NCBI GenBank assembly: GCA_002293825.1 | Contig: DBDW01000012.1 | Span: 25,147-89,146, forward strand | Reading direction: 5' to 3' | Source: Candidatus Magasanikbacteria bacterium UBA922 | GTDB taxonomy: Bacteria; Patescibacteriota; Patescibacteriia; Magasanikbacterales; UBA922 | Length of the DNA stretch: 64,000 nt | Shown here: positions 1-64,000 of the stretch, in pieces | How positions within the stretch are numbered: the first letter of the stretch is position 1 | How the letters are laid out: every line of letters begins with the position of its first letter | Position numbers and translations under genes: made by a program | The notes under the pieces: generated by a model | Told to the model about the DNA's origin: nothing | Databases searched by the model: none | What the model saw: the letters and a program-made list of their open reading frames with translations, nothing else

Positions 1-1568
1 GCCGTGGTAATGATCAGAGTAGGTTCATTTGGTACCAAATCTTCAATTGAAAATTCTTTGACTCCGTGTGCGATGATCTTGGTGCGTCGATCATCTGCAA
101 ATCGTTCGCGAAGTTCGGCAACTTCTGATTTTACAATACCAAGAATTTTCTTTTGACTCTTCAAGATTGATTCAAATTCGGCAATCATCTTTTTCTTTTC
201 TGCCAACTCATCTTCGATTTTTTGTTTTTCCAGATTTGCAAGTTGTTGCAAGCGCATTTCGAGGATTGCAACAGTCTGTCGATCCGTAAAATCGAATTTT
301 TTCATCAAGTTTATTTTCGCTTCTTCCTTATCCTTTGATTTTCGGATAGTCGCGATAATTAGATCAATTTTATCCAGTGCTTTTTTCAATCCTTCGAGAA
401 TGTGTGCACGGTCGAGCGCTTTTGCAAGATCGAATTCAGTGCGTCGACGAATTACCACTTCTCGATGTTTGATATATTCTTCCAATACAGTTTTCAGATT
501 GAGTACACGAGGCTGGATACCATCCACGAGTGCAAGCATATTTACATGGAAGGTGGTCTGCAATTCGGTCATCTTGAAGAGTTGATTCAATACTTTTTTT
601 GGATATGAATCTTTTTTGAGTTCGATCACGATTCGAACACCATCTTTATTTGACTCATCACGAAGATCTCGGATACCATCCAATTTCTTTTCTTGTACCA
701 GCGTTGCGATTTTTTCGATCAATGTAGCTTTGTTTACCTGATATGGAACTTCACTTACGATAATATTAAATTTGTCGCCCGCAAGTTCCTGAATATCTGT
801 TTTTGCACGCATCACAATACCTCCACGACCGGTGGCATATGCTGCAAGAATATCATTTTTACTATAGATAATGCCGCCTGTTGGGAAATCTGGTCCTTTG
901 ATAAATTGAACCAAATCTTCGATTGAAGCGGTAGGGTTTTCGATTAGGTGAGTAATACCATCACACAATTCTCCAAGATTGTGTGGGGGAATATTGGTGG
1001 CCATACCGACCGCAATACCCATACTTCCATTTAATAAGAGGTTGGGGAGTTTGCTTGGAAGTACACGAGGTTCTTTGTGACTACCGTCGTACGTGGGAGT
1101 GAAATCTACGGTATTTTTTTCAATATCATAGAGCATTTCTTCTGCAAGAGCTTGGAGCTTTACCTCGGTGTAACGCATCGCAGCTGCTCCATCCCCATCC
1201 ATCGATCCGAAGTTTCCTTGACCGTGTACTAGCATTTTTCGCATGTTGAAATCCTGTGCCATGCGTACCAATGAATCATAAATCGCAGAATCTCCGTGTG
1301 GATGGTATTTTGCCATCACTTCTCCGACTACGTGTGCAGATTTTTTGAATTTTGAAGAATGTTTCAATCCGATACCCCACATGGCATAGAGAATACGACG
1401 ATGAACTGGTTTGAATCCATCACGAACATCGGGGAGTGCGCGAGATACAATCACACTCATGGCATAGTCGAGGTATGATGTCTTCATTTCATCGACCAGA
1501 TTGATTGGTTCTATTTTTCCGTCAGTGAGACTTGGTTGTACAGGGGTAAGTTTTTTTTCTTCGGACAT
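1..1568 (-). CDS. gyrA: DNA gyrase subunit A, N-terminal ~520 aa; gene continues past the window start
   Basis: Reverse-strand translation from the ATG at ~1568 gives MSEEKKLTPV...AMSVIVSRALPDVRDGFKPVHRRILYAM...YHPHGDSAIYDSLVRMAQDF, the GyrA active-site region. There is no stop before position 1. Absent from the ORF track because it is truncated by the window edge. Confidence 0.92.
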   Translation of the reverse strand, partial: MSEEKKLTPVQPSLTDGKIEPINLVDEMKTSYLDYAMSVIVSRALPDVRDGFKPVHRRILYAMWGIGLKHSSKFKKSAHVVGEVMAKYHPHGDSAIYDSLVRMAQDFNMRKMLVHGQGNFGSMDGDGAAAMRYTEVKLQALAEEMLYDIEKNTVDFTPTYDGSHKEPRVLPSKLPNLLLNGSMGIAVGMATNIPPHNLGELCDGITHLIENPTASIEDLVQFIKGPDFPTGGIIYSKNDILAAYATGRGGIVMRAKTDIQELAGDKFNIIVSEVPYQVNKATLIEKIATLVQEKKLDGIRDLRDESNKDGVRIVIELKKDSYPKKVLNQLFKMTELQTTFHVNMLALVDGIQPRVLNLKTVLEEYIKHREVVIRRRTEFDLAKALDRAHILEGLKKALDKIDLIIATIRKSKDKEEAKINLMKKFDFTDRQTVAILEMRLQQLANLEKQKIEDELAEKKKMIAEFESILKSQKKILGIVKSEVAELRERFADDRRTKIIAHGVKEFSIEDLVPNEPTLIITT

Positions 1569-1577
1569 AGAGTTACA

Positions 1578-2105
1578 TTAAGGTGTGCTGGATGTTGTTG
1601 TTGAAATTGTTGAATCGTATTGTGTGTGTGCAGTGCTCGAGGTGGTCGTAGTATCGGGAGTGCTCGAGGTACTCGAGGCGGTGAGCAGTGGTGTGAGCAC
1701 TTCTGCTACCATTGCCTTCAATTCAGTGGGAGTAGTGAGATTTTCTCTGAGTCCATTCTCAAGCGTACTAAATGTGGAAATGAGGTTTGACAGGTTGTTG
1801 TCCTCAGAGGTTTTGAATGCATTCATGGGATTGATAGTCGAACGGTGAGTACGTATGAGATCTGAGACGTAGATGAGCCAGAAACCGAGAATGAGTGTAC
1901 TACAGATGGTGACTCCGAGTAGTAACCATCGTTTGGTATGGTTCGATGAAGTGTATACAGGATGCACGCGCGACGATGATGGTGACGCTCGTTTCAGTCG
2001 GGAGGCAGATACCGACTGCTCACTCGAACGTTGCATTTCTTCTGCGATGAGCGAGGGAATTTGTGCAATTGCATCTTTGAGATTGTGGGATTTTTTGGAA
2101 TCCAT
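1578..2105 (-). CDS. hypothetical single-pass membrane protein with Ser/Thr-rich C-terminus
   Basis: 175 aa ORF tightly spaced between gyrA and the next minus-strand gene. One hydrophobic helix (WLLLGVTICSTLILGFWLIYV) and a low-complexity S/T tail. No recognizable domain. Confidence 0.45.
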   Translation of the reverse strand: MDSKKSHNLKDAIAQIPSLIAEEMQRSSEQSVSASRLKRASPSSSRVHPVYTSSNHTKRWLLLGVTICSTLILGFWLIYVSDLIRTHRSTINPMNAFKTSEDNNLSNLISTFSTLENGLRENLTTPTELKAMVAEVLTPLLTASSTSSTPDTTTTSSTAHTQYDSTISTTTSSTP

Positions 2106-2154
2106 ACGGTAGAGTACTGATAGACAGAGGTCTCGTCAGTGACGTGGGTCGAGA

Positions 2155-2769
2155 TTATTCTTTACCTAGTAAAATTACTCGAGTTTCTTCTTCTGGAAGA
2201 TCTTTTTTCTTGATAATTACCTTTTTTTCTTCACTTGGTACTTGGTGTCCGAGACTTCGGATAAATGCGTCAGGACTCACTGCATCAGGATCATTATCTG
2301 ATTTGAATGCGATAGGGATAATGATTCTAGGTTCGAGACTATTGATGGCTTTGGTAGCAGCCTCTGTGTCGAATGCGCGTGTATTGCCCACTGGAATAAA
2401 GACAATGTCAATATGAGAAAGAACCTCTAGCTGTGCTGACGTAAGTGATTCTTTGATGAGTCCGAGATGTGCCATACTTACCCCCTCGATATCCACTCGA
2501 AACATAATTGAATCCTCGGTATGCCCCGGAATACCTGTCACGAGAACTCCTTTTGAATCAATTTCACCAGGAGTGTCAAGAATAAAAGGGTTACCAGAAA
2601 GCGTGAGTGAATTGTCACTGCCACGAGTAAAGAGTGCCACGTCAGCAGTAAGACTGCGTGGAGCAGAGCCGGTGGTGGGTTTATAGGGGTCTATCAGTAC
2701 CACTACATCATTCTCAAGGTGTTTGGTTTGAAGTCTGATTGCGGTTCCGCCAAGCCAGGAAATGTGCAT
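2155..2769 (-). CDS. MBL-fold metal-dependent hydrolase (UPF0173-like)
   Basis: 204 aa. Layout of beta-lactamase-fold hydrolases (HxHxDH-like histidine/aspartate positions, LLGKE-type N-terminal strand). Confidence 0.7.
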   Translation of the reverse strand: MHISWLGGTAIRLQTKHLENDVVVLIDPYKPTTGSAPRSLTADVALFTRGSDNSLTLSGNPFILDTPGEIDSKGVLVTGIPGHTEDSIMFRVDIEGVSMAHLGLIKESLTSAQLEVLSHIDIVFIPVGNTRAFDTEAATKAINSLEPRIIIPIAFKSDNDPDAVSPDAFIRSLGHQVPSEEKKVIIKKKDLPEEETRVILLGKE

Positions 2770-2928
2770 AGAACAAGGATATTAATCGTTACAAATATGG
2801 GGAAAGTATAGCTGGTTTATATAGGGAAAGCAAGAGCCTTGAAAAGGACTAAAATGCCTCAAATGAAGAAAAAATTCAACAGTGGCTACATAGTTGCAAT
2901 AGTTTAGTCTTTTTAGCCCTTTGTGGTC

Positions 2929-2957
2929 TTTACAAATTCAAAACTCTATGCTACACT
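2929..2957 (+). promoter_or_regulatory. candidate sigma70-type promoter for rpsA (TTTACA-N17-TACACT)
   Basis: tttaca, a 17-nt spacer, then tacact about 65 nt upstream of the rpsA ATG. The same TACACT -10 hexamer is seen upstream of secG. Confidence 0.3.
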
Positions 2958-3023
2958 CAGCCTACTTTATTTAACCTATCAAGTGATAGGACTCGGATAT
3001 TCCGGGTTAAGCTATAGTAATAT

Positions 3024-4178
3024 ATGGCAACAAAAGCAGCTACTCAAAGTTTTGAGGAATTGTTGAAAGATTATTTTGCCCAGATTCCACAAGTGGGAGA
3101 TTTGGTCAAAGGACATGTCATCTCGATTGATCGAGGTGAGGTGCGCGTAGACATCAATGGTATTATCATCGGTGTGGTTCGCGGAGACGAATTATTTGGT
3201 GAATCAAAAGAATTTGCACATATTAAAGTGGGTGACGAGGTCGAAGCAACCGTGATCGAAGACGAGAATGAAAATGGTGAAATGGAACTCTCGTTTCGAG
3301 TTGCAGGTAATCGTCTCGTGTGGGAACGCATGGCAAAATATGTGAAAGAAGGTACGATTATTAAGGCGAAGATTATTCAGGCAAATAAAGGTGGTCTCAT
3401 GCTTCAAGCAGATGCATTGACCGGATTTATGCCTGTATCTCAGCTCAACCCAGACAACTATCCTCGGGTACAGGGTGGAGACAAGAATCGTATTCTCGAA
3501 CATTTGAAAAAATTTGTTGGTAATACAATTAAAGTTAAAGTTCTTGATGCAAATCAGGATGATGAAAAACTTATCTTCTCAGAAAAAGAAGTGTGGGAAG
3601 AAGAGCAGAAGAATATTCTTGATTCGTACAAAGTAGGTGATAAGATCGATGGTGAAGTGTCTGCACTCACTCCATTTGGAGCCTTTGTCAAATTCGGTGA
3701 AGGACTTGAAGGATTGGTACACATTTCAGAAATCGTCTGGCAACGCATTGACCATCCGAAAGATGTACTCAAAGTAGGAGACAAGGTGCATGCACAGATT
3801 ATCGATCTCAATAAGTCAAAAATCTACCTCTCGCTCAAGCGCCTCGTAGACGATCCATGGAAATCAGTGAAAGAAAAATATAAGATCGGACAGGTGGTAT
3901 CAGGTGAGGTTCATAAGGTAGAATCATTTGGTCTCATGGTAAAACTCGACCAAGAAATTCACGGTCTTGCACATATCTCAGATTTATCTGAAAAACGTGT
4001 TGCAGATCCGAAAACTCTGTTGTCGAAGTTTGAAATCGGTAAATCATACAACTTCGAAATCATCTCGATCGAGCCTGCTGAGCACCGTCTCGGACTCCGG
4101 CTTGAAGGGGTGAAGAAGCGAGAATCAAAACCAGAAGAAAAGAAAGAAGAAGTAAAGAGCGAGGAAGCTACGGCATAA
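3024..4178 (+). CDS. rpsA: 30S ribosomal protein S1 (four S1 domains)
   Basis: 384 aa with repeated S1-domain signatures (GxV..I...G.FV.L..G..GL.HISE). Confidence 0.9.
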   Translation: MATKAATQSFEELLKDYFAQIPQVGDLVKGHVISIDRGEVRVDINGIIIGVVRGDELFGESKEFAHIKVGDEVEATVIEDENENGEMELSFRVAGNRLVWERMAKYVKEGTIIKAKIIQANKGGLMLQADALTGFMPVSQLNPDNYPRVQGGDKNRILEHLKKFVGNTIKVKVLDANQDDEKLIFSEKEVWEEEQKNILDSYKVGDKIDGEVSALTPFGAFVKFGEGLEGLVHISEIVWQRIDHPKDVLKVGDKVHAQIIDLNKSKIYLSLKRLVDDPWKSVKEKYKIGQVVSGEVHKVESFGLMVKLDQEIHGLAHISDLSEKRVADPKTLLSKFEIGKSYNFEIISIEPAEHRLGLRLEGVKKRESKPEEKKEEVKSEEATA

Positions 4179-4183
4179 GTCAT

Positions 4184-4222
4184 AAAAGACCCTGTACCAG
4201 AACGGTACGGGTTTTTTATTTT
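4184..4222 (+). terminator. rho-independent terminator after rpsA
   Basis: Hairpin accctgtacc/ggtacgggt followed by a T run (gaccctgtaccagaacggtacgggttttttatttt). Confidence 0.6.
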
Positions 4223-4291
4223 ATCATTGACAAACCCTTCATTTCTCCTTATACTCACTCTATTGTATTCAATTAAGATGTTAGCTCTGAT

Positions 4292-6130
4292 ATGAAGCAA
4301 CTATTCAAGAATTTTTTTATTGTCTGCGTGACATTGTTTGTAATTGCATCACTTGTATCCATGGTGAATTTTTCAGGAGTACAGCCAGAAAGTGCACCTA
4401 TTTCTCGCTTGGTTGCGGAGATTAAGGCAGATGCCGTAAAGACAGTCGAAGTTCGTGGTGATACATTGGTAGTGTCTCTCAAAGATGAGAATGCAAAACC
4501 ACTCGAGGTGAAGCGAGAATTAGGTACATCGTTTGGTGAACTTATGACTTCGTACGGTGTGACTCCTGATGAGTTAAATAAAATTTCAGTCGAAGTAAAA
4601 GAAGAATCTGGATGGAGATTTTGGGTCAGTATCATTGCTCCATGGATCATTCCATTAGTTCTTTTTGTGGTACTTATTTTCTTTTTCACGAGACAGGTAC
4701 AGGGTGCTAATAGTCGAGCAATGGGATTCGGAGAAAGTCGTGCAAAAGAAGCAAAACCGGATGAACGTTCACGAAAAACATTTGCCGATGTAGCGGGTGC
4801 AAAAGAAGCAAAAGAAGAATTGTTGGAAGTGGTAGATTTTCTCAAAGATCCAAAAAAGTTTACTGATATGGGGGCAAAAATTCCTCGTGGTGTCTTGCTT
4901 ATGGGTTCGCCGGGTACAGGAAAAACATTGCTTGCAAAAGCAGTGGCAGGTGAAGCAGGGGTGCCATTCTTCCATATTTCAGGTTCAGAATTCGTAGAAA
5001 TGTTCGTAGGTGTAGGTGCTTCTCGGGTGCGTGATTTATTTAATAAGGCAAAAAAAGCAGCTCCAGCAATCGTGTTTATTGACGAAATCGATGCTGTGGG
5101 ACGTAAGCGTGGAGCGGGTCTTGGTGGAAGTCATGATGAGCGAGAGCAGACACTCAATCAGATCCTGGTAGAAATGGATGGATTCGAACCAAACATGGGA
5201 GTAATCGTTATGGCAGCAACCAATCGTCCAGACGTACTTGATCCTGCATTGCAAAGACCGGGTCGATTTGATCGCAGGGTGGTAATCGATTTACCAGATA
5301 TTAGTGATCGAGAAGAAATTCTCGGTGTGCATGCAAAGAATAAGAAACTCGCTCCTGAAGTATCTCTGAAAAAACTTGCAGAACGCACTCCAGGATTTTC
5401 GGGTGCTGATTTGGAAAATTTATTGAATGAAGCGGCAATTCTTGCGGTGCGACGAGGGAAGATTGTGGTAGACGAGGGTGATATACTCGAAAGTATTGAA
5501 AAAGTAATTTTGGGTCCAGAGAAAAAGTCTCGTTTAATGACTCTAAAAGATCGTGAGATGACCGCGTATCACGAAGCAGGACACGCAATTGTGGGGCATT
5601 TCCTCCCTAATTGTGACACTGTACGAAAGGTATCAATTATTGGTCGAGGAATGGCAGGGGGCTACACACTGAGTATGCCTGAGACAGATGTACGATACCG
5701 TACGCGTGCACGATTCAAGGATGAGTTAGCTATGATTCTCGGGGGGTATGTGACAGAGCGTATGATCTATGGTGATGACCAGCTCTCGACTGGTCCATCA
5801 AGTGATATCAAGAAGGCTACACAATTGGCAAAATCAATGGTAATTCGATATGGAATGAGTGATAAATTAGGGCCACGCCAATATGGTGAAAACGAGGAAC
5901 TTATTTTCTTGGCACAAGAAATTCATGATAAGAAAAACTATAGTGAAAAGACTGCAGAATTAATTGATAGCGAGATCAATGGTCTTCTTGAAGAAGCGTT
6001 AAAACGTGCTGAACAGGTGATTACTGAGCGTCGTCAAGAAATGGACAAGCTCGTCAAAGTCTTGCTTGAGAAAGAGACCGTGGAGCAAGAAGAATTTGTA
6101 CATATCGTAGGTACATCTACGAAATCATAG
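4292..6130 (+). CDS. ftsH: ATP-dependent zinc metalloprotease FtsH
   Basis: N-terminal TM helix. AAA Walker [27 protein letters not shown] region, and zinc-binding HEAGHAIV motif. Confidence 0.95.
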
Positions 6131-6155
6131 TATCGTTTTGACATATCATATATTG

Positions 6156-6222
6156 AAACACACACGAGGTAACTCGTGTGTGTTTGTGTGTAGACGCATG
6201 GTGGTGTGTTTTTTATTTTTTC
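6156..6222 (+). terminator. terminator after ftsH
   Basis: Strong hairpin aaacacacacgagg-taa-ctcgtgtgtgttt, followed by a GT-rich stretch ending in tttttta. Confidence 0.5.
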
Positions 6223-6271
6223 GTCGACATATGGTATACTTTTGTCAAACTATCTTCTTTAATTTTTTTGT

Positions 6272-7270
6272 ATGCAAGAACCCACGCTTCGTGAAGTGTT
6301 TCAGGCTAGTTGGAAATTAACCTGGCGATATAAAGCATTGTGGATATTAGGGTTGTTTGCGTTGTTATTGGGTCAATTGGGAATGTTTGATGTAGTATCA
6401 GGGGTTTTCAAAGGAGCTTCAGAAGAGTCATTACTTGGAATTGGCGAGCATATACGCTATGTATTTTCTCCAAGTACGATACAAGAGGTAGGTACGGTAC
6501 TCAATTATTCTTTTGAATCATGGGGCGCACTTGCGTGGTTATTTGTATTACTATTTGCTATTGGTGCAGGATTGCTCATAGTCGGAGCGATTGCTCAGGG
6601 GGGATTGGTACATGCGGCAGCTCTGTCTATGAAACATGGACTGAAATCAATGGAAAAATTTGAAGAATCATGGCATGCAGGTGCTCGTCATGTGTCTGCG
6701 ATTGTGGTATTGAATATTGTGAGAAAAAGTATTGTGTTTGCACTTTCACTTGTGGTTGCTGCTGCTGCGCTTGCAGCTTCGGTGTACGGAAGCACGCTTT
6801 CAATTGTGATTTTTTTATTCGTATTTATTATCTCAATTTTTGCAGGAATGATTGCGTCAATGCTTACGTTTTATACGGTAGGATATCTTGTAGTCGAAGA
6901 AAAAGATTTATTTGGATCTCTCAAGCATGCGTGGAAGCTCCTTCGGAATCACTGGGTGGTGTCGTGTGAGGTAGGTCTGGTATTGATCGCATTGAATGTA
7001 GTGGTGGTTTTGGCACTTATCGTAGGGATGTATGTACTAGTTGCTCCGAGCTTGGCAATTAATGCATATGGAGCATTGATTGGTGATAGTGGTCTTGCAC
7101 AAATGGGTACTTCAATTGCACTTGTACTCATGCTCGCATATGCACTGATTATTGGTTCTATATTTACCGTTTTTGTGACCACTGCGTGGACGTATTTGTT
7201 TGCAATTATGCATCGATGGGGATTTAGGAGTAGGGTGCATGCATTTTTTGGTAATCTGAAACGATCCTAA
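6272..7270 (+). CDS. hypothetical polytopic membrane protein
   Basis: 332 aa with about 7 predicted TM helices. No motif I can name with confidence. Confidence 0.55.
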   Translation: MQEPTLREVFQASWKLTWRYKALWILGLFALLLGQLGMFDVVSGVFKGASEESLLGIGEHIRYVFSPSTIQEVGTVLNYSFESWGALAWLFVLLFAIGAGLLIVGAIAQGGLVHAAALSMKHGLKSMEKFEESWHAGARHVSAIVVLNIVRKSIVFALSLVVAAAALAASVYGSTLSIVIFLFVFIISIFAGMIASMLTFYTVGYLVVEEKDLFGSLKHAWKLLRNHWVVSCEVGLVLIALNVVVVLALIVGMYVLVAPSLAINAYGALIGDSGLAQMGTSIALVLMLAYALIIGSIFTVFVTTAWTYLFAIMHRWGFRSRVHAFFGNLKRS

Positions 7271-7278
7271 TACGATGT

Positions 7279-9024
7279 ATGTCTGATTTTCCTACAATTA
7301 ATGATTTGATGAATTCAGGAACGTCTCAGGACACTTCTTTGGGCTCATCAGAAAAAAAAACTGGATCAGATACAACAGTATTTGCCAAGAAGATGGAGGA
7401 AATCAAGAAAAAAGAGCGTGAATTAGAAGCTGCTCGGTTTGCGGCATCTATCGGGATGCCACATATTGATCTCACCAAATTTCCAATTACACAAGAAGCA
7501 CTTCGCCAAATTACGCGTGAAGATGTGGAGGCCTATGGGGTGGTGTGTTTTTTTGCATCTGGTGAAGAAATACGATTAGGTGCGCTCGATCCGACAAGTA
7601 GCAAAGCAGAAGAAATACTCAAAGATATTGAAATGAAAAAACACGCACACGGTGCGCTCTATGTGATTTCTGAAGTAAGTATGAGGCATGTGCTCGAATT
7701 ATATGAAAAATTGCCCACCATAAAACCAATTACAAAAGATGTAGAGATAACTGCGGATGCACTATCTCGTGTACAAGCATCGGTCAATAATTTTGCATCA
7801 GTTGCTGAATTATTAAAAACTGCAACGACGACCAATATGCTTACAATCGTGCTTGGTGCGGCACTCAAAGTAGACACGTCTGATGTACATGTCGAAGCAG
7901 AACAAGAAGATATTGTTGTGCGATATCGATTGGATGGTATTTTGCACGATGTGGCACGTGTGGGAAAAGACGCATATCGCAAGCTCTTGTCACGTATCAA
8001 ATTACTTGCTGCTTTAAAAATTAATATTACGACCAAGCCGCAGGATGGGCGTTTTACCATCAAAAGTCCTGATGGAGATATTGATGTGCGTGTGTCTACA
8101 ATTCCAACCGTGTTTGGAGAAAGTATTGTGATGCGTCTACTCGTACAAGGTAAAAAAGGAATTACATTGCAGGAATTAGGATTTACCGAAGATGCATTGC
8201 AGATTGTGACAGAACAAATTAGTCGTCCGACGGGCATGATTATTACGACAGGTCCTACGGGAAGTGGTAAGTCGACGACGTTGTATGCGATATTACAAAT
8301 TCTCAATCAGCCAGGCGTAAAAATTATTACCCTTGAAGATCCAGTAGAGTATCGACTGGAGGGAGTCAATCAGAGTCAGATTGATCATAGTAAAGGATAC
8401 ACCTTTGGAACAGGACTTCGTTCGATTCTTCGTCAGGATCCAGATATTGTAATGGTTGGAGAAATTCGAGACGAAGAGACCGTCGGAATTGCGGTACAAG
8501 CAGCGCTTACAGGACATCTCATGCTTTCTACGTTGCACACAAATTCAGCCGCAGGAGCGATTTCTCGGTTTCTTTCAATGGGTTCTGCGCCATATCTTCT
8601 TGCACCTGCACTTAACTGTGTGATGGGTCAGCGACTCGTGCGTCGAGTGTGTCCGTCGTGCAGAAAAAAAGTTCCATTTTCAGCGCTTGAAACGACAGTT
8701 CAGACACGTACCAACAGTATCATTGATCGTATGAATGAGAAGGATAAGCAGGTGGTCTCAGAGGCTGGACAAGAATTTTATGTACATTCTGAACATGGCT
8801 GCGAGGCGTGCAATGGTATTGGGTATAAAGGAAGAATTATCATTTGCGAATTGTTTGTAGTAAAAGATGAAATTAAACAAGCAATCACCGAAGGAAGGGT
8901 GGGAGAATTGGATATCGAACGTATTGCTCGTGAACACGGAATGAGAACAATGGTAGAAGATGGTGTACTCAAAGCGGCTGCCGGTGTGACCACGCTGGAT
9001 GAGGTCTTTAGAGTAATTGAGTGA
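7279..9024 (+). CDS. pilB: type IV pilus / type II secretion assembly ATPase (PilB/GspE family)
   Basis: 581 aa. Walker A GPTGSGKSTTLYAIL, Asp box, His box. C-terminal tetracysteine zinc motif (CPSC...CEAC). N-terminal GspE_N-like domain. Confidence 0.9.
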   Translation: MSDFPTINDLMNSGTSQDTSLGSSEKKTGSDTTVFAKKMEEIKKKERELEAARFAASIGMPHIDLTKFPITQEALRQITREDVEAYGVVCFFASGEEIRLGALDPTSSKAEEILKDIEMKKHAHGALYVISEVSMRHVLELYEKLPTIKPITKDVEITADALSRVQASVNNFASVAELLKTATTTNMLTIVLGAALKVDTSDVHVEAEQEDIVVRYRLDGILHDVARVGKDAYRKLLSRIKLLAALKINITTKPQDGRFTIKSPDGDIDVRVSTIPTVFGESIVMRLLVQGKKGITLQELGFTEDALQIVTEQISRPTGMIITTGPTGSGKSTTLYAILQILNQPGVKIITLEDPVEYRLEGVNQSQIDHSKGYTFGTGLRSILRQDPDIVMVGEIRDEETVGIAVQAALTGHLMLSTLHTNSAAGAISRFLSMGSAPYLLAPALNCVMGQRLVRRVCPSCRKKVPFSALETTVQTRTNSIIDRMNEKDKQVVSEAGQEFYVHSEHGCEACNGIGYKGRIIICELFVVKDEIKQAITEGRVGELDIERIAREHGMRTMVEDGVLKAAAGVTTLDEVFRVIE

Positions 9025-9143
9025 TTTTGTTTTTTTTGGTATACTTATCGTGCGAATTACAAATACGTGCGTGTGTAAAATTTTTTACTAGGTATAGTCA
9101 CACGTCGATAATTCGTATGTACTTATAATTAGTCCTGTCTTGT

Positions 9144-10283
9144 ATGCCTCTTGATTCTGCACCACTTCCTTCTGAACAACCGGTTCGATTTTATAAATTT
9201 ATTGCACTCACGTTTCTTTTTATTACGCTTGCACTCGTGGGCACAATTATTTTCATGTCCTCAAAACGTGCCACGATTACCATTATTACCAAATCAGAAC
9301 CGCTTGAAGTGACGGACACTGTAGAGATACGTCCAGGTGATACTGAGGCTGTAATCTCAGGTATGGTTACGACAACAATAATTGAATATGAAAAAGTTTT
9401 TTCTCCTGAAGGTAGTAGAACTGAGGATGCGGTTGCAGTAGGTAAGGTGACACTGATCAATGAAACAACAGCTCCGCAGCCTTTGATTGCTACTACACGA
9501 GTGTTGTCAGCAGATGGAGTATTGTTTCGTCTCAAAGATGCAGTGACTGTTCCGGCGCAGGGTTCGATTACGGCGTCGGTATATGCGGATGTTCCTGGGG
9601 CACGTGGAAATATTGCTACGAGCACCTTCACTATCCCAGGATTAAGTGAAGAGAAACAAAAAGTGATTTATGCGAAGAGTGATAATGAAATGTCTGGTGG
9701 GGTACGTACGATTGGAATTGTGGACAACGAAGATGTGGAAAAAGCAGAGAAAACTGCACTCGAAGAAATGAAATTACGAGGTGCAGCTGCACTCGAAAAT
9801 TTTGCACGTGAAGGAATGGTCGGAATTTTTGATGTAGTACAATACACATTTGAAGATGTTGCAGGTATTGGCACGGAAGTAGACTCCTTTGTAATAAAGG
9901 GACGTGCCACAATTGCGGGCGTGTGGTACGACAATAGTCAGGCGCAATCATTTGCTCAGGACATGTTGAATAAGCGGGTCGTCGATAATAGTGAGATATT
10001 GTCTTCGGTTGAGCCAGCAGCAAGTGTCTCACTTGAGGGGTATGATCTCGAAACAGGTATTATACAACTGACGATTGCTCATCGCGGACTGGTAAATATT
10101 GATGAGAATAGTAGAGAATTAGATAAGAGTTCATTTTTTGGAAAATCAGAAGATGAGGTGAAGCGTTATGTGATGTCACTGAAGCACGTCGAAGGGGTGG
10201 AAATGTCGTTCAAACCGCTCTGGAATCGTAGCGTACCTCACGTAGCAAATAATGTAGAAATAATAGTTCGAGAGGTGCAGTAG
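9144..10283 (+). CDS. hypothetical N-terminally membrane-anchored protein
   Basis: 379 aa with one N-terminal TM helix and a soluble beta-rich remainder. Sits downstream of pilB and may be pilus-associated, but this is unproven. Confidence 0.5.
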   Translation: MPLDSAPLPSEQPVRFYKFIALTFLFITLALVGTIIFMSSKRATITIITKSEPLEVTDTVEIRPGDTEAVISGMVTTTIIEYEKVFSPEGSRTEDAVAVGKVTLINETTAPQPLIATTRVLSADGVLFRLKDAVTVPAQGSITASVYADVPGARGNIATSTFTIPGLSEEKQKVIYAKSDNEMSGGVRTIGIVDNEDVEKAEKTALEEMKLRGAAALENFAREGMVGIFDVVQYTFEDVAGIGTEVDSFVIKGRATIAGVWYDNSQAQSFAQDMLNKRVVDNSEILSSVEPAASVSLEGYDLETGIIQLTIAHRGLVNIDENSRELDKSSFFGKSEDEVKRYVMSLKHVEGVEMSFKPLWNRSVPHVANNVEIIVREVQ

Positions 10284-10289
10284 ACTTGA

Positions 10290-10528
10290 CGAAGCGTGAG
10301 GAAAGAGCGTATAGTTCTGTATATCTAAAGCGTTTGCACGAGAACCAGCCCAGCTCTCCTAGTCGAGGGCATGGTACCACTCTCGGAGCTTTATACAAAT
10401 ATAAGAAAAGTTTCAGTCACAGACTGGACCGCTATAAGCGGAAAAAACGGGTGGAACCGTCGTGAATATTTCATGTACTCATGACCCCGGCACAGTTCAA
10501 GCATTTGCTTGAGGGTGTCGGGTTTTTT
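10290..10528 (+). promoter_or_regulatory. T-box-like leader (tRNA-Thr sensing) with terminator, upstream of thrS
   Basis: ~240-nt leader. Begins with a GNUGA/AGAGA-type stem I base (gtgaggaaagagcg). An ACC-containing candidate specifier (gaaccag). T-box-like box aaacGGGTGGAACCGtcg (consensus AGGGUGGNACCGCG; the UGGA bulge fits a U73 discriminator). Terminator ccccggcac...gtgtcggg plus a T run directly before the thrS start. Confidence 0.4.
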
Positions 10529-10614
10529 GTTTGAGTAAAAGAGCAAAAGGAAGGAGTCAAAAGAGAATATTTAATCTTTTTACGATTACCTTTTTACTTT
10601 TTACTTGTGTAGAT

Positions 10615-12366
10615 ATGGAAAAAGAACAACTCGAACATATACGTCATTCAGCTGCACATCTGTTAGCAGCGGCAGTCGAAGAATTATATCCGAATGCGAA
10701 GCGTACGATTGGTCCTGCAATCGAAGATGGGTTTTATTATGATTTTGATTTTGGAGCAGAAAAAATCAATGATGAGGATTTGAAAAAAATAGAAAAACGA
10801 ATGGGGGAAATTGTAAAACATTGGAAACAATTTGAGCATCGAGAAGTAACTGTGGATGAGGCAAAAGAATTTTTTAGAGATAATGAATACAAGAAAGAAT
10901 TGATTGAAGAATTTGCACATGAAGGTGCGGTACTTACGTTTTATACAGTGGGAAAATTTACTGATTTATGTCGTGGTGGACATAGTGAAAATCCATCAAA
11001 AGAATTACGAAATTTCACATTGCTTAGTGTAGCGGGAGCATATTGGAGAGGGGATGAGAAAAATAAGATGCTTACTCGAATTTATGGTACAGCATTTCCA
11101 ACCAAAGAAGAATTAGTGGAATTTTTGCGACTGAGGGAAGAGGCAAAGAAACGAGATCATCGCAAAATTGGCAAAGATCAGGAATTATTTCTTATTGATG
11201 ATCGAGTGGGTAAAGGGCTCGTGATGTGGCTTCCAAATGGTACGATTATCAGACAAGAGATCGAAAAATTAGCGATTGAAATGGAAGAGAAATACGGATA
11301 TCAGCGAGTCGTAACTCCGCATATGGCAAAAGAGGAGCTCTACCTCACCTCGGGTCATTTACCGTATTACAAAGAGGGAATGTATCCTGCAATGGTGATG
11401 GATGATGGTACATATTATATGAAGGCTATGAATTGTCCGCATCATCATATTATTTATGGATCGAGTCCTCGAAGTTACCGTGAACTTCCGCTACGTCTCG
11501 CAGAATATGGTACGTGTTATCGTAATGAGCTCTCAGGAACTCTTGCAGGATTACTCCGTGTACGAGGACTCACGATGAATGATGCACATATTTATTGCAC
11601 GAAGGAGCAAATCAAGAGTGAGTTCACACGGGTTATGGAGCTCACGATGAATTATTTCAAAATTTTTGGTCTTACGAATTATTGGTTCAGACTTTCAAAA
11701 TGGAGTCCAGATCATAAGGAAAAATATATTGATCAGCCAGAAAATTGGGAAATGACTGAAGCAGTGCTTCGTAAGGTTCTCACTGATATGAATGTGGCAT
11801 TTACTGAGGTCGAGGACGAGGCGGCATTCTATGGACCCAAAGTGGATGTGCAATTCAAATCAGTGATCGGGCGAGAAGAGAGTATGTCTACGATTCAGCT
11901 TGATTTTCTTGCACGTGAACGATTCCAGCTTCGATATATCGATGAGACAGGAAAGGAAAATGGTGACGTCTTTGTAGTGCATCGTGCGCCACTTTCTACA
12001 CACGAGCGATTTACCGCGTTTCTAATTGAGCATTATGCAGGTATCTGGCCAGTATGGCTTGCGCCCGTGCAGGTAGCGATAGTGCCGGTATCAGAAAAAC
12101 ATGTGGAAGGCGCAGAATTATTGGCAGATGAATTCAGAAAGGCGGGAATTCGAGTGTCTATAGACAAAGCTGATGAGACGGTGGGAAAGAAAATTAGAAA
12201 AACATCTCAGAGTAAAGTTCCCTATGCACTCGTTATTGGAGACAAAGAACTTGAAGGTGGAAAATTGATGGTGCGAGTGAGAGGTCGAGAAGAACAGGTG
12301 GAGATGGAAAAGAATGAGTTTGTGGACAAAATTGTACATGAGATTATGTACAGAGGTCAGGTGTAG
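10615..12366 (+). CDS. thrS: threonyl-tRNA synthetase (no N-terminal TGS domain; starts at the editing domain)
   Basis: Track ORF 10531..12366 uses an upstream TTG that overlaps the leader terminator. The likely real start is MEKEQLEHIRHSAAHLLA (HxxxH editing-domain motif). Class II motifs and a C-terminal anticodon-binding domain are present. Confidence 0.9.
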   Translation: MEKEQLEHIRHSAAHLLAAAVEELYPNAKRTIGPAIEDGFYYDFDFGAEKINDEDLKKIEKRMGEIVKHWKQFEHREVTVDEAKEFFRDNEYKKELIEEFAHEGAVLTFYTVGKFTDLCRGGHSENPSKELRNFTLLSVAGAYWRGDEKNKMLTRIYGTAFPTKEELVEFLRLREEAKKRDHRKIGKDQELFLIDDRVGKGLVMWLPNGTIIRQEIEKLAIEMEEKYGYQRVVTPHMAKEELYLTSGHLPYYKEGMYPAMVMDDGTYYMKAMNCPHHHIIYGSSPRSYRELPLRLAEYGTCYRNELSGTLAGLLRVRGLTMNDAHIYCTKEQIKSEFTRVMELTMNYFKIFGLTNYWFRLSKWSPDHKEKYIDQPENWEMTEAVLRKVLTDMNVAFTEVEDEAAFYGPKVDVQFKSVIGREESMSTIQLDFLARERFQLRYIDETGKENGDVFVVHRAPLSTHERFTAFLIEHYAGIWPVWLAPVQVAIVPVSEKHVEGAELLADEFRKAGIRVSIDKADETVGKKIRKTSQSKVPYALVIGDKELEGGKLMVRVRGREEQVEMEKNEFVDKIVHEIMYRGQV

Positions 12367-12392
12367 AGTGTGTATCATTCAAGATGAATAAT

Positions 12393-12423
12393 AAAATCCC
12401 CGCTCAAAGAGCGGGGATTTTTG
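12393..12423. terminator. bidirectional terminator between thrS (+) and uvrA (-)
   Basis: aaaatccccgctcaaagagcggggattttt: a perfect hairpin with an A run on one side and a T run on the other. Confidence 0.65.
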
Positions 12424-12445
12424 ATGGTAATTTTTTAATTACAAT

Positions 12446-15316
12446 TTATTTTTTACGTTTTGTCGAAGCGCGTTTTTTGTGCACCAACTCTGGTGTTAGA
12501 TATTCCGCTGTCACGCTTTCTTTTGCAGCACTGATTGTTTCTGGGGTTCCTGAGGCTACTACTCGACCACCGTGTTTGCCTCCTCCGGGTCCGAGATCGA
12601 TAATCCAGTCCGAACATTTGATAATATCGAGATTGTGTTCAATGACGAGAACAGTATTTCCTTTTTCCACCAACTGATTCAAGACGTGTAATAATTTTTT
12701 GATATCTTCAAAATGAAGTCCAGTTGACGGTTCGTCCAAAATATAGATGGTTTTACCTGTAGAGCGTCGTGAAAGTTCGGTTGCTAATTTGATTCGTTGA
12801 GCCTCACCACCAGAAAGTGTGGTCGCGGGTTGTCCCAGCTGCACATATCCGAGTCCCACGTTTCTCAGGATCTGAAGTTTGTCTGTAATAGGGGTTTTTC
12901 CTTGGAAGAATTTGTATGCTTCTTCGACCGTCATTTTCAAAACCTCAGCAATATTTTTTTCTTTATAATGAATTTCGAGTACGTCTCTCGTGTAGCGTGT
13001 ACCATGACATTCACTACATTCGACAAACACATCATTCAAAAAATGCATAGGAATGGTAGCATATCCTTCTCCACCACATGCTTCACAGCGTCCGTCACCT
13101 TTCACATTGAAACTAAACGTTCCAGCTTGATATCCGCGTAGTTTTGATTCAGGGAGTTCAGCATAGAGGTCTCGAATCATGGTGAAAATTCCAGTGTACG
13201 TTACGGGGTTACTTCGAGGTGTTCTACCAATCGGTGTTTGATCAATTGCGATTACCTTGTCGATGTTTGATAATCCTTTGATATCTTTATGTTCACCAGG
13301 TTCTTCTTTTGCTCGGTAAAACTTTTTTTCAAGTGCACGCCCGAGGATATCCAAAATCAGAGTTGATTTGCCTGATCCTGAAACACCGGTAATACTCACA
13401 AACATGCCGAGTGGTATGTCGACATCAATATTCCTCAAATTATTTTCTTTTGCTCCAAGAATAGTTAATTTTTTACCATTTCCTTTGCGTGGTTTTCCTG
13501 CTGCTTTAATTTCTTCTTTTCCAGATAAATATCTACCAGTCATGGATGTGTCTGACTTGATTACTTTTTCTGGAGTGCCACTCGCCATTACCTGCCCGCC
13601 ATATTCTCCTGCACCAGGTCCAATATCGATGAGATAATCTGCAGCCTCCATGATCGCTCTGTCGTGTTCAACAACAATTACCGTGTTTCCAGAGTCGCGG
13701 AGTGACATGAGTGTGTTGATCAGTTTTCCATTATCTTTTGGATGCAGACCAATTGAAGGTTCGTCGAGTATGTAAATAAGGCCCGAAAGACCAGCAGAGA
13801 GCTGTGTCGAGAGTCGTACGCGTTGGGACTCACCTCCAGAAAGAGTGTTGAGTGATCGATCAAGCGTGAGGTATGCGAGCCCTACCTCGATCAAATGTTC
13901 TACGCGTCGTCGGATTTCTGTAGCAATGGGTAATGCAACAGCGCGTCCTTCTGATGAAAGTTTTTTGGCAAGAGGTGAATTGGCAGTTTCGAGTGAGGTG
14001 AAAATATCGTATGATTCCTCGAGACTCATCTCAGCAATATCTGCAATTGAATATTCGGCGATTTTGATATGAAGACTATCTTCTTTGAGACGTCGAGTTT
14101 TACAGACCGAGCATTGTTTTTCTCGCATGTAGACCTCAATTTCTTTTTTTACATATTCTGATTTTGTCTCAATATATCGCGCGCTCAAATTAGGAATTAC
14201 CCCTTCGTACGTTGTCTTTTTATCTTTTACAAGATATTCTTGTCCGTCGGTTCCATAGAGAATGGTATCCATCACTGATTGAGGTAATTCTTCTACTGCT
14301 CGATCGAGTGAAAAATTGTGTGCATGTGCCACTTCAGTCAATATGTCCATGAGACCCGTATTATTTCCCACCAATCGAGTCCATGGCTGAATCGCACCTT
14401 CACGAATGGTGAGTTTTTGATTTGGAATTACTAGCTCAGGATCTACTTCGAGTGTTTTTCCAAGTCCGGTGCATCGGGGACATGCGCCATACGGACTATT
14501 GAAGCTAAATGAACGTGGTTCGATATGGGCAAATGAACGATTGCATGATGTGCACACAGGAATTTGTGAAAAAATGAGCTGTTCGTCAGTGTCAGGATTG
14601 TGAACAATAGTCGTACCATTCGAGAAATCAAGTGATTTGGTGATATGAGTTGCAAATGATTCTTTCAATAAATTTTTCAGCTCCCCGATCACCACCTCGA
14701 CATCATAGGTGTAGGATGGATTGAGGGTAAGCGAAGCGATTTGTTTTACTGAGGTTTCAACTCCATTGAGACGGATGGTGTGATATCCTGTCTTCTCTAC
14801 GCGATGTTTCAATTCTTTTGCAGTGATCGTTCCTCCTTTGATAATAGGAGAAAGGACAAGTGCATGAGGCATTTTTTTTGCAAGAGTACGGATTTTTTCG
14901 ATAATGGTACCGGCTTTATACGAAGTCACGGGAATATTGCAGGTAGGACACCACTGCGTACCAATGCGTGCAAACAATAATCTGAGATAATCATAAATTT
15001 CAGTCGTGGTACCTACGGTAGAGCGAGGATTTTGGGTGGTGTTTCTTTGATTGATTGCAATCGTGGGTGAGAGACCACTGATTTCATCTGCATCAGGCTT
15101 GTCTTGCATATCCATGAATTGTCGTGCGTATGCGTTCAAACTTTCTGCATATCTGCGTTGACCCTCTGCATAGATCGTGTCGAAAGCTAGACTGGATTTT
15201 CCAGAACCCGAAAGACCGGTGATTACTACCAATTTATTTTTTGGAATTTCGAGTGAAACATTTTTGAGATTATGTACTCGTGCATTGACTATTTTTATGG
15301 TTTCTGTGTGTTTCAT
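12446..15316 (-). CDS. uvrA: excinuclease ABC subunit A
   Basis: 956 aa. Two ABC ATPase modules ([23 protein letters not shown]; [10 protein letters not shown]) and zinc-finger cysteines. Confidence 0.95.
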
Positions 15317-15322
15317 AGTAAA

Positions 15323-16831
15323 TTAGTTTCCACAAACTTCTGTACCTGCCGGGGCAGATTCAATTCCTGATGTTTTGGTTCCAGAATAATAAATTTTTTG
15401 AGATACCTCATCTTCGTCCCCATTATCAATATCGGCAATATTTGATGCATTGATGTTCAAGGTGATACCCTGAATTAATTCATCTTTGGTAAAAAAATGA
15501 GGAGCTGGGGCATTACGAAGTATACAGTTTTTCCAATCGTTTGATTCGTTTAAGAGGTCGTACGCTTGATACGTTCTTGTTCCATTTTCTGTCGCTGTTA
15601 AAGATCTACCAAGAAAATGTTCTTCTAATCCAAATCCGTCTCCTGATTCATTAAACTCTACTGCAAGTATGAAACCTTTTTTATCACCTTTTTCTGTACA
15701 ATAATTATTCCATTGCTCAGTAATTTCGGCTGTTGATGCAGTTACTGCGTATACTTGTTTTTGATCGGGGCGCAAATTAGTCGATTTTCCTGGATCTATT
15801 GGATATTGAATATTGAGTTGAGAATGATCTCCGTTATTACATACAATATATATTTCTAATTCTTCTGTTGAGCCATTTGCTACCCATGGATAAGTCCATC
15901 CTTCTCCAAAAACTGTTCGCACCAGTCCACCCGCTGCAGTTAGTAGTGCGGCTTCAGCACTACTATTGCTGATGGTTCCTCCAATAGTTGCGGGTGTGCA
16001 TTTGTTTCCACTTCCATCACTATTAAAACACACACTTCCTGTGGGACATGCCATGCCAGTACAGGTGAGTGCTCCTGATCGTTCTACATAATAATCACTC
16101 CCACACTCACCTGCTCCAGTAGAGGTGGGCGCTACCCAGTCTGAGGGTTGCAATGTTTTGAGTGCAGTTTCTTTTGCTTCTTTCGTAAGAGATTCTCCTG
16201 TTTTCATTGCAGGTTTTTTTGAAATTCGACTATTTGTGATTTCACTGCAATACGAAGCGGCAATTTTTTGCGTGTTGATCATCCAGACATTTGGGGGTTG
16301 GAGATTTACGAGATTTGGGTTCACGGTATAGAGAATGGTATATGCTGTGGCAAGTATGACAAGACCGATGATTGATCCATAAATTTTACGCTGTGCAGAG
16401 CTGATAGCCTCTGAATTTCCTCCTGAGATTGTCCACTGGACTCCTGCAAAAATAATCATCAATACTGCAATAATGGCAGCTAGACTCAGGCCATATTCAT
16501 AAATAAATGCGATAAATTGTGCTAATCCAGTGAATTCTTGCTGACCACCAATTGAAATCCCAGTTTTTGCAGTGACCGCAGGGAGACACAAGCCTACTTT
16601 TGTGGTTCCGTCTGCCAAGGTTTTTCCATCACACAGATTGCTGGATATATCATCGTTTCGAAATACTTTTTCCCATCCAGGCTCTCCTGGTCGAGGTGTC
16701 TCTACCTTAAATAAACTTTTTCGTGCATCGTAACAGTCTTTCTCAATCCAGCAACGCTGGTCGACCTGTGCATGAACGAGAGATGGAGACAGGATCATGA
16801 TGCTGAGTATGAGAAAGAGGATTTTTTTCAT
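15323..16831 (-). CDS. secreted cysteine-rich protein with a central two-helix hydrophobic hairpin (VirB2/TrbC-pilin-like topology, unverified)
   Basis: 502 aa. Signal peptide [21 protein letters not shown]. About 16 Cys in the extracytoplasmic parts. Two adjacent TM helices at about residues 100-175. Gene is 7 nt from uvrA. Confidence 0.6.
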
Positions 16832-16855
16832 ATACTGTTTAGAGTGAGGTGAAGG

Positions 16856-17602
16856 TTAGGGAAGAGGAGTGTTGAGCATTTCAATAAGTACGGTTTTCCA
16901 GTGATCCAGTGAATGTACTCCTTCAATGAATTTTCCGTTTACCATGTAGGTCGGCGTACCACGTACCCCAAGGATAAGTCCATCTTCCAGGTCTTGATCG
17001 ATTACTTTTGTATAGGTCTGTGCTCGATAGCATTGATCAAAGAGGGCGGCATTTACACCGGATTCCACAGCATACTCGTAAAGCTTCGACTCGTCAAGAT
17101 TCTTATAGATAAACGCTCGGTCATAAAAATTCCAAAATTTACCCTGAGCATGAGCACACATTCCTGCGTGTGCTGCAGCGCGTGCATTCGGGTGAATGCT
17201 TTGAATGGGGTAATTTTTGAATACAATGCGCACCGCATCGCCAAAGGTGTCGCTAAGTTCTTTCATGACAGGGAAGCTTGCTTGGCAGTAGGGACATTCA
17301 AAATCGATAAACATGACAATCGTTACTTTTGCCTGTGAGGTACCTTGTACCGGGTTATCTTTTCGGACAAAAGTCTCCCAATCTGAACGATCTGGCGGGG
17401 CATTGGCATCTCTGCGAGCTTGGGTAAACGATTCTTCGAGATTCTGGACAATAGATCCCACGGCTTCCGATGATCCGTATTTTAATTGCCATGTATAGTA
17501 GATAAAATAATAGATCACCGTGAGAATGAACAGTACAATCGGTATGAGTATGATCGCACCGATGATTTTCAATGAAGATTTTTGCATAGGGATATGTACC
17601 AA
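16856..17602 (-). CDS. DsbA-family thiol:disulfide oxidoreductase, membrane-anchored
   Basis: Thioredoxin-fold active site FECPYCQ (CPYC). N-terminal TM anchor. The likely start is the internal Met (MQKSSLKIIG...). Confidence 0.8.
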   Translation of the reverse strand: MVHIPMQKSSLKIIGAIILIPIVLFILTVIYYFIYYTWQLKYGSSEAVGSIVQNLEESFTQARRDANAPPDRSDWETFVRKDNPVQGTSQAKVTIVMFIDFECPYCQASFPVMKELSDTFGDAVRIVFKNYPIQSIHPNARAAAHAGMCAHAQGKFWNFYDRAFIYKNLDESKLYEYAVESGVNAALFDQCYRAQTYTKVIDQDLEDGLILGVRGTPTYMVNGKFIEGVHSLDHWKTVLIEMLNTPLP

Positions 17603-17664
17603 ATATGCGCGTATTGTAGCATTTTTTTATCAATATCACAATGTATATTGTTTTATCTACTACC

Positions 17665-17693
17665 TTGACAGTAGTTTCTATGTTTGGTACACT
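17665..17693 (+). promoter_or_regulatory. candidate sigma70-type promoter for secG (TTGACA-N17-TACACT)
   Basis: ttgaca, a 17-nt spacer, then tacact about 65 nt upstream of secG. The region is divergent from the dsbA-like gene. Confidence 0.4.
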
Positions 17694-17757
17694 CTCATTC
17701 GTTTTACGAGTGAGCGACGTTATTTACGATTTTGTCAGTTTCTGATATACTCAATTC

Positions 17758-17994
17758 ATGAATTTGATTTATATGCTTTCGACTATTATAACTATAGTGC
17801 AATTAGTAATCGGAGTTTTATTGATGGTAGCAATCCTCCTACAGCAGAAAAGTGCAGGGATTGGTGCTGCGTTTGGTGGAGCGAGTGGCGTCTATACGTC
17901 TCGACGAGGTATTGATCGCGTACTCTACAACATCACGATTGCTCTCTCTATTTTGTTTTTCGCACTTGCGTTGGTGAATTTGATCCTCGCTTAA
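17758..17994 (+). CDS. secG: preprotein translocase subunit SecG
   Basis: 78 aa with two TM helices and the characteristic LLQ...G.GAAFGG...RG motif. Confidence 0.8.
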   Translation: MNLIYMLSTIITIVQLVIGVLLMVAILLQQKSAGIGAAFGGASGVYTSRRGIDRVLYNITIALSILFFALALVNLILA

Positions 17995-18020
17995 ATTACG
18001 TTTTTTAACTCTCTATAGCT

Positions 18021-20069
18021 GTGCCTTTTTTGAAAAAACACACAGCAGTCTCTGGGAGTGGAAAGAAAAAACAACGATCTGCACATGACGTGGCGTTGCT
18101 TTCACGTCTTTCCCGTCGGAAATTTCCGACTCCTCGACAGCTGTCACAAATTAGTGCGGTTCTTTCGTTTAAAGAACGAATAGTCTTTTGGGTAGCCATG
18201 GTTGTATTTGTGTTTTCTCTCGGATCTATTGCTGTAGTGGTGGCAGATACCTATCGAGTATCAGTTCCAAAGGTTGCAGGAATATATCGTGAAGGAGTTA
18301 TTGGTTCGCCACAGTCTCTCAATCCACTTTTTTCAACATTAAATGAGGTGGATCAGGACATTGTTTCACTGGTCTATTCTGGTTTGCTGAGATATGATTC
18401 TGCTCGCCGTCTCGTACCGGATCTGGCGGTAAAATATGATGTCTCTCCTGATGCAAAGACATATACATTTGAATTAAAACAGAATGTGGTGTGGCATGAT
18501 GGAGAACCTTTTACTGCTGCAGATGTGGTACACACGTTTGAATTGATTCAGGATACAGGTGTTGGCAGTCCGTTGTATGTGTCATTTCAAAAAGTTTCGG
18601 TCTCTGCGCCGAGTGAATATACCGTGGTTTTTGTACTTGAAGAGCCGTTCACTGGATTTTTGCCTAGTTTGACTCTCGGTATTATCCCAAAACATGTCTG
18701 GGGCTCACTTCCGTCGTCTCAGATTAGATTGGCACAACGCAATCTCCAGCCAATTGGTACCGGACCATTTCAATTCAAACGATTAGTAAAAAGTCCTGAG
18801 GGATTTGTGGAATCTGTCGAACTTGCTCGGTTTTCTGATTTTTATCGAAACCCTCCATATCTCAAAGAAATTATTTTTCAGTTTTTCGGAGATTATGATG
18901 GTCCGACAGGGGTAGTTTCTGCGCTTCGTGAAGGCAAGATTGATGGTATTTCTTTTGTGCCATATGAATATCGCGAACGAGTCAAGCGTAAACATATTGT
19001 ATTGAATACACTACAGCTTCCGCAGTATACCGCGCTCTTTTTGAATCAAAAGAATGAAATCTTGAAAGATCGAGCAGTGCGCACAGCGCTCGTTTCTGCG
19101 ATTGATAAAAATCGAATTGTGGCGGATGTGCTCGATAGTGAGGCGACTGCTATCTCAGGTCCATTACTTTCTGATTTCCCTGGATACGCAGAATCAGTTA
19201 CCACCACCCAATTTTCTTTTGAGGAGACCAATCAGTCGCTTGACGTGCTCTACGATCGATTGTCGGCTGCCGACTACCGCACTATGCTGCTAGACGCGCG
19301 CACGAGCGAGCGAATACAGGAAGAGCAGAAGAAAAATATGCCACCAGTAGCAACTTCGACCGAAGAAGGTGGTTCGATGCAATCGGTAGATGATGAGAAT
19401 AGTAGTGGGGAAGCGATAGCGACAGTTACCTCTACGATCGATGAGGCGCTCATTCGAGAGGAGATTTCAAAAGAACTTGAGCTTGAGCTCGATCCAGCAC
19501 AATTGTTTTATCGATACAAAAAAGGCGGTGATAAAAAACAGGTGATTGGATTTGAATTGGTCACTGCAGCGACGCCAGAGTATGCAAAAGTTGCTGAGAT
19601 TATTGCAGGGTATTTACAAGAAGTGGGAATTCGGGTAAAAGTTCGATTGGTGGATGCGCAGGATATTACTCGAGAGGTACTCCGTTCACGTAATTACGAC
19701 ATGTTGTTATATGGGGTAATTATTGGAAGTGATCCAGATCAGTATCCATTCTGGCATTCAAGTCAGATTGCATATCCTGGACTCAATTTGTCTCAGTATG
19801 CAAATAAGAACGTCGATCAATTATTGGAGAAGATTAGAACGAATACTACCAGTAGTACTGAGGAAATTGCAAAATTATATACCGATTTTTCGAATGCGAT
19901 TGTGACTGATGTTCCTGCAATATTCTTGTACACTCCTACCTATACGTACGCATTTACCGATGAAATTAAAGGTTTTTCGATTCAGCGTATTGCAAAACCG
20001 TCAGATCGATTTTCAAATATTTTTGACTGGTATGTGGCTGAGAAAAAAGTATGGGGACGAAACAATTGA
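18021..20069 (+). CDS. ABC transporter substrate-binding protein, family 5 (oligopeptide/nickel type), lipid- or TM-anchored
   Basis: 682 aa with an SBP_bac_5-like core (VVWHDGEPFTAADVVHTFE). N-terminal TM segment. An acidic insertion of about 80 aa (EEQKKNMPPV...ELELELD). Confidence 0.8.
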   Translation: MPFLKKHTAVSGSGKKKQRSAHDVALLSRLSRRKFPTPRQLSQISAVLSFKERIVFWVAMVVFVFSLGSIAVVVADTYRVSVPKVAGIYREGVIGSPQSLNPLFSTLNEVDQDIVSLVYSGLLRYDSARRLVPDLAVKYDVSPDAKTYTFELKQNVVWHDGEPFTAADVVHTFELIQDTGVGSPLYVSFQKVSVSAPSEYTVVFVLEEPFTGFLPSLTLGIIPKHVWGSLPSSQIRLAQRNLQPIGTGPFQFKRLVKSPEGFVESVELARFSDFYRNPPYLKEIIFQFFGDYDGPTGVVSALREGKIDGISFVPYEYRERVKRKHIVLNTLQLPQYTALFLNQKNEILKDRAVRTALVSAIDKNRIVADVLDSEATAISGPLLSDFPGYAESVTTTQFSFEETNQSLDVLYDRLSAADYRTMLLDARTSERIQEEQKKNMPPVATSTEEGGSMQSVDDENSSGEAIATVTSTIDEALIREEISKELELELDPAQLFYRYKKGGDKKQVIGFELVTAATPEYAKVAEIIAGYLQEVGIRVKVRLVDAQDITREVLRSRNYDMLLYGVIIGSDPDQYPFWHSSQIAYPGLNLSQYANKNVDQLLEKIRTNTTSSTEEIAKLYTDFSNAIVTDVPAIFLYTPTYTYAFTDEIKGFSIQRIAKPSDRFSNIFDWYVAEKKVWGRNN

Positions 20070-20117
20070 CATACTAGGAATGACAAAATGTACGACAGCT
20101 TGAAACAGTAGCTGTAT

Positions 20118-20199
20118 GCCGATGTGGTGAAATTGGTAGACACGTGCGCTTCAGGTGCGCATGCTTCACGGCTTGTGGGTTCGAGTCCCACCATCGGCA
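20118..20199 (+). tRNA. tRNA-Leu (anticodon CAG)
   Basis: Cloverleaf folded by hand. Acceptor GCCGATG/CATCGGC. D-arm GTG...CAC. Anticodon stem TGCGC/GCGCA with loop TTCAGGT (CAG). Long variable arm. T-arm GTGGG TTCGAGT CCCAC. Discriminator A. CCA not encoded. Confidence 0.8.
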
Positions 20200-20361
20200 C
20201 TATTACACGACACATACTACGTGGAATACGATACAATCATGGCACGCTGGTACTATGTTTGTATTTTGTTCTTTGTAGTATGTATCGTACATAATTTATT
20301 TCGTACCTGAGACGTATTTAGCGTCGGTACATCGTTACAATCGTAATGAAAAAGTAATGTA

Positions 20362-22224
20362 TTGTTTTTTATGAATGCACAGAACGCACAGACACAGAAG
20401 CCTCGAGAAGGTAGATCGAATTTTCGATCTGCGCAACCTAGTCGACCACGACACAATAGTGGTGGGCGAGGTCGAAGACCAGGTGGTCGGGGAGGTACTC
20501 CACGTCCATCAATTGGATTTAATTCATTCCGACGTGAAGAGGGTGGATATGAAAAAAATCCCAAAGCACTTCGCATTATTCCAATTGGAGGATGTGAAGA
20601 AGTGGGACGCAATATGACCATATTTGAGTATGGTGATGATGTGATTATCCTCGACATGGGAATTCAATTTCCAGAAGAAGACATGCCTGGTATCGATTAT
20701 ATTATCCCAAATACCAAATATTTGCAGGATAAAAAGAAAAATATTCGTGCAGTTGTGTTTAGTCATGGACACCTCGATCATATTGGAGCTGCGCCTATTT
20801 TGCTCGAACAATTAGGGAATCCCGTAATTGTGGGTCGTGATTTGACGCTCGCATTGATCAAGCATAAACAAGAAGATTATCAGAAAGGAACTGCAGGAAA
20901 ATTAAAAACGATTCGTATCAAAGGAATTGACGATGTGTTGAAATTCGGAGCCTTTACGATTAAGTTTTTTCAAGTCGAACATTCAATCATGGATGCAGTA
21001 GGGGTAATTGTAGAAACACCAGCAGGATCTGCAATTCATCCAGGAGATTGGACACTCGATCGTGATAAGGATGGTAAGCCTACGCTCGACTACACACCAC
21101 TTCGCAATCTACAAAAGCCGACAGTGCTCATGCTTGAAAGTTTGGGAGTAGTGCACGAACATCGTGGAAAAAGTTATGAGGAAATGTATCACAATCTCCA
21201 GAATATCATGTCGACTGCTCCTGGTCGTATCATTATTGGCACGTTTTCGTCACAGCTCGAACGTATCAAATGGGTACTCGACGCAGCGGAAAAACTAGGG
21301 AAGAAAGTGGCACTCGATGGATATAGCATGAAAGTAAACGTGGAAATGGCAAAAAAATTGGGATATATCAAAATAAAACCTGATGTACTAATTGATGTGA
21401 AGAAGATTGATGATTATCCTGAAAGTCGTGTTGTCGTGTTGTGTACGGGTGCACAAGGAGAAGAAAATGCAGTACTTATGCGTATTGTGAATAGGCAACA
21501 TAAGTCGATCACCTTGAAACGAACTGATACTGTAGTATTCTCATCGTCGATTATTCCAGGTAACGAGCGATCAATTCAGCGATTGAAAGATAATATGTAT
21601 CGTCAGTGTGATAATGTGATTCATGGGCAGCTCATGGACGTGCATGTATCCGGGCATGCGACGAGACAGGATATTCGCGAGGTGCTCGATCAGGTGCAAC
21701 CGACATATTTTATGCCGGTGTATGCGAATCATTATTTTCTCAAAGAAGCACGCAAACTTGCGATTTCACACGGATTTGATTCTGAGAAAATTTTTGTTCC
21801 AGATAATGGATCGGTGATCGAAGTAACTCCTGAGAGTGCCAAAATGCTTGCGAAAAAAGTACCGAGTGATTATGTGTTTGTAGATGGACTTGGTATTAGT
21901 GATAGTCAGAGCATTGTACTTCGTGATCGACAAGTACTTGCCGAAGATGGAATGCTTGTCGTAATCATGACCGTGAATTCGAAGTCGGGTGCATTGATCA
22001 ATAATCCTGATATTATTTCTCGAGGATTCGTGTTTCTCAAAGATAATCGAGATCTTATCGAAGAAATTCGCAATCGAGTGAAGAAGATGGTCGTAGAATC
22101 AGACCCAAAGAACTGGGCAGATACTGACCAGATCAAGAACAATATCCGGGACAAGATTGGACAATATGTATTGCAGAAGACCGAGAAGCGTCCGATGATT
22201 CTTCCTGTAGTAATTGAAGTCTAG
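20362..22224 (+). CDS. rnj: ribonuclease J (MBL/beta-CASP) with an N-terminal Arg/Gly-rich extension
   Basis: VFSHGHLDHIGAAPIL metallo-beta-lactamase motif, beta-CASP and C-terminal domain. The first ~70 aa are RGG-rich (SGGRGRRPGGRGGTPRPS). The start codon is uncertain. Confidence 0.88.
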   Translation: MFFMNAQNAQTQKPREGRSNFRSAQPSRPRHNSGGRGRRPGGRGGTPRPSIGFNSFRREEGGYEKNPKALRIIPIGGCEEVGRNMTIFEYGDDVIILDMGIQFPEEDMPGIDYIIPNTKYLQDKKKNIRAVVFSHGHLDHIGAAPILLEQLGNPVIVGRDLTLALIKHKQEDYQKGTAGKLKTIRIKGIDDVLKFGAFTIKFFQVEHSIMDAVGVIVETPAGSAIHPGDWTLDRDKDGKPTLDYTPLRNLQKPTVLMLESLGVVHEHRGKSYEEMYHNLQNIMSTAPGRIIIGTFSSQLERIKWVLDAAEKLGKKVALDGYSMKVNVEMAKKLGYIKIKPDVLIDVKKIDDYPESRVVVLCTGAQGEENAVLMRIVNRQHKSITLKRTDTVVFSSSIIPGNERSIQRLKDNMYRQCDNVIHGQLMDVHVSGHATRQDIREVLDQVQPTYFMPVYANHYFLKEARKLAISHGFDSEKIFVPDNGSVIEVTPESAKMLAKKVPSDYVFVDGLGISDSQSIVLRDRQVLAEDGMLVVIMTVNSKSGALINNPDIISRGFVFLKDNRDLIEEIRNRVKKMVVESDPKNWADTDQIKNNIRDKIGQYVLQKTEKRPMILPVVIEV

Positions 22225-22242
22225 TAATACTCATACTGTATA

Positions 22243-22274
22243 AACAGCCCTATTGATGGGGCTGTTTATGTTTA
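22243..22274 (+). terminator. terminator after rnj
   Basis: Hairpin acagccc-tattgat-gggctgt followed by ttatgttt. Confidence 0.5.
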
Positions 22275-22325
22275 CAACAGATATTCTTTGGGGTACACTT
22301 CACACATCTTTAATTGAGTATTGGT

Positions 22326-23312
22326 ATGGCAAAAAAACAGGTTATTGTCTCTGGAATTCAGCCGACAGGGAATCTCCATATTGGGAACTATCTGGGGGCG
22401 ATACAGAATTGGGTGAATCTCCAGAATTCTGGTAACTATGAATGCTATTTTTTTATTGCTGATTTGCACTCTCTCACTGGAAACAGAAAACCCGAAGAAC
22501 GACGTGCACAAATCTTGCGAACTGCAGCAGAGCTGCTTGCAGCAGGAATCGATCCTGAGAAGTCAACATTGTTTGTACAATCACATGTGCCTGAACATAC
22601 TGAGCTCGCATGGATTTTTAATTGTGTTACACCATTTACTGAGTTGGAACGAATGACCCAATTTAAAGATAAGTCACAGATGTATGTAAAAAATGTTAAC
22701 ACAGGGTTATTCACTTATCCTGTGTTACAAGCTGCAGATATTCTTTTGTATCAGGCAACTCATATTCCAGTGGGTCAGGATCAAAAGCAGCATGTTGAAC
22801 TTACAAATGATATTGTGAGATGGTTCAATAATCGGTTTGGCACTTATTTTTCAGAAGTAAAACCTGTATTTACGGAAACTCCGAAAATCATGAGCTTGCT
22901 TGAGCCTACGAAAAAGATGAGTAAGTCACTCGGTGAAGGGCATGTGATCGAACTCGCAGATAGCCCCGAAGTAATCCTTAAAAAATTGAAGAAAGCAGTG
23001 ACTGCGACTGAGGGTGGTGGGCATTCACCAGGTGTTGAAAATTTACTCGGACTCTTGAAGATTTTTGGAGATAAAAAATTACATGCAGAATTTGCACAAG
23101 CAGAAAAAGATGGGTCTATTCGTTATGGAGATTTGAAATCTGCACTGGCAGAAGTACTGGGAAATTATTTTGCAGATTTTCGGGAACGTCGCGCAGAACT
23201 AGTGGACGGTCATGATGAGGTTGCTGAAATATTGACACAGGCTACTAAGCGTGCGAAAATAATAGCAGAGTCTACGATGTCTCGTGTACGATCCATCGTT
23301 GGAATTCGATAA
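22326..23312 (+). CDS. trpS: tryptophanyl-tRNA synthetase
   Basis: Class I HIGH (TGNLHIGNYLG) and KMSKS motifs. The likely start is MAKKQVIVSG; the track ORF starts at an upstream TTG. Confidence 0.9.
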   Translation: MAKKQVIVSGIQPTGNLHIGNYLGAIQNWVNLQNSGNYECYFFIADLHSLTGNRKPEERRAQILRTAAELLAAGIDPEKSTLFVQSHVPEHTELAWIFNCVTPFTELERMTQFKDKSQMYVKNVNTGLFTYPVLQAADILLYQATHIPVGQDQKQHVELTNDIVRWFNNRFGTYFSEVKPVFTETPKIMSLLEPTKKMSKSLGEGHVIELADSPEVILKKLKKAVTATEGGGHSPGVENLLGLLKIFGDKKLHAEFAQAEKDGSIRYGDLKSALAEVLGNYFADFRERRAELVDGHDEVAEILTQATKRAKIIAESTMSRVRSIVGIR

Positions 23313-23428
23313 ATCTTATGTATCGGTTTTCCCGTGTTGGGAGGATCGGCAGAGATTGAGAAGTGCATATCTTGACCCCTACCAACTCTCCCACACCAAG
23401 GGAGAGTTTTGTGTAATTATTTCATCAT

Positions 23429-23872
23429 GTGTCTATGACTACTCAAAAAAAAATTGCAGTGTTCGCACTGCGTGTGAGCGTGGGATGGTATATGTTTTAT
23501 GCAGGCATTACCAAGGTGCTGGATCCTGCATGGAGTGCAGAGGGGTATATCAAGAGCGCCAAGAGTTTTGTGTGGTTATATGAATTATTTTTACATCCGA
23601 CTATTGTACCGATTGTAAATGTGTTGAATGCATGGGGACTTACATTACTGGGAGTTTCTCTTATGGTAGGTTTATTTGTTAGATGGAGTACGGTGCCTGG
23701 AGCACTGCTTATGCTTTTGTATTACGGAGTAGCACTTGATTTTCCTCACCCTGATGCGCATTCGTATATCGTCGATCAGCATATTATCTATGCCGGTGTA
23801 TTGTTACTTTTTTATGCGTTCCGCGTAGGAGAAATATGGGGACTGGATCATGTACTGCCCCGTAAAAAATAA
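23429..23872 (+). CDS. DoxX-family membrane protein
   Basis: 147 aa with 4 TM helices and a DoxX-like pattern (VFALRVSVGWYMFYAGITKV...). Confidence 0.7.
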   Translation: MSMTTQKKIAVFALRVSVGWYMFYAGITKVLDPAWSAEGYIKSAKSFVWLYELFLHPTIVPIVNVLNAWGLTLLGVSLMVGLFVRWSTVPGALLMLLYYGVALDFPHPDAHSYIVDQHIIYAGVLLLFYAFRVGEIWGLDHVLPRKK

Positions 23873-23890
23873 TTCATATCAATATTTCTT

Positions 23891-24622
23891 ATGTCAGAAC
23901 ATACGGATATCACACGTGCAGGTACAATGGTAGCGATAGGCATTGTCAGTGCATCTCTTATTTTTTCAATATTTTTTTATGCCGCTCGAGTGGTAAATCC
24001 GGGTGAATTATCAGTCACAGGATCGGCACGTATTCGTGTGACATCTGATACGGTAAAGTGGACCATGCAACTTTCGAGATTTAGTGATAGTACTGGTCTC
24101 GAGTCGGTATATCGAGAACTCGAGGCTGATCGGGTAACAGTATTATCAGTTTTGGCAGATCAGGGAATTCTTTCTGAGAATGTAGTGGCAACACCGGTGT
24201 TTACTGAGCAAGATTATAGTTACACATATGATCTCTCGGCACCTCGAAAATATACGATTCGTCAGACACTCACTGTAGAATCGAATGATATCGATCAAAT
24301 TACACGTGTGGCTAAGAATATTCAAAATCTCGTGTCAGTAGGGTCAGTTATCTCTACGTATTCACTAGAGTATCTATATTCAAAACTTCCTGAATTGCGT
24401 GTGGAATTATTGTCTGACGCGGTAATAGATGCAAAAGCTCGTGCAGAAAAAATTGCCGAGAGTAGTGGATCGAGAGTTGGGTCATTGCGCGCGGCAAGTC
24501 AGGGGGTGGTGCAGGTATTGGCACCAAATTCTGTAGAAGTTTCTGATTATGGTGCATATGACACTTCGAGTATTGAGAAAGAGGTGATGGCGACTGTGCG
24601 TGCATCGTTTGGTGTGAAATAA
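23891..24622 (+). CDS. SIMPL-domain (DUF541) protein, membrane-anchored
   Basis: 243 aa. N-terminal TM helix plus the SIMPL/26-kDa periplasmic immunogenic protein fold pattern. Confidence 0.7.
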   Translation: MSEHTDITRAGTMVAIGIVSASLIFSIFFYAARVVNPGELSVTGSARIRVTSDTVKWTMQLSRFSDSTGLESVYRELEADRVTVLSVLADQGILSENVVATPVFTEQDYSYTYDLSAPRKYTIRQTLTVESNDIDQITRVAKNIQNLVSVGSVISTYSLEYLYSKLPELRVELLSDAVIDAKARAEKIAESSGSRVGSLRAASQGVVQVLAPNSVEVSDYGAYDTSSIEKEVMATVRASFGVK

Positions 24623-24634
24623 TTAATGAGGGTA

Positions 24635-24664
24635 AAAACCCGGTCGTATGGCCGGGTTTTGTTG
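24635..24664 (+). terminator. terminator after the SIMPL gene
   Basis: aaaacccggtcgtatggccgggtttt hairpin plus a T run. Confidence 0.55.
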
Positions 24665-24803
24665 ACAGAAAATTATGTCGTGTGGCATACTAAAAAAGCT
24701 ATGAAAACCACACGAAATAATAATCGCATTTCTAACGTACTCTCGGAGTAGGGTTTTCGTGTGTGAAGAAAAACATGAGTACCCGCGAAAGCGGGCTTTT
24801 TAT

Positions 24804-24875
24804 TCCCTTGTAGTTCAATGGTAGAACACCTCGCTGTTAACGAGGGGGTTCCTGGTTCGAGTCCAGGCGGGGGAG
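24804..24875 (+). tRNA. tRNA-Asn (anticodon GUU), U1-A72 and G73 discriminator
   Basis: Acceptor TCCCTTG/CGGGGGA. U8 A9. D-arm GTTC AATGGTA GAAC. Anticodon stem CCTCG/CGAGG with loop CTGTTAA. T-arm CCTGG TTCGAGT CCAGG. Same U1-A72 and G73 as E. coli tRNA-Asn. CCA not encoded. Confidence 0.8.
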
Positions 24876-24986
24876 CATTTTTTTCAGAGTTACAAATAAA
24901 TAGATTTTAGTTTTCAACTTTGATTTGCTGGGTGAATAAAAAAATAAACCGCAGACGGTTTATTTTTTTATCCACAGATAACAGGT

Positions 24987-25015
24987 TTGACACTATACCC
25001 CTAGGGGGGTATAGT
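24987..25015 (+). promoter_or_regulatory. copper-operon promoter with a CsoR operator palindrome in the spacer
   Basis: ttgaca - ctatacccctagggggg (17 nt) - tatagt. The 20-bp palindrome tatacccctaggggggtata sits inside the spacer. It matches the GC-rich CsoR operator type (B. subtilis copZA: TACCCTACGGGGGTA). Confidence 0.6.
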
Positions 25016-25041
25016 TAGAATATACAAATTTTCATATATAT

Positions 25042-25308
25042 ATGCAGAAAGATACTAAATCAAAAATAATACGTAGACTAAAATTAATCGAAGGCCAAGT
25101 ACGTGGTCTACAAAAAATGGTCGAGAACGATGTCTATTGTATTGATGTAATTACACAGACGTCCGCAGTAAAGCAGGCATTGTCAAATGTCGAAGATGTG
25201 CTTCTTGAAAATCATTTAGGTCACTGTGTGTTTCATCAGGTGCAATCCGGACAACTTAAGAAGGCAAAAGAAGAAATTATCAAAGTTTATAAATTAAAAA
25301 GGAAATAA
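25042..25308 (+). CDS. csoR: CsoR/RcnR-family metal-sensing transcriptional repressor
   Basis: 88 aa. [27 protein letters not shown]...AL..HLGHCV, with Cys/His ligand positions of the CsoR W-X-Y-Z type. Confidence 0.85.
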   Translation: [88 protein letters not shown]

Positions 25309-25309
25309 T

Positions 25310-25870
25310 ATGAAAATATCGATGTATCTCGCACTTTCTTTGATCATTGTGAGTCTTGTATTGGGTATGGCATTTGGGTATTACCTGACACCTGAATATC
25401 AATCATCAATGTATGAAAAAAATACAATGAGTCTCGGACGTGCAGATCGAACATTTGATTTGCGATATATCAATGCCATGATTGCACATCATCGAGGCGC
25501 AATGCTGCTTGCAGCGCAATTGGCTGAGAATACTACACGACCAGAAATGCAGGCATTGGCACAGAATATTCTTGCAGATGAGCCGAAAGCCATTGCCGAA
25601 TTATATGAATGGAAAAAAGAATGGTATGGCGATACGCGATCAGTCCGTGATCCGGTAGTAGCAAATCTTGGACCATCTGGTGACACCTTTGATTTGAGAT
25701 TTTTGAATGCGATGATTGCTCATCATGAAGAGGGTATTCTCATGACTACTGAAACGAGACAGAAGTCTTCTCGTGCAGAAATATTGGATAATGCTGATGC
25801 AGTGGAGGTGTTTTTGAAAAATGGTATCCAAACATTGCAAGGTTTCAGAGCTGAGTGGTTTAATCTGTGA
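25310..25870 (+). CDS. DUF305-domain protein (copper-resistance associated), membrane-anchored
   Basis: Two repeats of the [16 protein letters not shown] / [16 protein letters not shown] motif typical of DUF305. Confidence 0.8.
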
Positions 25871-28134
25871 TATATATGAGTACACATACATACAAAATTA
25901 CAGGCATGCATTGTGCGAGTTGTGCGTCTGTAATTACCAAAAAATTATCAGCTGTGCCACATGTGCGTTCGGTTTCAGTAAACTATGGTACTGAGAAGGC
26001 AAAAATTGATTTTGATGACACTCATACTTCTCTCGACACATTGAATGGAGTGGTAGGTACATTGGGTTATACGCTTTCTGCGATAGATCACTCTGGTGCG
26101 GCTGAGCCAGAGTCTGTTACTAAAAAAATAGATGAACATGCTGAGCTTAAAAACAAAACTAATTTTATCCTTCCGATTGCATTATTAGTGTTTATACTCA
26201 TGATGTGGGATATTGGTGCGCAGATTTTTACAGGTGTTCCAAATTTTCCGATTCCGATGACATTATTCAATACGATTGGAATGGTATTGGCCACGATCGC
26301 ATTGTTTTGGGTGGGACAGCCATATATGCGTGGGATATTCAGATTTGCTCGATATGGAGTGGCAAATATGGATACACTTATTGGGATTGGGACATTCTCA
26401 GCATATCTGTATAGCATGAGTATCACACTTATTCCTCTGTTTTGGTCGTCACGCATGGTACCAGAATATACGTATTTTGATGTTACGATTGTGGTTATTG
26501 GTTTTATTACATTGGGTAAGTATTTGGAAGCTGTATCAAAGAAAAAGACTGGTGATGCGATTGAAAAACTTCTTAATTTGCAGGCCAAAAATGCTTTGGT
26601 AGTTCGAGAGGGTGTAGAGATTGAGATTCCTGTGAATCAGGTGCAACGTGGCGATATGATTGTGGTAAAACCGGGTGCAAAAATACCAGTTGATGGTGTT
26701 ATTGTTGAGGGTAGTTCTTTTGTTGATGAATCAATGGTAACGGGCGAGCCAATGCCAGTACAGAAAAAAATTGATGATACAGTAGTGTCTGGAACCATTA
26801 ATACCACCGGGTCATTTGTGTTTAGAGCGACAAAGGTGGGGTCTGAAACTTTTCTTGCCCAAATCGTTACGATGATTGAAGAAGCGCAGGGGAGTAAAGC
26901 ACCAATTCAGGCATTGGTCGATAAAATATCATCGGTGTTTGTGCCCACAGTACTCGTGATCGCTGGTATTACCTTTGTAACGTGGTTAAGTGTTGGTTCG
27001 ATATATCTTGGTTTTTCTCAGGCATTTTCATTTGGATTAGTTTCATTTGTGGGAATTTTGGTAATCGCGTGTCCATGTGCGTTGGGACTAGCCACACCCA
27101 CGGCGATTATCGTAGGTGTGGGAAAAGGTGCGGGGGCAGGGATCTTGGTGAAGGATGCTGCAACACTTGAGAAGTTGCATATGGTAGATACAGTGGTCGT
27201 CGATAAAACAGGAACCATTACTCAGGGTAAGCCCACATTGGTGAAGGTGCTCAATTTTTCTCGCATGAGTGATGTGGAATTAATTTCGATTACAGCGTCA
27301 CTGGAAAAAAAGTCTGAACATCCAATCGCACATGCGATTGTGCGTTATGCAGAAGAAGAAAATATTTCTATTTCAGAAGTTTCTGTGTTTGAAAGTGTGC
27401 AGGGGAAAGGTATTAGGGGACGTATCAATGGTACTGAGTATCTTGTGGGTAACAGGATACTCATGAGTGAGCATGGACTTGCCTTTGATCATGTGGCTAT
27501 TGATGAATATACTGCTCAGGGAAAAACACCGGTAATACTTGCTACCGCAGATCAGGTGCTTGGCATCATTATGGTTGCTGATGAAGTAAAACCAGAATCA
27601 AAACAAGCGATTGCAGATCTTCATGCACTAGGTATCACGGTGGTAATGCTTACGGGGGATGATGAGAAGACTGCGCGGTATGTTGCTTCTCTTGTGGGGA
27701 TTGATGATGTGATCGCTCAGGTGCTCCCTCAAGATAAGCGTGAAAAAGTACATACACTTCAGAAAAATGGGAAGGTGGTAGCTATGGCTGGCGACGGAGT
27801 TAATGATGCTCCTGCACTCGCGCAGGCTGATGTAGGTATTGCAATGGGAACGGGAACTGACGTAGCAATTGAATCAGCGGGTATTACGCTATTGGGGGGC
27901 GATATCTCAAAATTGGTTAAAGCAATTCGATTATCAAATATGACCATGCGAGGTATTAGACAAAATTTATTTTGGGCCTTTATCTATAATATCGTAGGTA
28001 TTCCACTTGCAGCTGGAGTGTTTTATCCATTGTTTGGGTGGGTACTCAATCCGGTTTTTGCGGGGTTTGCGATGGCGCTTTCGTCAGTGTCAGTGGTTTC
28101 AAATTCACTACGTATTAAGGCTAAGAAATTATAG
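25867..28134 (+). CDS. copA: copper-translocating P1B-type ATPase
   Basis: N-terminal HMA domain [13 protein letters not shown] motif ([11 protein letters not shown]). DKTGTIT phosphorylation site. GDGVNDAP hinge. Confidence 0.95.
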
Positions 28135-28158
28135 GTATACATATTAAAATTTTTATCT

Positions 28159-29166
28159 ATGAGTACGCATACGTTTCATGTTTCAGGAATGCATTGCGCA
28201 TCGTGTAAAATATTTATCGAGGATACGTTGAATTCTCACGAGTTGGTTCGTGTCGCGCAGGTAGATTTGAAAAAAGAAATTCTTCAGATTGAAACAAGTT
28301 CTACACATTCACCTGCAGAACTTGCAGATATTTTGACAAATGAAGTTGCATCAAATGGATATACTATTTCTGTTGAAAAAACAGGAGAAGGTATCAAAGA
28401 TAGTAATGATTTTTGGAAAGCTTTACCAATTGGACTTGGTGTTCTCGCTCTTTTTTTTCTGGTTCAAAAATCAGGTTTGTTGGATATTGGAGTCGGTGGG
28501 CAGATTACACCGGTTACTGGTTTTTTAATTGGGCTGATTGCTTCGGTATCTAGCTGTCTTGCAGTCGTAGGTGGTCTCGTCTTATCTCTTTCAGCAAATC
28601 TTGCTCAAGGTACTGTTCGAAACGCTAAAATATTGGTACAGTTTCATGTAGCACGTATAGTAAGTTTTGCTATGTTGGGTGGGGTGCTTGGTATGATCGG
28701 CGGTGTGATTGGTATTAATTTTACACTTACCACGATATTGGGAATCATAGCTTCTACTATAATGCTTGTGTTAGGTTTGAATTTATTGGGTGTAATTAAA
28801 AAAAATAATTTGGTTTTTTCTTCTCGTTTTTTTAACTTTTTTACACGCAATAAACGTTCAATCATTGCACCGTGGTTATTGGGTTTTGCAACATTTTTTT
28901 TACCGTGCGGATTTACCCAGTCTATGCAGGTTTCAGCATTGAGCAGTGGCTCATTTTTATCTGGATTGTTAATACTGTTTTCATTTGCATTGGGAACACT
29001 ACCAGTACTAGCGTTTCTTTCATTTGGTTCAGTCTCATTTGCGCGCGGAAATCATGCTTCATTATTTTTCAAATCTGCAGGAGTGGTAGTTATTGGTCTA
29101 GGATTATTTGCACTACTTTCTGGCCTTGCAGCACTTGGAATTATTACTCCGTTATTTAGTATCTAA
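28159..29166 (+). CDS. HMA-domain protein fused to a multi-TM domain with conserved cysteines (DsbD_2/CcdA-like or MerT-like)
   Basis: N-terminal GMHCASC metal-binding domain, then about 6 TM helices carrying Cys in SSCLAVVGG and FLPCGFTQS. Confidence 0.6.
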   Translation: MSTHTFHVSGMHCASCKIFIEDTLNSHELVRVAQVDLKKEILQIETSSTHSPAELADILTNEVASNGYTISVEKTGEGIKDSNDFWKALPIGLGVLALFFLVQKSGLLDIGVGGQITPVTGFLIGLIASVSSCLAVVGGLVLSLSANLAQGTVRNAKILVQFHVARIVSFAMLGGVLGMIGGVIGINFTLTTILGIIASTIMLVLGLNLLGVIKKNNLVFSSRFFNFFTRNKRSIIAPWLLGFATFFLPCGFTQSMQVSALSSGSFLSGLLILFSFALGTLPVLAFLSFGSVSFARGNHASLFFKSAGVVVIGLGLFALLSGLAALGIITPLFSI

Positions 29167-29170
29167 TTGT

Positions 29171-29566
29171 ATGAATAAAACTATTTCAATTGGTATTGCA
29201 CTTGTGTGCGTTGTGGGGATAGGAATCATATTGTTTGGGAAGTTTGAAAACACTACACAATCCTCTGAAATCGTAAGCGGGTCTAATGTTGAAATACGAG
29301 ATGGGGTGCAATATGTAACAATTACGGCGCGTGGTGGATATTTCCCAAAAAACTCTGTTGCAGAAGCAGGTATTCCCACCACATTAATTGTGAAGACAAA
29401 TAATACCTATGATTGTTCATCTGCATTAGTTATTCGATCTTTGGGATATCAGAATATGTTATCTCCGAGCGGGGAAGAGGTGATTGAGGTGGGTGTGCCA
29501 ACGACTGGTAAACTGCAGGGTCTGTGTAGTATGGGGATGTATTCTTTTGCGATTGATTTTCAATGA
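29171..29566 (+). CDS. small secreted cupredoxin-like copper-binding protein (putative)
   Basis: 131 aa. N-terminal TM/signal, a beta-rich body, and C...CSMGMY-type Cys/Met ligands near the C-terminus. Last gene of the copper operon. Confidence 0.45.
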   Translation: MNKTISIGIALVCVVGIGIILFGKFENTTQSSEIVSGSNVEIRDGVQYVTITARGGYFPKNSVAEAGIPTTLIVKTNNTYDCSSALVIRSLGYQNMLSPSGEEVIEVGVPTTGKLQGLCSMGMYSFAIDFQ

Positions 29567-29668
29567 TTTTTTTGAATGCGCCTGTGGGAGTGTTATCCAC
29601 AAATAACGATAATAATTTATTGACAAACGATAAGTGTTTTTGTAGGATACACGTATCACTCAATAAAT

Positions 29669-30160
29669 GTGTATAGTATGAAACACGCTTCCACTCATTT
29701 TTTGCGAGCAGTAATTTTTGCAGTAGGTATTGGAGTTTTGGCATTATGTATTTTCGCGTTTCCTGGATTGGGTACGGGATGGACCGCTGAGTTTCCGACA
29801 GCACCAAAATCTGGATACGTGGTGATGGCATCATTCTACGCAGCCTCGGTACCGTTTTTTCTCGCGTTGTTTCAGATGTTGAAGTTGTTGAGGTATATTG
29901 ATACTAATAAAGCTTTTTCAGAAGAATCAGTGCGTGCGTTGCAGGCTATTAGTCGGTATGCGATTGCGATGACGGTGGCATTTATGACATATATGCCCGC
30001 AGCATTTCATTTTGCGGAAATTGATGACGCGCCTGGTGTTATTTTATTTGCAGTTGCATTTGCGTGTTCTCCATTGGTAGTTGCGGTAATTGCAGCGGTT
30101 CTCAAAAAATTATTACAAAGTGCTGTAGATATGAAGCATGAACACGATTTAATGGTCTAA
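29669..30160 (+). CDS. DUF2975-family membrane protein
   Basis: 163 aa with 4 TM helices. Immediately followed by a small XRE HTH gene, the classic yozG-type DUF2975/HTH pair. Confidence 0.65.
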   Translation: MYSMKHASTHFLRAVIFAVGIGVLALCIFAFPGLGTGWTAEFPTAPKSGYVVMASFYAASVPFFLALFQMLKLLRYIDTNKAFSEESVRALQAISRYAIAMTVAFMTYMPAAFHFAEIDDAPGVILFAVAFACSPLVVAVIAAVLKKLLQSAVDMKHEHDLMV

Positions 30161-30170
30161 TAGTATTTCT

Positions 30171-30374
30171 ATGTCAATTATTATCAATATTGATGTGATG
30201 CTTGCGAAGCGCAAAATGAGTGTTACTGAACTTACTGATAAAGTAGGAATTACCATGACTAATCTTTCAATTCTCAAAAATGGGAAGGCAAAAGCAATTC
30301 GTTTTTCCACACTTGAAGCGATTTGCAAAGCACTTGATTGTCAGCCTGGAGATATTTTAGAATATAGAACATAA
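30171..30374 (+). CDS. XRE-family HTH transcriptional regulator (YozG-like)
   Basis: 67 aa. LAKRKMSVTELTDKVGITMTNLSILKNGKAKAIRFSTLEAICKALDCQPGDIL: HTH_XRE. Confidence 0.8.
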   Translation: MSIIINIDVMLAKRKMSVTELTDKVGITMTNLSILKNGKAKAIRFSTLEAICKALDCQPGDILEYRT

Positions 30375-30383
30375 ATATTTTGT

Positions 30384-30569
30384 ATGAAAAAATGGTATAA
30401 AAATTATTTGGATGCTCAGAAAAAGGCACAACCAAAATCAGATAATACAACTTCCTTACCGAATAAGCCGGTAACACGTCCCTCGAATACGCATGGGGGT
30501 GCTAAAAAATTTCGTGATCCAGTCGCAGTGGGAAAACGTACACGTTCAAAAACATTTGGTGCGTCTTAG
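30384..30569 (+). CDS. small basic hypothetical protein
   Basis: 61 aa, Lys/Arg-rich. Coding status uncertain. Confidence 0.3.
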   Translation: MKKWYKNYLDAQKKAQPKSDNTTSLPNKPVTRPSNTHGGAKKFRDPVAVGKRTRSKTFGAS

Positions 30570-30656
30570 TTTTTTGATGAGGACACAAGTGCGTGTTTGA
30601 TTGAGTATCTGAAATCAGATATACTCTTGGTATTAATGTATATTCTACACTCATTC

Positions 30657-30810
30657 CCTAACACCTGCTGTATGCAGGATGCCGGTAATCGTGGTAGTGT
30701 TACCCCATACATAGTCATCGGCATTGACGGGGTAACAATTGCTCGATTTTTGGAAAAACAAAAGTGTGTTAAGCTTTTGAAAGACCTCATTGAATATATA
30801 TGTGTTAGGT
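30657..30810 (+). repeat. structured palindromic element (attC-like family member) immediately upstream of the RT operon; candidate ncRNA
   Basis: Bounded by a perfect 8-bp inverted repeat CCTAACAC ... GTGTTAGG. Internal hairpins cctgc-tgtat-gcagg, gttacccc-22nt-ggggtaac and gatgtt-ctgccc-aacatc. Shares the 5' motif GTATGC(A/G)G and the 3' motif GTTAGnT-GATGT with elements at 47189, 47674 and 53459. Confidence 0.55.
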
Positions 30811-30836
30811 AGATGTTCTGCCCAACATCTTAGGGA

Positions 30837-32057
30837 GTGAGTGTATACTGTATGTTTTCAACAATTATATCTGCCAAGAATTTGGAAGGAGCGTATTTGG
30901 ATTTGGTTGAAAAATTTGCCGAAGATGGTAAAGAATTTACATATCATGGTATTGATAACTATACTCTCCTTGACTACGATTTTGATTCACTTGAATTACT
31001 TTCGAGAGTGCGTGACGAATTGATAGAGAAAAAACCTCTTGATCCTGCGCTCTTACTTCACATTCCAAAGAAGCATAATCCTGCAAAGACTCGGGATATT
31101 TTTGTATATACATTGAAAGAGCGAGTAAAAGCTCAGGCATTGTATCGGGTAGTGGTTCCATTGTTTGAACATTATTTTTCTAATCGCCTATTTTCGTATC
31201 GTCCTGGTAGACCACCATCTATTGCGGCGTATCTTTTTGCACGAAGGTATCGTCGATATCATAAGACCGATCACTGTCTCGTCGTAGATCTTCAGAATTA
31301 CTCCAATCTTTTAGACACTACAATTCTATTTGAACAACTAAAGAATGTGATTCCTGATTCTCGTGTTCGTGATCTCCTCAGATTATTTATCGTGAACCCG
31401 CTCTACGAACAAGGGGTGATACGTTCTATGGATCAGGGTGTTGTACAAGGTGTTCCGTTGATTGCATTATTTGCAAATTTATATCTCACGGATCTCGATT
31501 ATCGGTATCAAAAAATGGTGTCTTTCTATATTCGTGTGGGCGACGATTTGGTGCTTGCTGATCAGAATTCAGATACAATCGCACGAGTAGGTGAGCAATT
31601 AAAAGAAGATCTTCATGTGCGAGGACTCGAACTTAATCATGATAAATGGTACAGAGGACCTGCTCGTGGCGATTTTTCCTTTTTAGGATATCGTTTTTCG
31701 GCTGGACGTATCAGACTTGAGGATGGGTATGTGCGCTCGATGGTGCGTACCTGGAATCGATTATTGGTCGATAAACATAAAACAAAATCACAAAAATACG
31801 CACTGTTGGTACGTATTATGCGGCACCCTACACGAAATTTTACGAATCAATTTGAAGAGATGGTTCGAAGTAAACCTCAACTTAATGACAGTGAACAAAT
31901 TAAAGTATTGTCTGAGCGTTTTTTTGCAATTCTTACTGAATTTTATTTTGTTCGCTATACTCCACGTAATCGACGATTGCTCACTCGAGTGATTCGTGAT
32001 TTGGGGATACAATCACTGTATCATGTATATACACGTTTTCATTATGAACGATCCTGA
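30837..32057 (+). CDS. reverse transcriptase, standalone, non-retron, non-intron; VGDD catalytic box
   Basis: 406 aa. RT0 GIDNYT. RT1 LLHIPKKHNPAKTRDIFV. RT2 FSYRPGRPPSIAA. RT3/A LVVDLQNYSNLLD. RT4/B' QGVVQGVPLIALFANLYLTDLD. RT5/C FYIRVGDDLVLA. RT6 GLELNHDKW. RT7 FSFLGYRF. No VTG triplet, no maturase/X domain, no intron domain V downstream. Confidence 0.85.
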   Translation: MSVYCMFSTIISAKNLEGAYLDLVEKFAEDGKEFTYHGIDNYTLLDYDFDSLELLSRVRDELIEKKPLDPALLLHIPKKHNPAKTRDIFVYTLKERVKAQALYRVVVPLFEHYFSNRLFSYRPGRPPSIAAYLFARRYRRYHKTDHCLVVDLQNYSNLLDTTILFEQLKNVIPDSRVRDLLRLFIVNPLYEQGVIRSMDQGVVQGVPLIALFANLYLTDLDYRYQKMVSFYIRVGDDLVLADQNSDTIARVGEQLKEDLHVRGLELNHDKWYRGPARGDFSFLGYRFSAGRIRLEDGYVRSMVRTWNRLLVDKHKTKSQKYALLVRIMRHPTRNFTNQFEEMVRSKPQLNDSEQIKVLSERFFAILTEFYFVRYTPRNRRLLTRVIRDLGIQSLYHVYTRFHYERS

Positions 32058-33786
32058 TATCATGTCTCATACACGTATTCATATACAAGCACGATTATTG
32101 CGTCGTGCAAAAAAAAGGATCTACGCATGGCGTACGATTGTGTTGACTCGTTTTCACTATCGTCATGTGCTACATTTTTTGAAAACATATCGTGCGTTTG
32201 TATATGGACTATGTGCATTATTGATAACCCAGCTACTGGTAGAGACTGCGCTTATTATCATAGGGAGGCACTATAGTTATTTTGATACATCGTCTGTTGT
32301 GTATTCATATGTTGGATGGATTATCGCGGTACTTAGCAGTGTTTTTTTGTTGGTTTCTTTTTTTGCGCTGAAGTATGAACGAACACTGATAGTCTATTTT
32401 GCGAATCATATTCGAAAGAGATTGTTTGCTTCATATATATACGGACACGCGTCTTCATCGCGCGCACGTGCTCGATTGATTGCACAAATTTCATATCATG
32501 TGCCATTGGTTTCTCTCGGAGTTTCACATGTATTTTTTGGTGTATTGAGAATTGTGTTGTATGGTGGAGTGGTGGGAATCCTTGCGTATGTAGGAAATTT
32601 TTCTGTGTGGATATATAGTGGAGTGTATGTACTGGGGTGTGGTGTAGTTTTTCTTTTCGCATATTTCTTTTCTCGATACTGGACTTCCCAAGAAGTTACG
32701 TATTATTCGAGGATTATGCAGGGAATTGAGATTGATGCGTCTGATACAGATTTTATTACTATGTTTGGACAAAAAGAACGCATTCTTACTATGTTTGATC
32801 GATTGGTCGAATTTGATTCTTTTTTTCGCATACGACGAGATGTGTTTATGGGAATTGGGTATGCAGTCGTATTTGTACTGGTGCTCATATGTTCGATAGT
32901 GGTGCATGCACATCCTCAGATACTCAATTCTGTCATCACATCTCCATATAGCGCGGAGCGTATAGTAGTAATCTTTTTGTTTGTGTATATTTCTCGTGCA
33001 TTGGTGCAGGCATATCGCGCTGGTTTGTATATTTTTCCTGCTCGACTTGGACTTTTTTTAACACTTCGATCTACACGCACATCACCAGTACATAAGAAAG
33101 ATATTTCTTTGTCGGGAAAATCGATCCGTTTTCATGCTCGCAAGACAAAATTATTTTTTGAAAGTCCCTATTATCGACGTATGGATTTTTTGTTTCATCC
33201 AGGAGATCGTATTCTCATTCAGGGAGACAATCTTTCCGGCAAGACTTCGTTTGCGCGAATGTGTGCGGGTATTTCTGCATACACGCCACGAGCATTTACG
33301 ATTACAGTAGGTGAGGAACGACTTGATTTTTTCCAGTGGCACGCGCGGGTAGCGCGTGAGGTATACGTGTATGACCCGTCTATCAGAACTGAACGAAGTT
33401 TGATTGAATATATTGTGGGAAAGGTAAAAGAAGATATTTCTGCTGAAGAGTTTGCATCAGTGATTGCACATATACACAATTATCCGTCAATCGTAGCACT
33501 GGTAGCGCCTGATGGGAATTACAATGTTTCAGCACGGCACGTGTTGTCGAATCCGATTCAGGCATGTGCGCTTCATATACTGCACTGTATTGTATCAAAG
33601 CCATCGTTTATTATTATTGATAATTTTTGGATTGATCTCAATTATCCGCGTATTCGTGATATGATGCAGATACTTGATACAGCGGTACCATCATCGATTA
33701 TTCTCGTTTGCTCTCGCGTGTCCAATGAGTACTTTTCGTATACACAACACTATGTCTTCGCGAATACGATCACACGTCTCCTCTAA
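32044..33786 (+). CDS. 6-TM membrane domain fused to a degenerate ABC-type nucleotide-binding domain
   Basis: The start overlaps the RT stop by about 14 nt (MNDPDIMSH...). About 6 TM helices, then Walker A GDNLSGKTS. Signature-like LSNPIQ in place of LSGGQ. Walker B FIIIDN (catalytic Glu replaced by Asn). H-loop His absent (ILVCSRVSN). Confidence 0.7.
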   Translation: MNDPDIMSHTRIHIQARLLRRAKKRIYAWRTIVLTRFHYRHVLHFLKTYRAFVYGLCALLITQLLVETALIIIGRHYSYFDTSSVVYSYVGWIIAVLSSVFLLVSFFALKYERTLIVYFANHIRKRLFASYIYGHASSSRARARLIAQISYHVPLVSLGVSHVFFGVLRIVLYGGVVGILAYVGNFSVWIYSGVYVLGCGVVFLFAYFFSRYWTSQEVTYYSRIMQGIEIDASDTDFITMFGQKERILTMFDRLVEFDSFFRIRRDVFMGIGYAVVFVLVLICSIVVHAHPQILNSVITSPYSAERIVVIFLFVYISRALVQAYRAGLYIFPARLGLFLTLRSTRTSPVHKKDISLSGKSIRFHARKTKLFFESPYYRRMDFLFHPGDRILIQGDNLSGKTSFARMCAGISAYTPRAFTITVGEERLDFFQWHARVAREVYVYDPSIRTERSLIEYIVGKVKEDISAEEFASVIAHIHNYPSIVALVAPDGNYNVSARHVLSNPIQACALHILHCIVSKPSFIIIDNFWIDLNYPRIRDMMQILDTAVPSSIILVCSRVSNEYFSYTQHYVFANTITRLL

Positions 33787-34945
33787 GGTGAATATACTTG
33801 TATGGATACTTCCAGTGTGCGGACTGCTCGTAGTGACTGCATTATTTGTGTTTTTTGTTTCTAAAGGTTCTGTGAGAATTTCTCAGTCGGTATATCAGGG
33901 TGAAATAATTAAGTCCGAAGAGCCGTTTTCTGGAGAAGTGTATGCGAATACAGAATTTGAGGGAACTATCTTTTCCGATCTCATCGTTTCCCTGATCGAT
34001 CAGGCGACGACACGTATTGAGATTGCAGTGTATTCAATGAATCATCCGCGTATTCATGATGCATTGTATCGAGCTTCAGATCGGGGAGTGTTGGTGACAC
34101 TTCTCCTAAGTGCGTCTCGATCACAGACACATTCAATTGTTTTTTCTGATTTTCCTGATCAGATTACACGTATTGAGTATGATCCTCAGCGTGGATACAT
34201 GCATCATAAGTTTTTAATTGTCGATCGAGGACTTTCGAATGAAGTGCTTGTGTTTGGGTCATATAATTTTACAGAATTACAAGAGCGGTATGATGCAAGT
34301 TTTGTACTGAAAACTACGGATACACAAATTATTTCTATATTTGGTAGAGAATTTGATCGACTGGTGCGCAATGTGGGAACGAGCACGACTCATCTGTCTG
34401 ATTCTATGCCATCGATGACTCGCATAGAATATCCAGAAGGTGATTTGGAGATTTGGTTTTCTCCACCGGTATCACTTGGTACAGGTATACGTGAGCGTGT
34501 ACTCAATCTGATTACTCATGCGACAGAACGTATTCGTGTGATGATGTGGAGTATTACCGATACTCATGTCGCACGTGCACTGGTCTCTGCTGCTCGAGCA
34601 GGAAAAAGAGTGGAAATATTGACCGATGATTCGACGATGTTTAATACACATTCGGTGATTCCTGATCTGCATGAGGAAAAAGAAACACACACATTGAACA
34701 TGTTTGAAATTTTTACGGATGCAAAAAGGACAGAAGAGGTGTCTCCGGATATGGATACAGGATTTAATCCATTTTTACACCATCACACGACGATTATTGA
34801 TAGTAGAATTGTCCTGTTTGGAACGAGTAATTGGAGTGCAAATGGTTTTTATTATAACAATGAAGCCACTATGATCAGTACGATTCCATATCTAATTTCT
34901 TCATTTGAACATATTTTTGAGGATAATATGGCGCGATCAAAATGA
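33752..34945 (+). CDS. membrane-anchored phospholipase D-family protein with two HKD-type motifs, the second degenerate
   Basis: Overlaps the upstream gene end. N-terminal TM helix. First motif HHKFLIVDRGLSNEVLVFGSYNFT (HxKx4Dx6GSxN). Second motif HHHTTIIDSRIVLFGTSNWS (Lys replaced by His/Thr). Confidence 0.75.
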   Translation: MSSRIRSHVSSKVNILVWILPVCGLLVVTALFVFFVSKGSVRISQSVYQGEIIKSEEPFSGEVYANTEFEGTIFSDLIVSLIDQATTRIEIAVYSMNHPRIHDALYRASDRGVLVTLLLSASRSQTHSIVFSDFPDQITRIEYDPQRGYMHHKFLIVDRGLSNEVLVFGSYNFTELQERYDASFVLKTTDTQIISIFGREFDRLVRNVGTSTTHLSDSMPSMTRIEYPEGDLEIWFSPPVSLGTGIRERVLNLITHATERIRVMMWSITDTHVARALVSAARAGKRVEILTDDSTMFNTHSVIPDLHEEKETHTLNMFEIFTDAKRTEEVSPDMDTGFNPFLHHHTTIIDSRIVLFGTSNWSANGFYYNNEATMISTIPYLISSFEHIFEDNMARSK

Positions 34946-35026
34946 GTAAGAATGGTTGTGTTGGAGGAAATAGTGAGGTACTATACTGGTATGTAAGTTT
35001 TTTGGTAAATACCTAATGTTAGCGGT

Positions 35027-35383
35027 ATGCGTACATGTGTAGTGAGATATGTGTATATTTTTTGCACCGTATTGTTGTTGACCGGATGCACTGCGGAGAT
35101 CGAAACCGAAAAAGTAGATACCACATTAGGTGTGCCATCTCCATTTTTGAGCAATGGGGCATGTGAAGAGGACGCTGACTGTGTGCTCACCGACGCACTG
35201 TATGATCCCTGTGGGAGAGTGTACGCAATTCATATGAATACAAGTGAGGATGCTATTGAGAGATATAATGAATTGCAGATGAGGATTACAGAAGGTAGGC
35301 AGTATGATTGTGATATGCCTCCAAAGATTGAGGATTATCGAGCATTGTGTGAGAAACGTGTGTGTACTGCACGTCAAAGATAA
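35027..35383 (+). CDS. small Cys-rich lipoprotein
   Basis: Signal peptide with lipobox LLLTGC. 118 aa with 9 Cys. Confidence 0.5.
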   Translation: MRTCVVRYVYIFCTVLLLTGCTAEIETEKVDTTLGVPSPFLSNGACEEDADCVLTDALYDPCGRVYAIHMNTSEDAIERYNELQMRITEGRQYDCDMPPKIEDYRALCEKRVCTARQR

Positions 35384-35390
35384 ATAGGAT

Positions 35391-35942
35391 ATGCATCTGA
35401 TACTCATTTTAGGGCCCATGAAAAGTGGAAAATCATTTGACTTGATTAGTCATTTTTCTCCGCTCAAGTATACACACACATCATTTGGATTATTTCAGCC
35501 GGTACGCAATGTGCGAGATAATAAGATTGAATCTCGAAGCGGATTATTTCTTGATGCAGTGAAAATTCAGTCACTTTCTGAAATTGTAGATCGCGAATAT
35601 TCAGTCGTGGGGATTGATGAAGTGCATATGTTTGATCCTCGTGATGCGTATTATGTGGGCGTATTGTTGTCACGAGGTGTAGAGGTAATTATTTCTGGAC
35701 TCGATACTGATTATCGTGGTGAAATGTTTCAGATGGTAAAAAAATTGTTTGAGCTCGGACCAAAAGAGGTGCGGTACAAACGAGCGGTGTGTAATGAATG
35801 TAAGAATTTTTCTGCAACACATACCCAAGTGTACAGCTCTCACAAACCGCTTACCGAAGGGATGCCCCCAGTGATTCCTGATGATGGAACTTTTACCTAT
35901 GAGCCGGTATGCCGCACGTGTTTTGTCTCGAGCAATCTCTAA
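35391..35942 (+). CDS. tdk: thymidine kinase
   Basis: P-loop GPMKSGKS. IDEVHMF. C-terminal zinc ribbon CNEC...CRTC. Confidence 0.9.
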   Translation: MHLILILGPMKSGKSFDLISHFSPLKYTHTSFGLFQPVRNVRDNKIESRSGLFLDAVKIQSLSEIVDREYSVVGIDEVHMFDPRDAYYVGVLLSRGVEVIISGLDTDYRGEMFQMVKKLFELGPKEVRYKRAVCNECKNFSATHTQVYSSHKPLTEGMPPVIPDDGTFTYEPVCRTCFVSSNL

Positions 35943-36091
35943 ATGTGTATACAAAAAAACACCAGGAATTCTGATGTTTTTTTGAGAGTGGAGCAAACGG
36001 CGTGCTCCATGTCCACCTACAGCTGCAGGCCGTTATACACAGTGTGAAGTGATTGTGTATCTGCAGTGTTACCCAGGATTTTCGTGATTCT

Positions 36092-36730
36092 CTAGGAATT
36101 GGAACGATCAAGGTAATCTCGTAACCTTTCTCGAGTTATCTCGACGAGGTGTTGTCGTGCACGGAAGAGGCGAGACATCACAGTACCGACGGGAACGTGT
36201 GTGTCATCTGCGATTTCGTCCTGCGACTTTTCTTTCCACACGTACAGTAGTATAGTTTTTTTGAATTTCGGGGACAGGTGCTCGAGTCCTTCTTCGAGTA
36301 TGTGTCTACACTCCATGTGCTCGAGTGCAGTGTGGGGATCAGTGTGCACTGATGGAGTGAAGTGGTTTCGATCCGAATGATAGGTCTCGTCATACGAATC
36401 ATATCCACGTTTCAGGTGCTTGTCCCGAAGCATGTTCAGTGCGATGTTTCTACTGATGTGAAGAATCCAGGCACGGAAATTCGTACCTTCCTGGAATGAA
36501 TGAGCATGGAGATGAATGCGGAGGAACGTCTCCTGTGTCACATCTTCTGCGACCGCAGTGTTGTGTACGATTTTCAGCACCATTCTGAATATCAGTGCAT
36601 GAAAATGAAGGTACAGTTTACGGAACGCGCCATTGGCATTTTGTTTCCACTGTGCGACGAGTTCTTCTTCTTGTGTACGAGCTGGTGTGGAAGACGACCG
36701 TGGTTTCGGGTGGATTGTACGTTTTTTCAT
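36092..36730 (-). CDS. ECF-type RNA polymerase sigma factor (sigma-70 regions 2 and 4)
   Basis: 212 aa. Region 2 (FRKLYLHFHALIFRMVLKIV...DVTQETFLRI) and region 4 HTH (LLYVWKEKSQDEIADDTHVPVGTVMSRLFRARQHL). Confidence 0.85.
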   Translation of the reverse strand: MKKRTIHPKPRSSSTPARTQEEELVAQWKQNANGAFRKLYLHFHALIFRMVLKIVHNTAVAEDVTQETFLRIHLHAHSFQEGTNFRAWILHISRNIALNMLRDKHLKRGYDSYDETYHSDRNHFTPSVHTDPHTALEHMECRHILEEGLEHLSPKFKKTILLYVWKEKSQDEIADDTHVPVGTVMSRLFRARQHLVEITRERLRDYLDRSNS

Positions 36731-36871
36731 GTGAGGTACTCCAGTATGGGTGGGAGTTTCATGATGAGAAAAGCACTATGGTATATGTAAACATACGAGG
36801 GTGATGTGGTCAAATTTTACATTGACTTTTTTGGGGTATATTGATATGTTCTCAAGTCTATAGATGAAATT

Positions 36872-37591
36872 ATGAAAAAAATATTACTCACCTCTCATCA
36901 CAATGAAATTGAGTCTGAAAAAGTGTTTGGACTTCCTTCGGTTGTGGTGCAGGATTATAAAGTATTCCCATTTCACGCTGAAGGAGCACTACCATTGGTC
37001 GTCCCAGCTCTTACTTTTTCACGAAATGAATTGCGTGCCATGGTTGCTGAGACAGATCTTGTTATTTTGACTGGTGGTCATGATGTGGACACTGCTCGGT
37101 ATGGTGAATCAGTACGATATCCCACGGTAGAAGTGTATTCGTGTCGAGATGATATTGAGTTTGGCTTGCTTGAGGCAGCGGTAGAGCTACGAAAACCAGT
37201 GTTTGGTATTTGTCGAGGATTACAAGTGATCAATGTATTTTTTGGTGGATCGCTTCATCAGAATCTGCATCATGATGTCTCAGGAACGTTTGGACATTGC
37301 CAACCCAAAGAAGATATCGAGAAATTGCTTCATCCAATTATGATTGAATCTGATTCATTTTTGTCTCGTATTTTTCCAGAATCACCTGAAATCATGGTGA
37401 ATTCTTTTCACAATCAAAGTGTGAATAGGCTTGGAAATGGTCTCAGTGTGTCTGCTACAAGTAGTGATGGAATTATTGAGGCAATTGAACACACGGTGTA
37501 TCCCATTTATGCGGTGCAGTGGCATCCAGAAAAATCATATCGCGTTGACGTGGCTTCACAACAATTGATTCGAGCAATGGTGGCGTTATAG
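36872..37591 (+). CDS. class I glutamine amidotransferase, peptidase C26 (gamma-glutamyl hydrolase, PuuD-like)
   Basis: Catalytic Cys in GICRGLQ. VQWHPE His motif. Confidence 0.85.
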   Translation: MKKILLTSHHNEIESEKVFGLPSVVVQDYKVFPFHAEGALPLVVPALTFSRNELRAMVAETDLVILTGGHDVDTARYGESVRYPTVEVYSCRDDIEFGLLEAAVELRKPVFGICRGLQVINVFFGGSLHQNLHHDVSGTFGHCQPKEDIEKLLHPIMIESDSFLSRIFPESPEIMVNSFHNQSVNRLGNGLSVSATSSDGIIEAIEHTVYPIYAVQWHPEKSYRVDVASQQLIRAMVAL

Positions 37592-37650
37592 TTGAAAATG
37601 ATGGTGTGTAGTGGTATACTACTGACTTAGATTATGTTAATCGTATCTGT

Positions 37651-38373
37651 ATGCATGCGTTAGAAATTAGTAATTTTACAAAAAAATACGGCGAACGAAC
37701 TGCGGTAGATGCTCTATCGCTCACGGTAGAACCGGGAGAATTTTTTGGTTTTTTGGGAAGAAATGGTGCAGGAAAAACAACGACGATTAGCGCGATTACC
37801 GGAATTGGTAAAATTACGTCAGGAACTATTTCGATTTTTGGGAATGACGTGGAAAAAAATTATCGCCAAGCTCGTGCGCTGGTAGGCCTGTGCCCTCAGG
37901 AATTCAATGTAGATATTTTTGCAACAATTGAGCGTGTATTATGGTATGTCGGTGGTTTTTATGGTATGTCTACGGTCGACCGAAAGAAACGTATCGCCGA
38001 ACTTGGTCGTATTTTGGATTTGGAATCACACATGGAAAAAAAATTTGCTGAATTGTCGGGCGGGCTCAAGCGTCGTGTTATGCTTGCGCGTGCGATGATT
38101 CATGATCCAAAATTATTGATTCTTGATGAACCTACTGCAGGGGTAGATGTGGAACTCCGCCATGAATTATGGAAATATCTTCGAGAAATCAATGCTCAGG
38201 GAAAGACAATTATATTCACTTCTCACTATCTCGAAGAGGTGGAGCAATTATGTCAGCGAATTGCAATTATTGATGCGGGAAAAATTATTGTCGATGCGCC
38301 CAAATCAGAATTTACCAAAGATGGAAGTACGCTTGAAGCTAAGTTTCTTTCCCTTACTCAGAAGAAAAGCTAA
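37651..38373 (+). CDS. ABC transporter ATP-binding protein (ABC-2 type exporter)
   Basis: Walker A GRNGAGKTT. Signature LSGGLKRR. Walker B LLILDEPTAGVD. Confidence 0.9.
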   Translation: MHALEISNFTKKYGERTAVDALSLTVEPGEFFGFLGRNGAGKTTTISAITGIGKITSGTISIFGNDVEKNYRQARALVGLCPQEFNVDIFATIERVLWYVGGFYGMSTVDRKKRIAELGRILDLESHMEKKFAELSGGLKRRVMLARAMIHDPKLLILDEPTAGVDVELRHELWKYLREINAQGKTIIFTSHYLEEVEQLCQRIAIIDAGKIIVDAPKSEFTKDGSTLEAKFLSLTQKKS

Positions 38374-38383
38374 TACATAGTAT

Positions 38384-39145
38384 ATGAATGTTATCGGACT
38401 CAAGACTTTTGTTGCACGTGAAGTGCAGCGAGCGTTTCGTGTGTATATCCAGACGATTCTCAGTCCATTGATCAATGCACTCCTCTATATTCTTATTTTT
38501 GGGGTAGTGGTAGGGAGCACGATTCAATCAGTAGGAGGGTTTTCATATATTGATTTTGTGTTGCCTGGTATTCTCATGCTCAATTTAATCAATTCTGCAT
38601 TTTCTCAAACATCATCATCATTGTATTTTCAGCGATTCGCAAAACATATTGAGGAAATTTTGGTGGCACCACTTTCTCACATGGAAATGATTGCAGGATA
38701 TGTTATTGCAGGGGTTGCGCGAGGATTGATCGTAGGGCTGGGGGTATATGTAATTGCGCTCATATTTAGTGCAGCGACGATTGCGCATCTCGGGTTATTC
38801 ATACTCTACACAATTGCAGTTGCTGTGATTTTTTCACTACTCGGCCTACTGGTCGCATTGTGGGCTCAAAATTTTGAACAACTCTCTATTTTGAGTGTCT
38901 TTGTGATTACTCCACTTACGTTTCTTGGAGGAGTGTTCAATTCAGTGACCATGCTTCCATCGAGTGTTCAGACAATTGCATTGTTTAATCCGTTTTTTTA
39001 TTTCGTTGACGGACTTCGGTATGCTATGATTGGAGTACGTGAAGGGAATGCAATGGTTGGGTGGATGGTAATTATTGGATTGATTGTGCTCTGTGGTGGA
39101 TTGGTGTGGAGATTGTTTACGATTGGATGGAGATTGAGAACATAA
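38384..39145 (+). CDS. ABC-2 family transporter permease
   Basis: 253 aa, 6 TM. Directly downstream of the NBD gene. Confidence 0.8.
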   Translation: MNVIGLKTFVAREVQRAFRVYIQTILSPLINALLYILIFGVVVGSTIQSVGGFSYIDFVLPGILMLNLINSAFSQTSSSLYFQRFAKHIEEILVAPLSHMEMIAGYVIAGVARGLIVGLGVYVIALIFSAATIAHLGLFILYTIAVAVIFSLLGLLVALWAQNFEQLSILSVFVITPLTFLGGVFNSVTMLPSSVQTIALFNPFFYFVDGLRYAMIGVREGNAMVGWMVIIGLIVLCGGLVWRLFTIGWRLRT

Positions 39146-39187
39146 GTGAAATAGATTTTTTTAGGATACGTGAAATTTGTGTGATGT

Positions 39188-39943
39188 ATGCATCCACTTC
39201 GTACGTGTATTGCAGGTGATATTATCTGTGAATTTCTTCCGCCACGTCGTGGTAATAATACTCGTGCGATTGTTCTGTGTGATGGTATGCCGAGTGTCCC
39301 ATCGAAACGTGGTGTGCTCGAATATTGGGCTAAGCGTGGATGGTGGGTCTTTCATCCACGATATCGAGGTACGTGGGAAAGTGGTGGCAAGTTTCTCGAT
39401 CATGATCCGACCGAAGATATTCGTGATGTGGTGCGTGCGATACGCACGGATACACTCGTGAACGCGTATGATGGAAGTGCAATCACGCCACAAAGTACGC
39501 ACGTGTCTGTTATAGGATCGAGTTTTGGTGGGACGGTGGCACTGCTTTCATCGCTCTGTCCAGAGGTGGATCGGGTGGTTGCATTCTCTCCTGTAATTGA
39601 CTGGGCACGCGAATATGAAAATCCTGTCGAACCATTGAGTTGGATGAAATCTTTTTTGGCACAGGGATTTGGTGAGGCCTATCGATTTCATGAATCAGAT
39701 TTTGATCGACTCGGACGTGATCGTAATTTTTGTAATCCGATTTCAGTGTGTGACCGCGTTGATCCGAAAAAACTGTGTATTATCTATGCAAAAGATGATA
39801 TGATAGTATCGGTTCCTGCGATTGAATCATTTGTGACACAGATAGGGTGCAGATCGATGGTGCGATCACGGGGCGGACATTTTTCTGTATCACGTTCTAC
39901 TACATTTTTTTTCGGCCGAGCCATTCGGCAATTTCTGAGATAA
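39188..39943 (+). CDS. alpha/beta-hydrolase-fold protein (dienelactone hydrolase/peptidase S9-like)
   Basis: Nucleophile elbow GSSFGG with downstream Asp/His positions. Confidence 0.7.
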   Translation: MHPLRTCIAGDIICEFLPPRRGNNTRAIVLCDGMPSVPSKRGVLEYWAKRGWWVFHPRYRGTWESGGKFLDHDPTEDIRDVVRAIRTDTLVNAYDGSAITPQSTHVSVIGSSFGGTVALLSSLCPEVDRVVAFSPVIDWAREYENPVEPLSWMKSFLAQGFGEAYRFHESDFDRLGRDRNFCNPISVCDRVDPKKLCIIYAKDDMIVSVPAIESFVTQIGCRSMVRSRGGHFSVSRSTTFFFGRAIRQFLR

Positions 39944-39953
39944 TATACATCGT

Positions 39954-41552
39954 ATGAAAAAGAGTTTGATGGCTATTCCTATTGTGCTCGCACTAGGTTT
40001 TAGTGTATATGCGGGGTATTTTTATTATACCCATCTTCGTGGGGTGGGGCCAGCGATTACTACGCCACCATATCCGATTGAAGATGTGGTCGATACAGAG
40101 CATGATCCACTGAGTCTTCCTCCGGGTTTTTCACTTGAAGTGTTTGCAAAAGATGTATCTGGAGCGCGTGTCCTCGTGTATGATCGATATGGGAATTTTT
40201 GGGTATCACGTACCAAAGAGGGGAAGGTCTCTGTGATTATGACTGCAAATGGTCAGGCGACTCGGATGATCGATGTCGCAACTGGTCTTGATAATCCACA
40301 CGGCTTGTTGTTCGATATTGAAAATCCCGATCGTCTCTATATTGCAGAAGAAGATCGTATTTCGTCGATCGATATTGTATATGACACATCATCTGGTGAG
40401 CCATCATCGTTCACCGGAGAAGATATGACTACACTTGTTACCCTGAATGCTGGCTCGGGATCTCATGATACGCGCTCACTCGCATATGGCCCCAATCAAG
40501 AACTATTGGTTTCAATTGGGTCTTCATGTAATGTGTGTGACGAAGCATCACCCGTGCGAGCAAGTATTCAAGAATTGAGAAATGTAGAAGGTGTGTGGAC
40601 ACTAATTCCGTATGCTACCGGACTTCGTAATTCGGTGTTTATGGACATAAATCCCGTCGATGGGAAATTATGGGCTACTGAAATGGGGAGAGATCTCCTC
40701 GGGGACAGAATTCCTCCTGATGAAATAAATATTATTGAAAAAGGAAAAAATTACGGCTGGCCCGTATGTTATGGTAATCGTATTCATGATGTAAATTTTG
40801 ATACCAAACAATATATTGTAGATCCATGTGCATCGACCGTGCCGAGTTATTATGATCTTCCTGCACATGTGGCACCACTCGGGCTAGCATTTGTTCCAGA
40901 GGAAAGTTGGTGGCCAGAAGAATATTGGAATAATGTACTGGTGGCATATCACGGATCATGGAATCGGAGTACACCGGTCGGGTACATGATTACTCGTTTT
41001 ATGATAGATGAAAATGGATATATTGTCGGAGAACAACCATTTGTCGAAGGATGGCTTACGAGAAAAAATAAAGCAATAGGGAGACCAGTCGATCTCGTAT
41101 TTATGAATGGGGATTTATATGTTACCGATGATCATGCGGGGGTGGTGTATCGGGTGCGCTATGAAAAACCTGCTGATACTCCAGTAGTACAGGATCCGGT
41201 AAATCCTGCTGATATGATTATGGTCGAAGGTTTGGATAATCCAGGTGTTATGTTTTCGTATTCGACCAGTAGTGACATGGTCGTGCTTACCGGTCGCGCA
41301 CGTGGTACAATGTTTTTTGAGGCAAGTTTTCCGGTTGTAGTTACTGATGATATTGGTACGATTGTGGCACAGGGAATTGCGACTGCACAGGGAGAATGGA
41401 TGACCGAAGATTTTGTACCGTTTAGTGTGACACTTACGAAGATTGATGACCCAGTCACTGCTACAGGAAATGTCACATTCTCGAAAGATAATCCATCGGG
41501 ATTACCCGAACACGACTGGAGTGTGTCATGGGATATTATATTTACTCCATAA
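39954..41552 (+). CDS. PQQ-dependent soluble sugar (glucose/sorbosone) dehydrogenase-family beta-propeller protein with a C-terminal extra domain
   Basis: GLDNPHGLLF, GKNYGWP and HGSWNRS motifs of the GSDH/YliI family. N-terminal TM/signal. C-terminal domain of about 130 aa. Confidence 0.75.
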   Translation: MKKSLMAIPIVLALGFSVYAGYFYYTHLRGVGPAITTPPYPIEDVVDTEHDPLSLPPGFSLEVFAKDVSGARVLVYDRYGNFWVSRTKEGKVSVIMTANGQATRMIDVATGLDNPHGLLFDIENPDRLYIAEEDRISSIDIVYDTSSGEPSSFTGEDMTTLVTLNAGSGSHDTRSLAYGPNQELLVSIGSSCNVCDEASPVRASIQELRNVEGVWTLIPYATGLRNSVFMDINPVDGKLWATEMGRDLLGDRIPPDEINIIEKGKNYGWPVCYGNRIHDVNFDTKQYIVDPCASTVPSYYDLPAHVAPLGLAFVPEESWWPEEYWNNVLVAYHGSWNRSTPVGYMITRFMIDENGYIVGEQPFVEGWLTRKNKAIGRPVDLVFMNGDLYVTDDHAGVVYRVRYEKPADTPVVQDPVNPADMIMVEGLDNPGVMFSYSTSSDMVVLTGRARGTMFFEASFPVVVTDDIGTIVAQGIATAQGEWMTEDFVPFSVTLTKIDDPVTATGNVTFSKDNPSGLPEHDWSVSWDIIFTP

Positions 41553-41555
41553 GTT

Positions 41556-41807
41556 ATGAAATATTTTATTGGCATACTGGTAAGTGCGCTCGGTGTATGT
41601 ATGGTAGTAAAAACTCAATGGTTTATTGAAAATTTTGGATATAGTGATTGGGCTGAATCAAAATTGGGCGGTGGAGGGACGCGACTTATGTACAAAGTAT
41701 TGGGAATTTTGTGTGTAGTCGGGACAGTACTCGTATTGACCGGAGCGCTCGGGGAAATGTTTTTGAGTATCTTCGGAACATTATTTGTAGGCGGAGCGCG
41801 TCCGTAA
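41556..41807 (+). CDS. small two-TM membrane protein (hypothetical)
   Basis: 83 aa, two hydrophobic helices, tightly packed between neighbours. Confidence 0.4.
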   Translation: MKYFIGILVSALGVCMVVKTQWFIENFGYSDWAESKLGGGGTRLMYKVLGILCVVGTVLVLTGALGEMFLSIFGTLFVGGARP

Positions 41808-42386
41808 GTGTATGTTGATCTCATTGTGTATTGTATGACGTATCATACCGGAAATCATCTTATCGATCCGTACGCACTTCTTGCCAAAGGGGGTGTGATT
41901 GAGGGTATGCATGTGGCTGATCTGGGGTGTGGGCGCACCGGACATGTGGTCTTTCCAGCGTCTCAGGTGGTGGGTTCCCGTGGAGTGATTTATGCCGTGG
42001 ATATTTTGAAAGATGTGCTTGAATCAGTCCGGAAACGCGCGGCGCTCGAGGCAATTCATAATGTAGAAACAGTGTGGGCAGATCTGGGTGAACCCCAGGC
42101 ACTTGCAATTCCAGAACGCACACTTGATTTAGGTTTTTTTATTAATGTCCTCTATCATTTCGATTCGTACGATACTCCATTATCAGAAGCTGCTCGAGTG
42201 CTAAAACCAAAAGGGAGGATTGTGGTCGTCGATTGGATGAAAAAACTTTCAGTTCTCGGTCCATCAGCTGATGCGATGGTCAATTTTGATCAGGTGATGG
42301 CGTGGGCGCGTGAACACGGATTCGCAGTGCAGGAAGATGTGGTGGTGGGCCCGTATCATCGAGCACTCATCCTGTATCGTGCATGA
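41808..42386 (+). CDS. class I SAM-dependent methyltransferase
   Basis: Motif I VADLGCGRTG. Post-I acidic residue. LKPKGRIVVVDW. Confidence 0.8.
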   Translation: MYVDLIVYCMTYHTGNHLIDPYALLAKGGVIEGMHVADLGCGRTGHVVFPASQVVGSRGVIYAVDILKDVLESVRKRAALEAIHNVETVWADLGEPQALAIPERTLDLGFFINVLYHFDSYDTPLSEAARVLKPKGRIVVVDWMKKLSVLGPSADAMVNFDQVMAWAREHGFAVQEDVVVGPYHRALILYRA

Positions 42387-42459
42387 AATCAGGTATGTGT
42401 TATGGGGAATGCGATTTGATACAAATCTCGTTCTATGTAGCGTATATCGTGTACGTCAT

Positions 42460-42846
42460 ATGTCTCTACGGAGGGGGAATACACGTACAATTGGGAAAAA
42501 AGGTGAGCGGATTGCCGCTGATTTTTTGATAGCCAAAGGATATGTGATTAGTGAGATGAATTTTCAAAAACGATATGGTGAAGTAGATATTATTGCGTGG
42601 CATGATAAGCCGTATGGCGGTAAGACACTCTGCTTTATCGAAGTAAAATTTCGGATACATAATGATGGGAGTGCAGAGCGGTCGGTAGGCGAGCAGAAGT
42701 TCATGCGTATGAAGAAAGGAGCGATTGCGTATTGTATCGATCACGATATTGAGAGTGAGAATACTCCGATACAGTTCGAACAAATAAGTATTTATGGGGA
42801 AGGTGTCGCGCAAGAAATTTTTCATTATGATATCGTGAACACTTGA
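42460..42846 (+). CDS. yraN: YraN/UPF0102-family endonuclease
   Basis: GEVDIIAW...LCFIEVKFR signature. The start is taken at the internal Met (MSLRRGN...) of track ORF 42310..42846. Confidence 0.7.
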   Translation: MSLRRGNTRTIGKKGERIAADFLIAKGYVISEMNFQKRYGEVDIIAWHDKPYGGKTLCFIEVKFRIHNDGSAERSVGEQKFMRMKKGAIAYCIDHDIESENTPIQFEQISIYGEGVAQEIFHYDIVNT

Positions 42847-43351
42847 TTTTTTGGCACAAATATGATTATCTTTTTTTGAACTAGTGAGCGGAGGGTCTGA
42901 TGTTTTTTCAAGAGACATTTCGTGTCTTCGTACCTCGGAATGGTCGTGCAGAATTTCTATGTCTTCGCACCATGTATCGGCGACGGGCTCCCGTGTGGAG
43001 TTGCACAGACATGTTTGTACTCGCGTTTCGGGTAGAGAAGGGAATGCTGAGAGCTGAGTTTCGTGGACTGTCATCTCGCACAATCGAGTTCTATTTTCCT
43101 GATTCTGGTCACACACTCTGCCTCTCGGGGGAAGCGCATACTCATGTGCTCATCCCTATCACCTCTCGAGTGAGACTGAATTGGATTATCAGAAGCTAGT
43201 ACCAGACCCTGTATCTCGTGTACAGGGTCTTCTCATATATTGACACAGCGCTCTATCTATGATATCATTACTATTGTAATAGTAGCATCATCAAATGCTG
43301 CTTTTTTTACACTCTTTTTCTAGTACGTAAATTATATAATTATATCATCAT

Positions 43352-44626
43352 ATGGCATCAGAAATTGTGAAAAGTATACAGTATATCTGTGACGAAAAAG
43401 GCCTCAAATATGAGGTGGTAATGGAAGCACTTCAATCTGCGCTCGGAGCAGCGTATCGCAAAGACTTCGGGAACAAGCAACAAAATATCCAAGTAGTATT
43501 CGATCCCGAGACCGGGGACATGAAAGTGTGGGATGAGAAAGAAGTGGTCGAAGATATTTCCGAAGAAACATTACTCCATGATCAGGAAGAATTGGCACGA
43601 CGACGAGAAGAAGTACGTCGTGAAGGACGCGATCTCACTGAAGAAGAGATTGCTGATTTGGTGCGCTTCAATCCGAAGACCCAGATTATGATTACCGAAG
43701 CAAAAACTCATCAGAAGAATGCGAAGCTCGGAGATATTCTAAAGATCGATCTCGAAGTACCAGGAGATTTTGGCCGCATGGCAGCACAGACCGCAAAGCA
43801 GGTAATCATTCAGAAACTTCGTGAAGCAGAACGCAGTACCGTACTCGAAGATTTCAAGAAACAAGAAGGACACATTGTCCAGGGTGTCGTACAGAGACGT
43901 GATCGACATACGGGAGGCTACATGATCGACCTCGGGAAAATCACTGGAATCTTGCCACAGAGTGAGACAGTGTTTCGTGAACGCTATACTCTCGGTAATC
44001 GTATGAAATTCTACGTGGCATCTGTAGGACAGGGAGTACGTGGTCCAGAAATTCTCCTCTCTCGCAAAGACAAGCGTATGGTATCATTCGTATTCGAACA
44101 AGAAATTCCTGAAATCGCAAGTGGAGAAGTGGTGATCAAAGGTATCGCACGTGATCCTGGTGCACGATCGAAAGTGGCAGTAGCAACAGATGACGAATCG
44201 ATCGATCCTATTGGTGCATGTGTGGGACAGCGTGGAAGCCGTATTACCACGATTATCGATGAGTTGGGCGGGGAAAAGATCGATGTGATTCTCTACAATG
44301 AAAACGCTGAAGGATATATCAAAGCTGCGCTCTCTCCTGCAAAAGTGGTGTCAGTAGAATTGAATGATGAAACAAAAGAAGCGGTAGTCATGGTAGAAGC
44401 AGATCAATTCTCGCTCGCAATCGGGCGTGGTGGGCAGAATGTGCGTCTCGCAGCAGAACTCACGGGATGGAAGATCAAAGTGGTAGAAAAAGATGGTACA
44501 CAGGTGGCGGTAAGTGATGGGGAAGTCGTAGAAGCTCCACAGGTCGTGTCTCCTGAAGTGTCTGTTCCAGAAGAAGCTCCACATGCTGAAGCTGAAGAAA
44601 CTGCTGAAGAGAAGACTCAAGAATAA
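43352..44626 (+). CDS. nusA: transcription termination/antitermination factor NusA
   Basis: N-terminal domain, S1 domain and two KH domains (GACVGQRGSRITTII; IGRGGQNVRLAAELTGWKI). Acidic C-terminus. Confidence 0.95.
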   Translation: MASEIVKSIQYICDEKGLKYEVVMEALQSALGAAYRKDFGNKQQNIQVVFDPETGDMKVWDEKEVVEDISEETLLHDQEELARRREEVRREGRDLTEEEIADLVRFNPKTQIMITEAKTHQKNAKLGDILKIDLEVPGDFGRMAAQTAKQVIIQKLREAERSTVLEDFKKQEGHIVQGVVQRRDRHTGGYMIDLGKITGILPQSETVFRERYTLGNRMKFYVASVGQGVRGPEILLSRKDKRMVSFVFEQEIPEIASGEVVIKGIARDPGARSKVAVATDDESIDPIGACVGQRGSRITTIIDELGGEKIDVILYNENAEGYIKAALSPAKVVSVELNDETKEAVVMVEADQFSLAIGRGGQNVRLAAELTGWKIKVVEKDGTQVAVSDGEVVEAPQVVSPEVSVPEEAPHAEAEETAEEKTQE

Positions 44627-44638
44627 TTGTATAACAAT

Positions 44639-44670
44639 AAAAACACCCTACATCTGTGGGGTGTTTTTTA
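44639..44670 (+). terminator. terminator after nusA
   Basis: aaaacaccctacatctgtggggtgtttttt. Confidence 0.6.
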
Positions 44671-45597
44671 TGATTTTGTGGAAAGTTTTTTCTTATTATG
44701 TGCTATGTTCTTGTGTCTAAAATTCAAAACTTTGAAATCGTTTTTCTGCAGATAGTCGTCGGTGACGGTATAAAGTACCGGGGCAAAATTAGTGGTAATT
44801 TTTTCAATTTTTTCTATATGACCATTAATGGTAGTTTCTTTGTAAATTTCATTATAGCGAAAATAGTGCGCACCTCTTTTGATGAAACAGTGATTTTTTT
44901 CAACGAGGTGAAACTTTTGTGGTATTCGATGAGGAGAGAGTATTTGTCCTTTGAGATGGGTATCGGTGAGCCATATTTTGATTTGAAGTGGATATGCTGA
45001 TGTATTTTGTACTTTGAGATCTATAAAATTGTACAAAATCGTTGCTCCTCCACCAAATGGTAATGTTCTTCGTGAATCTGGAAAAACATCCATAGAATGA
45101 TGATGTCGCTCAATGGTCTCAATCGGAGCGTGTAGAAAAATCCAATACAGAAAATTCGATAATTGACAGAGCCCGCCACCAACTCCCTCGACAATCCTAC
45201 CATGTGATAATAACATCCCATCGACATACCCATTTTCATATCGAGGTTTGCCAATAATGTTCCATAGTGAAAAGATATGCTTCGGCTGTATGACCACACC
45301 GTTTAATTTTTCAACAGCTTGTCTCAGATTGATAATTTTTTGTTCTTGTAGCCTAGGATCACTGTCTCCCAGTTTGCGTCGTAATACGGATTGATGTCTT
45401 GCTACGACACACTGAAAAAAATCCTGTCTCCTCTCATACCTAATTCTAGGATCAAAAAAGTTTTGTATGTTTCTATATATATGACGTACAGAAATAATAG
45501 GCTTTTTGAGAAATGGATATTTTCTGGAAAGCGCGATTCTTTTTGGATGTTCGTAGCGATAGATACGTGTAGCAATTTCTTTTTCGATGTTTGTCAT
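44668..45597 (-). CDS. VanW-like family protein
   Basis: 309 aa with the GGGLCQLSN motif characteristic of the VanW domain. Confidence 0.75.
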   Translation of the reverse strand: MTNIEKEIATRIYRYEHPKRIALSRKYPFLKKPIISVRHIYRNIQNFFDPRIRYERRQDFFQCVVARHQSVLRRKLGDSDPRLQEQKIINLRQAVEKLNGVVIQPKHIFSLWNIIGKPRYENGYVDGMLLSHGRIVEGVGGGLCQLSNFLYWIFLHAPIETIERHHHSMDVFPDSRRTLPFGGGATILYNFIDLKVQNTSAYPLQIKIWLTDTHLKGQILSPHRIPQKFHLVEKNHCFIKRGAHYFRYNEIYKETTINGHIEKIEKITTNFAPVLYTVTDDYLQKNDFKVLNFRHKNIAHNKKKLSTKS

Positions 45598-45643
45598 ACT
45601 TCACGCCCTAGCGTGCTCTTTTTAAAATTAAAAACGGCTAAAC

Positions 45644-46003
45644 TTATCTCAGAATTTTTTCCATCACTCTTCCTCGTGCTAATTCATCTACGAGTTTGTC
45701 GAGATATCTCACTTTTTGTGTCAACGGATTTTTGATTTCTTCGATACGATATCCGCAGATTGTACCCGTGATGAGATGCGCATTTGGGTGGAGTGTAGCT
45801 CGTTTGAAAAAAGTTTCAAATGTTACGTTTTCTTCGATGAGACTGTTTATTTTTTTTATATCAAATCCCGTAAGCCATTCGATCACTTGATTCAATTCTT
45901 CTACCGTGCGGCCTTTTTTGGTGACTTTTGTCACATAGAGAGGATAGATCGAGGCAAATGTCATGCGTGCCATTCTCTCATCGTGTTGTGGTGAGGTGTT
46001 CAT
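45644..46003 (-). CDS. DUF2200-family protein
   Basis: MTFASIYPLYVTKVTKKGRTVEELNQVIEWLTGF signature. The track ORF extends to 46138 but overlaps the next gene, so the internal Met is the more likely start. Confidence 0.55.
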   Translation of the reverse strand: MNTSPQHDERMARMTFASIYPLYVTKVTKKGRTVEELNQVIEWLTGFDIKKINSLIEENVTFETFFKRATLHPNAHLITGTICGYRIEEIKNPLTQKVRYLDKLVDELARGRVMEKILR

Positions 46004-46046
46004 AGAGTGTTTAGGTTTTCTATCGCGTACGCGATATTTTTTTAGA

Positions 46047-46454
46047 TCAATGAGTTTCGACGTACGATGTAAAATTGTTGAGTATGGATTGCCAGCCATT
46101 CCTCTGCATCTCTTCTGAATTTTCTGTTTCCGCGTCAAATATGATTGTTACCCTCGTTTTGCCATCAACATCTTCGAAAGATATGTCTACCACTCTCCCA
46201 TCATCCATCGTATACGTAAACTTTTCTCCGACAACAATCTCATCATATGTCGCTTCGAAATCAAAACCAAAACTCTGATCACGGGCTTCCATTCTCGCTG
46301 TATATGTTCCGCCGACCCGCATATCATTCTCCGCATGTGGACAGCACCAGTCGTCTGAAGCAAAGTTCCAATGCACGATATGTGCAGGATTTGTATAATA
46401 CTCCCACACTTTTTTCTTGTCTGCTGAAATTGTTGCGTGAATGGTGATTTTCAT
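46047..46454 (-). CDS. SRPBCC-superfamily protein (AHSA1/polyketide-cyclase-like)
   Basis: 135 aa. Pattern KKVWEYYTNPAHIVHWNFASDDW...GGTYTARMEARDQSFGFDFEATYDEI. Confidence 0.7.
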   Translation of the reverse strand: MKITIHATISADKKKVWEYYTNPAHIVHWNFASDDWCCPHAENDMRVGGTYTARMEARDQSFGFDFEATYDEIVVGEKFTYTMDDGRVVDISFEDVDGKTRVTIIFDAETENSEEMQRNGWQSILNNFTSYVETH

Positions 46455-46505
46455 AATTTTTTATAAAATGGACTAGAAAAATATTTTTTGAATTTGTTAT
46501 TGGTT

Positions 46506-46527
46506 GTTAGATGATATATTAAACATT
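46506..46527 (+). repeat. partial attC-like core (GTTAGAT-GATATATT) at the distal end of the cassette array
   Basis: ggttGTTAGATgatatattaaacatt lies immediately 3' of minus-strand ORF 46529..47158. It matches the 3' ends of the other elements (GTTAGnTGATGT). No partner inverse core was found. Confidence 0.4.
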
Positions 46528-46528
46528 T

Positions 46529-47158
46529 TTAATCCCCGATTTTAAGGAGTGTTCCGTGTTGCACATAAACTGGCATTTCCCAGTCGGGATGATTGGTCCA
46601 GGGATGATAAATCCATTTTTCTAAACTTTCATCTATTGTAATAATTTTGGCTGGCTCACCAAAAGCAGTTTTTATTTTTTCATTACTCCAACCTTGAAGA
46701 TCTGTTCCAATGTGCCCGATAAGACTACCTTGTCTCGCAGTTTGCATGTGTTTTAAACGCTCCAAGCGATATTCCTCTTGTGCTGATTTCAACCAATATT
46801 CCTTTTGCCAAATACCAAATGATCTAATACTAGTGATATTTGTGCTTGGAGCGAATGGATCTGGTCCCATGTTAAATCTGACTTCTCGAATAACCCAGAA
46901 TCTATTTGGGATTGAAAAAATAAAAACGATGAAAACAACGAAAGCTATTGGTATGTAAAAAATTGTAAATTTAATACTAATGCGCTTCGTTGTAGCCAGC
47001 CACAAATAATAAAAAAAGTTTAGAAAAATGGATACGATGAATGCAATCAGTAAATGCCCTCTATTCCAACCACGACCGTAAATGCCAGCCAACAGAATGT
47101 ATGCCGACACAAGACATAGAAATGCCGTGGGTACAAATAACAAGATTTTTTTCTTCAT
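46529..47158 (-). CDS. hypothetical membrane protein (cassette ORF)
   Basis: 209 aa with 3 N-terminal TM helices and no identifiable domain. Confidence 0.5.
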   Translation of the reverse strand: MKKKILLFVPTAFLCLVSAYILLAGIYGRGWNRGHLLIAFIVSIFLNFFYYLWLATTKRISIKFTIFYIPIAFVVFIVFIFSIPNRFWVIREVRFNMGPDPFAPSTNITSIRSFGIWQKEYWLKSAQEEYRLERLKHMQTARQGSLIGHIGTDLQGWSNEKIKTAFGEPAKIITIDESLEKWIYHPWTNHPDWEMPVYVQHGTLLKIGD

Positions 47159-47188
47159 AGCACGTAAATTAAAAATGTTTTATATTTC

Positions 47189-47264
47189 GCCTAACGGTCG
47201 CGTGTATGCGATGTGCGTCAGCATATGGGTGGAGCGAAGCGGAACCGCATACATGCTGTTAAAT
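47189..47264 (+). repeat. attC-like imperfect-palindromic element A (GCCTAAC ... GTTAAAT)
   Basis: 5' inverse core GCCTAAC (RYYYAAC). Arms gtgtatgcg / cgcatac. Internal ATATGGGTGGAG. 3' core GTTAAAT (GTTRRRY). The reverse strand reads ATTTAAC ... GTTAGGC. Followed on + by hairpin aatgat-gtattttcaaa-atcatt plus T7. Confidence 0.6.
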
Positions 47265-47279
47265 GATGTATTTTCAAAA

Positions 47280-47654
47280 TCATTCAGTTTTTTTACGAGC
47301 GGGCTTCACGAGCTTCATAATTAAGGTAAAAATTCCATAAAAAATAGTTGCCCAAAATATTGCATTGAGAACTATAGAAAATTCCCATACCCATGAAATA
47401 TTGTTACAAGCAGGTCGTGAAACAGTTCCGTGAAAGCCCATAACACAATCTGAATAAGTTCTAAATGGAAAACCTGACATGCCAATAACCTGCTTGCCGT
47501 TGTTTGTAGCATCAAACTCTATTTGTGCAGGGTACTCAATTTGATTGATCCTGGAATAACTAAAATCTGTTGTAAACACGAGGAGTGAAGCCCGCGTTAT
47601 TACGGCTATCAGGATACCTACTATTAGACTAATAATTAATGCTTTTTTATTCAT
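47280..47654 (-). CDS. small membrane protein (cassette ORF)
   Basis: 124 aa. N- and C-terminal TM helices with a Cys-containing loop. Confidence 0.5.
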   Translation of the reverse strand: MNKKALIISLIVGILIAVITRASLLVFTTDFSYSRINQIEYPAQIEFDATNNGKQVIGMSGFPFRTYSDCVMGFHGTVSRPACNNISWVWEFSIVLNAIFWATIFYGIFTLIMKLVKPARKKTE

Positions 47655-47673
47655 ATGATTTTGAAAATATTTT

Positions 47674-47800
47674 ATTTAACGTTCCTGCGTATGCGATGTT
47701 TGCCAGCGGTATAATTGCACGAAGTGCTTACCACTGGCAAATATGGGTGGAGGCTTGCGGAGGTACGGAGAAAGCCGTAACCGCATACGCAGTGTTAGCT
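47674..47800 (+). repeat. attC-like imperfect-palindromic element B (ATTTAAC ... GTTAGCT)
   Basis: Homologous to element A. It keeps ctgcgtatgcgatgt, ATATGGGTGGAG and aaccgcatacgcag, and has an inserted hairpin tttgccagcgg...ccactggcaaa. An 11-bp closing inverted repeat ctgcgtatgcg/cgcatacgcag. Followed on + by hairpin ccgacggtagtcgg plus ttgtttt. Confidence 0.6.
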
Positions 47801-47862
47801 GATGTATTCCTTTTCTTTTCCGACGGTAGTCGGTTGTTTTAAAAATTTTCAAATTTCTTTTT

Positions 47863-47990
47863 CCGTTTTGGGTGGTGGGCAGAGGGGAATTAAAGGGGTG
47901 AATGCCCGCCACCCAAAACACCTATTTCTGGTTTGAGGGAGGGGCAAGAGGGGAACTAAAGGGGTGAATTGCCCCGACCGAAAACATTCT
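47863..47990 (+). repeat. two tandem ~60-nt hairpin repeats with conserved loop AGAGGGGAAyTAAAGGGGTGAAT
   Basis: Copy 1 is gggtggtgggc-AGAGGGGAATTAAAGGGGTGAA-tgcccgccaccc. Copy 2 is gagggaggggc-AAGAGGGGAACTAAAGGGGTGAAT-tgccccgaccg. Located between the 878-aa gene stop and element B. Confidence 0.5.
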
Positions 47991-50625
47991 ATTGTTTCAA
48001 AAAGGCAATAATTATATTTAAATCTTCAGTTTTCAGTGGGTTTTCATTTGAGTTCTGTGTTGCATGTGTGCCACGATTACTCAGATCATTCCAGTAACCC
48101 TCTAGCTTTTTAATATCTTCTTCTTTCTTATCAATTTTTTTCAGATTTTCCCAAGGTACACCAACTCCACGAAGTCGATCTTTCATTAAACCAGTTTTTA
48201 ACAAAATTTTCTCGTCAATATAATGCTCAATTGCTGATTTTAAGTAACCAGAAACACAACTCAAAGAGTAATCGCTTTTCATTTCATTTTCCGCTTTCTC
48301 AATAAAATAGCTACAGGATTCATTCTGTGCTTCAAATATTCTGCCTGTTTTATCTTTTGACTCTCTGTCTACCTTGTAGGTGTAAACATGACAACCTTTG
48401 CCATTGCAACCTTTCTGTGTGTAATTTTTGCAAATATGATGAGTTTTATTGGTTGTTTCATTTTTAAGACTGTTTCCCCAATAAATCAACGAATCGTAAA
48501 ACAGTTTGTTATGCGTGAAAATTATAATCTGCCTATCTGATGACAGTTGTAAAAGTTTTTTAGCTAAAAAATCAGCTACTTCGTGATCAACACTGGTAAC
48601 AGGATCATCAAAAACAATTGGACATATATCATTTTGGCTTTCAATCTCTGCGAGAAATAATGCAAGCCCGACAGCCTTTTGTTCGCCATCGCTTAAAATT
48701 GCACGAACATCGTTTCCTAAAATTTTAAGCCTTGTACGAACAGATCCTTTGCCTGCCCCAGTCTTTTCAAGGCTGACTTCAATATTTTTACCCAAGGCTT
48801 TTAGTTCGTCTTCAAAAGATTGCCTTATTGAGTCCGTCAAAAGCTCATCGTGTGCCTTTGATCCCAACTCTGTAATTCCTCTAGTGCTTATACTTTGTTT
48901 TACGCTTTCATATTTTTGAACAGACTTGCAAATTGCAAAATGGCTTTCTATTTTTGTCTTCCATTTTGAAATATTTTGTTTGTCTTCAAGCTTGTTAATC
49001 TCAGTTAAATAACCGCTTATTTTCTGTGTTTTTTGAGTATCGGATTGCTGTAAATCATCTAGCTCTTTTTGCTTTTTTTCTGATAGTTCCTTTAGTTTTT
49101 CATCGGTATTCAATAGGTCTAGCGCATACTTTTCAGCGGTAGTCGCCTTGTCTTTTAACGCCCTTTCTATATCTTCTTTTTTCTTTGCAGCCACTACTAA
49201 CACTTGTTCAATTAATGTCTTATAATCTTGCTTCTGGTCGTTCTGTATCTCGGTTAAAGTTTTTTTCAAATTTTCTGAAAGAGTGAAATCCGTGACCAAA
49301 TCATCAATTTCTTTCTTCAGCTCGGTAATTTTATCAACAGAATCTTTGAAATTTTGTTGCGACTGATCATCCAAATATTGAGCGTATGCCTGAACAAGTT
49401 TTATGGCCTCCTCGCCTAACGGCTGGTGGCAATAGATACATTTTTCCTCATGATTAAAGACGGTCTGGTCAATTTTTGCGACATATTCTTTCGCCGATTC
49501 AATAAAAGTTTGCCATTCCTCACTGTCTTGAGCGGGTATATTTTTTAAAACTTCAAATTGTTTTACTCGTTCATCCCTTATTTTCTTTTTCTCTAAATAA
49601 TCCTTTATGGCAGAAAAAGTATTTGCTGTTAATTTCTCAAGGTTTGTTTTAACGTCAGATAAATGATTGTAAAGATCATCAATTTCTTTCTTTTCTTGAT
49701 TCAATACTTTTTTACTATCTTCCGTAGTGTTTTTTTCAAGGGAAGTCTTGTCTATTTTAAATTGAGCTAGTTGTGTTGCATCCTCCTCGGTAAAAAGTTT
49801 GTTAGTATCTAACAGTTGTTCTTCCTGTTCTGTTAATGAAGTTTTGCCAAGTAATGTTTTTAGATCATCAGAGTGAATAATATCGATCAATGTCTGTAGT
49901 TCGGGAGACGAGTCTTGCTTTTGTTGTTTCGCTTGATTTAACCTCTCTTTAAATTCATCAATAATTGTTGCGATTACTTGAAAAAAATTTAGCCCGAGCG
50001 GTTCTATGTTCACCGAGCTTTCGCGCTCATCTAAGAAAATTGGTAAATATTCTGTATCAAAAACTTTGATTTGACTGAATGGTGCAATGCCTCGGACCAA
50101 TTTATTATCCCATTTGAAAGTATTTTGTGTTTTATCATCTAATAAATAATCTACATGAACCTCTAATCCATCACCCTGATTATGGATGTTATCTAAAATA
50201 TCTTTAGACTTGATACCGCCAGCAAGCTCATTGATAATTCTGAAATAACCACTTTTCCCAGTGCCGTTAAGTCCAAAAATTATAGTACATGCAGGACTTA
50301 ATGTTATTGATTGGTTTGGAATAAGAGCATTAACGCCTTTTATATGAGTGATTTTTTGTAAAGAAAGTTTTTGTTTTTTTGAATTGTCTAGGGTTTCAGC
50401 TTCTACAATATCCTCTTGTTTTATCTCTTCATTATTTTCCTGATCATCCGTAATCTGATTTTCCTTTAGAAGCTCTTGAAATATTGCATTTTTTTCGGCA
50501 TCCGAAATTTTTGCATTGGCATCTATTACTTTTTGAATCAACAAAACAAGCCATTTTGGCGTGTCGCTTTTGGCTTTGTATTCAAGCAGGTAGTCCTTAG
50601 CATGTGATTTTGTTGAGTTACTCAT
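47989..50625 (-). CDS. ABC-type ATPase with a long coiled-coil insertion (AAA_13 / RloC-PrrC-like architecture) plus a Cys-containing C-terminal domain; candidate defence or abortive-infection protein
   Basis: 878 aa. N-terminal Walker A IIFGLNGTGKSGYF. About 450 aa of predicted coiled coil. Signature-like ILSDGEQKAV. Walker B PIVFDDPVTSVD. H-loop IIFTHN. About 190-aa C-terminal domain with CKNYTQKGCNGKGCH. AT-rich relative to the core genome. Confidence 0.7.
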   Translation of the reverse strand: MSNSTKSHAKDYLLEYKAKSDTPKWLVLLIQKVIDANAKISDAEKNAIFQELLKENQITDDQENNEEIKQEDIVEAETLDNSKKQKLSLQKITHIKGVNALIPNQSITLSPACTIIFGLNGTGKSGYFRIINELAGGIKSKDILDNIHNQGDGLEVHVDYLLDDKTQNTFKWDNKLVRGIAPFSQIKVFDTEYLPIFLDERESSVNIEPLGLNFFQVIATIIDEFKERLNQAKQQKQDSSPELQTLIDIIHSDDLKTLLGKTSLTEQEEQLLDTNKLFTEEDATQLAQFKIDKTSLEKNTTEDSKKVLNQEKKEIDDLYNHLSDVKTNLEKLTANTFSAIKDYLEKKKIRDERVKQFEVLKNIPAQDSEEWQTFIESAKEYVAKIDQTVFNHEEKCIYCHQPLGEEAIKLVQAYAQYLDDQSQQNFKDSVDKITELKKEIDDLVTDFTLSENLKKTLTEIQNDQKQDYKTLIEQVLVVAAKKKEDIERALKDKATTAEKYALDLLNTDEKLKELSEKKQKELDDLQQSDTQKTQKISGYLTEINKLEDKQNISKWKTKIESHFAICKSVQKYESVKQSISTRGITELGSKAHDELLTDSIRQSFEDELKALGKNIEVSLEKTGAGKGSVRTRLKILGNDVRAILSDGEQKAVGLALFLAEIESQNDICPIVFDDPVTSVDHEVADFLAKKLLQLSSDRQIIIFTHNKLFYDSLIYWGNSLKNETTNKTHHICKNYTQKGCNGKGCHVYTYKVDRESKDKTGRIFEAQNESCSYFIEKAENEMKSDYSLSCVSGYLKSAIEHYIDEKILLKTGLMKDRLRGVGVPWENLKKIDKKEEDIKKLEGYWNDLSNRGTHATQNSNENPLKTEDLNIIIAFLKQ

Positions 50626-51028
50626 CTTTTAGCTTTTTGTTAATATCTGAAAATGTTTTGCTGAAGTCTTTTTTTAACTCATGCTCCCAAACCCGGATCA
50701 CGTGCCAGCCTTCTTTTTTATAATGCCGATTCACCTCCTTATCACGTTCTTTATTCCGTGCGATTTTCTTTTCCCAAAACTCGGTTCTTGTTGCCGGCAT
50801 GGAGCCGTGTTTTTTGCAACCATGTCAGAAACAAGAATCCACGAAAATTACGGTTTTGTATTTCGGTAAAACAATGTCGGGCTTTCCGAAATACTTTGTT
50901 GAGTTTTTGAGATAACGATAGCCTTCTTTCCATAACGCTTTGCGGAGTAAGATCTCAATTTTGCTGTCCTTGTTTCTTACTTTGGACATGATGTCACTGC
51001 GTTTTGTTTTGGAAAAAATATCGGCCAT
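50618..51028 (-). pseudogene. vsr: very-short-patch-repair endonuclease gene interrupted by an in-frame TGA at the conserved Trp
   Basis: Two track ORFs sit in the same frame. The first ends ...KYKTVIFVDSCF, then a stop, then HGCKKHGS, then MPATRTEFWEKKIARNKERD...GWHVIRVWEHE. Together they reconstruct the Vsr motif FVxGCFWHGCxKH except TGA replaces TGG. Confidence 0.7.
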
Positions 51029-51030
51029 AG

Positions 51031-52113
51031 TTACTTGATAAATCGTATTTGGAGATTGAGCTTGATAAACAATTCGCCGTTTTCTTCGTAAATTGTGCCA
51101 TAGCCGTGACGAGTCGCACTAGGCGATTCCATGCGTGTATTGTTGAACAGGTAATTTCGAAATGCTTCGGCATTGTAGAGGTGATAGCAAACTATTTCGC
51201 CGTCTTCGCGAACAATGATCACGCCTCCGTGCGCTCGTAAAGTTCCGTCCCAAGGACTTGCGGGGACCATACCCAAAGCGGCGTTATTGAGTAGGGATTT
51301 GATTTTGTATTCGTAATCTTCTGTTGTGAGGTTGAAAGTCAAAATTTGCACTTCTTCATCTTGCAAGTGTTGTAGTAGTTCGGGAAAAGTTGAGCCTTTG
51401 TCGGAAAAATAAGCCAAAAGAACCTCTGCCATTATTTCAGGCATAATCGTATCAATTTTTCTCAAATTTCGTTCAAAAACTTCGGAATCAACCTTATGAA
51501 AAGCGAAACTTCCGCCAGCTTCACGAATCGCAAAAAGTCGATCACGAATTTTTGACTTGGTGTCGATTGCGTTTATCCTTTTTAGATTCTGTTTATCAAG
51601 CCCTGTTATTTTGTATGTAAAATTGGTCGCCCCCGAAGCGTTGAGCAAGGTTGCTGGCGAACCCAGTTTTGATTTAATGCTGAATCCGATTTCATGATCT
51701 CGTCCGATCGTGTGATCATGCACTTTTAAAATCAGGTCTTCTTTTCGTGAATTTCCCGCATTAAGTGTTTTAACTGCAAGACGATCAAAAAGTTCCTCTG
51801 CGAGCGGAACGGAAAAGGTCTGTGACTTTTCTTTGATTTCACTAAAAATTTCCACAACTTTGGTTTTTAAGTCGGAAGTATCAACGATTGCCGTTTCTCC
51901 GTTTCCGTGTAGGATTTTGACTTTTTCTCCTTCTTGCAATTCGTATTCCAGCTTTCCTTCGGATTCTTCACGTATGATTTTCAAAATGGGAAAGAAAATC
52001 GCCTCGATTTTTTCGAGATCTTGATCTGCGCCGATAATTTTCTTGTCGACGAGCAGTTTTATAAAAGCGTAAAACTCGCTCCATTCTCCTTTATTTCCTG
52101 TGATCATAAGCAT
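51031..52113 (-). CDS. putative type II restriction endonuclease (family not recognized)
   Basis: 360 aa. Co-oriented, and overlapping by 23 nt, with the upstream C5-MTase gene. Possible PD-(D/E)xK-like stretch VDTSD...EIFSEIKEK. The call rests mainly on context. Confidence 0.45.
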   Translation of the reverse strand: MLMITGNKGEWSEFYAFIKLLVDKKIIGADQDLEKIEAIFFPILKIIREESEGKLEYELQEGEKVKILHGNGETAIVDTSDLKTKVVEIFSEIKEKSQTFSVPLAEELFDRLAVKTLNAGNSRKEDLILKVHDHTIGRDHEIGFSIKSKLGSPATLLNASGATNFTYKITGLDKQNLKRINAIDTKSKIRDRLFAIREAGGSFAFHKVDSEVFERNLRKIDTIMPEIMAEVLLAYFSDKGSTFPELLQHLQDEEVQILTFNLTTEDYEYKIKSLLNNAALGMVPASPWDGTLRAHGGVIIVREDGEIVCYHLYNAEAFRNYLFNNTRMESPSATRHGYGTIYEENGELFIKLNLQIRFIK

Positions 52114-53008
52114 TTAGTGATTTTATAATTTGTTGTGCGACCGCATTAATCGCATTGACGGCAACAGCATTGCCAAGCTGCTTCATGGCTTGTACTTCCG
52201 AAACCGGAAACTCGAAGTCATCAGGGAAGCCCATCATTTTTTTACCTTCAACGGGCGACAATCTTTTTACTTTACCTTTCACTCTGTAAGCGTCCCAATT
52301 TCTGCGGTCATCAATTCCCGATCCACGACCTCCGCAACGTAGTGTGTAGCCGACTTCTTTTTCGCAAGGTGCGCCCCAAATATCGGACATGGTTTTTTCA
52401 AGTTTGATAGGTTCGGGAAATTCAAATTCCACATCCGGATCACGAAAACCGACCATGAATAATCGCGGACGATGTTGTGGAAGTCCGAAATCGGACGCTT
52501 TCACAATTTTGTAGTGGAAGGAGTAACCAAGATCTTTGGTAATCGTGTTTTTTATAACTTCAAATGTTTTGCCATTGTCGTGCTTCAGTAGATGACGGAC
52601 GTTTTCAATAAAGAAAGCACGTGGTTGTTTTTCCTTGATAATTCGCACGATGTCGTGAAAGAGTGTGCCTCGCGTGTCTGCAAATCCTTTTTTGAAACCG
52701 GCTTGTGAAAACGGCTGACAAGGGAAACCTCCCGTTAAAATATCAAAGTCCGGGATTTCCTTTTCATTCACTTTGGTTATGTCGCCCGCAAAAAGATTTT
52801 TACCTTTTGCGAATAAGCCCACTTCAAAAAGTTCAGGCTGTATTTTTCGGAAATTATGTTCGTATGTCTTGCGTGCGTGTTCATCCCATTCACTCACAAA
52901 AACACATTTTGCGCCCGCATTATGAAAAGCCAAGTGAAAGCCGCCTATTCCTGCGAACAGGTCAATGAAAGTTATATCTCGTTTTGTCTTTTGAGTTTTT
53001 GCTTTCAT
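52091..53008 (-). CDS. DNA (cytosine-5)-methyltransferase, short-TRD, M.HhaI-like backbone
   Basis: Motif I FIDLFAGIGGF. Motif IV GFPCQPFS. Motif VI ENV. Motif VIII QHRPRLFMVGF. Motif X GNAVAVN. 305 aa. Confidence 0.9.
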   Translation of the reverse strand: MKAKTQKTKRDITFIDLFAGIGGFHLAFHNAGAKCVFVSEWDEHARKTYEHNFRKIQPELFEVGLFAKGKNLFAGDITKVNEKEIPDFDILTGGFPCQPFSQAGFKKGFADTRGTLFHDIVRIIKEKQPRAFFIENVRHLLKHDNGKTFEVIKNTITKDLGYSFHYKIVKASDFGLPQHRPRLFMVGFRDPDVEFEFPEPIKLEKTMSDIWGAPCEKEVGYTLRCGGRGSGIDDRRNWDAYRVKGKVKRLSPVEGKKMMGFPDDFEFPVSEVQAMKQLGNAVAVNAINAVAQQIIKSLNAYDHRK

Positions 53009-53011
53009 AGA

Positions 53012-53320
53012 CTATTTTATTAAATCGTTAATATCCACTTCCAAGCCTTGTGCAACTTTGGTTAGTGTTTCTATTGTGGGGTTTCCGTTTGTTCCCGATT
53101 CCAAAGTAACAATGGTATTGAGTGCAACATCGGCAAGTTTTGAAAGGCGATCTTGTGATATGCCTTTCTCGGTACGGATTCTTTTCAGATTTTTTCCTAT
53201 GTTTGAAATGTTTGGTTTCATATACCGGTAAAATGTAATATTTTCACTGGTTGTATTGTATCGTGTTTGAAAGTTTGGGTCAATTTTATAAAAATGTTCC
53301 GCTGATAGGCGGAACTCCAT
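53012..53320 (-). CDS. XRE-family HTH controller (C-protein-like) of the R-M module
   Basis: HTH IGKNLKRIRTEKGISQDRLSKLADVALNTIVTLESG. The likely start is the internal Met MKPNISN (about 53221), giving about 70 aa. Sits immediately upstream of the MTase on the same strand. Confidence 0.7.
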   Translation of the reverse strand: MEFRLSAEHFYKIDPNFQTRYNTTSENITFYRYMKPNISNIGKNLKRIRTEKGISQDRLSKLADVALNTIVTLESGTNGNPTIETLTKVAQGLEVDINDLIK

Positions 53321-53458
53321 ATATTCCCCTCATCAAATAAAGCGTTTCCGTAGCGTAACGGAGGAAACACCATATTTCCCCTTAATAAAAAAAGAAAAAG
53401 AAATTTGAAAATTTTTTAAAACAATTGGGCGATAGCCCAGAAAAGAAAAGGAATATTT

Positions 53459-53640
53459 CAGCTAACGTTCGCCGATATCAGATGTGCCGCCATTGTTTTC
53501 AGCACATACTTTCATTTACCATTATTCATTGTAAGCACTTCAAACCTGCAATTCAAGAAGCGGCATATGGGAGAAGAAAATTGCGCCACATTTGAAAATT
53601 CCAAGGCGAAATTTTCTGAACCTGATATCGGTTGTTAGCT
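53459..53640 (+). repeat. attC-like element C: 23-nt inverted repeats AGCTAACGTTCGCCGATATCAG / CTGATATCGGTTGTTAGCT flanking ~140 nt
   Basis: tttcagctaacgttcgccgatatcag ... cctgatatcggttgttagctgatg. The ends share cTAACGTTCG and GTTAGCTGATGT with elements A and B. Confidence 0.6.
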
Positions 53641-54054
53641 GATGTTTGTCTCACGGCGTTTGTAAAGAAAAACTCCGTTAACAAAAATCGCCCATACCGA
53701 AACGGCTATCGCAATAATACCAGCTTTTATCAACTGAGAAGGGCTTGAGCCAGTCTGCGACTGTACTTGCAAGATTCCAATCAGAACAATAATGATTGCT
53801 ATGTAGCTTACGATCGACTGCCGAAAGTGATCGGCGATTTTTGGTTTATGCAGCTTTTCGAGCCGAAATATTAACCCATTGCCAAGCCAGAATAGAAGAG
53901 TGGATACTATGATGAAAACTATTAGAAGGAGGATAGTGCCTACTAACGCTACTTCAAGTTCCATTTGAATTATTGCAAGCACGATAGTGTCTAAGAAAAA
54001 TCCAAATGCGAGAAAAGCTGCATAAACAATAGGCGATAAGATTTTCTTAAGCAT
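53635..54054 (-). CDS. small membrane protein (first cassette ORF next to the recombinase)
   Basis: 139 aa with 4 TM helices. Confidence 0.5.
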   Translation of the reverse strand: MLKKILSPIVYAAFLAFGFFLDTIVLAIIQMELEVALVGTILLLIVFIIVSTLLFWLGNGLIFRLEKLHKPKIADHFRQSIVSYIAIIIVLIGILQVQSQTGSSPSQLIKAGIIAIAVSVWAIFVNGVFLYKRRETNIS

Positions 54055-54176
54055 AGCGATTGATTTATGAAAAGTTTAGTGAGGCAAATTTCAGCTAACT
54101 CCTTTTATACGAACAATTGGGTATTTCCGCTAAAATAGAGTATACTTTACCTATCTATGTGAAATCAAGGAGGGGT
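54055..54176. promoter_or_regulatory. attI-like junction between the recombinase gene and the first cassette; contains core AGCTAAC (GTTAGCT on the cassette strand) at 54093..54099
   Basis: tttcagctaac repeats the 5' end of element C. A strong SD aaggagggg lies 6 nt before the recombinase ATG. Confidence 0.45.
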
Positions 54177-55037
54177 ATGAATTCACTATATCGTAGTTCA
54201 AATTATCGACCAAGCCGTGACCCATTGGTTCTTTTTGTACAAGAAATGAGATTAAGAGGATTAAGTGATAAGACTCAAAAGTCGTATCATTATTATTTGG
54301 ATGAATGTCTGAGGTTTGTCGACTATAAATCTCCAAAAGAAATTTCAGCTGCTGACGTTCGGAGTTATTTGTTGTGGCTTGCTGATAATCATAAAAGTGC
54401 CTCAACGTTGAATATTGCATATTCGGCACTGCAATTTTATTTTCAAAAAATTCTTCGTAGAAATTTTTTTGCCATGATTCCACGTGCAAAAAAAGAAAAA
54501 CGTTTACCGGTCGTACTTTCGCAAAAAGAAATACAGAGCTTGATTGGTGCGATTACGAATAGGAAGCATCGTGTAATAGTGGAATTGCTCTATGGATCTG
54601 GATTACGTGTGGGTGAGGTGGTGCGAGTTCGGATGAAGGATATTGATTTGGATAGGATGCAATTACATGTAGTGCAAGGGAAAGGATCAAAAGATAGGTA
54701 TACTATTATCCCACGTTCTATCTCTACTATTCTTGCTACGCAAATGAATGTAAAACAACCGAGTGATTTTTTGTTTACCAATGGGCATGGTGGACGATTA
54801 CATGAACGTAGTGTGCAAAAAATTGTTACTCGAGCTGCGCAGACTGCTCGGATTTCCAGGTCGGTGAGTGTACACACGCTTCGTCACAGTTTTGCGACTC
54901 ATTTACTCGAAGCTGGTACGGATATTCGATATATCCAAGAATTGCTTGGTCATACAAAGATTGCTACTACTCAAATATATACGCATGTAGTACGATCAGA
55001 TTTAAATATGATTACGAGTCCACTGGATCGTATATAG
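54177..55037 (+). CDS. tyrosine site-specific recombinase, XerC/XerD-like (no IntI-specific insertion)
   Basis: N-terminal SAM-like domain (LSDKTQKSYHYYLDECLRFV). Catalytic R (LLYGSGLRVGE), K (GKGSKDR), HTLRHSFATHLL, LLGH and Y (TTQIYTHV). Only about 35 aa lie between the GKGSKDR and HTLRHSFA boxes. Confidence 0.85.
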   Translation: MNSLYRSSNYRPSRDPLVLFVQEMRLRGLSDKTQKSYHYYLDECLRFVDYKSPKEISAADVRSYLLWLADNHKSASTLNIAYSALQFYFQKILRRNFFAMIPRAKKEKRLPVVLSQKEIQSLIGAITNRKHRVIVELLYGSGLRVGEVVRVRMKDIDLDRMQLHVVQGKGSKDRYTIIPRSISTILATQMNVKQPSDFLFTNGHGGRLHERSVQKIVTRAAQTARISRSVSVHTLRHSFATHLLEAGTDIRYIQELLGHTKIATTQIYTHVVRSDLNMITSPLDRI

Positions 55038-55094
55038 TTGATTTTCCCGTACATATCCGCTATACTCCCTCACATATCTATTTAATACTACTGT

Positions 55095-55856
55095 ATGGTG
55101 CAGTTTTTTACCACGACTATTTACCAGCCGATTTTCAATCTCTTTGTCTGGTTCTACAATCTCGTCGGAGATGTAGGTGTTGCGATTTTATTGATCACGA
55201 TCTTGTTCCAGCTCATCTTGTACCCACTAAACAACAAATCCATCCGAGCCCAAAAACAACTCGCTGATTTGCAGCCAGAATTGGAGCGTATCAAGCGTGA
55301 GAATAAGGGTGATCAGCAGAAATTGGCTACGGAGACTATGAAATTGTATAAGGATAACAAGATTAATCCTTTTGGTTCATGTCTTCCGGTACTCATTCAG
55401 ATTCCGATTTTCCTCGCACTGTTCTACGTATTTCAGAATGCATTCCGTGAGACATCGTTTGAATTATTGTATCCATTTGTGAGTAATCCAGGATCGATTG
55501 ATCCTGTGATGTTTGGTATCTACGATCTCTCGGGAAATAGTGCGGTCTTGGCAATTCTCGCAGGTATTGCACAATTTATCCAAACCAAAATGCTGATGGC
55601 AAAACGACCTCCAGTAAATGCAGGGGAAGGAGCAAAGGATGAATCGATGGCTGCGCTCATGAATAAGCAAATGCTATATATGATGCCCGTGCTTACGGTA
55701 GTAATCGGATTCCAGTTTCCTGCAGGAGTGGTATTGTATTGGTTCTTCCGCACCGTGTTGTCGATTATCCAGCAATGGCTCGTATTTCGCTCACATTCCA
55801 CGGGTGACGGCCCTACTACTGGCGGAGACGTGATTGAAGGGAAGATTGTCTCGTAG
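55095..55856 (+). CDS. yidC: membrane protein insertase YidC (short form)
   Basis: 253 aa, 5 TM. Conserved NPFGSCLPVLIQIPIFLALFYV region. Confidence 0.85.
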   Translation: MVQFFTTTIYQPIFNLFVWFYNLVGDVGVAILLITILFQLILYPLNNKSIRAQKQLADLQPELERIKRENKGDQQKLATETMKLYKDNKINPFGSCLPVLIQIPIFLALFYVFQNAFRETSFELLYPFVSNPGSIDPVMFGIYDLSGNSAVLAILAGIAQFIQTKMLMAKRPPVNAGEGAKDESMAALMNKQMLYMMPVLTVVIGFQFPAGVVLYWFFRTVLSIIQQWLVFRSHSTGDGPTTGGDVIEGKIVS

Positions 55857-55890
55857 AAGTTGATGAAGTTTTTGATGATATTACCGTGAT

Positions 55891-56190
55891 ATGAAACTTA
55901 GCGGTTCACAAGTAATGAAGATGCAGGTATACACCGCATCAGGTGTGCGTGTGGGACGTGTGCGAGATATTTCAATTGATGTGGATACTGGTGTTGTGTG
56001 TGAATATTTTATAAAAACAGGATTTCGTACAATGCGTACAATTACTCGTGAACGCGTGATACGGATCGAATCAGATCGGCTCATTGTCGAAGATCGTGTC
56101 ATCGAGACCGAATCTTCTCCTGAGTCGGTAGCCCCGGTGTGTACCTCGGTTTCCACAAATCCTATTACCCAAGACAAAACCTCCTCATGA
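55891..56190 (+). CDS. PRC-barrel-like small protein (putative)
   Basis: 99 aa. VYTASGVRVGRVRDISIDVDTGVVCEYFI resembles PRC-barrel/YlmC-type folds. Competes with minus-strand ORF 55881..56177. Confidence 0.35.
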   Translation: MKLSGSQVMKMQVYTASGVRVGRVRDISIDVDTGVVCEYFIKTGFRTMRTITRERVIRIESDRLIVEDRVIETESSPESVAPVCTSVSTNPITQDKTSS

Positions 56191-56234
56191 TAGGGGGTTT
56201 TGCTTTATATCGCTTTCTTGTACAATGGGTGTAT

Positions 56235-57188
56235 ATGAATGATGCACTCTATCAGGCAGCACTGCGCGCACTCGTTTTTTTCGACATATTTGATCATCCG
56301 CTTACTGATCGTGAATTATTTGAATATCTCCATGGCCCGATACCGAATACTCGTCTCAATTTTTCTCAATTTCTCGCACAGACCGAAGTGTTTCCAGATT
56401 CAGTCATGGTGCGTACGCAGGGTCTGTGGCATCTGCGTGGAAGGGAGGAATTGGTATCATTACGGACCGAGCGCAGTGTGTCGTATGGAATCAAGAATAG
56501 AATACTGATTCGAGCAGTGCGTGTGTTGTCGTATGTGCCTTTTGTGCGAGCAGTATTTGTGTGCAACACACTTGCGTTCAGTGTTGCGGATCGCACGAGT
56601 GATATTGATGTATTGATTATTGTAAAAGGGGGGAGAATGTGGACGGCACGTCTCATGACTACCATTCTCATGTCCGTATGTGGACTTCGACGTACGAAGA
56701 AACGCATTCAAGATCGGATATGTTTGAGTTTTTATCTTGCTGACCGGGCGTTGAATATTATGAAGTTTCGAATTCCTGATGATATCTATATGTCGTTTTG
56801 GCTTCGTACATTGATTCCGGTGTATGATCCAGACCATCTTCGTGACAGTATACTTCGTGCCAATCAGGAATTACTCGAGCCATTTCTACCACATGCACGC
56901 TACACACATCCAATGCTTCGACTCGATCGAAGTCATGAGCTTGGAAAACGTACAAGTGTGCGTATCGTAGAATGGGTATTGCAGAGTAGAGTGGGTGATC
57001 GAGGCGAGTCGTTTGTTCGGGCAATTCAACGTAAGAAAATTTTTCGTAATCGACACAGTCTGGTGCATGCCAAAGATACACGAGTGGTTGTGAATGATTC
57101 AGTGTTGAAATTTCATGAGAACGATCGAAGAGTGTTGTATCGAGATACGTGGAAGCAGCGAATGAGTGAAGTGAACGAAAGTCTGTAA
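56235..57188 (+). CDS. nucleotidyltransferase-fold protein (putative)
   Basis: CNTLAFSVADRTSDIDVLII matches the GS-x(9-13)-DxD pattern of pol-beta-type NTases. The start is chosen at MNDALYQ; the track ORF starts at 56139. Confidence 0.45.
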   Translation: MNDALYQAALRALVFFDIFDHPLTDRELFEYLHGPIPNTRLNFSQFLAQTEVFPDSVMVRTQGLWHLRGREELVSLRTERSVSYGIKNRILIRAVRVLSYVPFVRAVFVCNTLAFSVADRTSDIDVLIIVKGGRMWTARLMTTILMSVCGLRRTKKRIQDRICLSFYLADRALNIMKFRIPDDIYMSFWLRTLIPVYDPDHLRDSILRANQELLEPFLPHARYTHPMLRLDRSHELGKRTSVRIVEWVLQSRVGDRGESFVRAIQRKKIFRNRHSLVHAKDTRVVVNDSVLKFHENDRRVLYRDTWKQRMSEVNESL

Positions 57189-57231
57189 TGCGCTAAGTGT
57201 GTTAACACATCATTTCCGTGAATACGGATAA

Positions 57232-58560
57232 GTGGAGTATTGTATGGTTTCTCGATTATTCATGATTGAAAAATTTCTCGTCTATCTCTGGGGACTCGTA
57301 TTGCCATGGCAGACGATCTGGATATATCGGTACACCTCGCTACAGGGGGTGATGTCTCCGTACCTGACATTGGGATGGTATCTCGGCGAAGGGGTGTTGT
57401 GGGTATTATTTTTGGTGATTGTCTTCAATCGGTGGAAACGTCAGCATCGCACACGTGTCGAAAACATGTTCACCAAAAGAGCGGCGGCCATGAGTCTGAT
57501 GATGTGTGCATTCCCAGTATTTGTATATGTGCGGAGTTTCTGGTCGGGTGATGTGGATGTGTCTCTCCGACATGCGCTTTTTATTATCGAGGGGTACATG
57601 GTGATTGTGATGATTTCGATTTCCCAGATACCACTTCGTGAATGGCTTCGAGCATTCCTATGTGGTAGTGTAGGACCGCTCGCACTAGGATTGTATCAAT
57701 GGTTTTCTCAATCTACGTTTTCGTCTACCTTGTTCGGATTGACGGAACATGTCGCACGTGAGCCAGGTACCTCGATTGTCGCATCAGATTCTGTAGGGAG
57801 GTGGCTTCGCGCATATGGACCATTTCCACATCCAAATATTTTTGGTGGATACACGGTGCTCGTGATGTTTCTCACCTATGTGTATACCTATTATGTTCAG
57901 TCGTCTCGTGAACGCATCACACTGGGGATCCTTCATGTGGTGACAGTGTTTGTACTGTGTACGACGTTTAGTCGAGGGGCACTGCTCGGGTACATAGTTC
58001 TCATTTCTGGATGGGTAGTGTATGCACTCAAGAATCGAATACGAGGAGTACTCGGTATAGTGGGGGTGGGAATCGTGAGTGCAGTATGTTTTGTGGGTAT
58101 ATATCCCGATCTGGTGCATGTACGAGCAGTACCTGTGTCGAGCGCCGAGACTCGTTCAATTGATGAGCGTATTTCAGGTATCGGTGTTGCCATGGATTTA
58201 TTTGCCGAGCGTCCGATAGATGGATATGGAGGAGGTATGTTTACGTATGCGTGGTACCTACTCAATCCAGGGTTACCGGGATATATGTATCAGCCCGTAC
58301 ACGTGGCCCCATTGGTCGTACTGGTAGAATACGGAATCACAGGATTGGTGTTCGCACTATGTTCGTGGGTTGCAGTGGGAAGTAGTGTCCCGCGCACGAG
58401 ATGGGGAATGGTAGCATTCGCCATGCTTCCACTTATGAGTATTGGGTTTTTCGATCATTATGTGGTTACCCTATATTCAGGAATTCTTATTTTTTCTCTA
58501 TATATAGCTGTTCTGATACGGTTCTCCACACACTCTCCACAGACTGTCCCCATGCGATGA
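57232..58560 (+). CDS. O-antigen ligase/polymerase-like (Wzy_C-type) integral membrane protein
   Basis: 442 aa, about 10-12 TM helices, and a large periplasmic loop with PFPHPNIFGGY. Confidence 0.5.
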   Translation: MEYCMVSRLFMIEKFLVYLWGLVLPWQTIWIYRYTSLQGVMSPYLTLGWYLGEGVLWVLFLVIVFNRWKRQHRTRVENMFTKRAAAMSLMMCAFPVFVYVRSFWSGDVDVSLRHALFIIEGYMVIVMISISQIPLREWLRAFLCGSVGPLALGLYQWFSQSTFSSTLFGLTEHVAREPGTSIVASDSVGRWLRAYGPFPHPNIFGGYTVLVMFLTYVYTYYVQSSRERITLGILHVVTVFVLCTTFSRGALLGYIVLISGWVVYALKNRIRGVLGIVGVGIVSAVCFVGIYPDLVHVRAVPVSSAETRSIDERISGIGVAMDLFAERPIDGYGGGMFTYAWYLLNPGLPGYMYQPVHVAPLVVLVEYGITGLVFALCSWVAVGSSVPRTRWGMVAFAMLPLMSIGFFDHYVVTLYSGILIFSLYIAVLIRFSTHSPQTVPMR

Positions 58561-58817
58561 TTTTTTCGCTATGATATGCGCGTTGACAGTATGCGTATGG
58601 GACGGTATCCTACGTAGTACTGAACTCGGAGAGGGGATACATTGCGTGAAGCGTCGCTATTCGAACATCGTGCTTCTGACAGGCATCACGGTGTTCATCT
58701 ATGGCCGACGCATCAGGCTGTTCCCTCTCCGGGTTTTTGTTTTGGGATAGAGTGAGAGAGTGGTGTCGACACCTCTTGACAGTGCATACACTTTATCCTA
58801 TTATTTTCGTTGACACA

Positions 58818-58844
58818 TTATCACTCTTTTTGGTAGAGTGCTAA
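58818..58844 (+). promoter_or_regulatory. CIRCE operator (HrcA site) upstream of groES
   Basis: TTATCACTC-tttttggta-GAGTGCTAA against consensus TTAGCACTC-N9-GAGTGCTAA. A TTGACA -35 lies just upstream. Confidence 0.75.
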
Positions 58845-58878
58845 TGTCGTATATATTATGTAATTAATTTATATAGCT

Positions 58879-59154
58879 ATGTCTATCCGACCATTGGGAG
58901 ATCGAGTGCTCGTGAAGCCACTCAAAGAAGAAGAAGTGACCAAGTCCGGAATTGTATTGCCGGATACGGTAGATAAGGAAAAGAAAACTGAAGGTGAGAT
59001 TATCGCACTTGGTGAAGGCGAAAAACTTTCCAAGTTGAATCTCAAAGCTGGAATGAAAATTTTATTTAAAAAAGGATGGGATGATGATATTAAGTTTAAT
59101 GGAGAAGAGTTCAAAATCCTTGATCATGATGAAATATTGGCGGTGATTGAGTAA
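58879..59154 (+). CDS. groES: co-chaperonin GroES
   Basis: MSIRPLGDRVLVKP...IVLPDT...GEGE. Confidence 0.95.
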   Translation: MSIRPLGDRVLVKPLKEEEVTKSGIVLPDTVDKEKKTEGEIIALGEGEKLSKLNLKAGMKILFKKGWDDDIKFNGEEFKILDHDEILAVIE

Positions 59155-59180
59155 CGTATTTCTCATACATAATCTTTTAA

Positions 59181-60821
<1,641 letters not shown>

Positions 60822-60831
60822 ATTCAAGTAT

Positions 60832-60864
60832 AAAAAACTCCTCGTAAAAGCGGGGAGTTTTTAT
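60832..60864 (+). terminator. terminator after groEL
   Basis: aaaaaactcctcgtaaaagcggggagtttttat. Confidence 0.6.
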
Positions 60865-60959
60865 GTAAAAATATACATAGTACCATAGTTATTTTGTGCA
60901 CTGAAAAATAATAGTGTATAATTTACCTATTACAATTGTCTGTTTTATTATTTAGATTT

Positions 60960-63900
60960 ATGCGTGTAGATTTTTTTTTAAAAAAAACGATTATACTACT
61001 TCTGGTAGTTTCTTTGATTTTTCCTCAATCTGTATTTGGTGAAATAAGTAATGGAATGGGTGCAAGTGATGTTATTGGGCAATATACAGATGACGGAGAA
61101 GGAAATCTAACCCCAAATTATACAAAAAATGGTGAAAATAATGGTCCTTCAAATTTAGGCTTTAATGCCCCTGCGTGGTCTGCTATTGATACTGACGGAC
61201 ATTATTTTTTTGTTTCAGATTCCAGTAATCATCGGGTACTTATTTATGAGCTCGATGAAAATAATGATTTTTTGGATTATAAAGCTGATTACGTACTTGG
61301 ACAGAGTGATTTTTTTGGTGATTCTCCAACAACGACACAGTATGGATTGAATAGTCCACAAGGACTTGCCTATGATTCCATAAATAAGCGATTGTTTGTG
61401 TCCACTCTCTCAAGAGTCATGGTTTTTGATTTTACCAATGGCATTACCAATGGCATGAACGCAAGTTATGTTATTGGTCAGGATAATTTTTTTACTTCGT
61501 CTGGGTCAGTGTCTCAAACACGTATTAGTGGTGCGAGAGGTTTAGTGTATGATGCTGCTAACAACAGACTTTTTATTGCTCAGTCAAGTGCCCATCGGGT
61601 TACAGTATACGATGTGTCTACAAGTACGATGGCAAATGGTATCCCTGCAACTCATGTGATTGGACAAAACTCGTTTACTACTTTTTCTTCTGTTACAACG
61701 CAAACAGGCATGTCGGGTCCATATGGGTTGGCATATGAATCAGAAACAGGACGTCTGTTTGTTGCTCAGTACAACAACAATAGAGTGCTTGTATACAATG
61801 CCTCTCCTGAAAATTTATTGGTTACAAGTACTCCCGCTACTCATGTGCTGGGTCAACCAAATTTTACCTCCAATTCTATCGGTCTTACTTCGGTCGGAAT
61901 GTATCAACCCTATGGATTGGCGTTGGATTCAAGTACCAATCGATTATTTGTGGCGCAGTCAGGGGGTAATAAAGTCGGGGTGTACGATATAGCAACAAGT
62001 ACTATTTCAAATGGTATGGCAGGAATACATGTTCTTGGTCAACCAGATTTTAATATGCTTGTGAGTGAGGGCAGTGGTACGTTTAGACTAGGTAATCCTC
62101 GGGGTGTAACGTTTGATCATACGAACAATCGTCTCTATGTGGTCCAGGATAGTTGGGCTCGTATTAGTATTTTTGATGTTACGACAGGTACAATTGCAAA
62201 TGGGATGGATGCTGTTGGTATGCTTGGGCAATTTACCAAGGTGGGTGCTGACACGTATGTGCCTAATTATAACAAAACAAGCAAGAACAATGGTCCAAAT
62301 GAATTTGGGCTACACACACCTACGGATATGGCGCTTGATGAGAGCGGTCATCGTTTGTTTATCTCAGATGCCTCTGGTAATCGTGTATTGATTCATAATC
62401 TTGATGCAAATAATCAATTAATTGATTACCAGCCTGATTATGTATTGGGACAACAAGATTTTAATGCGAATACAGCTACCACGACACAAAGCGGAATGAA
62501 TGGTCCTACGGGTTTGGCATATGCTGAAGAATATGATTATTTATTTGTTGCCGATACCACGAACAATCGTGTACTTGTTTTTGATGTTTCGTCGGTGACC
62601 AATGGAATGAATGCAGCATATGTATTGGGTAGAGATGATTTTAGTTTAAGTTTTCAAAGCTTTACTATTAATGGAATGTACGCCCCTCAAGGAGTGCTTT
62701 ATGATCCAGAATCTGATTATTTATTTGTTGCTGATACTACTAATCATCGTGTATTAATTTTTTCTATTTCTCCAGATACAATTTCAAATGGAATGAATGC
62801 GATTGATGTGCTTGGCCAGACAAATTTTTATGAGAGAGTGGAGCGTGTTACGCAGCAGGGGCTTAGCAATCCGATTGGTCTTGCGTATGATCTTGAAAAT
62901 AATAGACTTTTTGTTGGTCAGTCGAGTAATCGAATCAGTGTGTTTGATATTTTACCTCCTCAAGAAGGTGCGTCACATGGACCTTCTGCTATTGGTGTGC
63001 TTGGTAAGACTGATTATGATGAAAATAATAATTTAGTGCCAACATTTGATAAATTTGGAAGAAATAATGGTCCAAATAATCTTAACTTTAACTGGGCAGA
63101 AGATTCGATTGTAGACACGACTAATCATCGACTATTTGTCTCTGAGAGGGAGAATAACCGAGTATTAGTGTATGAGCTGAATAATCAGGGGTATCTGGAG
63201 GATTATAAGGCAGATTATGTGTTGGGTAAAACAAATTTTAATTCTAGTGGGGCCGGGAATACACAATCATTGATGAATATCCCTGAAGGATTGGCATATG
63301 ATGAGGTTAATCAGCGTTTGTTTGTAGCGCAGTCAGGTAATCATCGTGTCACGGTCTACGATCTTTCAGGTGGCATTACAAACGGAATGAATGCGAGTTA
63401 TGTGTTGGGACAGAGTACGTTTATTGGAAATACACCAGCAAACACTCAAGCAGGAATGAATTCTCCTATGGATGTGGTGTATGTTACTTCTACACAACAT
63501 CTATTTGTAGCGCAGTCAGGTAATCATCGTGTCACGGTCTACGATCTTTCAGGTGGCATTACAAACGGAATGAATGCGAGTTATGTGTTGGGACAGAGTA
63601 CGTTTACCGTAGGAACTTCTGCGACTGCTCAGGATCGTATGAGTTCTCCAATTGGAGTTACCTATGACACTCTAAATAATTTATTGTTTGTAGCACAATC
63701 TGCTAGTAACCGTGTCACGGTCTACGATCTTTCAGGTGGCATTACAAACGGAATGAATGCAAGTTATGTGTTGGGACAGAGTACGTTTACTGGCTTTCTC
63801 TCAACGTCTACTCAATCCGGGCTAGGGTCTCCGAGTGCTGTTGAGTATGACATTCAAAATGAAAGATTATTTGTGTCAAATGGTAACCGTGTCACGGTCT

Positions 63901-64000
63901 ACGATCTTTCAGGTGGCATTACAAACGGAATGAATGCAAGTTATGTGTTGGGACAGAGTACGTTTACATCAAATACAGTGGTTACACAAAGTCAGTCAAG
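60960..64000 (+). CDS. large secreted NHL-repeat (beta-propeller) protein; gene continues past the window end
   Basis: Signal peptide MRVDFFLKKTIILLLVVSLIFPQSVFG. Repeated NHRVLIY/NHRVTVYD ... GLAYD ... DYVLGQ units. Open in this frame to position 64000. Absent from the ORF track because no stop falls in the window. Confidence 0.75.
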   Translation, partial: MRVDFFLKKTIILLLVVSLIFPQSVFGEISNGMGASDVIGQYTDDGEGNLTPNYTKNGENNGPSNLGFNAPAWSAIDTDGHYFFVSDSSNHRVLIYELDENNDFLDYKADYVLGQSDFFGDSPTTTQYGLNSPQGLAYDSINKRLFVSTLSRVMVFDFTNGITNGMNASYVIGQDNFFTSSGSVSQTRISGARGLVYDAANNRLFIAQSSAHRVTVYDVSTSTMANGIPATHVIGQNSFTTFSSVTTQTGMSGPYGLAYESETGRLFVAQYNNNRVLVYNASPENLLVTSTPATHVLGQPNFTSNSIGLTSVGMYQPYGLALDSSTNRLFVAQSGGNKVGVYDIATSTISNGMAGIHVLGQPDFNMLVSEGSGTFRLGNPRGVTFDHTNNRLYVVQDSWARISIFDVTTGTIANGMDAVGMLGQFTKVGADTYVPNYNKTSKNNGPNEFGLHTPTDMALDESGHRLFISDASGNRVLIHNLDANNQLIDYQPDYVLGQQDFNANTATTTQSGMNGPTGLAYAEEYDYLFVADTTNNRVLVFDVSSVTNGMNAAYVLGRDDFSLSFQSFTINGMYAPQGVLYDPESDYLFVADTTNHRVLIFSISPDTISNGMNAIDVLGQTNFYERVERVTQQGLSNPIGLAYDLENNRLFVGQSSNRISVFDILPPQEGASHGPSAIGVLGKTDYDENNNLVPTFDKFGRNNGPNNLNFNWAEDSIVDTTNHRLFVSERENNRVLVYELNNQGYLEDYKADYVLGKTNFNSSGAGNTQSLMNIPEGLAYDEVNQRLFVAQSGNHRVTVYDLSGGITNGMNASYVLGQSTFIGNTPANTQAGMNSPMDVVYVTSTQHLFVAQSGNHRVTVYDLSGGITNGMNASYVLGQSTFTVGTSATAQDRMSSPIGVTYDTLNNLLFVAQSASNRVTVYDLSGGITNGMNASYVLGQSTFTGFLSTSTQSGLGSPSAVEYDIQNERLFVSNGNRVTVYDLSGGITNGMNASYVLGQSTFTSNTVVTQSQS
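63321..64000 (+). repeat. near-identical ~180-nt tandem repeats inside the NHL gene (period 177-183 nt, at least 4 copies)
   Basis: The 75-nt core gtcacggtctacgatctttcaggtggcattacaaacggaatgaatgc(g/a)agttatgtgttgggacagagtacgttta recurs at about 63348, 63531, 63714 and 63891. Confidence 0.8.

Follow-up and report, generated by a model that had tools for sequence, protein, structure and literature searches.

Among the closest described counterparts of the locus analysed here are the class 2 UG/Abi systems, in which reverse transcriptases (RTs) occur with upstream ncRNAs and membrane partners; DRT10, for instance, consists of an ncRNA, a SLATT protein and an RT (bioRxiv 10.64898/2026.04.29.721553; PMC12632851), with an ncRNA described as four stem-loops set on a central stem (PMC12632851). 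In UG26, a further group of this class (Mestre et al. 2022), a Vsr-like endonuclease is co-located with 9 of 35 members, and the UG26 paper, searched as text, yielded neither 'PLD' nor 'ABC' (PMC9226505). Retrons combine an msr-msd RNA, an RT and an effector, and some of these effectors are membrane proteins.

In the window, the whole 64,000-nt stretch of DNA analysed here, four linked parts lie on the forward strand at 30646-34945: a structured RNA, an RT, a pseudo-ABC half-transporter and a PLD protein (Table 1). The tightly coupled three-gene operon of the original prediction is borne out, as the ORFs share one orientation and overlap their neighbours, the RT and middle genes by 14 nt (about 14 nt had been estimated, and the overlap is also 14 nt in loci L001 and L003) and the middle and PLD genes by 35 nt. 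Conservation of the neighbours across genomes had been set in advance as a check, and the three genes are co-localized, in the order RT, pseudo-ABC, PLD, in every one of the 64 related loci whose downstream sequence reaches far enough. This order is retained down to 32% RT identity (the farthest members are at 33–34%), and the three proteins co-diverge among related loci, their identities co-varying with r 0.87–0.94. Along with the folding z-score and covariation of the RNA, the constant gene order makes the locus more than a chance juxtaposition: it is one conserved gene module of an RT, an upstream folded RNA, a dead ABC-like membrane protein and an anchored PLD, and its four parts are co-inherited.

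The hosts of the module are ultra-small Patescibacteria/CPR bacteria. A scan of 185,579 species genomes found 61 loci with the module, and two divergent copies occur in the same genome in the pairs L021 and L033, L026 and L055, L039 and L057, and L058 and L060. The low locus count and the divergent double copies point to an accessory character, in support of the explanation that we prefer. As originally supposed, the combination of RT, pseudo-ABC protein and PLD is undescribed in the literature searched, PADLOC v2 and Rfam 15.

Table 1. Coordinates of the module and its elements in the window.
Feature	Position	Strand	Remarks
Promoter-like site, TTGATT-17-TATACT	30597..30625	+	weak consensus match; ~20 nt 5' of RNA element
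Structured non-coding RNA/leader, ~200 nt	30646..30845	+	closing helix P1, hairpins P2-P5, pseudoknot; from folding, covariance model, covariation
P1 5' strand (TACACTCATTCCCTAA)	30646..30661	+	pairs with 30830-30845
P2 hairpin (CCTGC-loop-GCAGG)	30664..30678	+	helix 2, 97.8% paired
Pseudoknot 5' strand, ATGCCG	30679..30684	+	directly 3' of P2; pairs with CGGCAT at 30719-30724
P3, long three-part hairpin	30688..30747	+	helices 4-7; pseudoknot 3' strand formed by apical loop, 30719-30724
P4 hairpin	30759..30779	+	variable in length and sequence between loci; outside modelled part
Conserved motif CCTCATTGAATATATA (consensus CCTCRTTGGATTTAAT)	30785..30800	+	unpaired in consensus model; conservation from structure-guided alignment
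P5 hairpin	30800..30828	+	directly 5' of P1 3' strand; helix 8, double changes at 10/11 pairs
P1 3' strand (TTAGGGAGTGAGTGTA)	30830..30845	+	contains RT ribosome-binding site GGGAG; ends 6 nt 5' of RT ATG
RT, 401 aa	30852..32057	+	group II intron-like fold, UG26-neighbouring lineage; catalytic RVGDD
Pseudo-ABC half-transporter, 580 aa	32044..33786	+	six TM helices (type IV exporter fold) and degenerate NBD
Tandem PLD (Nuc/NucT/Zucchini-like), 397 aa	33752..34945	+	signal-anchored; motif 1 HxK(x)4D, motif 2 HxH(x)4D

Our preferred explanation, to which we assign a probability of roughly 45%, is an undescribed RT–ncRNA system tied to a membrane effector or transducer, with the four parts working together. 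The upstream RNA would bind the RT, probably as a template or scaffold like the RNAs of the class 2 UG/Abi systems DRT2, DRT9 and DRT10 and of retrons, and the cytoplasmic RT–RNA complex would make a defined cDNA. Signalling would presumably run from there to the membrane, where the dead ABC-fold protein would read the state of the complex or its cDNA through its pseudo-nucleotide-binding domains in the cytoplasm. The output would be the membrane pair of this protein and the membrane-anchored PLD-family phosphodiesterase, to which it is translationally coupled and with which it is probably complexed: when triggered, most plausibly by phage infection or some other nucleic-acid insult, the pair may damage the envelope or arrest the cell, or it may switch on the nuclease at the outer face of the membrane.

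The RT (Pfam RVT_1, E 4.9e-10; start ATG set by homolog alignment) carries a YIRVGDD motif in which Y227, R229, G231, D232 and D233 are invariant among 45 homologs, and its active site is intact. With its AF2 model (pLDDT 93.9) as the query, Foldseek places GsI-IIC RT first (TM 0.74–0.80 over the whole protein), followed by DRT9, G2L4 and DGR RT; GsI-IIC RT is the best solved-structure match by sequence too (E 2.9e-16), and beyond the group II intron RTs no structure matches better than DRT9. With the group II intron RTs and G2L4 the RT shares RT0-type N-terminal and thumb elements, but it has a VGDD rather than a YADD/YIDD active site, as well as dedicated membrane partners. The claim that maturase and intron RNA are lacking stands in part: there is no Pfam GIIM match and Rfam-type RNA searches found no group II intron RNA domains, but a thumb (X-equivalent) domain is recognizable by fold.

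In profile searches the RT stays below every family threshold, and its best matches in PADLOC, NCBIfam and Pfam are confined to the RT core at ~110 bits. It does not appear to fall inside a described class with the same partners, an outcome that would have spoken against the original proposal. RT_UG26 is the best class-specific PADLOC match (109 bits, E 4.8e-32), but it covers model positions 45–312 of 398 only and scores about the same as the generic RT and group II RT models. In an exhaustive search the nearest out-of-family proteins are UG26-like over the full length, and from sequence and profile searches UG26-like class 2 UG/Abi RTs appear to be the nearest relatives. DRT10/UG17 (formerly G2L3) resembles the module in its free-standing group II-like RT (81 bits for the module RT against the UG17 model), in an obligatory membrane partner co-evolving with the RT, and in a dedicated structured ncRNA of similar architecture in the same operon (PMC12632851). 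However, the module has a 6-TM ABC-exporter-fold pseudo-ATPase and an anchored PLD instead of a 2-TM SLATT, the order is RNA–RT–partners as opposed to RNA–SLATT–RT, the RNA is pseudoknotted and matches no known family, and the hosts of the module are Patescibacteria. Retrons likewise have an RNA directly upstream of the RT, closed by a long inverted-repeat helix, and a tripartite logic with effector genes, but their partner types differ and the module RNA lacks a conserved priming G beside the closing helix, the junction after the P1 5' strand reading AAAAC or ACAC.

The multi-hairpin element that had been placed upstream of the RT is real, covarying and pseudoknotted, although it is longer than the predicted ~155 nt and does not begin at 30657. 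The region folds with z = -5.7, and a covariance model built from a different clade only has its sole match in the whole window at 30649-30842 (46 bits, E 2e-7). Cells of the alignment expected to pair do so in 94.4% of cases versus 71.9% for shuffles, compensatory (double) changes are seen at 46 of the 49 pairs, and the structure scores 0.72 against ~0.1 for slid controls. The pseudoknot, which was absent from the model that produced the alignment, has double changes at 6/6 pairs and 97.8% of its cells paired, with clade variants GATATTA/TAATATC, GATATCA/TGATATC, GGTATTA/TAATACC, GGCATTA/TAATGCC and GGTGTTA/TAACACC. An equivalent of P1, a helix of at least 12 bp with clade-specific sequence, is found in nearly all loci. 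The RNA matches no family in Rfam 15, and it is specific to this RT: in an RNA-first metagenome search all six full-length matches have the RT within ~10 nt downstream, and that search turned the element up only in front of this RT. That the conserved unpaired motif might act as the template is speculation. The promoter in front of the element is tentative, as promoter-like sites in the region are no more numerous than expected from shuffling.

The middle protein has six long TM helices followed by an NBD (AF2 pLDDT 78.8), and its sequence is as first described: in the window protein Walker A (G-x4-GKT) is intact, Walker B reads IIIDN with Asn for Glu, the signature is LSNPIQ and the H-loop His is missing. 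Foldseek ranks MsbA, TAP, PCAT1 and TM287/288 at the top over ~575 columns, with the same order of 6 TM and NBD, although sequence identity to these type IV exporters is 13–15%; Pfam ABC_tran scores 14.6 against a threshold of 25. The protein has the fold of an ABC exporter, and its ATPase is degenerate. Walker B reads D-N (or D-A, N-E, E-H) in 60+ loci and is never D-E, and the family differs from both type IV exporters and regulatory or degenerate ABC proteins in lacking the catalytic Glu, LSGGQ and the H-loop. The proposal that ATP is bound without hydrolysis fits the window protein, but several lineages of the family have lost Walker A as well. Nucleotide binding may therefore not be essential to the family and a nucleotide-dependent switch would not be general, which counts against our preferred explanation.

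The PLD protein has a single N-terminal TM helix and two PLDc_2 matches (E 1.8e-38), in keeping with the anchored tandem protein originally proposed, except that its second motif is not HxK but H-x-H-x4-D, a Lys-to-His change that is invariant in the family. The nearest relatives of each half are nucleases of the NucT, Nuc and Zucchini types, and DrmC of DISARM is matched as well; Nuc, NucT and MitoPLD (Zucchini) typically carry an N-terminal anchor or signal peptide. Unlike these single-HKD nucleases, the module PLD has two domains in one chain and invariably accompanies the RT module, and it scores far below the NucT (64 vs 211–351) and DrmC (43 vs 133) cutoffs. Over 45 homologs the N-terminal tail is basic (K+R 229 vs 106) and a single TM helix follows, so the catalytic domains are predicted to lie outside the cell. 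Such a topology, which also counts against our preferred explanation, is a poor fit to an enzyme that acts in the cytoplasm to destroy the DNA of phage or host, and the nuclease effector of classical cytoplasmic type is thus unlikely.

An outward-facing PLD is also what would be expected of surface nucleic-acid housekeeping, an unlikely alternative that nevertheless deserves weight. The anchored PLD would cut environmental or host DNA or RNA for uptake or nucleotide salvage in hosts that are auxotrophic episymbionts, the ABC-fold protein would anchor or regulate it, and the RT and RNA would be accessory, for example in repair or in the processing of imported RNA. The kinship of the PLD halves agrees with this, given that NucT of Helicobacter functions in transformation and purine salvage, as does the genomic context. 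The module is flanked by genes for housekeeping functions, pilins, surface proteins, sigma factors and metal handling, with type IV pilin-like genes frequent and a thymidine kinase in the window clade; around ~24 loci and the window there are no recognisable defence genes, beside the module neither defence nor mobile-element genes are enriched, and synteny is stable within clades. This context counts against our preferred explanation, and the defence role suggested originally is left to analogy, plausible but unproven. However, these genomes are rich in pilin genes, so that their adjacency may be due to chance. Nor does this reading explain why the coupling to an RT, itself provided with a dedicated RNA, is so strict, and a core salvage function would not typically show so sparse a distribution with some divergent double copies.

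Somewhat less probable again is that the RNA is only a cis-regulatory leader controlling translation or termination of the operon, either as a riboswitch or as a site of RT autoregulation comparable to DIVa of group II introns, while the RT uses other templates. The proteins of group II introns bind DIVa at the start codon of their own gene, and in the window, as in most Falkow/Magasanik-type loci, the P1 3' strand includes the RT ribosome-binding site; sequestration of this site by P1, seen in many loci, would be expected of a pure leader too, and counts against our preferred explanation. Additionally, another clade has terminator-like hairpins between the element and the RT ATG, and tandem copies, known for some riboswitches, are found in L019 and L029. 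If the element were a metabolite riboswitch, however, one would expect to find it ahead of other genes as well, so that its occurrence with this RT only in the RNA-first search argues against a leader. In L019 an orphan copy, behind which come a truncated RT start (ATG TTT CGC TAG) and the copy's own terminator-like hairpin, nevertheless keeps its structure, and in L017 the RNA is 2 kb from the RT, with two pilin genes between. Both cases, like the intervening hairpins, fit a discrete RNA rather than a leader alone. Autoregulation would moreover be compatible with a template role, neither excluding the other.

RT-coupled export is a long shot. In this scheme an ssDNA or RNP product would pass through the ABC-fold protein to the outside, where the PLD would trim or transfer it, as the translationally coupled, geometric chain from cytoplasmic RT through transmembrane exporter fold to predicted outside PLD might suggest. 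Type IV exporters are not known to pass nucleic acids, and no energy source is evident, given the dead ATPase and the loss of the P-loop in some lineages. The precedent is a proposal, as relayed in a later preprint, that RT-derived DNA leaves through membrane partners of the SLATT type (Burroughs et al. 2015, cited in bioRxiv 10.64898/2026.04.29.721553).

[quoted passage not shown]

Two details of the annotation concern feature boundaries: the last base of the conserved unpaired motif, 30800, is shared with the coordinates of P5, and the PLD gene has an alternative start, an ATG at 33725.

The three genes downstream of the structured RNA are co-oriented and overlap one another (table below, with starts refined against homologs), and no source annotation exists for the proteins of the window's own module. 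The original prediction, that a reverse transcriptase (RT), an ABC-like protein encoded by the middle gene (MID) and a PLD-family protein (PLD) are linked as neighbours across genomes, is borne out: the order RT-MID-PLD is kept in 64 of the 64 genome and metagenome loci that extend 3 kb or more beyond the RT, and the same order is found in the most divergent members (RT identity 33–34%). A scan of 185,579 species genomes (one genome per species) with a single RT sequence returned no loci, and a rescan with an alignment-based profile returned 61. Identities to the window's proteins, on average 45% for RT, 34% for MID and 39% for PLD, are correlated among the three (r 0.87–0.94), and homology searches with MID and with PLD gave matches that all fall within the module's own MID and PLD families. 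Four genomes each carry two divergent copies of the module.

Close relatives of the RT number about 90 at 90% clustering and are almost all about 401 aa long; those that are named belong to Falkowbacteria, Magasanikbacteria or the 'Patescibacteria group'. Many of the metagenome-assembled genomes with the module (loci L005–L060) are labelled 'uncultured Gammaproteobacteria bacterium', and that of L062 'Flavobacteriaceae', with close relatives that are named Patescibacteria lineages. These labels look like placeholders or binning errors, and we infer that the mislabelled genomes are Patescibacteria, because their gene content and named relatives indicate so. MID is split or frameshifted at five related loci (L007, L014, L030, L043 and L055), which represent pseudogenes or assembly errors.

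Positions of the module and of its surroundings in the window
Feature	Position	Strand	Remarks
Metal-handling cluster	25867-29566	+	P-type copper ATPase (by inspection), HMA-DsbD_2 membrane protein, cupredoxin-like protein
DUF2975 membrane protein, then 67-aa HTH_26 (Cro/C1-type) regulator	29669-30374	+	
61-aa very basic ORF (MKKWYKNYLDAQKK...)	30384-30569	+	between HTH_26 gene and RNA element; may be gene or not
Upstream RNA, covariance model match	30649-30842	+	46 bits, E 2e-7; single match in 64 kb
Pseudoknot strands	ATGCCG 30679-30684 with CGGCAT 30719-30724	+	covaries, at least 6 different sequence pairs
RT	30852-32057	+	401 aa; GGGAG before ATG
MID	32044-33786	+	580 aa; overlap with RT 14 nt
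PLD	33752-34945	+	397 aa; overlap with MID 35 nt; alternative ATG 33725 chosen by some gene callers
118-aa unknown protein			between PLD and thymidine kinase
Thymidine kinase	35391-35942	+	about 450 nt downstream of PLD
ECF-type sigma factor, class I amidotransferase, ABC ATPase (by sequence motifs)			further downstream

The RT is recognised by Pfam (RVT_1), and its catalytic residues, D147, Y227, R229, G231, D232 and D233 (YIRVGDD), K266, and L279-G280 (FLGY), are invariant. Its AF2 model (pLDDT 93.9) superposes over the whole length on the GsI-IIC group II intron RT (TM 0.74–0.80), which is also the best match by sequence among solved structures (E 2.9e-16); DRT9, G2L4 and a DGR RT are the next structural matches. 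Class-specific profiles match the RT core alone, at similar modest scores: 109 bits for RT_UG26 of PADLOC (positions 45–312 of 398), 85 for RT-Cas1, 81 for UG17 and 57 for DRT9, beside 117 for a generic RT profile. The group II RT profile TIGR04416 gives 108.1 bits (positions 18–283 of 353), well short of its cutoff of 300. When 1.84 billion representatives were searched exhaustively with a profile, a compact family of about 45 full-length members with at least 230 bits emerged, followed by a gap. The nearest outsiders are RTs of 437–472 aa and double-RT proteins of ~850 aa, the best PADLOC match of which is RT_UG26 over its full length (positions 30–397). Further out come RT-Cas1, a fusion of RT and PrimPol (TOTE-type AEP), and one group II RT. 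Taken together, these profile scores place the RT as a probable unclassified lineage beside the UG26-like class 2 UG/Abi RTs, which are close to the group II/CRISPR RTs. The ~850-aa outsiders P0200, P0202 and P0206 have their two RT domains in tandem and show weak GIIM matches.

Membership of the group II intron, retron, UG17, UG26, UG28/DRT9 and CRISPR-RT classes was considered and rejected, as the matches are confined to the core and far below member level. No group II intron ribozyme domains were found by Rfam to flank the RT, either in the window or in a scan of 30400–31000, and MID overlaps the RT stop. Pfam GIIM gives no match to a maturase domain; the C-terminal helical domain is included in the whole-length superposition on the GsI-IIC RT. 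As for retrons, NF038233 gives 21 bits (cutoff 235), the best PADLOC retron model (RT_IX) scores 22.9 bits, and the VTG triplet of retron RTs is absent from the translated RT. Set beside msr-msd RNA, with its flanking inverted repeats and conserved branching G, the upstream RNA has a long closing helix, and the junction after the 5' strand of this helix reads AAAAC or ACAC, with no conserved G. UG38, a CPR-associated group (PMC9226505), is absent from the RT's best 25 of 37 PADLOC matches. UG26 itself is a group of 35 members, nine of them with a co-located Vsr-like endonuclease, for which the prediction of a defence role was inconclusive; the text describing it contains neither 'PLD' nor 'ABC' (PMC9226505). 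In PADLOC v2 no single defence system is matched by all components, the RT and PLD giving partial matches from different systems. The original prediction that the RT, with these partners, falls in no described class agrees with the profile searches.

The 281 nt before the RT fold much better than shuffled sequences (z = -5.7). Aligning four distant upstream regions by MAFFT alone was uninformative. A search for long-range complementarity revealed a closing helix (P1) of 12–28 bp in nearly every locus. The helix encloses a region of 160–310 nt ending 0–40 nt before the RT ATG and differs in sequence among clades. The consensus fold comprises P1, the hairpins P2, P3 and P5, and a variable region in which a further hairpin (P4) is usual in single-sequence folds; compensatory changes affect 24 of 27 pairs in one alignment and 31 of 43 in another. 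With 17 Falkowbacteria-type sequences as its sole input, a covariance model, to which the other clades were aligned, recovers the RNA at 45 loci, that of the window among them. We preferred this alignment to a MAFFT alignment of 30 elements, which shifted the window clade by one column in P1. Among the 46 sequences so aligned, 94.4% of cells are paired versus 71.9% in shuffles, double changes occur in 46 of 49 pairs, and the covariation score drops from 0.72 to about 0.1 when partners are slid by 1–3 columns. Six or seven bases 3' of P2 pair with the apical loop of P3 in a pseudoknot that is absent from the alignment model, yet double changes are seen in all six of its pairs, with 97.8% of cells paired. 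Rfam 15 at gathering thresholds reports two tRNAs in the whole window and no match to the element, and scanning 30400–31000 with E-values up to 10 gave nothing relevant. The upstream element is a new structured RNA. At one related locus (L060:6749-6979) its variable region contains a run of short repeats: AAACTAAACTGAACTAAACTGAACTAAACTAAACTAAAT.

The AF2 model of MID (pLDDT 78.8) matches MsbA, TAP, PCAT1, TM287/288, BmrCD and PglK over ~575 columns in Foldseek, at 13–15% identity and with E ~1e-13 for MsbA, TAP and PCAT1. Judging from this full-length match of the model, MID is by predicted fold a type IV ABC exporter half-transporter, with a 6-TM domain and an NBD. By sequence, ABC_tran of Pfam is sub-threshold (14.6, cutoff 25), and the only PADLOC match is mad8 (E 0.046). 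The window's MID keeps Walker A (GDNLSGKT), has LSNPIQ in place of LSGGQ and IIIDN as Walker B, and lacks an H-loop His. In more than 60 homologs Walker B is D-N in nearly all and D-A, N-E or E-H in a few, and D-E occurs in none; at Walker A most of them have GK[ST] and one clade has SGRS, and the motif is unrecognisable in L038, L061/L062, L063, L115 and L116. Shortly after Walker B, W529 and D531 show no variation in a 27-sequence alignment. MID is a long-standing pseudo-ATPase and no recent pseudogene. A role as an active pump is unlikely; MID more plausibly acts as a scaffold, a sensor or a gated conduit.

PLD matches PLDc_2 in two stretches (131.8 bits, cutoff 27), and each half most resembles single-domain nucleases, namely MitoPLD/Zucchini, NucT and Nuc. 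The protein falls below the cutoffs of the NucT models (54–64 bits versus 211–351) and of the DISARM DrmC model (43 bits versus 133). Motif 1 is canonical (H151-x-K153-x4-D158); motif 2 reads H343-x-H345-x4-D350, with His for Lys in every family member. The chain begins with a short, strongly basic tail, after which comes a single hydrophobic helix, and across 45 homologs the 15 residues on either side of this helix contain 229 K+R on the N-side versus 106 on the C-side. Given the basic N-side and the positive-inside rule, the catalytic domains of PLD are predicted to lie outside the membrane.

We propose, with a probability of roughly 0.45, that these components form one pathway from the RNA to the membrane. 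The RT would bind the upstream RNA and make cDNA, the pseudo-NBDs of the ABC-fold protein would read the RT-RNA/cDNA state, and the membrane pair of ABC-fold protein and PLD would be the output, which could be envelope damage of the abortive-infection type, control of a surface nuclease, or export. The proposal is made by analogy, and the closest functional analogues are the class 2 UG/Abi systems. DRT10 (UG17) consists of an ncRNA, a SLATT membrane protein and an RT that makes repeat cDNA from the ncRNA; control of the membrane effector by this cDNA is its authors' proposal (PMC12632851; bioRxiv 10.64898/2026.04.29.721553). The DRT10 ncRNA is described as a central stem that bears four stem-loops (PMC12632851), an architecture much like that of the RNA of the module. 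The latter covaries, is RT-specific and, by the same analogy, may be bound by the RT. The module differs from DRT10 in its modest UG17 score and in its neighbouring genes, none of which matches SLATT in PADLOC or Pfam. For a role in conflict speak the restriction to 61 loci in the 185,579 species genomes, the paralogous copies in some genomes and the wide divergence; the housekeeping context and the predicted outside-facing PLD speak against it.

Neither the module nor its RNA is described in PADLOC v2, Pfam, NCBIfam, Rfam 15 or the literature searched, and literature on the combination of RT, ABC-like protein and PLD and on newer DRT numbers yielded nothing (DRT11 is UG5). What is new is the RT lineage, its RNA, the two partner proteins and the predicted topology; in kind, the module belongs with the known systems of RT, ncRNA and effector. 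Retrons, DRT2, DRT9 and DRT10 are RT-plus-ncRNA systems, each of which brought to light a new way of making and using DNA, and some are now tools. To these the module adds a new and well-defined pair of RNA and RT, in which the RT model is of high confidence and the RNA covaries and is pseudoknotted, and two types of partner unreported with RTs in the libraries and literature searched: an ABC exporter fold devoid of catalysis and a putative PLD nuclease predicted to be outside. It occurs in Patescibacteria, about whose immunity and handling of nucleic acids little is known. Should the parts work as proposed, the module would show how a cytoplasmic product of reverse transcription is coupled to a membrane-spanning output, and its compact operon (4.3 kb) opens this to a direct test by heterologous expression.

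Of the alternatives, salvage or uptake of nucleic acids at the surface fares best, and is itself unlikely. For it speak the nuclease-like halves and the predicted outside position of PLD; against it speaks the strict coupling to an RT with its own RNA. The neighbourhood of the module in the window is ordinary. Thymidine kinase (cluster c15 of the flanking proteins) is also found downstream in L006, L009 and L010, and in a distant clade membrane-anchored proteins of ~200 aa are encoded just downstream of PLD (12 loci, cluster c6); in L004 this protein matches Cupredoxin_1. Flanking genes are stable within clades and different between clades; partly by inspection, they encode pilin-like, giant surface, small membrane and cupredoxin-like proteins, a sigma/anti-sigma-like pair, and an HlyD-like protein adjoining an ABC ATPase. 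Searches of 150 flanking ORFs with PADLOC and Pfam found no enrichment of defence systems and gave generic helicase and ABC matches alone.

Slightly less likely again is the reading in which the upstream RNA is a cis-regulator only. The ribosome-binding site of the RT lies, in the window, within the 3' strand of P1. This differs from the deep clade of the L004 type, in which a terminator-like hairpin lies within the last ~30 nt before the RT ATG; L004, L037, L040, L042, L044 and L048 have a GC-rich hairpin and T-run between the RNA element and this ATG. An autoregulatory role in addition to a partner role is possible. Metagenome contigs were also searched from the RNA side, with a 19-base pattern taken from the element. 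This returned 47 stretches, most of them estimated to be chance matches; the covariance model confirmed six at full length and two more that are truncated at the end of the locus. All six full-length elements have an RT within about 10 nt downstream, and MID and PLD as well where the contig continues; the RNA is therefore specific to the module's RT, at least in the clade that the pattern targets. A general riboswitch is unlikely, since in this search the element is found exclusively with this RT. Additional or displaced copies of the RNA occur at three loci. In L019 an extra, structurally intact copy (6526-6760, 132.7 bits) is followed by ATG TTT CGC TAG, a truncated RT start, and by a terminator-like hairpin (GAGCCTGTTCAGGCTC and a T-run); in L029 a second copy (6633-6806, 90 bits) stands in tandem directly upstream of the RT-proximal one (6818-6995); and in L017 the only copy (4815-4979) and the RT are 2 kb apart, separated by two pilin-like genes. 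The L017 arrangement may be a genuine rearrangement or an artefact of assembly caused by repeats. These copies suggest a discrete RNA that is more than a translational leader. Just upstream of the extra copy in L019 (~6400-6500) there is an apparent 3' end of a tRNA gene, and L017:3797-7003 holds a tandem array of three near-identical type IV pilin-like genes, with the RNA element after the first.

A more far-reaching version of the proposed pathway, to which we attach little weight, is a reverse-transcription-coupled trans-membrane device, in which a defined DNA, made by the RT-RNA complex in the cytoplasm, would be passed to the dead ABC-fold protein and would be exported or would signal to the extracellular PLD. 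If this were true, an RT product would act at or beyond the surface of an episymbiotic bacterium, and candidate uses there would be host attachment, processing of extracellular DNA or exclusion of incoming nucleic acids. Plain RT-coupled export is improbable, to a marginally greater degree; the exporter fold of MID speaks for it and the degenerate motifs of its NBD speak against it.

That the module is the remnant of a mobile element is very improbable, given the RT's scores far below the group II and retron cutoffs and the absence of group II intron RNA domains from the Rfam matches. Viral carriage was also considered and rejected, as the lone IMG/VR contig (L117:1502-5719) offers no support for it: a 1405-aa ORF directly upstream of the RT and a 479-aa ORF upstream match nothing in Pfam, and the context of the former resembles the giant-protein context (cluster c5) of chromosomal loci. 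Elsewhere in the window, positions 48001-51000 stand out from the remainder by their low G+C content (0.34–0.36) and negative GC skew.

Follow-up and report, generated by a model that had tools for sequence, protein, structure and literature searches.

Upstream of a reverse transcriptase (RT) gene in a 64,000-nucleotide stretch of DNA from Candidatus Magasanikbacteria bacterium UBA922 (the whole of which is called the window below) lies an element that can be read in two ways. The initial annotation placed it in the same repeat family as the attC-type sites of an integron found in the same window, on the basis of shared terminal and internal motifs, and offered as an alternative that this multi-hairpin sequence is the non-coding RNA (ncRNA) partner or template of the RT. 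Is the element a recombination site or an RNA, and, if the latter, what might it do for the enzyme encoded next to it?

The reverse transcriptase and its partner proteins

The RT gene (30852..32057, + strand) encodes a compact RT of the group-II-intron type, 401 aa long and recognised by Pfam RVT_1. Its AF2 model (pLDDT 90.7) is structurally closest, over its full length, to the group II intron RT GsI-IIC (TM 0.74), and then to G2L4, DRT9 and a DGR RT. In PADLOC, which has no curated cut-off for RT_UG26, a generic RT model (117 bits) and RT_UG26 match best, at about 110 bits each; the RT_UG26 match reaches 109 bits over profile positions 45–312 of 398. The UG17 and RT-Cas1 models give similar, partial scores, Drt9 is also matched, and the group II intron RT model gives 108 bits against a cut-off of 300. 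On retron models the protein scores 21 bits (NCBIfam retron St85, cut-off 235) and 23 bits (PADLOC retron RT_IX). Motif C reads R-V-G-D-D instead of YxDD and is invariant in the family. About 75 close homologues, with 38–100% identity, come mostly from Patescibacteria metagenome bins. A scan limited to one genome per species yielded 65 genome loci with an RT homologue (33–79% identity), again mostly from Patescibacteria and nearly all in metagenome-assembled genomes. A phage origin of the RT system was considered and rejected, given that only 1 relative was found in IMG/VR viral contigs.

The RT gene is followed by genes for two membrane proteins, and the order RT, ABC-like protein of 570–590 aa, PLD protein is invariant in every locus whose length allows it to be seen. 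In the window, the second gene (32044..33786, + strand, in a reading frame open from 31996) encodes an ABC-exporter-like membrane protein of 580 aa with six transmembrane (TM) helices and a nucleotide-binding domain carrying the Walker A motif GDNLSGKT. A profile search against the PDB matched PCAT1, ABCB4, MsbA and PglK, and a Foldseek search with the predicted structure placed MsbA on top (E 3e-13, about 580 aligned columns). An asparagine replaces the catalytic glutamate after Walker B, and the signature motif is degenerate. These features make it a catalytically degenerate ABC-exporter-like protein of the MsbA type. PADLOC has no match for it.

The third gene (33674..34945, + strand, start codon uncertain) encodes a two-domain nuclease of the PLD family (Nuc/NucT-like) with an N-terminal TM anchor. 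PLDc_2 is matched twice, the protein resembles NucT, Nuc and Zucchini, and among PADLOC models only DrmC-like ones are matched. An N-terminal TM helix is found in all 59 PLD homologues compared, with more lysine and arginine residues on its N-side in 53 of them. Together with the positive-inside rule, this excess suggests that the nuclease faces outward and is thus extracytoplasmic.

A small basic protein, orf61, is encoded at 30384..30569 (+ strand), upstream of the ncRNA in the window and in two related loci, L001 and L002, and downstream of the PLD gene in four others (L004–L007). From 30383 onwards the window runs colinear with L002, and orf61 is possibly an accessory gene of the module in the window's lineage. 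Separately, pilin-like genes neighbour 10 of the loci.

A closing stem, four hairpins and a pseudoknot

The element upstream of the RT is a structured ncRNA element of about 200 nt (30646..30845, + strand), as supported by its fold z-score (−6.6) and by its match to the covariance model (CM) R1 described below, and its 3′ end lies 6 nt from the RT start codon. The limits first proposed for it, 30657–30810, do fall inside the element, but the true ones are wider. Its fold consists of a closing stem, P1, around four hairpins, P2 to P5, to which a pseudoknot between a loop and a single strand is added, as shown by the covariation presented in the next section.

P1 pairs the 5′ arm TACACTCATTCCCTAA (30646..30661), which includes the 'CCTAA' pointed out in the initial annotation, with the 3′ arm TTAGGGAGTGAGTGTA (30830..30845), the latter defined by fold and covariation. 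It measures 16 bp in the window, one G-U pair included, and in several loci its 3′ arm extends to the RT start codon. P2 is a small hairpin (CCTGC tgtat GCAGG, 30664..30678) predicted by folding, with compensatory changes in three of its four pairs. The internal motif GTATGCAGGATG that had been reported is indeed present, at 30670–30681, and the string GTATGCAGG also drawn from it corresponds to the P2 loop plus the P2 3′ arm. The next 7 nt, ATGCCGG (30679..30685), are otherwise unpaired and form strand a of the pseudoknot. Its partner, strand a′ (30718..30724), is the 7-nt apical loop of P3, a long stem-loop (30687..30748) built from AATCG/CGATT, GTTACCCC/GGGGTAAC and the terminal hairpin GTCA-[TCGGCAT]-TGAC. 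P4 (30759..30779) is a hairpin of variable sequence and length. Between P4 and P5 lies the motif CCTCATTGAATATATAT (30785..30801), with the family consensus CCUCrUUGGAUUUAAU, which in alignments A2, A3 and A4 is the unpaired stretch with the highest sequence conservation. P5 (GTGTT-A-GGTAGA tgt TCTGCC-C-AACAT, 30802..30828) shows compensatory changes in 10 of 11 pairs.

This common architecture, P1 to P5, was derived from single-sequence folds of 26 homologues. The P3 arm is found in all 26, and P4 is present in every such fold, each time with a different sequence. Rfam has no family for the element, either at the gathering score or at E values up to 10. Two other readings of the same nucleotides were tried and rejected. 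Against a small protein gene, 42 of 46 copies of the element have stops in all six frames, and close relatives differ by 1-nt indels. As a Shine-Dalgarno sequence, the G-rich 3′ arm of P1 is too distant, at 14–18 nt from the ATG.

Conservation and covariation of the RNA

Whether the element belongs to the RT depends on its presence next to other members of the RT family. Model R1 was trained on 11 Patescibacteria loci only, none of them from the window's lineage, and it nevertheless matches the window at 30649–30842 (+ strand) with 39.5 bits (E 1.7e-6). This is the sole significant match in the 64 kb: the next-best ones are short hairpins with E values of 0.2 or worse, and none of the attC sites of the window is matched. 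In 66 sources (the window plus the 65 loci, 787 kb) R1 gave 47 matches with E <= 0.01. All 47 lie on the RT strand, and they end a few nucleotides 5′ of the RT ATG, except for upstream tandem copies and for one locus, L014. Weaker matches occupy the same position in loci that are more distant and in the one homologue from a viral contig, and the most distant RTs, about one third of the loci, have a weak match or none. A closing stem of 9–28 bp stands directly 5′ of the RT in nearly all of 63 loci; these stems span 160–290 nt, and their sequence varies from locus to locus.

The pairing itself is maintained by compensatory change. A MAFFT alignment analysed with RNAalifold, which involves no model fitting, has compensatory changes in 15 of 20 pairs and recovers the a/a′ helix, P5 and part of P1. 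In the CM alignment of 46 sequences, 93.6% of 1468 cells are paired, against 28–46% when the partners are slid by 1–3 columns, and 31 of the 34 modelled pairs are changed on both sides. Because this alignment was fitted to the model, its pair counts lean towards the structure and are somewhat inflated. None of 500 shuffles matched the observed covariation values. Compensatory changes affect all 12 modelled pairs of P1 across the 46 sequences, and six of the seven pairs of the a/a′ pseudoknot. Strand a′ lies within a hairpin loop in 43 of the 46 CM matches, the loop usually being exactly 7 nt long, and the two strands covary through at least 8 variants, among them ATATTAG/TTAATAT, ATGCCGG/TCGGCAT, GCATTAA/CTAATGC and GTGTTAA/CTAACAC. 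About 8% of the cells of the CM alignment (per-pair counts summed) are G-U pairs, and the fold consequently exists only on the + strand, as RNA.

That the element is a structured RNA linked to the RT is thus close to certain. The alternative raised in the initial annotation, an RNA partner or template of the RT, is strongly supported: the element was found upstream of orthologous RT operons elsewhere, with R1 matches across the 66 sources and heavy covariation.

Expression, and the case for a cis-acting leader

How would such an RNA be made? In the window, a promoter-like site (TTGATT-17-TATACT, 30597..30625, + strand) precedes the element, with a match to the consensus at only 9 of 12 positions. 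Many Patescibacteria loci have an extended −10 element (TGnTATAAT) 7–8 nt ahead of the first base of P1. No terminator was found between the element and the RT in the window. With promoter-like sites upstream and no terminator in between, co-transcription with the RT is likely, as in retrons; the RNA would probably have a promoter of its own and form the 5′ portion of the transcript of the RT operon.

The lack of a terminator also fits a cis-acting 5′ leader of the RT operon that has no role as template or scaffold, for example one through which the RT autoregulates by binding close to where its own translation starts, in the manner of group II intron proteins at domain IVa (DIVa). In group II introns, domain IVa adjoins the start codon of the intron's own RT (LtrA), and the RT studied here is of the group-II-intron type. 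The element and the RT share a strand, with the element immediately 5′; in the window, the 3′ arm of P1 ends 6 nt before the ATG, and in several loci it overlaps the region of the ATG. However, four loci (L015, L025, L029 and L036) carry a second, tandem copy of the element upstream, from where it is unable to occlude the start codon, and in L014 the RNA is located about 2 kb from the RT, behind two pilin-like genes. These arrangements argue for a role beyond that of a translational operator and for action in trans, and the extended −10 element ahead of P1 in many loci is a further point in favour of the latter. In addition, the size of the RNA, its pseudoknot and its strongly conserved unpaired motif exceed the needs of a translational operator, and in the related RT families studied so far the ncRNA serves as template or scaffold (PMC12632851, PMC9226505). 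A role restricted to that of a leader, autoregulatory or otherwise, is hence improbable. A regulatory effect in addition to a partnership with the RT is another matter: since the 3′ arm of P1 extends to the RT start codon or adjoins it, translation of the RT may in addition be limited by the fold, and an added autoregulatory effect of this kind is plausible.

Relation to group II introns and diversity-generating retroelements

Could the element instead be the RNA of a mobile or diversity-generating retroelement, that is, a degenerate fragment of a group II intron or the TR-spacer RNA of a DGR? The RT points in this direction, with a fold nearest to that of group II intron RTs such as GsI-IIC and a DGR RT among its structural matches, and a structured RNA that abuts the RT start codon is reminiscent of DIVa. 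DGRs are reported to hold the commonest RTs in CPR bacteria (PMC8632793), and the pilin-like genes beside 10 loci could be taken in the same sense. The RNA does not fit, though. No group II intron RNA of Rfam is matched, whether at the gathering score across the window or up to E values of 10 around the element, no intron domains are recognisable, and 200 nt is far below the size required for intron domains I–VI. The RT, for its part, has no endonuclease or DNA-binding domain. When the element and its flanks were compared by blastn with their own locus, in 38 loci, no TR/VR-like copy appeared, only tandem duplicates of the whole element. Finally, the RT gene is fixed in an operon with genes for membrane proteins, and the ABC-like and PLD partners are not retroelement genes. 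An origin of the RNA in either kind of retroelement is accordingly very unlikely.

Relation to the integron of the same window

The weakest reading is the one from which the question arose, namely that the element is a family member of the attC sites of an integron 16–23 kb away, and the RT operon a past or present cassette. The integron itself is sound. Sites A (47186–47270), B (47671–47806) and C (53457–53646) are real attC-type sites, each of which forms, as single-stranded DNA (ssDNA), an R stem, a 3-nt bulge and an L stem of at least 11 bp. They lie among minus-strand cassettes in an array that extends from about 46.5 to 54.1 kb, beside an integron-integrase-like gene (54117–55037). The latter encodes a divergent tyrosine recombinase; its score on the integron-integrase model, 244 bits, falls just below the cut-off of 265. 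Rfam, applied to the array region, has no attC-type family there.

The resemblance of the element to these sites is real as far as the strings go. CCTAACAC (30657–30664) and GTGTTAGG (30802–30809) do form the perfect 8-bp inverted repeat that had been described, CCTAAC at 30657 and GTTAGG at 30804 conform to the R″/R′ cores (RYYYAAC...GTTRRRY), and the terminal CTAAC and GTTAG are about 140 nt apart. GTATGC and GATG(T) strings are common to the element and sites A–C, and CTAAC...GTTAG pairs are rare, with two in all in the window, the other being site C. Such counts have to be set against their background. Perfect 8-bp inverted-repeat pairs 100–200 nt apart number 187 in the window, versus about 112 in shuffles; GTATGC occurs 33 times in the 64 kb; and about 0.4 CTAAC...GTTAG pairs 60–200 nt apart are expected from site counts. 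The motifs common to the element and sites A–C are not above chance and constitute weak evidence.

R2, a covariance model trained on sites A, B and C, separates the element from them. On its training sites the model scores 84–144 bits. With default filters it found no further match on the + strand of the whole window; with filters off, in the 4.9 kb of the RT region, the element obtained 7.2 bits (E about 1.1), in an alignment that puts the inverted repeat in the wrong box, the L box, and leaves the R stem unpaired. The claim of a shared repeat family does not survive this comparison. The attC-type folding of the bottom strand that had been suggested as a check is absent as well: when each strand of the element was folded as ssDNA, neither an L″/L′ stem nor a central bulge nor an architecture of extrahelical bases was found. 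These folds contain the 8-bp R stem followed by local hairpins, the 3′ side by GTGTTAGG being unpaired, and GTATGC has no GCATAC partner anywhere in the element. A search with the attC model in the window and in the 65 related loci (723 kb) gave no match in those loci and no family signal beyond the short cores, an outcome that the initial annotation had itself named as refuting kinship with attC.

The RT operon was further thought to be bracketed like a cassette, with a 3′ remnant of an attC site behind the PLD gene. The string GTTAGCGGTATGCG is present at 35017–35030, yet it is no remnant: R2 has no match at 35012–35030, the string overlaps the ATG (35027) of the following ORF, and the closest relative, L002, lacks it and has an extra DoxX-like gene in that place. 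The motifs in the element itself fare no better in L002, whose RT is 79% identical and which reads CCCTACTAC, ATGTCGGG and TTTTGCAGG where the window has CCTAACAC, GTGTTAGG and GTATGCAGG. Because L002 differs at these positions, the attC-like strings are best understood as lineage-specific states of covarying RNA positions. The two supposed cores indeed belong to separate covarying helices: CCTAACAC is the inner end of the 5′ arm of P1 plus the junction, and GTGTTAGG is the 5′ arm of P5, with CC-C-AACAT as its local partner. The genomic setting agrees, as the element lies 23 kb from the integrase-like gene among non-cassette genes, and the RT block occurs in unrelated genomic contexts in other loci. 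Unlike the attC sites of one host's array, the element moves with the RT across phyla, conserved as a + strand RNA fold with G-U pairs. With an R2 signal, an L stem and conservation of the motifs all absent, the attC reading is rejected as scarcely credible: the element is neither an attC site nor a cassette boundary, and a false link between the RT locus and the integron of the same window is removed.

Comparison with other systems of reverse transcriptase and RNA

Among known systems, retrons share several features of layout. As with a retron msr-msd, the element occupies the strand of the RT, immediately 5′ of it, spans 160–290 nt and encloses several hairpins. P1, with 16 bp in the window and 9–28 bp elsewhere, recalls the long inverted repeats a1/a2, and the arrangement with effector genes is of the tripartite type. 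The differences lie in the enzyme and in the fold. The RT is not of the retron type, its fold coming closest to group II intron RTs as well as G2L4, and the RNA has a loop-strand pseudoknot. No conserved G that could serve as a retron-type branch point follows the 5′ arm of P1, the junction reading AAAACC or CACC in the alignments, which makes retron-style priming unlikely. We know of no retron type with ABC-exporter-like and PLD effectors.

A second group of relatives comprises DRT2, DRT9, DRT10 (UG17) and UG26, with which the locus shares a compact RT, a dedicated structured ncRNA upstream of it, and the matches of the RT to the UG26, UG17 and Drt9 models and to the DRT9 structure. The studied RT families related to UG26, UG17 and Drt9 use dedicated ncRNAs (PMC9226505, PMC12632851). 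In DRT10, the template loop follows a stable hairpin, SL5, much as the conserved unpaired stretch follows P4 here (PMC12632851). An assignment to UG26 is not warranted, as the score of about 110 bits is no higher than that for group II intron RT models. The partners differ too: the RT is accompanied here by the ABC-like and PLD proteins and not by SLATT, the partner of UG17, while UG26 has at most YcjD (PMC9226505). Nor does the RNA, which is without a match in Rfam, contain a poly-U template or an enriched A-B-A′ pattern: A-B-A′ repeats (A >= 4 nt) were found in the conserved unpaired region of 63% of the sequences versus 54% of shuffles, a difference that is not significant.

Lastly, the element resembles the core of telomerase RNA in layout only: both are closed by a helix and contain a pseudoknot, and in both a hairpin bounds a short, conserved single-stranded stretch. 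The element differs in having no repeat-alignment pattern. The telomerase parallel has been drawn for DRT10 (PMC12632851).

Proposed function and significance

Taken as a whole, the locus is best explained by a structured ncRNA of about 200 nt that is the dedicated partner of the downstream RT, an explanation we hold to be probable. By analogy with retrons, DRT2, DRT9 and DRT10, it is also reasonably likely that the element serves the RT as scaffold or template. The RT would bind the RNA as a scaffold and would, most likely, use it as the template for DNA synthesis as well. The best candidate for the template is the conserved unpaired stretch between P4 and P5 (30785–30801), which we infer to be either a template or a region of contact with the RT. 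The pair of RNA and RT would work together with the two membrane proteins, the ABC-exporter-like protein and the membrane-anchored PLD nuclease, as a system of four parts.

A broader proposal for the whole family can be made tentatively, and we regard it as possible rather than likely: the group-II-intron-type RT would copy part of its dedicated, pseudoknotted RNA of 200 nt into DNA, and the product would be sensed by, or handed to, the membrane machinery made up of the degenerate MsbA-type exporter and the outward-facing PLD nuclease. The same proposal would make the family widespread and often multi-copy in Patescibacteria, with a telomerase- or DRT10-like synthesis of repeats from the P4–P5 stretch as one possible mode.

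Systems of this general kind, in which an RT has its own structured ncRNA, are known. This RNA, the RT clade and the partnership with an ABC-exporter-like protein and a membrane PLD protein were, by contrast, not found in Rfam, in PADLOC, in surveys of UG/Abi and prokaryotic RTs, or in full-text searches that covered subscription journals in part. Systems that combine an RT with an ncRNA (retrons, DRT2, DRT9, DRT10) each make DNA in an unexpected way, and some of them are now used as tools. The case at hand joins a compact RT of the group-II-intron type to an RNA of five covarying helices and a pseudoknot, in a family concentrated in Patescibacteria, hosts whose biology is poorly known. Both invariant partners of the RT reside in the membrane, and one is probably an extracytoplasmic nuclease. 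If the family-wide proposal is true, this would be an RT system whose output lies at or across the cell envelope and not in the cytoplasm.

Conserved features of the module proteins

The module comprises the ncRNA, a structured element of about 200 nt, followed in fixed order by the genes for an RT, an ABC-exporter-like protein and a membrane-anchored PLD nuclease. Motif C of the RT (window 30852-32057) reads R-V-G-D-D (residues 228-232) instead of the usual YxDD, and across 53 homologues the R, G, D and D residues are invariant and the V nearly so. In the nucleotide-binding domain of the ABC-exporter-like protein (32044-33786) and its homologues, an Asn residue replaces the catalytic Glu after Walker B, with D526 and N527 being invariant. 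The signature motif is degenerate (LSNPxQ), and of the 65 ORFs that make up this protein cluster, only 44 show a simple Walker A pattern. The PLD protein (33674-34945) harbors an N-terminal TM helix in all 59 homologues, with positive charges on its N side (more K/R residues there in 53 of the 59); because of this charge distribution, its sequence suggests an outward-facing nuclease. The first of its catalytic motifs reads HxK, and the second reads HxH consistently.

Copy number and arrangement

Several small Patescibacteria genomes carry the whole module in two or three diverged copies, either on one contig (related loci L017 and L030) or within one MAG (L051, L054, and L058), with further pairs being L022/L050, L036/L053, and L024/L062. 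The ncRNA itself is doubled in tandem upstream of a single RT in four loci: L015 (5526-5697 and 5829-5993), L025 (5627-5804 and 5815-5992), L029 (5609-5773 and 5795-5990), and L036 (931-1184 and 1237-1376). These tandem copies are about 80% identical, and the conserved unpaired region differs between them. At another locus (L014, 2794-5992), the ncRNA (3812-3976) is flanked by paralogous type-IV-pilin-like genes, one preceding it and two separating it from the RT; 10 loci have pilin-like genes as neighbours of the module.

An ORF encoding a basic protein of 61 aa immediately precedes the ncRNA in the window (30384-30569), L001, and L002, and directly follows the PLD gene in L004-L007 (at about 10230-10414; 6276-6449 in L005). 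It may be a lineage-specific fifth component, or the mark of a module rearrangement.

The chromosomal integron of the window

The region 46483-55037 is a chromosomal integron. It encodes an integron-integrase-like protein (54117-55037) that scores 244 bits with TIGR02249 (cut-off 265), and contains an attI-like sequence, GTTAGCTGAAAT (54088-54099, minus strand), three full attC sites (A, 47186-47270; B, 47671-47806; C, 53457-53646), and a solitary R'-like end (46506-46517). Its cassette content includes an AAA_13 ATPase (47989-50625) and a HpaII restriction-modification pair (51031-53008).

Between attC B and attC C lies a segment of 5.6 kb that resembles an inserted element or a large cassette. 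It bears imperfect inverted repeats at both ends (47794-47986 and 53300-53466), which reach at least 75 nt past the attC cores and include two arm pairs, of 27 nt (93% complementarity) and 33 nt (91%). Two 56-nt hairpin-forming units lie in tandem at the left end (47865-47920 and 47931-47986), and related units, judged by eye, are found in inverted orientation on the right side, at about 53300-53370.

Genomic surroundings of the module

The gene surroundings of the module are not a typical defence-island context. Among the more distant loci (L034-L064), a gene for a 196-aa TM protein usually comes after the PLD gene in the same orientation (16 loci), and in 11 loci genes for membrane-anchored Cupredoxin_1 proteins, one or two per locus, also lie close by, usually next in line; L034 (10173-12029) provides an example of this 3' region. 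In the window, a Cupredoxin_1-like ORF (29108-29566) and a metal-resistance cluster (25310-29566) are located just upstream of the module. Seven loci have an ECF sigma factor gene next to the module; one of them is the window, where the gene lies on the minus strand (36092-36730).

Many loci harbor a same-strand tRNA gene upstream of the module, namely the window (24804-24876), L004-L006, L008, L011, L015, L018, L045, L048, and L057. The gene is tRNA-Asn(gtt) in the window's lineage, 1.6-6 kb upstream, and tRNA-Gln in L011 and L048, 0.5-0.9 kb upstream. In L015, the first ncRNA copy begins 25 nt after the end of tRNA-Tyr, and in L045 and L057 a tRNA-Ser gene lies 0.4-0.8 kb upstream of low-scoring matches to the ncRNA covariance model. 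This recurrent placement of tRNA genes suggests that the RT module resides in tRNA-linked variable regions.

Follow-up and report, generated by a model that had tools for sequence, protein, structure and literature searches.

Several described systems resemble parts of the locus reported here. SbmA/BacA (and Rv1819c) are exporter-fold proteins whose activity either needs no ATP hydrolysis or is directed inwards, and PLD-family nucleases of the Nuc/NucT/Zucchini clade are typically membrane-tethered or exported. Among systems that are built around a reverse transcriptase (RT), retron-Septu combines the ABC-type ATPase PtuA with the nuclease PtuB, DRT10/UG17 includes a SLATT membrane effector, and DRT1 includes a small membrane protein. 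Within the ABC proteins, degenerate ATP sites have been reviewed for TM287/288, TmrAB, BmrCD, TAP1/2, CFTR, MRP1, and Pdr5 (PMC7756269); in the non-catalytic NBS1 of Pdr5, for example, the Walker B Glu is changed to Asn, the H-loop His is lost, and the signature reads LNVEQ (PMC7756269). ATP is thought to remain bound at degenerate sites as a hinge or glue and, in all described cases, degeneracy is confined to one site while its counterpart stays canonical (PMC7756269). With regard to group-II-type RTs, a survey of G2L neighbourhoods mentions queuosine/glycosyltransferase cassettes and defence islands, but not ABC or PLD genes (PMC8632793). A pseudo-ABC exporter with an exported Nuc-like PLD is not among the described RT-system effectors, and we found no description in the literature of a leader RNA and RT combined with a pseudo-ABC exporter and a PLD nuclease.

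Here, we describe this combination in a 64,000-nt window (i.e., the whole stretch of DNA that was analysed) from Candidatus Magasanikbacteria bacterium UBA922 (GCA_002293825.1, contig DBDW01000012.1, positions 25,147-89,146 of the forward strand); all coordinates given below are positions in this window, on the + strand. The operon has four parts, in the order structured leader RNA, group-II-like RT, pseudo-ABC exporter, and membrane-anchored tandem Nuc-like PLD nuclease, and the best overall explanation, to which we assign a probability of roughly 0.6, is that the ABC-like protein is a non-hydrolysing membrane adaptor in a new retron/DRT-like RT module. The conserved, structured leader RNA (30646..30845; ~200 nt) is followed by the gene for a free-standing, group-II-intron-derived RT (30852..32057); the mechanical ORF of this gene starts at GTG 30837, and alignment to the family places the N-terminus at ATG 30852. 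The ABC-like gene (32044..33786) is part of an ORF that spans 31996-33786. Translation from ATG 32044 gives a 580-aa homologue of type-I half-exporters, and the first 14 nt of the gene are shared with the RT gene. The gene for the membrane-anchored, tandem PLD-family (Nuc/Zucchini-like) protein (33725..34945) starts at ATG 33725 or ATG 33752, both within the 3' end of the ABC-like gene. A consensus scan identified a promoter-like site (30597..30625; TTGATT, 17 nt, TATACT) ~20 nt 5' of the leader RNA and no terminator-like site between this site and the RT; as one such site was found versus 1.8 expected in shuffles, the site is not significant alone, and a TATAAT/TATACT-like box is present at the equivalent alignment position in homologous loci. 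Neighbours in the window include genes for a P-type ATPase, DsbD-like, DUF2975/HTH, and thymidine kinase proteins.

The ABC-like protein consists of a TMD (aa 1 to ~345; 32044 to ~33080), with an N-terminal basic helix and six further helices, and a C-terminal degenerate NBD (aa ~355-580; 33106-33786). A single-sequence search yielded a weak Pfam ABC_tran match (E=0.05; 14.6 bits, under the 25-bit cut-off). A family profile that was built from 37 aligned homologues and searched against the PDB matched type-I exporters across both TMD and NBD (PCAT1, 6e-11; P-gp, 2e-12; also MsbA, PglK, and HlyB), and 26/37 and 14/37 family members matched Pfam ABC_tran and ABC_membrane, respectively. In a Foldseek search, the AF2 model (mean pLDDT 83.6, NBD blocks ~90 or higher) matched full-length MsbA, TAP, PglK, and TM287/288 (E ~1e-15, TM 0.6-0.7, 13-15% identity). 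The homology to ABC NBDs that an initial, sequence-only reading of this locus had called clear is thus borne out by profile and fold, and it extends to the entire type-I exporter architecture; profiles and model together identify the protein as a descendant of ABCB-type (type-I) half-exporters, with the whole fold predicted to be kept. The most conserved motifs (SQEVTFYS, FDRLVxFDSFFRIRRD, and GLYxFPARLG) are located in intracellular helices beside the coupling helices.

The triad of RT, ABC-like, and PLD genes was found in 44/44 genomic Patescibacteria loci, of which 42 are complete and 2 are truncated by contig ends. Among 64 metagenomic Patescibacteria loci, which were seeded by the RT and judged where the flank was long enough, the order RT, ABC-like, PLD is present in nearly all with sufficient flanking DNA; two metagenomic loci (L102 and L107) show a rearranged, divergent gene order that retains the association, and a distant RT fragment with 27% identity (L112) had no ABC-like match in its ~1.7 kb flank. 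The ABC-like protein was never seen with canonical transporter partners. The three proteins co-diverge (distance-matrix correlation r = 0.93-0.94), and this co-divergence and the overlapping reading frames support linkage of the three genes. For the membrane complex with RT and PLD that had been proposed from the sequence, genetic linkage is thus strongly supported, and from it we infer physical contact. Local synteny is kept within lineages, no recognisable defence islands were present among the neighbours examined around triad loci, and no copies were found on viral contigs. This chromosomal, syntenic, non-defence setting is no less compatible with a domesticated housekeeping role than with defence, and an antiviral purpose of the module seems rather doubtful to us. 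Neighbours at other loci include cupredoxin-like, pilin-like, SDR, NUDIX, rubrerythrin, and HlyD genes.

DNA upstream of the RT is conserved between loci whose proteins share just 35-50% identity. The leader RNA comprises a closing stem (P1), the 3' strand of which holds the RT Shine-Dalgarno-like GGGAG, a small hairpin (P2), a long bulged hairpin (P3), a variable hairpin (P4), and a 3' hairpin (P5), as well as a pseudoknot in which the 7-nt apical loop of P3 pairs with the single strand that separates P2 and P3. Its MFE is -78.8 kcal/mol (z = -7.45; equally stable shuffles, 0/200), and nearly all of 25 homologous leaders individually adopt the same architecture; a second paralogue group has a longer leader with the same plan. 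RNAalifold identified compensatory changes at 17/20 pairs; in a pair count, 89% of cells were paired, as compared to 35-46% with slid partners, and both sides changed in 26/32 pairs. The covariation score was 0.598 versus 0.30, with 0/500 shuffles reaching it, and the pseudoknot helix was 96.6% paired. No Rfam match for the leader, including to intron RNA, was found. The leader could be purely cis-regulatory (e.g., a riboswitch or, like group II intron DIVa, an element for autoregulation of RT translation) and not a template.

The RT itself matched Pfam RVT_1 (5e-10) and NCBIfam group_II_RT_mat (5e-31, yet with 108 bits versus a cut-off of 300), and its profile matched, in the PDB, GsI-IIC RT (2e-29), Cas6-RT-Cas1 (1e-26), DRT2 (8e-12), G2L4 (2e-8), and retron Ec86 (2e-6); matches to retron and DRT models were far under their cut-offs. 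The catalytic Asp of motif A, a steric-gate Tyr, and RVGDD (not YxDD) in motif C are conserved family-wide, and the RT is probably group-II-derived and active.

The PLD protein matched Pfam PLDc_2 in two stretches (2e-38), NCBIfam NucT (1e-17), and PADLOC DrmC (2e-19), and its profile matched NucT (2e-17), MitoPLD/Zucchini (1e-15), and Nuc (2e-13) in the PDB. Its first HKD motif (34199-34267; MHHKF..D..GSYN) is intact, and the second (34772-34837; FLHHH..D..GTSNWS) has His at the Lys position in 30/30 aligned sequences (H354 invariant). An N-terminal signal-anchor helix (aa 24-45; 33794-33859) is preceded by 204 and followed by 97 K/R residues when summed over 44 orthologues; by the positive-inside rule, the sole basis of this topology prediction, the asymmetry predicts that the N-terminus is inside and the catalytic domain extracytoplasmic. 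An extracytoplasmic PLD nuclease would be hard to reconcile with known abortive-infection logic.

Under the adaptor model, the TMD dimer of the non-hydrolysing ABC-like protein would be the sole part able to bridge a cytoplasmic RT-RNA particle and the PLD nuclease domain predicted outside. The NBD-like domain would provide a platform for dimerisation and docking, with bound, unhydrolysed nucleotide acting as a latch at most in the branch that retains the P-loop, and the conserved intracellular-helix motifs near the coupling helices may form a functional interface. The RT would bind the leader RNA and copy part of it, and the state of the RNA-cDNA-RT particle would control the pair formed by the membrane protein and the nuclease; we propose this retron/DRT-like control logic tentatively, at somewhat below even odds.

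An arrangement with the PLD predicted outside, the RT inside, and the ABC-like TMD as the sole membrane-spanning link would also suit a single-stranded nucleic-acid channel between nuclease and RT, in which RT polymerisation (with dNTPs as the energy source) drives or rectifies translocation and ATP hydrolysis by the NBD is hence dispensable. In the uptake direction, the outside nuclease would process foreign RNA or DNA and the RT would copy the incoming strand; in the export direction, cDNA would be threaded out and then trimmed outside. Such a conduit is compatible with loss of the ATPase from a fold under strong selection, with the many invariant Arg of the intracellular helices (FRIRRD, R318, and R334), and with the closest PLD relatives, NucT and Nuc, being exported or membrane-tethered nucleases; in H. 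pylori, NucT has been linked to the uptake of DNA and to purine salvage, and Patescibacteria rely on scavenged nucleotides. We nevertheless consider it unlikely, as nucleic-acid passage through an ABC exporter fold has no known precedent, the operon includes no linked helicase, SSB, or ligase, and the leader RNA would need a separate role (as primer or regulator). While the chromosomal, syntenic, non-defence context agrees with a conduit, the thymidine kinase or NUDIX genes that would fit it as well are neighbours at a minority of loci only, and the proposal is inferential throughout.

The best structural matches, MsbA and PglK, are lipid flippases, and the PLD superfamily, to which the membrane-anchored PLD protein belongs, includes cardiolipin synthases. 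Modelled on the action of MsbA and PglK on lipids and on the ability of SbmA/BacA to work without an NBD, the ABC-like protein might thus flip a phosphodiester-containing lipid or polymer, either passively or driven by protons, with the PLD as an outer-leaflet phosphatidyl-transferase or hydrolase and a domesticated RT that, together with the leader RNA, merely regulates expression; sequestration of the RT ribosome-binding site by the P1 stem is compatible with a regulatory leader. The PLD profile, however, favours the nuclease clade (NucT, Zucchini, and Nuc) far over lipid enzymes (bac_cardiolipin matched weakly, at 2e-5). Moreover, the RT is linked nearly universally across loci, has lost none of its catalytic residues, and evolves more slowly than the other two proteins (mean pairwise distance 0.53 versus 0.61 and 0.59), which is unexpected for a mere regulator. 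We therefore regard envelope remodelling as improbable.

Whether the NBD could still work as an ATPase depends on its motifs, which were mapped by HMM alignment to solved exporters, consistent with the secondary structure of the model, and counted over 45 orthologues and 66 full-length representatives of the wider family. The Walker A motif or P-loop (GDNLSGKT; aa 394-401; 33223..33246), which aligns with PCAT1 GESGSGKT and is located between a strand (aa 389-393) and a helix (aa 397-408) in the AF2 model, is retained (G399 and T/S401 in 43/43 orthologues; position 400 K in 38 and R in 5). Walker B and a D-loop two residues shorter than in canonical exporters (FIIIDN-FWID; aa 522-532; 33607..33639) align with LLLDEATsaLD and keep D526 (44/44) and Asp531; the catalytic Glu position 527, by contrast, is N in 43, Q in 1, and never E. 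LSNPIQ (aa 501-506; 33544..33561), HMM-aligned with LSEGQ/LSGGQ, replaces the LSGGQ signature, with N (36) or S (7) at position 503 and GG in no orthologue, and the Q-loop Gln aligns with Pro445 (P in 37, Q in 3). At the H-loop, where 'iivfsrk' aligns with 'IIIAHRL' (VCS with IAH), Ser557 (33712..33714) occupies the position of the catalytic His; this position is Ala in 23, Ser in 19, Thr in 1, and never His, and His is absent in 66/66 wider-family representatives. As the HMM alignment reproduces the motif assignments made initially, the substitutions are not due to misalignment. The initial statement that every catalytic position had drifted holds for the hydrolytic and gamma-phosphate-sensing residues, but not for the nucleotide- and Mg-binding residues, which are kept in this branch. 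Since a single chain carries degeneracy on its P-loop side as well as on its signature side, a consensus ATP site is impossible in a homodimer or with a canonical partner, and the protein is predicted from its residues to be unable to act as an ATPase; this degeneracy of both halves, the leader RNA, and the extracytoplasmic placement predicted for the PLD domain had not been part of the sequence-only reading. We consider it likely that the protein serves an RT-PLD membrane module as a structural component and is itself a dead ATPase.

The P-loop is missing in 24/66 full-length wider-family members, and P-loop-less members still occur in triads: at least one (P0127) has the RT/ABC/PLD context, another (P0112) is flanked by an RT fragment and a PLDc_2 gene, and a more distant one (P0138) has the full triad. 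Of the two roles suggested initially, nucleotide sensing is weakened and scaffolding is favoured by this loss. Two thirds of the family have kept the P-loop, which argues that in those members the binding of nucleotide is still of importance. The NBD might instead be a working ATPase or NTPase with non-canonical residues, or its substitutions an alignment artefact, in an ordinary, fast-evolving exporter, given that Patescibacteria proteins are divergent in general, that this branch has an intact P-loop and still has the Asp residues of Walker B and D-loop, and that slow hydrolysis persists at some Walker B Glu-to-Asp sites (PMC7756269). The joint and consistent replacement of Glu, His, LSGGQ, and Gln over the orthologues and the wider-family loss of the H-loop His and, in a third, of the P-loop make this very improbable; furthermore, this is a discrete family (88 representatives at E<=1e-30), and just 985 of 1.84e9 proteins match at E<=1e-3, which places it far beyond usual exporter divergence. 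Despite the lost catalytic motifs and a frameshifted copy in one lineage (L028, L060, L061, and L063, with one identical sequence), a decaying pseudogene or functionless relic domain is hardly credible and already contradicted by selection data, as the ORF is intact in ~100 loci, the NBD is under purifying selection (dN/dS 0.05-0.26 in 8 orthologue pairs, a range also seen for TMD, RT, and PLD), W529, D531, and N527 are near-invariant and R389, G409, and F363 are further new invariant NBD residues, and the NBD is modelled at high confidence. With the degenerate residues themselves conserved, these dN/dS values uphold the initial proposal of selection for a non-hydrolytic role.

Compared to the type-I half-exporters MsbA, PglK, TAP, TM287/288, PCAT1, and HlyB, the ABC-like protein shares the six-helix, domain-swapped TMD, the C-terminal NBD with the same motif order, and the P-loop, Walker B Asp, and D-loop Asp, but differs in the replaced catalytic Glu, H-loop His, LSGGQ, and Q-loop Gln, in its 13-15% identity, and in nearly always being encoded between an RT and a PLD nuclease. 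Its substitutions are of the same kinds as at Pdr5-type degenerate sites; however, in degenerate-site exporters the chain with the dead Walker B supplies a good signature to the other site, whereas here both halves are degenerate and a third of the wider family is without any P-loop. SbmA/BacA, likened here by architecture and not by sequence, may serve as a precedent for a type-I exporter TMD without a working ATPase, although SbmA has no NBD and the ABC-like protein retains the NBD fold under selection. By profile, both halves of the PLD protein match the single-HKD nucleases Nuc, NucT, and Zucchini (MitoPLD) best; the protein differs from them in its two fused domains, the His for Lys in the second HKD motif, and the N-terminal signal anchor. 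Like G2L4, the triad RT is a domesticated group-II-type RT without intron RNA and with a non-YADD motif C; G2L4 is nevertheless a distant match (2e-8), has YIDD rather than RVGDD, and acts alone, in DNA repair. Finally, while the RT is group-II-derived and not from the retron or UG/Abi clades, and the triad loci are outside defence islands, the module resembles retrons and DRTs in having a free-standing RT directly 3' of a conserved RNA whose structure is closed by a long stem, translationally coupled effector-like genes downstream (a P-loop-type protein, a nuclease, and membrane spans), and components that co-evolve as a module.

The ABC-like protein is encoded by an ORF at 31996-33786 (+) of the window, in which the ATG at 32044, the start used in the sequence-only reading, yields a product of 580 aa. 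Taken alone, this protein matched Pfam ABC_tran at only 14.6 bits (E=0.05), below the curated 25-bit cut-off; NCBIfam matches were short, sub-threshold and confined to the P-loop, and a PADLOC scan of the protein returned nothing meaningful (mad8, E=0.045). While the single sequence thus remained sub-threshold, profile, Pfam and structural searches that drew on relatives all agreed with the initial claim of clear homology to ABC NBDs. A search of 5.8e9 proteins found 37 ABC-like homologues, among which Pfam detected ABC_tran in 26/37 (E<=0.01) and ABC_membrane in 14/37, and a profile built from their alignment matched type-I exporters in the PDB over both domains (P-gp at 2e-12 and PCAT1 at 6e-11, as well as MsbA, PglK and HlyB). 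An AF2 model built on the same alignment (mean pLDDT 83.6, with NBD blocks mostly >90) has six long TM helices and, C-terminal to them, an alpha/beta NBD fold; whole-length Foldseek comparison retrieved MsbA, TAP, PglK, TM287/288, TmrAB, BmrCD and HlyB with E ~1e-15 and TM scores of 0.6-0.7, at identities of only 13-15%. The C-terminal domain hence belongs with ABC type-I exporters and not with another P-loop family and, on profile and model evidence, the protein is best regarded as a bona fide, extremely diverged descendant of an ABCB-type half-exporter. A family profile run against 1.84e9 representative proteins recovered only 985 at E<=1e-3 and 88 at E<=1e-30, beyond which scores fall sharply to canonical exporters.

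Motifs of the NBD were placed by HMM alignments to PCAT1 and P-gp, and residues were counted in 45 orthologues (the protein in the window and those of 44 genome loci). The family reads GenlsGKTsLa at Walker A (canonical GESGSGKTTLA), lividnlW..lD across Walker B and the D-loop (canonical LLLDEATsaLD), vlsnplsafalhalhcL at the signature (canonical LSEGQKQRLAIARAL), iivfsrk at the H-loop (canonical IIIAHRL) and Pro at the Q-loop (canonical Gln). A GxxxxGK[ST] P-loop is present as GDNLSGKT and is kept in 43/45 orthologues, the other two being gapped there; G399 and T/S401 are found in 43/43, and position 400 is Lys in 38 and Arg in 5. The Asp of Walker B (IIIDN in the window) is present in 44/44 orthologues and D-loop Asp531 in 41/44, and the residue close to the A-loop position has stayed aromatic (F371; Phe in 38, Tyr in 4). 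Of 44 orthologues, 43 have Asn and 1 has Gln immediately after the Walker B Asp, and none has the catalytic Glu. LSNPIQ, which aligns to LSEGQ/LSGGQ, has Asn (36) or Ser (7) at its centre and lacks GG, so that no LSGGQ signature is present; the H-loop position is occupied by Ala (23), Ser (19) or Thr (1) and never by His, and the Q-loop position is Pro in 37/44 and Gln in 3. New, family-specific invariants (W529, R389, G409 and F363) have also appeared. The alignments to solved exporters confirm the substitutions first read from the sequence, for which misalignment had been a conceivable source. The statement that every catalytic position has drifted holds for the hydrolytic and gamma-phosphate-sensing residues and is too broad for the nucleotide-binding residues, which are kept. 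Among 66 full-length representatives of the wider family, the H-loop His occurs in 0/66, the Walker B Asp is succeeded by N (35), H (8), P (5), S (5) or Q (3), and the GK[ST] P-loop has been lost altogether in 24/66. Judged by these motifs, the ABC-like protein departs from a functional ABC ATPase in four defining catalytic features and should not be filed as one.

Selection on the domain is nevertheless as strong as on its partners. Across eight orthologue pairs (Nei-Gojobori), dN/dS was 0.05-0.26 for the NBD, a range indistinguishable from those of the TMD (0.06-0.23), RT and PLD, and mean pairwise divergence was 0.63 for the NBD, near the 0.60 of the TMD. These values bear out the proposal of selection for a non-hydrolytic role, and the catalytically degenerate NBD is, on its pattern of substitution, to be considered functional. 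Between the two such roles initially offered, nucleotide sensing and scaffolding, the evidence favors the scaffold over the sensor. Two of the 24 P-loop-less representatives (P0127 and P0112) lie between an RT fragment and PLDc_2, and a more distant one without GK[ST] (P0138) lies between RVT_1 and two PLDc_2 domains, at a locus where the RT retains RVGDD and the PLD protein both motifs. As members without a P-loop remain in this context, a large share of the family can do without nucleotide binding. What the NBD-like domains have in common would therefore seem from sequence to be structural, and a nucleotide bound in the branch of the window could at most act as a latch or regulator.

The NBD resembles the degenerate site of heterodimeric exporters, of which the dead site of Pdr5 (Glu-to-Asn, loss of the H-loop His, LNVEQ signature) is an example (PMC7756269). 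Exporters of the TM287/288 type combine one consensus and one degenerate composite site, and the chain whose Walker B and H-loop are dead carries a canonical signature, which it gives to the other, consensus site (PMC7756269). By contrast, Walker B, H-loop and signature are all degenerate in one chain of the ABC-like protein, so that the asymmetry that defines this exporter type is missing. With both the P-loop half and the signature half of the site degenerate in a single chain, neither homodimerization nor pairing with a canonical partner can yield a consensus ATP site.

The ABC-like gene is the middle member of a triad. Its start overlaps the stop of the RT gene (30837/30852-32057) by 14 nt and its 3' end overlaps the start of the two-domain PLD gene (33725-34945), and the three overlapping genes are therefore translationally coupled. 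A search of 185,579 species genomes with the ABC-like alignment yielded 44 loci, and those informatively named are all Patescibacteria (Falkowbacteria, Magasanikbacteria, Peregrinibacteria, Parcubacteria and "Patescibacteria group"). All 44 carry RT, ABC-like and PLD genes, in this order, as overlapping ORFs on the same strand (42 complete, 2 truncated by a contig end). An independent RT seed run against 241 million metagenome records gave 64 loci, and an ABC-like gene followed by a PLD gene was found in nearly every one with sufficient downstream DNA; the sole exception (L112), a distant RT fragment of 27% identity, showed no ABC-like match in its flank of ~1.7 kb. Two metagenomic loci have a divergent arrangement, with the ABC-like gene on the opposite strand upstream of the RT (L102, 1-2514; L107, 2-3817) and, in L107, the PLD gene likewise; as the association is kept despite the altered order, the linkage survives rearrangement. 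Distance matrices for the three proteins across 38 loci correlate at r = 0.93-0.94, and the RT, ABC-like and PLD proteins evolve as one unit without swapping of components. Several genomes hold two paralogous triads (L012 and L021, on the same contig PHAI01000003.1; L018/L035; L022/L037; L026/L039), which have diverged and each of which carries its own version of the leader RNA. The suggestion of a complex with RT and PLD gains support from this linkage (44 loci and metagenomes) and co-divergence; it is from linkage that we infer the complex itself. A scan of IMG/VR viral contigs found no relative.

Local synteny is conserved within lineages, and annotated neighbors at the 44 loci and in the window are housekeeping or surface genes, with no enrichment typical of defense islands. 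Neighbors near the triad include cupredoxin-like and pilin-like proteins, SDR, NUDIX, rubrerythrin, HlyD, a giant unannotated protein and a 194-aa unknown; those in the window include a P-type ATPase, a DsbD-like protein, thymidine kinase and two successive genes, the first for a membrane protein of the DUF2975 family (29669-30160, +) and the second for an HTH-type protein of 67 aa (30171-30374, +). The two closest loci, L001 and L002, likewise carry DUF2975 upstream, and the DUF2975/HTH genes are probably an unrelated regulator and membrane pair. The interval from the HTH gene to the leader RNA contains a very basic 61-aa ORF (MKKWYKNYLDAQKK...; 30384-30569, +). The second paralogue group (L025, L026, L031-L035, L037, L038 and L043) has conserved neighbors of its own, namely a protein of 1260-1490 aa without Pfam match upstream, and, downstream, the 194-aa unknown together with one or two cupredoxin-like proteins; L035 instead has the 194-aa unknown and a cupredoxin-like gene upstream of the triad. 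These neighbors may be additional parts of the module or no more than syntenic surface proteins. In L028 (5944-7685), a frameshift near aa 220 divides the ABC-like gene between two overlapping frames; a recurrent programmed frameshift was considered and set aside, as the four loci concerned (L028, L060, L061 and L063) are one 100% identical sequence and hence uninformative, and assembly error, pseudogene and programmed shift are indistinguishable for this split.

Directly upstream of the RT gene, a leader RNA of ~200 nt (30646-30845, +) follows a promoter-like site (TTGATT-17-TATACT; 30597-30625, +), and no terminator was found between this site and the RT. Conservation at the DNA level extends through the 200-350 nt 5' of the RT even where the proteins are only 35-50% identical. 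The leader folds at -78.8 kcal/mol (z = -7.45), with a common plan in nearly all of 25 homologues folded independently. A closing stem of 12-17 bp, the 3' strand of which carries the Shine-Dalgarno-like GGGAG/GGGGA of the RT and is predicted to sequester its ribosome-binding site, encloses a small hairpin and, after it, a long hairpin with bulges and a loop of 7 nt (UCGGCAU, UUAAUAU or UUGAUAU); this loop can pair with the single strand that follows the first hairpin (AUGCCGG, AUAUUAG or AUAUCAA, respectively), forming a covarying pseudoknot. In the 3' part, a conserved unpaired stretch (CCUCNUUGGAUUUAAU) separates a variable hairpin from the 3' hairpin. RNAalifold identified compensatory changes in 17/20 pairs. 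As MAFFT misregistered sub-groups by one column in the P2 stem, the lower P3 stem and part of P1, only well-registered helices were counted further; in these, 89% of cells were paired versus 35-46% for slid partners, 26/32 pairs showed two-sided changes, and the covariation score was 0.598 versus 0.30 in shuffles (0/500). The pseudoknot helix was 96.6% paired. Leaders of the second paralogue group are longer and follow the identical plan. A 71-aa ORF (30597-30812) was rejected as the cause of conservation, given base-pairing with compensatory changes and indels that are not multiples of three. Rfam holds no family for the leader (28000-37000 searched, E<=1). In retrons and DRT2/9/10, an ncRNA serves the RT as template or primer, and in group II introns DIVa is an autoregulatory site that binds the RT and also covers the ribosome-binding site; by analogy, the leader could be a template or primer RNA, an RT-binding autoregulatory site, or both. 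At one locus of a distant, P-loop-less sub-family (L046, 2500-2720), a near-perfect inverted repeat of ~55 bp lies upstream of the RT (MFE -130.6 kcal/mol, z = -14); it is unlike the leader RNA of the main family and could be a different RNA or the end of a mobile element.

The RT profile matched group II intron RTs best in the PDB (GsI-IIC at 2e-29, Cas6-RT-Cas1 at 1e-26), and matches to DRT2 (8e-12), G2L4 (2e-8) and retron Ec86 (2.5e-6) were far weaker. Scores lay below every NCBIfam cut-off, including that of group_II_RT_mat (108 bits versus 300). The Asp of motif A, the steric-gate Tyr and motif C are invariant, and by these residues the RT looks catalytically competent and DNA-synthesizing. 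Motif C (aa 228-232) reads RVGDD family-wide; YxDD is the motif C of group II, retron and DRT RTs. Membership in UG26 or UG17 was considered, as PADLOC gave 109 bits for RT_UG26 and 81 bits for RT_UG17; it was rejected since neither exceeds the generic RT model (117), the known partners of these classes (YcjD and SLATT) differ from those found here, and the group II matches in the PDB are better.

The PLD profile likewise placed its protein with nucleases, with NucT (2e-17), Zucchini/MitoPLD (1e-15) and Nuc (2e-13) as the best PDB matches. Domain 1 carries the catalytic motif HxK(x)4D(x)6G[ST]xN in invariant form (MHHKFLIVD..GSYN), and in domain 2 an invariant H-x-H replaces H-x-K (FLHxHxxxxD...GTxNWS; 34772-34837, +), so that the fused tandem, with one canonical and one His-variant motif, is predicted to form an asymmetric pseudo-dimer active site. 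At L074 (3053-4318), each domain has an ORF of its own, and the two ORFs (3053-3694 and 3698-4318) are neighbors. In 44/44 PLD orthologues, the N-terminal region contains a single hydrophobic helix (33794-33859, +, in the window), preceded by a short, very basic tail (204 K/R before versus 97 after the helix, summed over the 44 orthologues); by the positive-inside rule, the helix is predicted to be a signal anchor that places the nuclease domain outside the membrane, with the RT, and by exporter topology the NBD, predicted to lie inside. A single-sequence AF2 model of this protein (pLDDT 41) was set aside.

An exporter fold without ATPase, maintained by selection, is thus obligately linked to and co-evolves with an apparently active RT, a leader RNA and a membrane-anchored, Nuc-like nuclease. 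The ABC-like dimer is probably the membrane adaptor of this module, being the one component that both spans the membrane and has large cytoplasmic domains. In the AF2 model, the motifs conserved best in this protein (SQEVTFYS, FDRLVxFDSFFRIRRD and GLYxFPARLG) lie in the intracellular helix bundle, beside the coupling helices; the RT-RNA particle or its product could dock at this bundle, and the PLD anchor helix may sit against the TMD and so keep the nuclease at the outer face. We favor, with a probability of about 0.4, control by analogy with retrons and DRTs, in which the state of RT, RNA and cDNA would govern the membrane and nuclease pair; the non-defense syntenic context and the nuclease predicted to lie outside argue against classical abortive infection. 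In the main rival reading, bolder and unlikely, the four parts would together move nucleic acid across the membrane, as a translocon that draws its power or its directionality from the polymerase and not from an ATPase, with the exporter-fold dimer as channel, the tandem Nuc-like nuclease at its outer mouth and the group-II-like RT at its inner mouth, the leader RNA serving as primer or guide and dNTP polymerization replacing ATP hydrolysis. This alternative would explain why NBD catalysis was lost while the fold stayed under selection and, if true, would represent a new route of nucleic-acid uptake or output for genome-reduced, scavenging Patescibacteria, the biology of which relies on exchange of nucleic acids and nucleotides with the surroundings. 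A lipid-remodeling pair with a regulatory RT is a minor rival, which could draw on the membrane setting of the PLD protein but conflicts with its nuclease-clade profile and with the invariant catalytic residues of the RT. A cryptically active ATPase, for which the retained P-loop might speak, is similarly minor given the replacement of the hydrolytic motifs in 45 orthologues and of the H-loop His throughout the 66 wider-family representatives; a pseudogene is at odds with the NBD dN/dS of 0.05-0.26.

The ABC-like proteins would be a natural ABC half-exporter family without a possible canonical ATP site, yet with the entire fold, including the NBD, under strong selection. Such a family would lend itself to clean tests of how an exporter scaffold functions once hydrolysis is lost, and of the contribution that ATP binding makes by itself. 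New biochemistry has emerged repeatedly from retrons, DRTs and other RT-based modules, and the size of the present module, a leader RNA and three proteins, suits direct reconstitution. We did not find the association of RT, ABC-like and PLD genes described in any of the papers searched, although such absence is not proof of novelty, and neighborhoods reported for G2L RTs contain other genes (PMC8632793). On sequence grounds, leader RNA, RT, pseudo-ABC and PLD appear to make up an undescribed, strictly conserved four-part RT module specific to Patescibacteria.

Compared with known systems, the module differs from mobile group II introns, which have RNA domains DI-DVI flanking the RT ORF and an RT/maturase that scores above the cut-off; the Rfam search at E<=1 gave no match in 28000-37000, so that no intron RNA was detected, and the ABC-like gene overlaps the RT stop codon. 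It also falls outside the retron RT clade (retron_St85_RT at 21 bits versus a cut-off of 235; Ec86 at 2.5e-6 versus 2e-29 for group II) and outside DRT and UG/Abi RTs (Drt3a at 34.7 versus a cut-off of 200, Drt2 at 29.3 versus 390). Retron ncRNAs have an msr/msd closed by inverted repeats and give a branched msDNA product; the upstream RNA of the module has a closing stem of 12-17 bp, an architecture other than that of msr/msd and no Rfam match. Unlike retrons and DRTs, the module pairs an RT of neither the retron nor the UG/Abi type with effectors other than those described, at loci outside defense islands. We know of no described RT system in which a polymerase and an extracytoplasmic nuclease are linked by a transporter fold, as the module would link its cytoplasmic polymerase and its predicted extracytoplasmic nuclease. 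As a system, the module would work most like those composed of an RT, an ncRNA and an effector.
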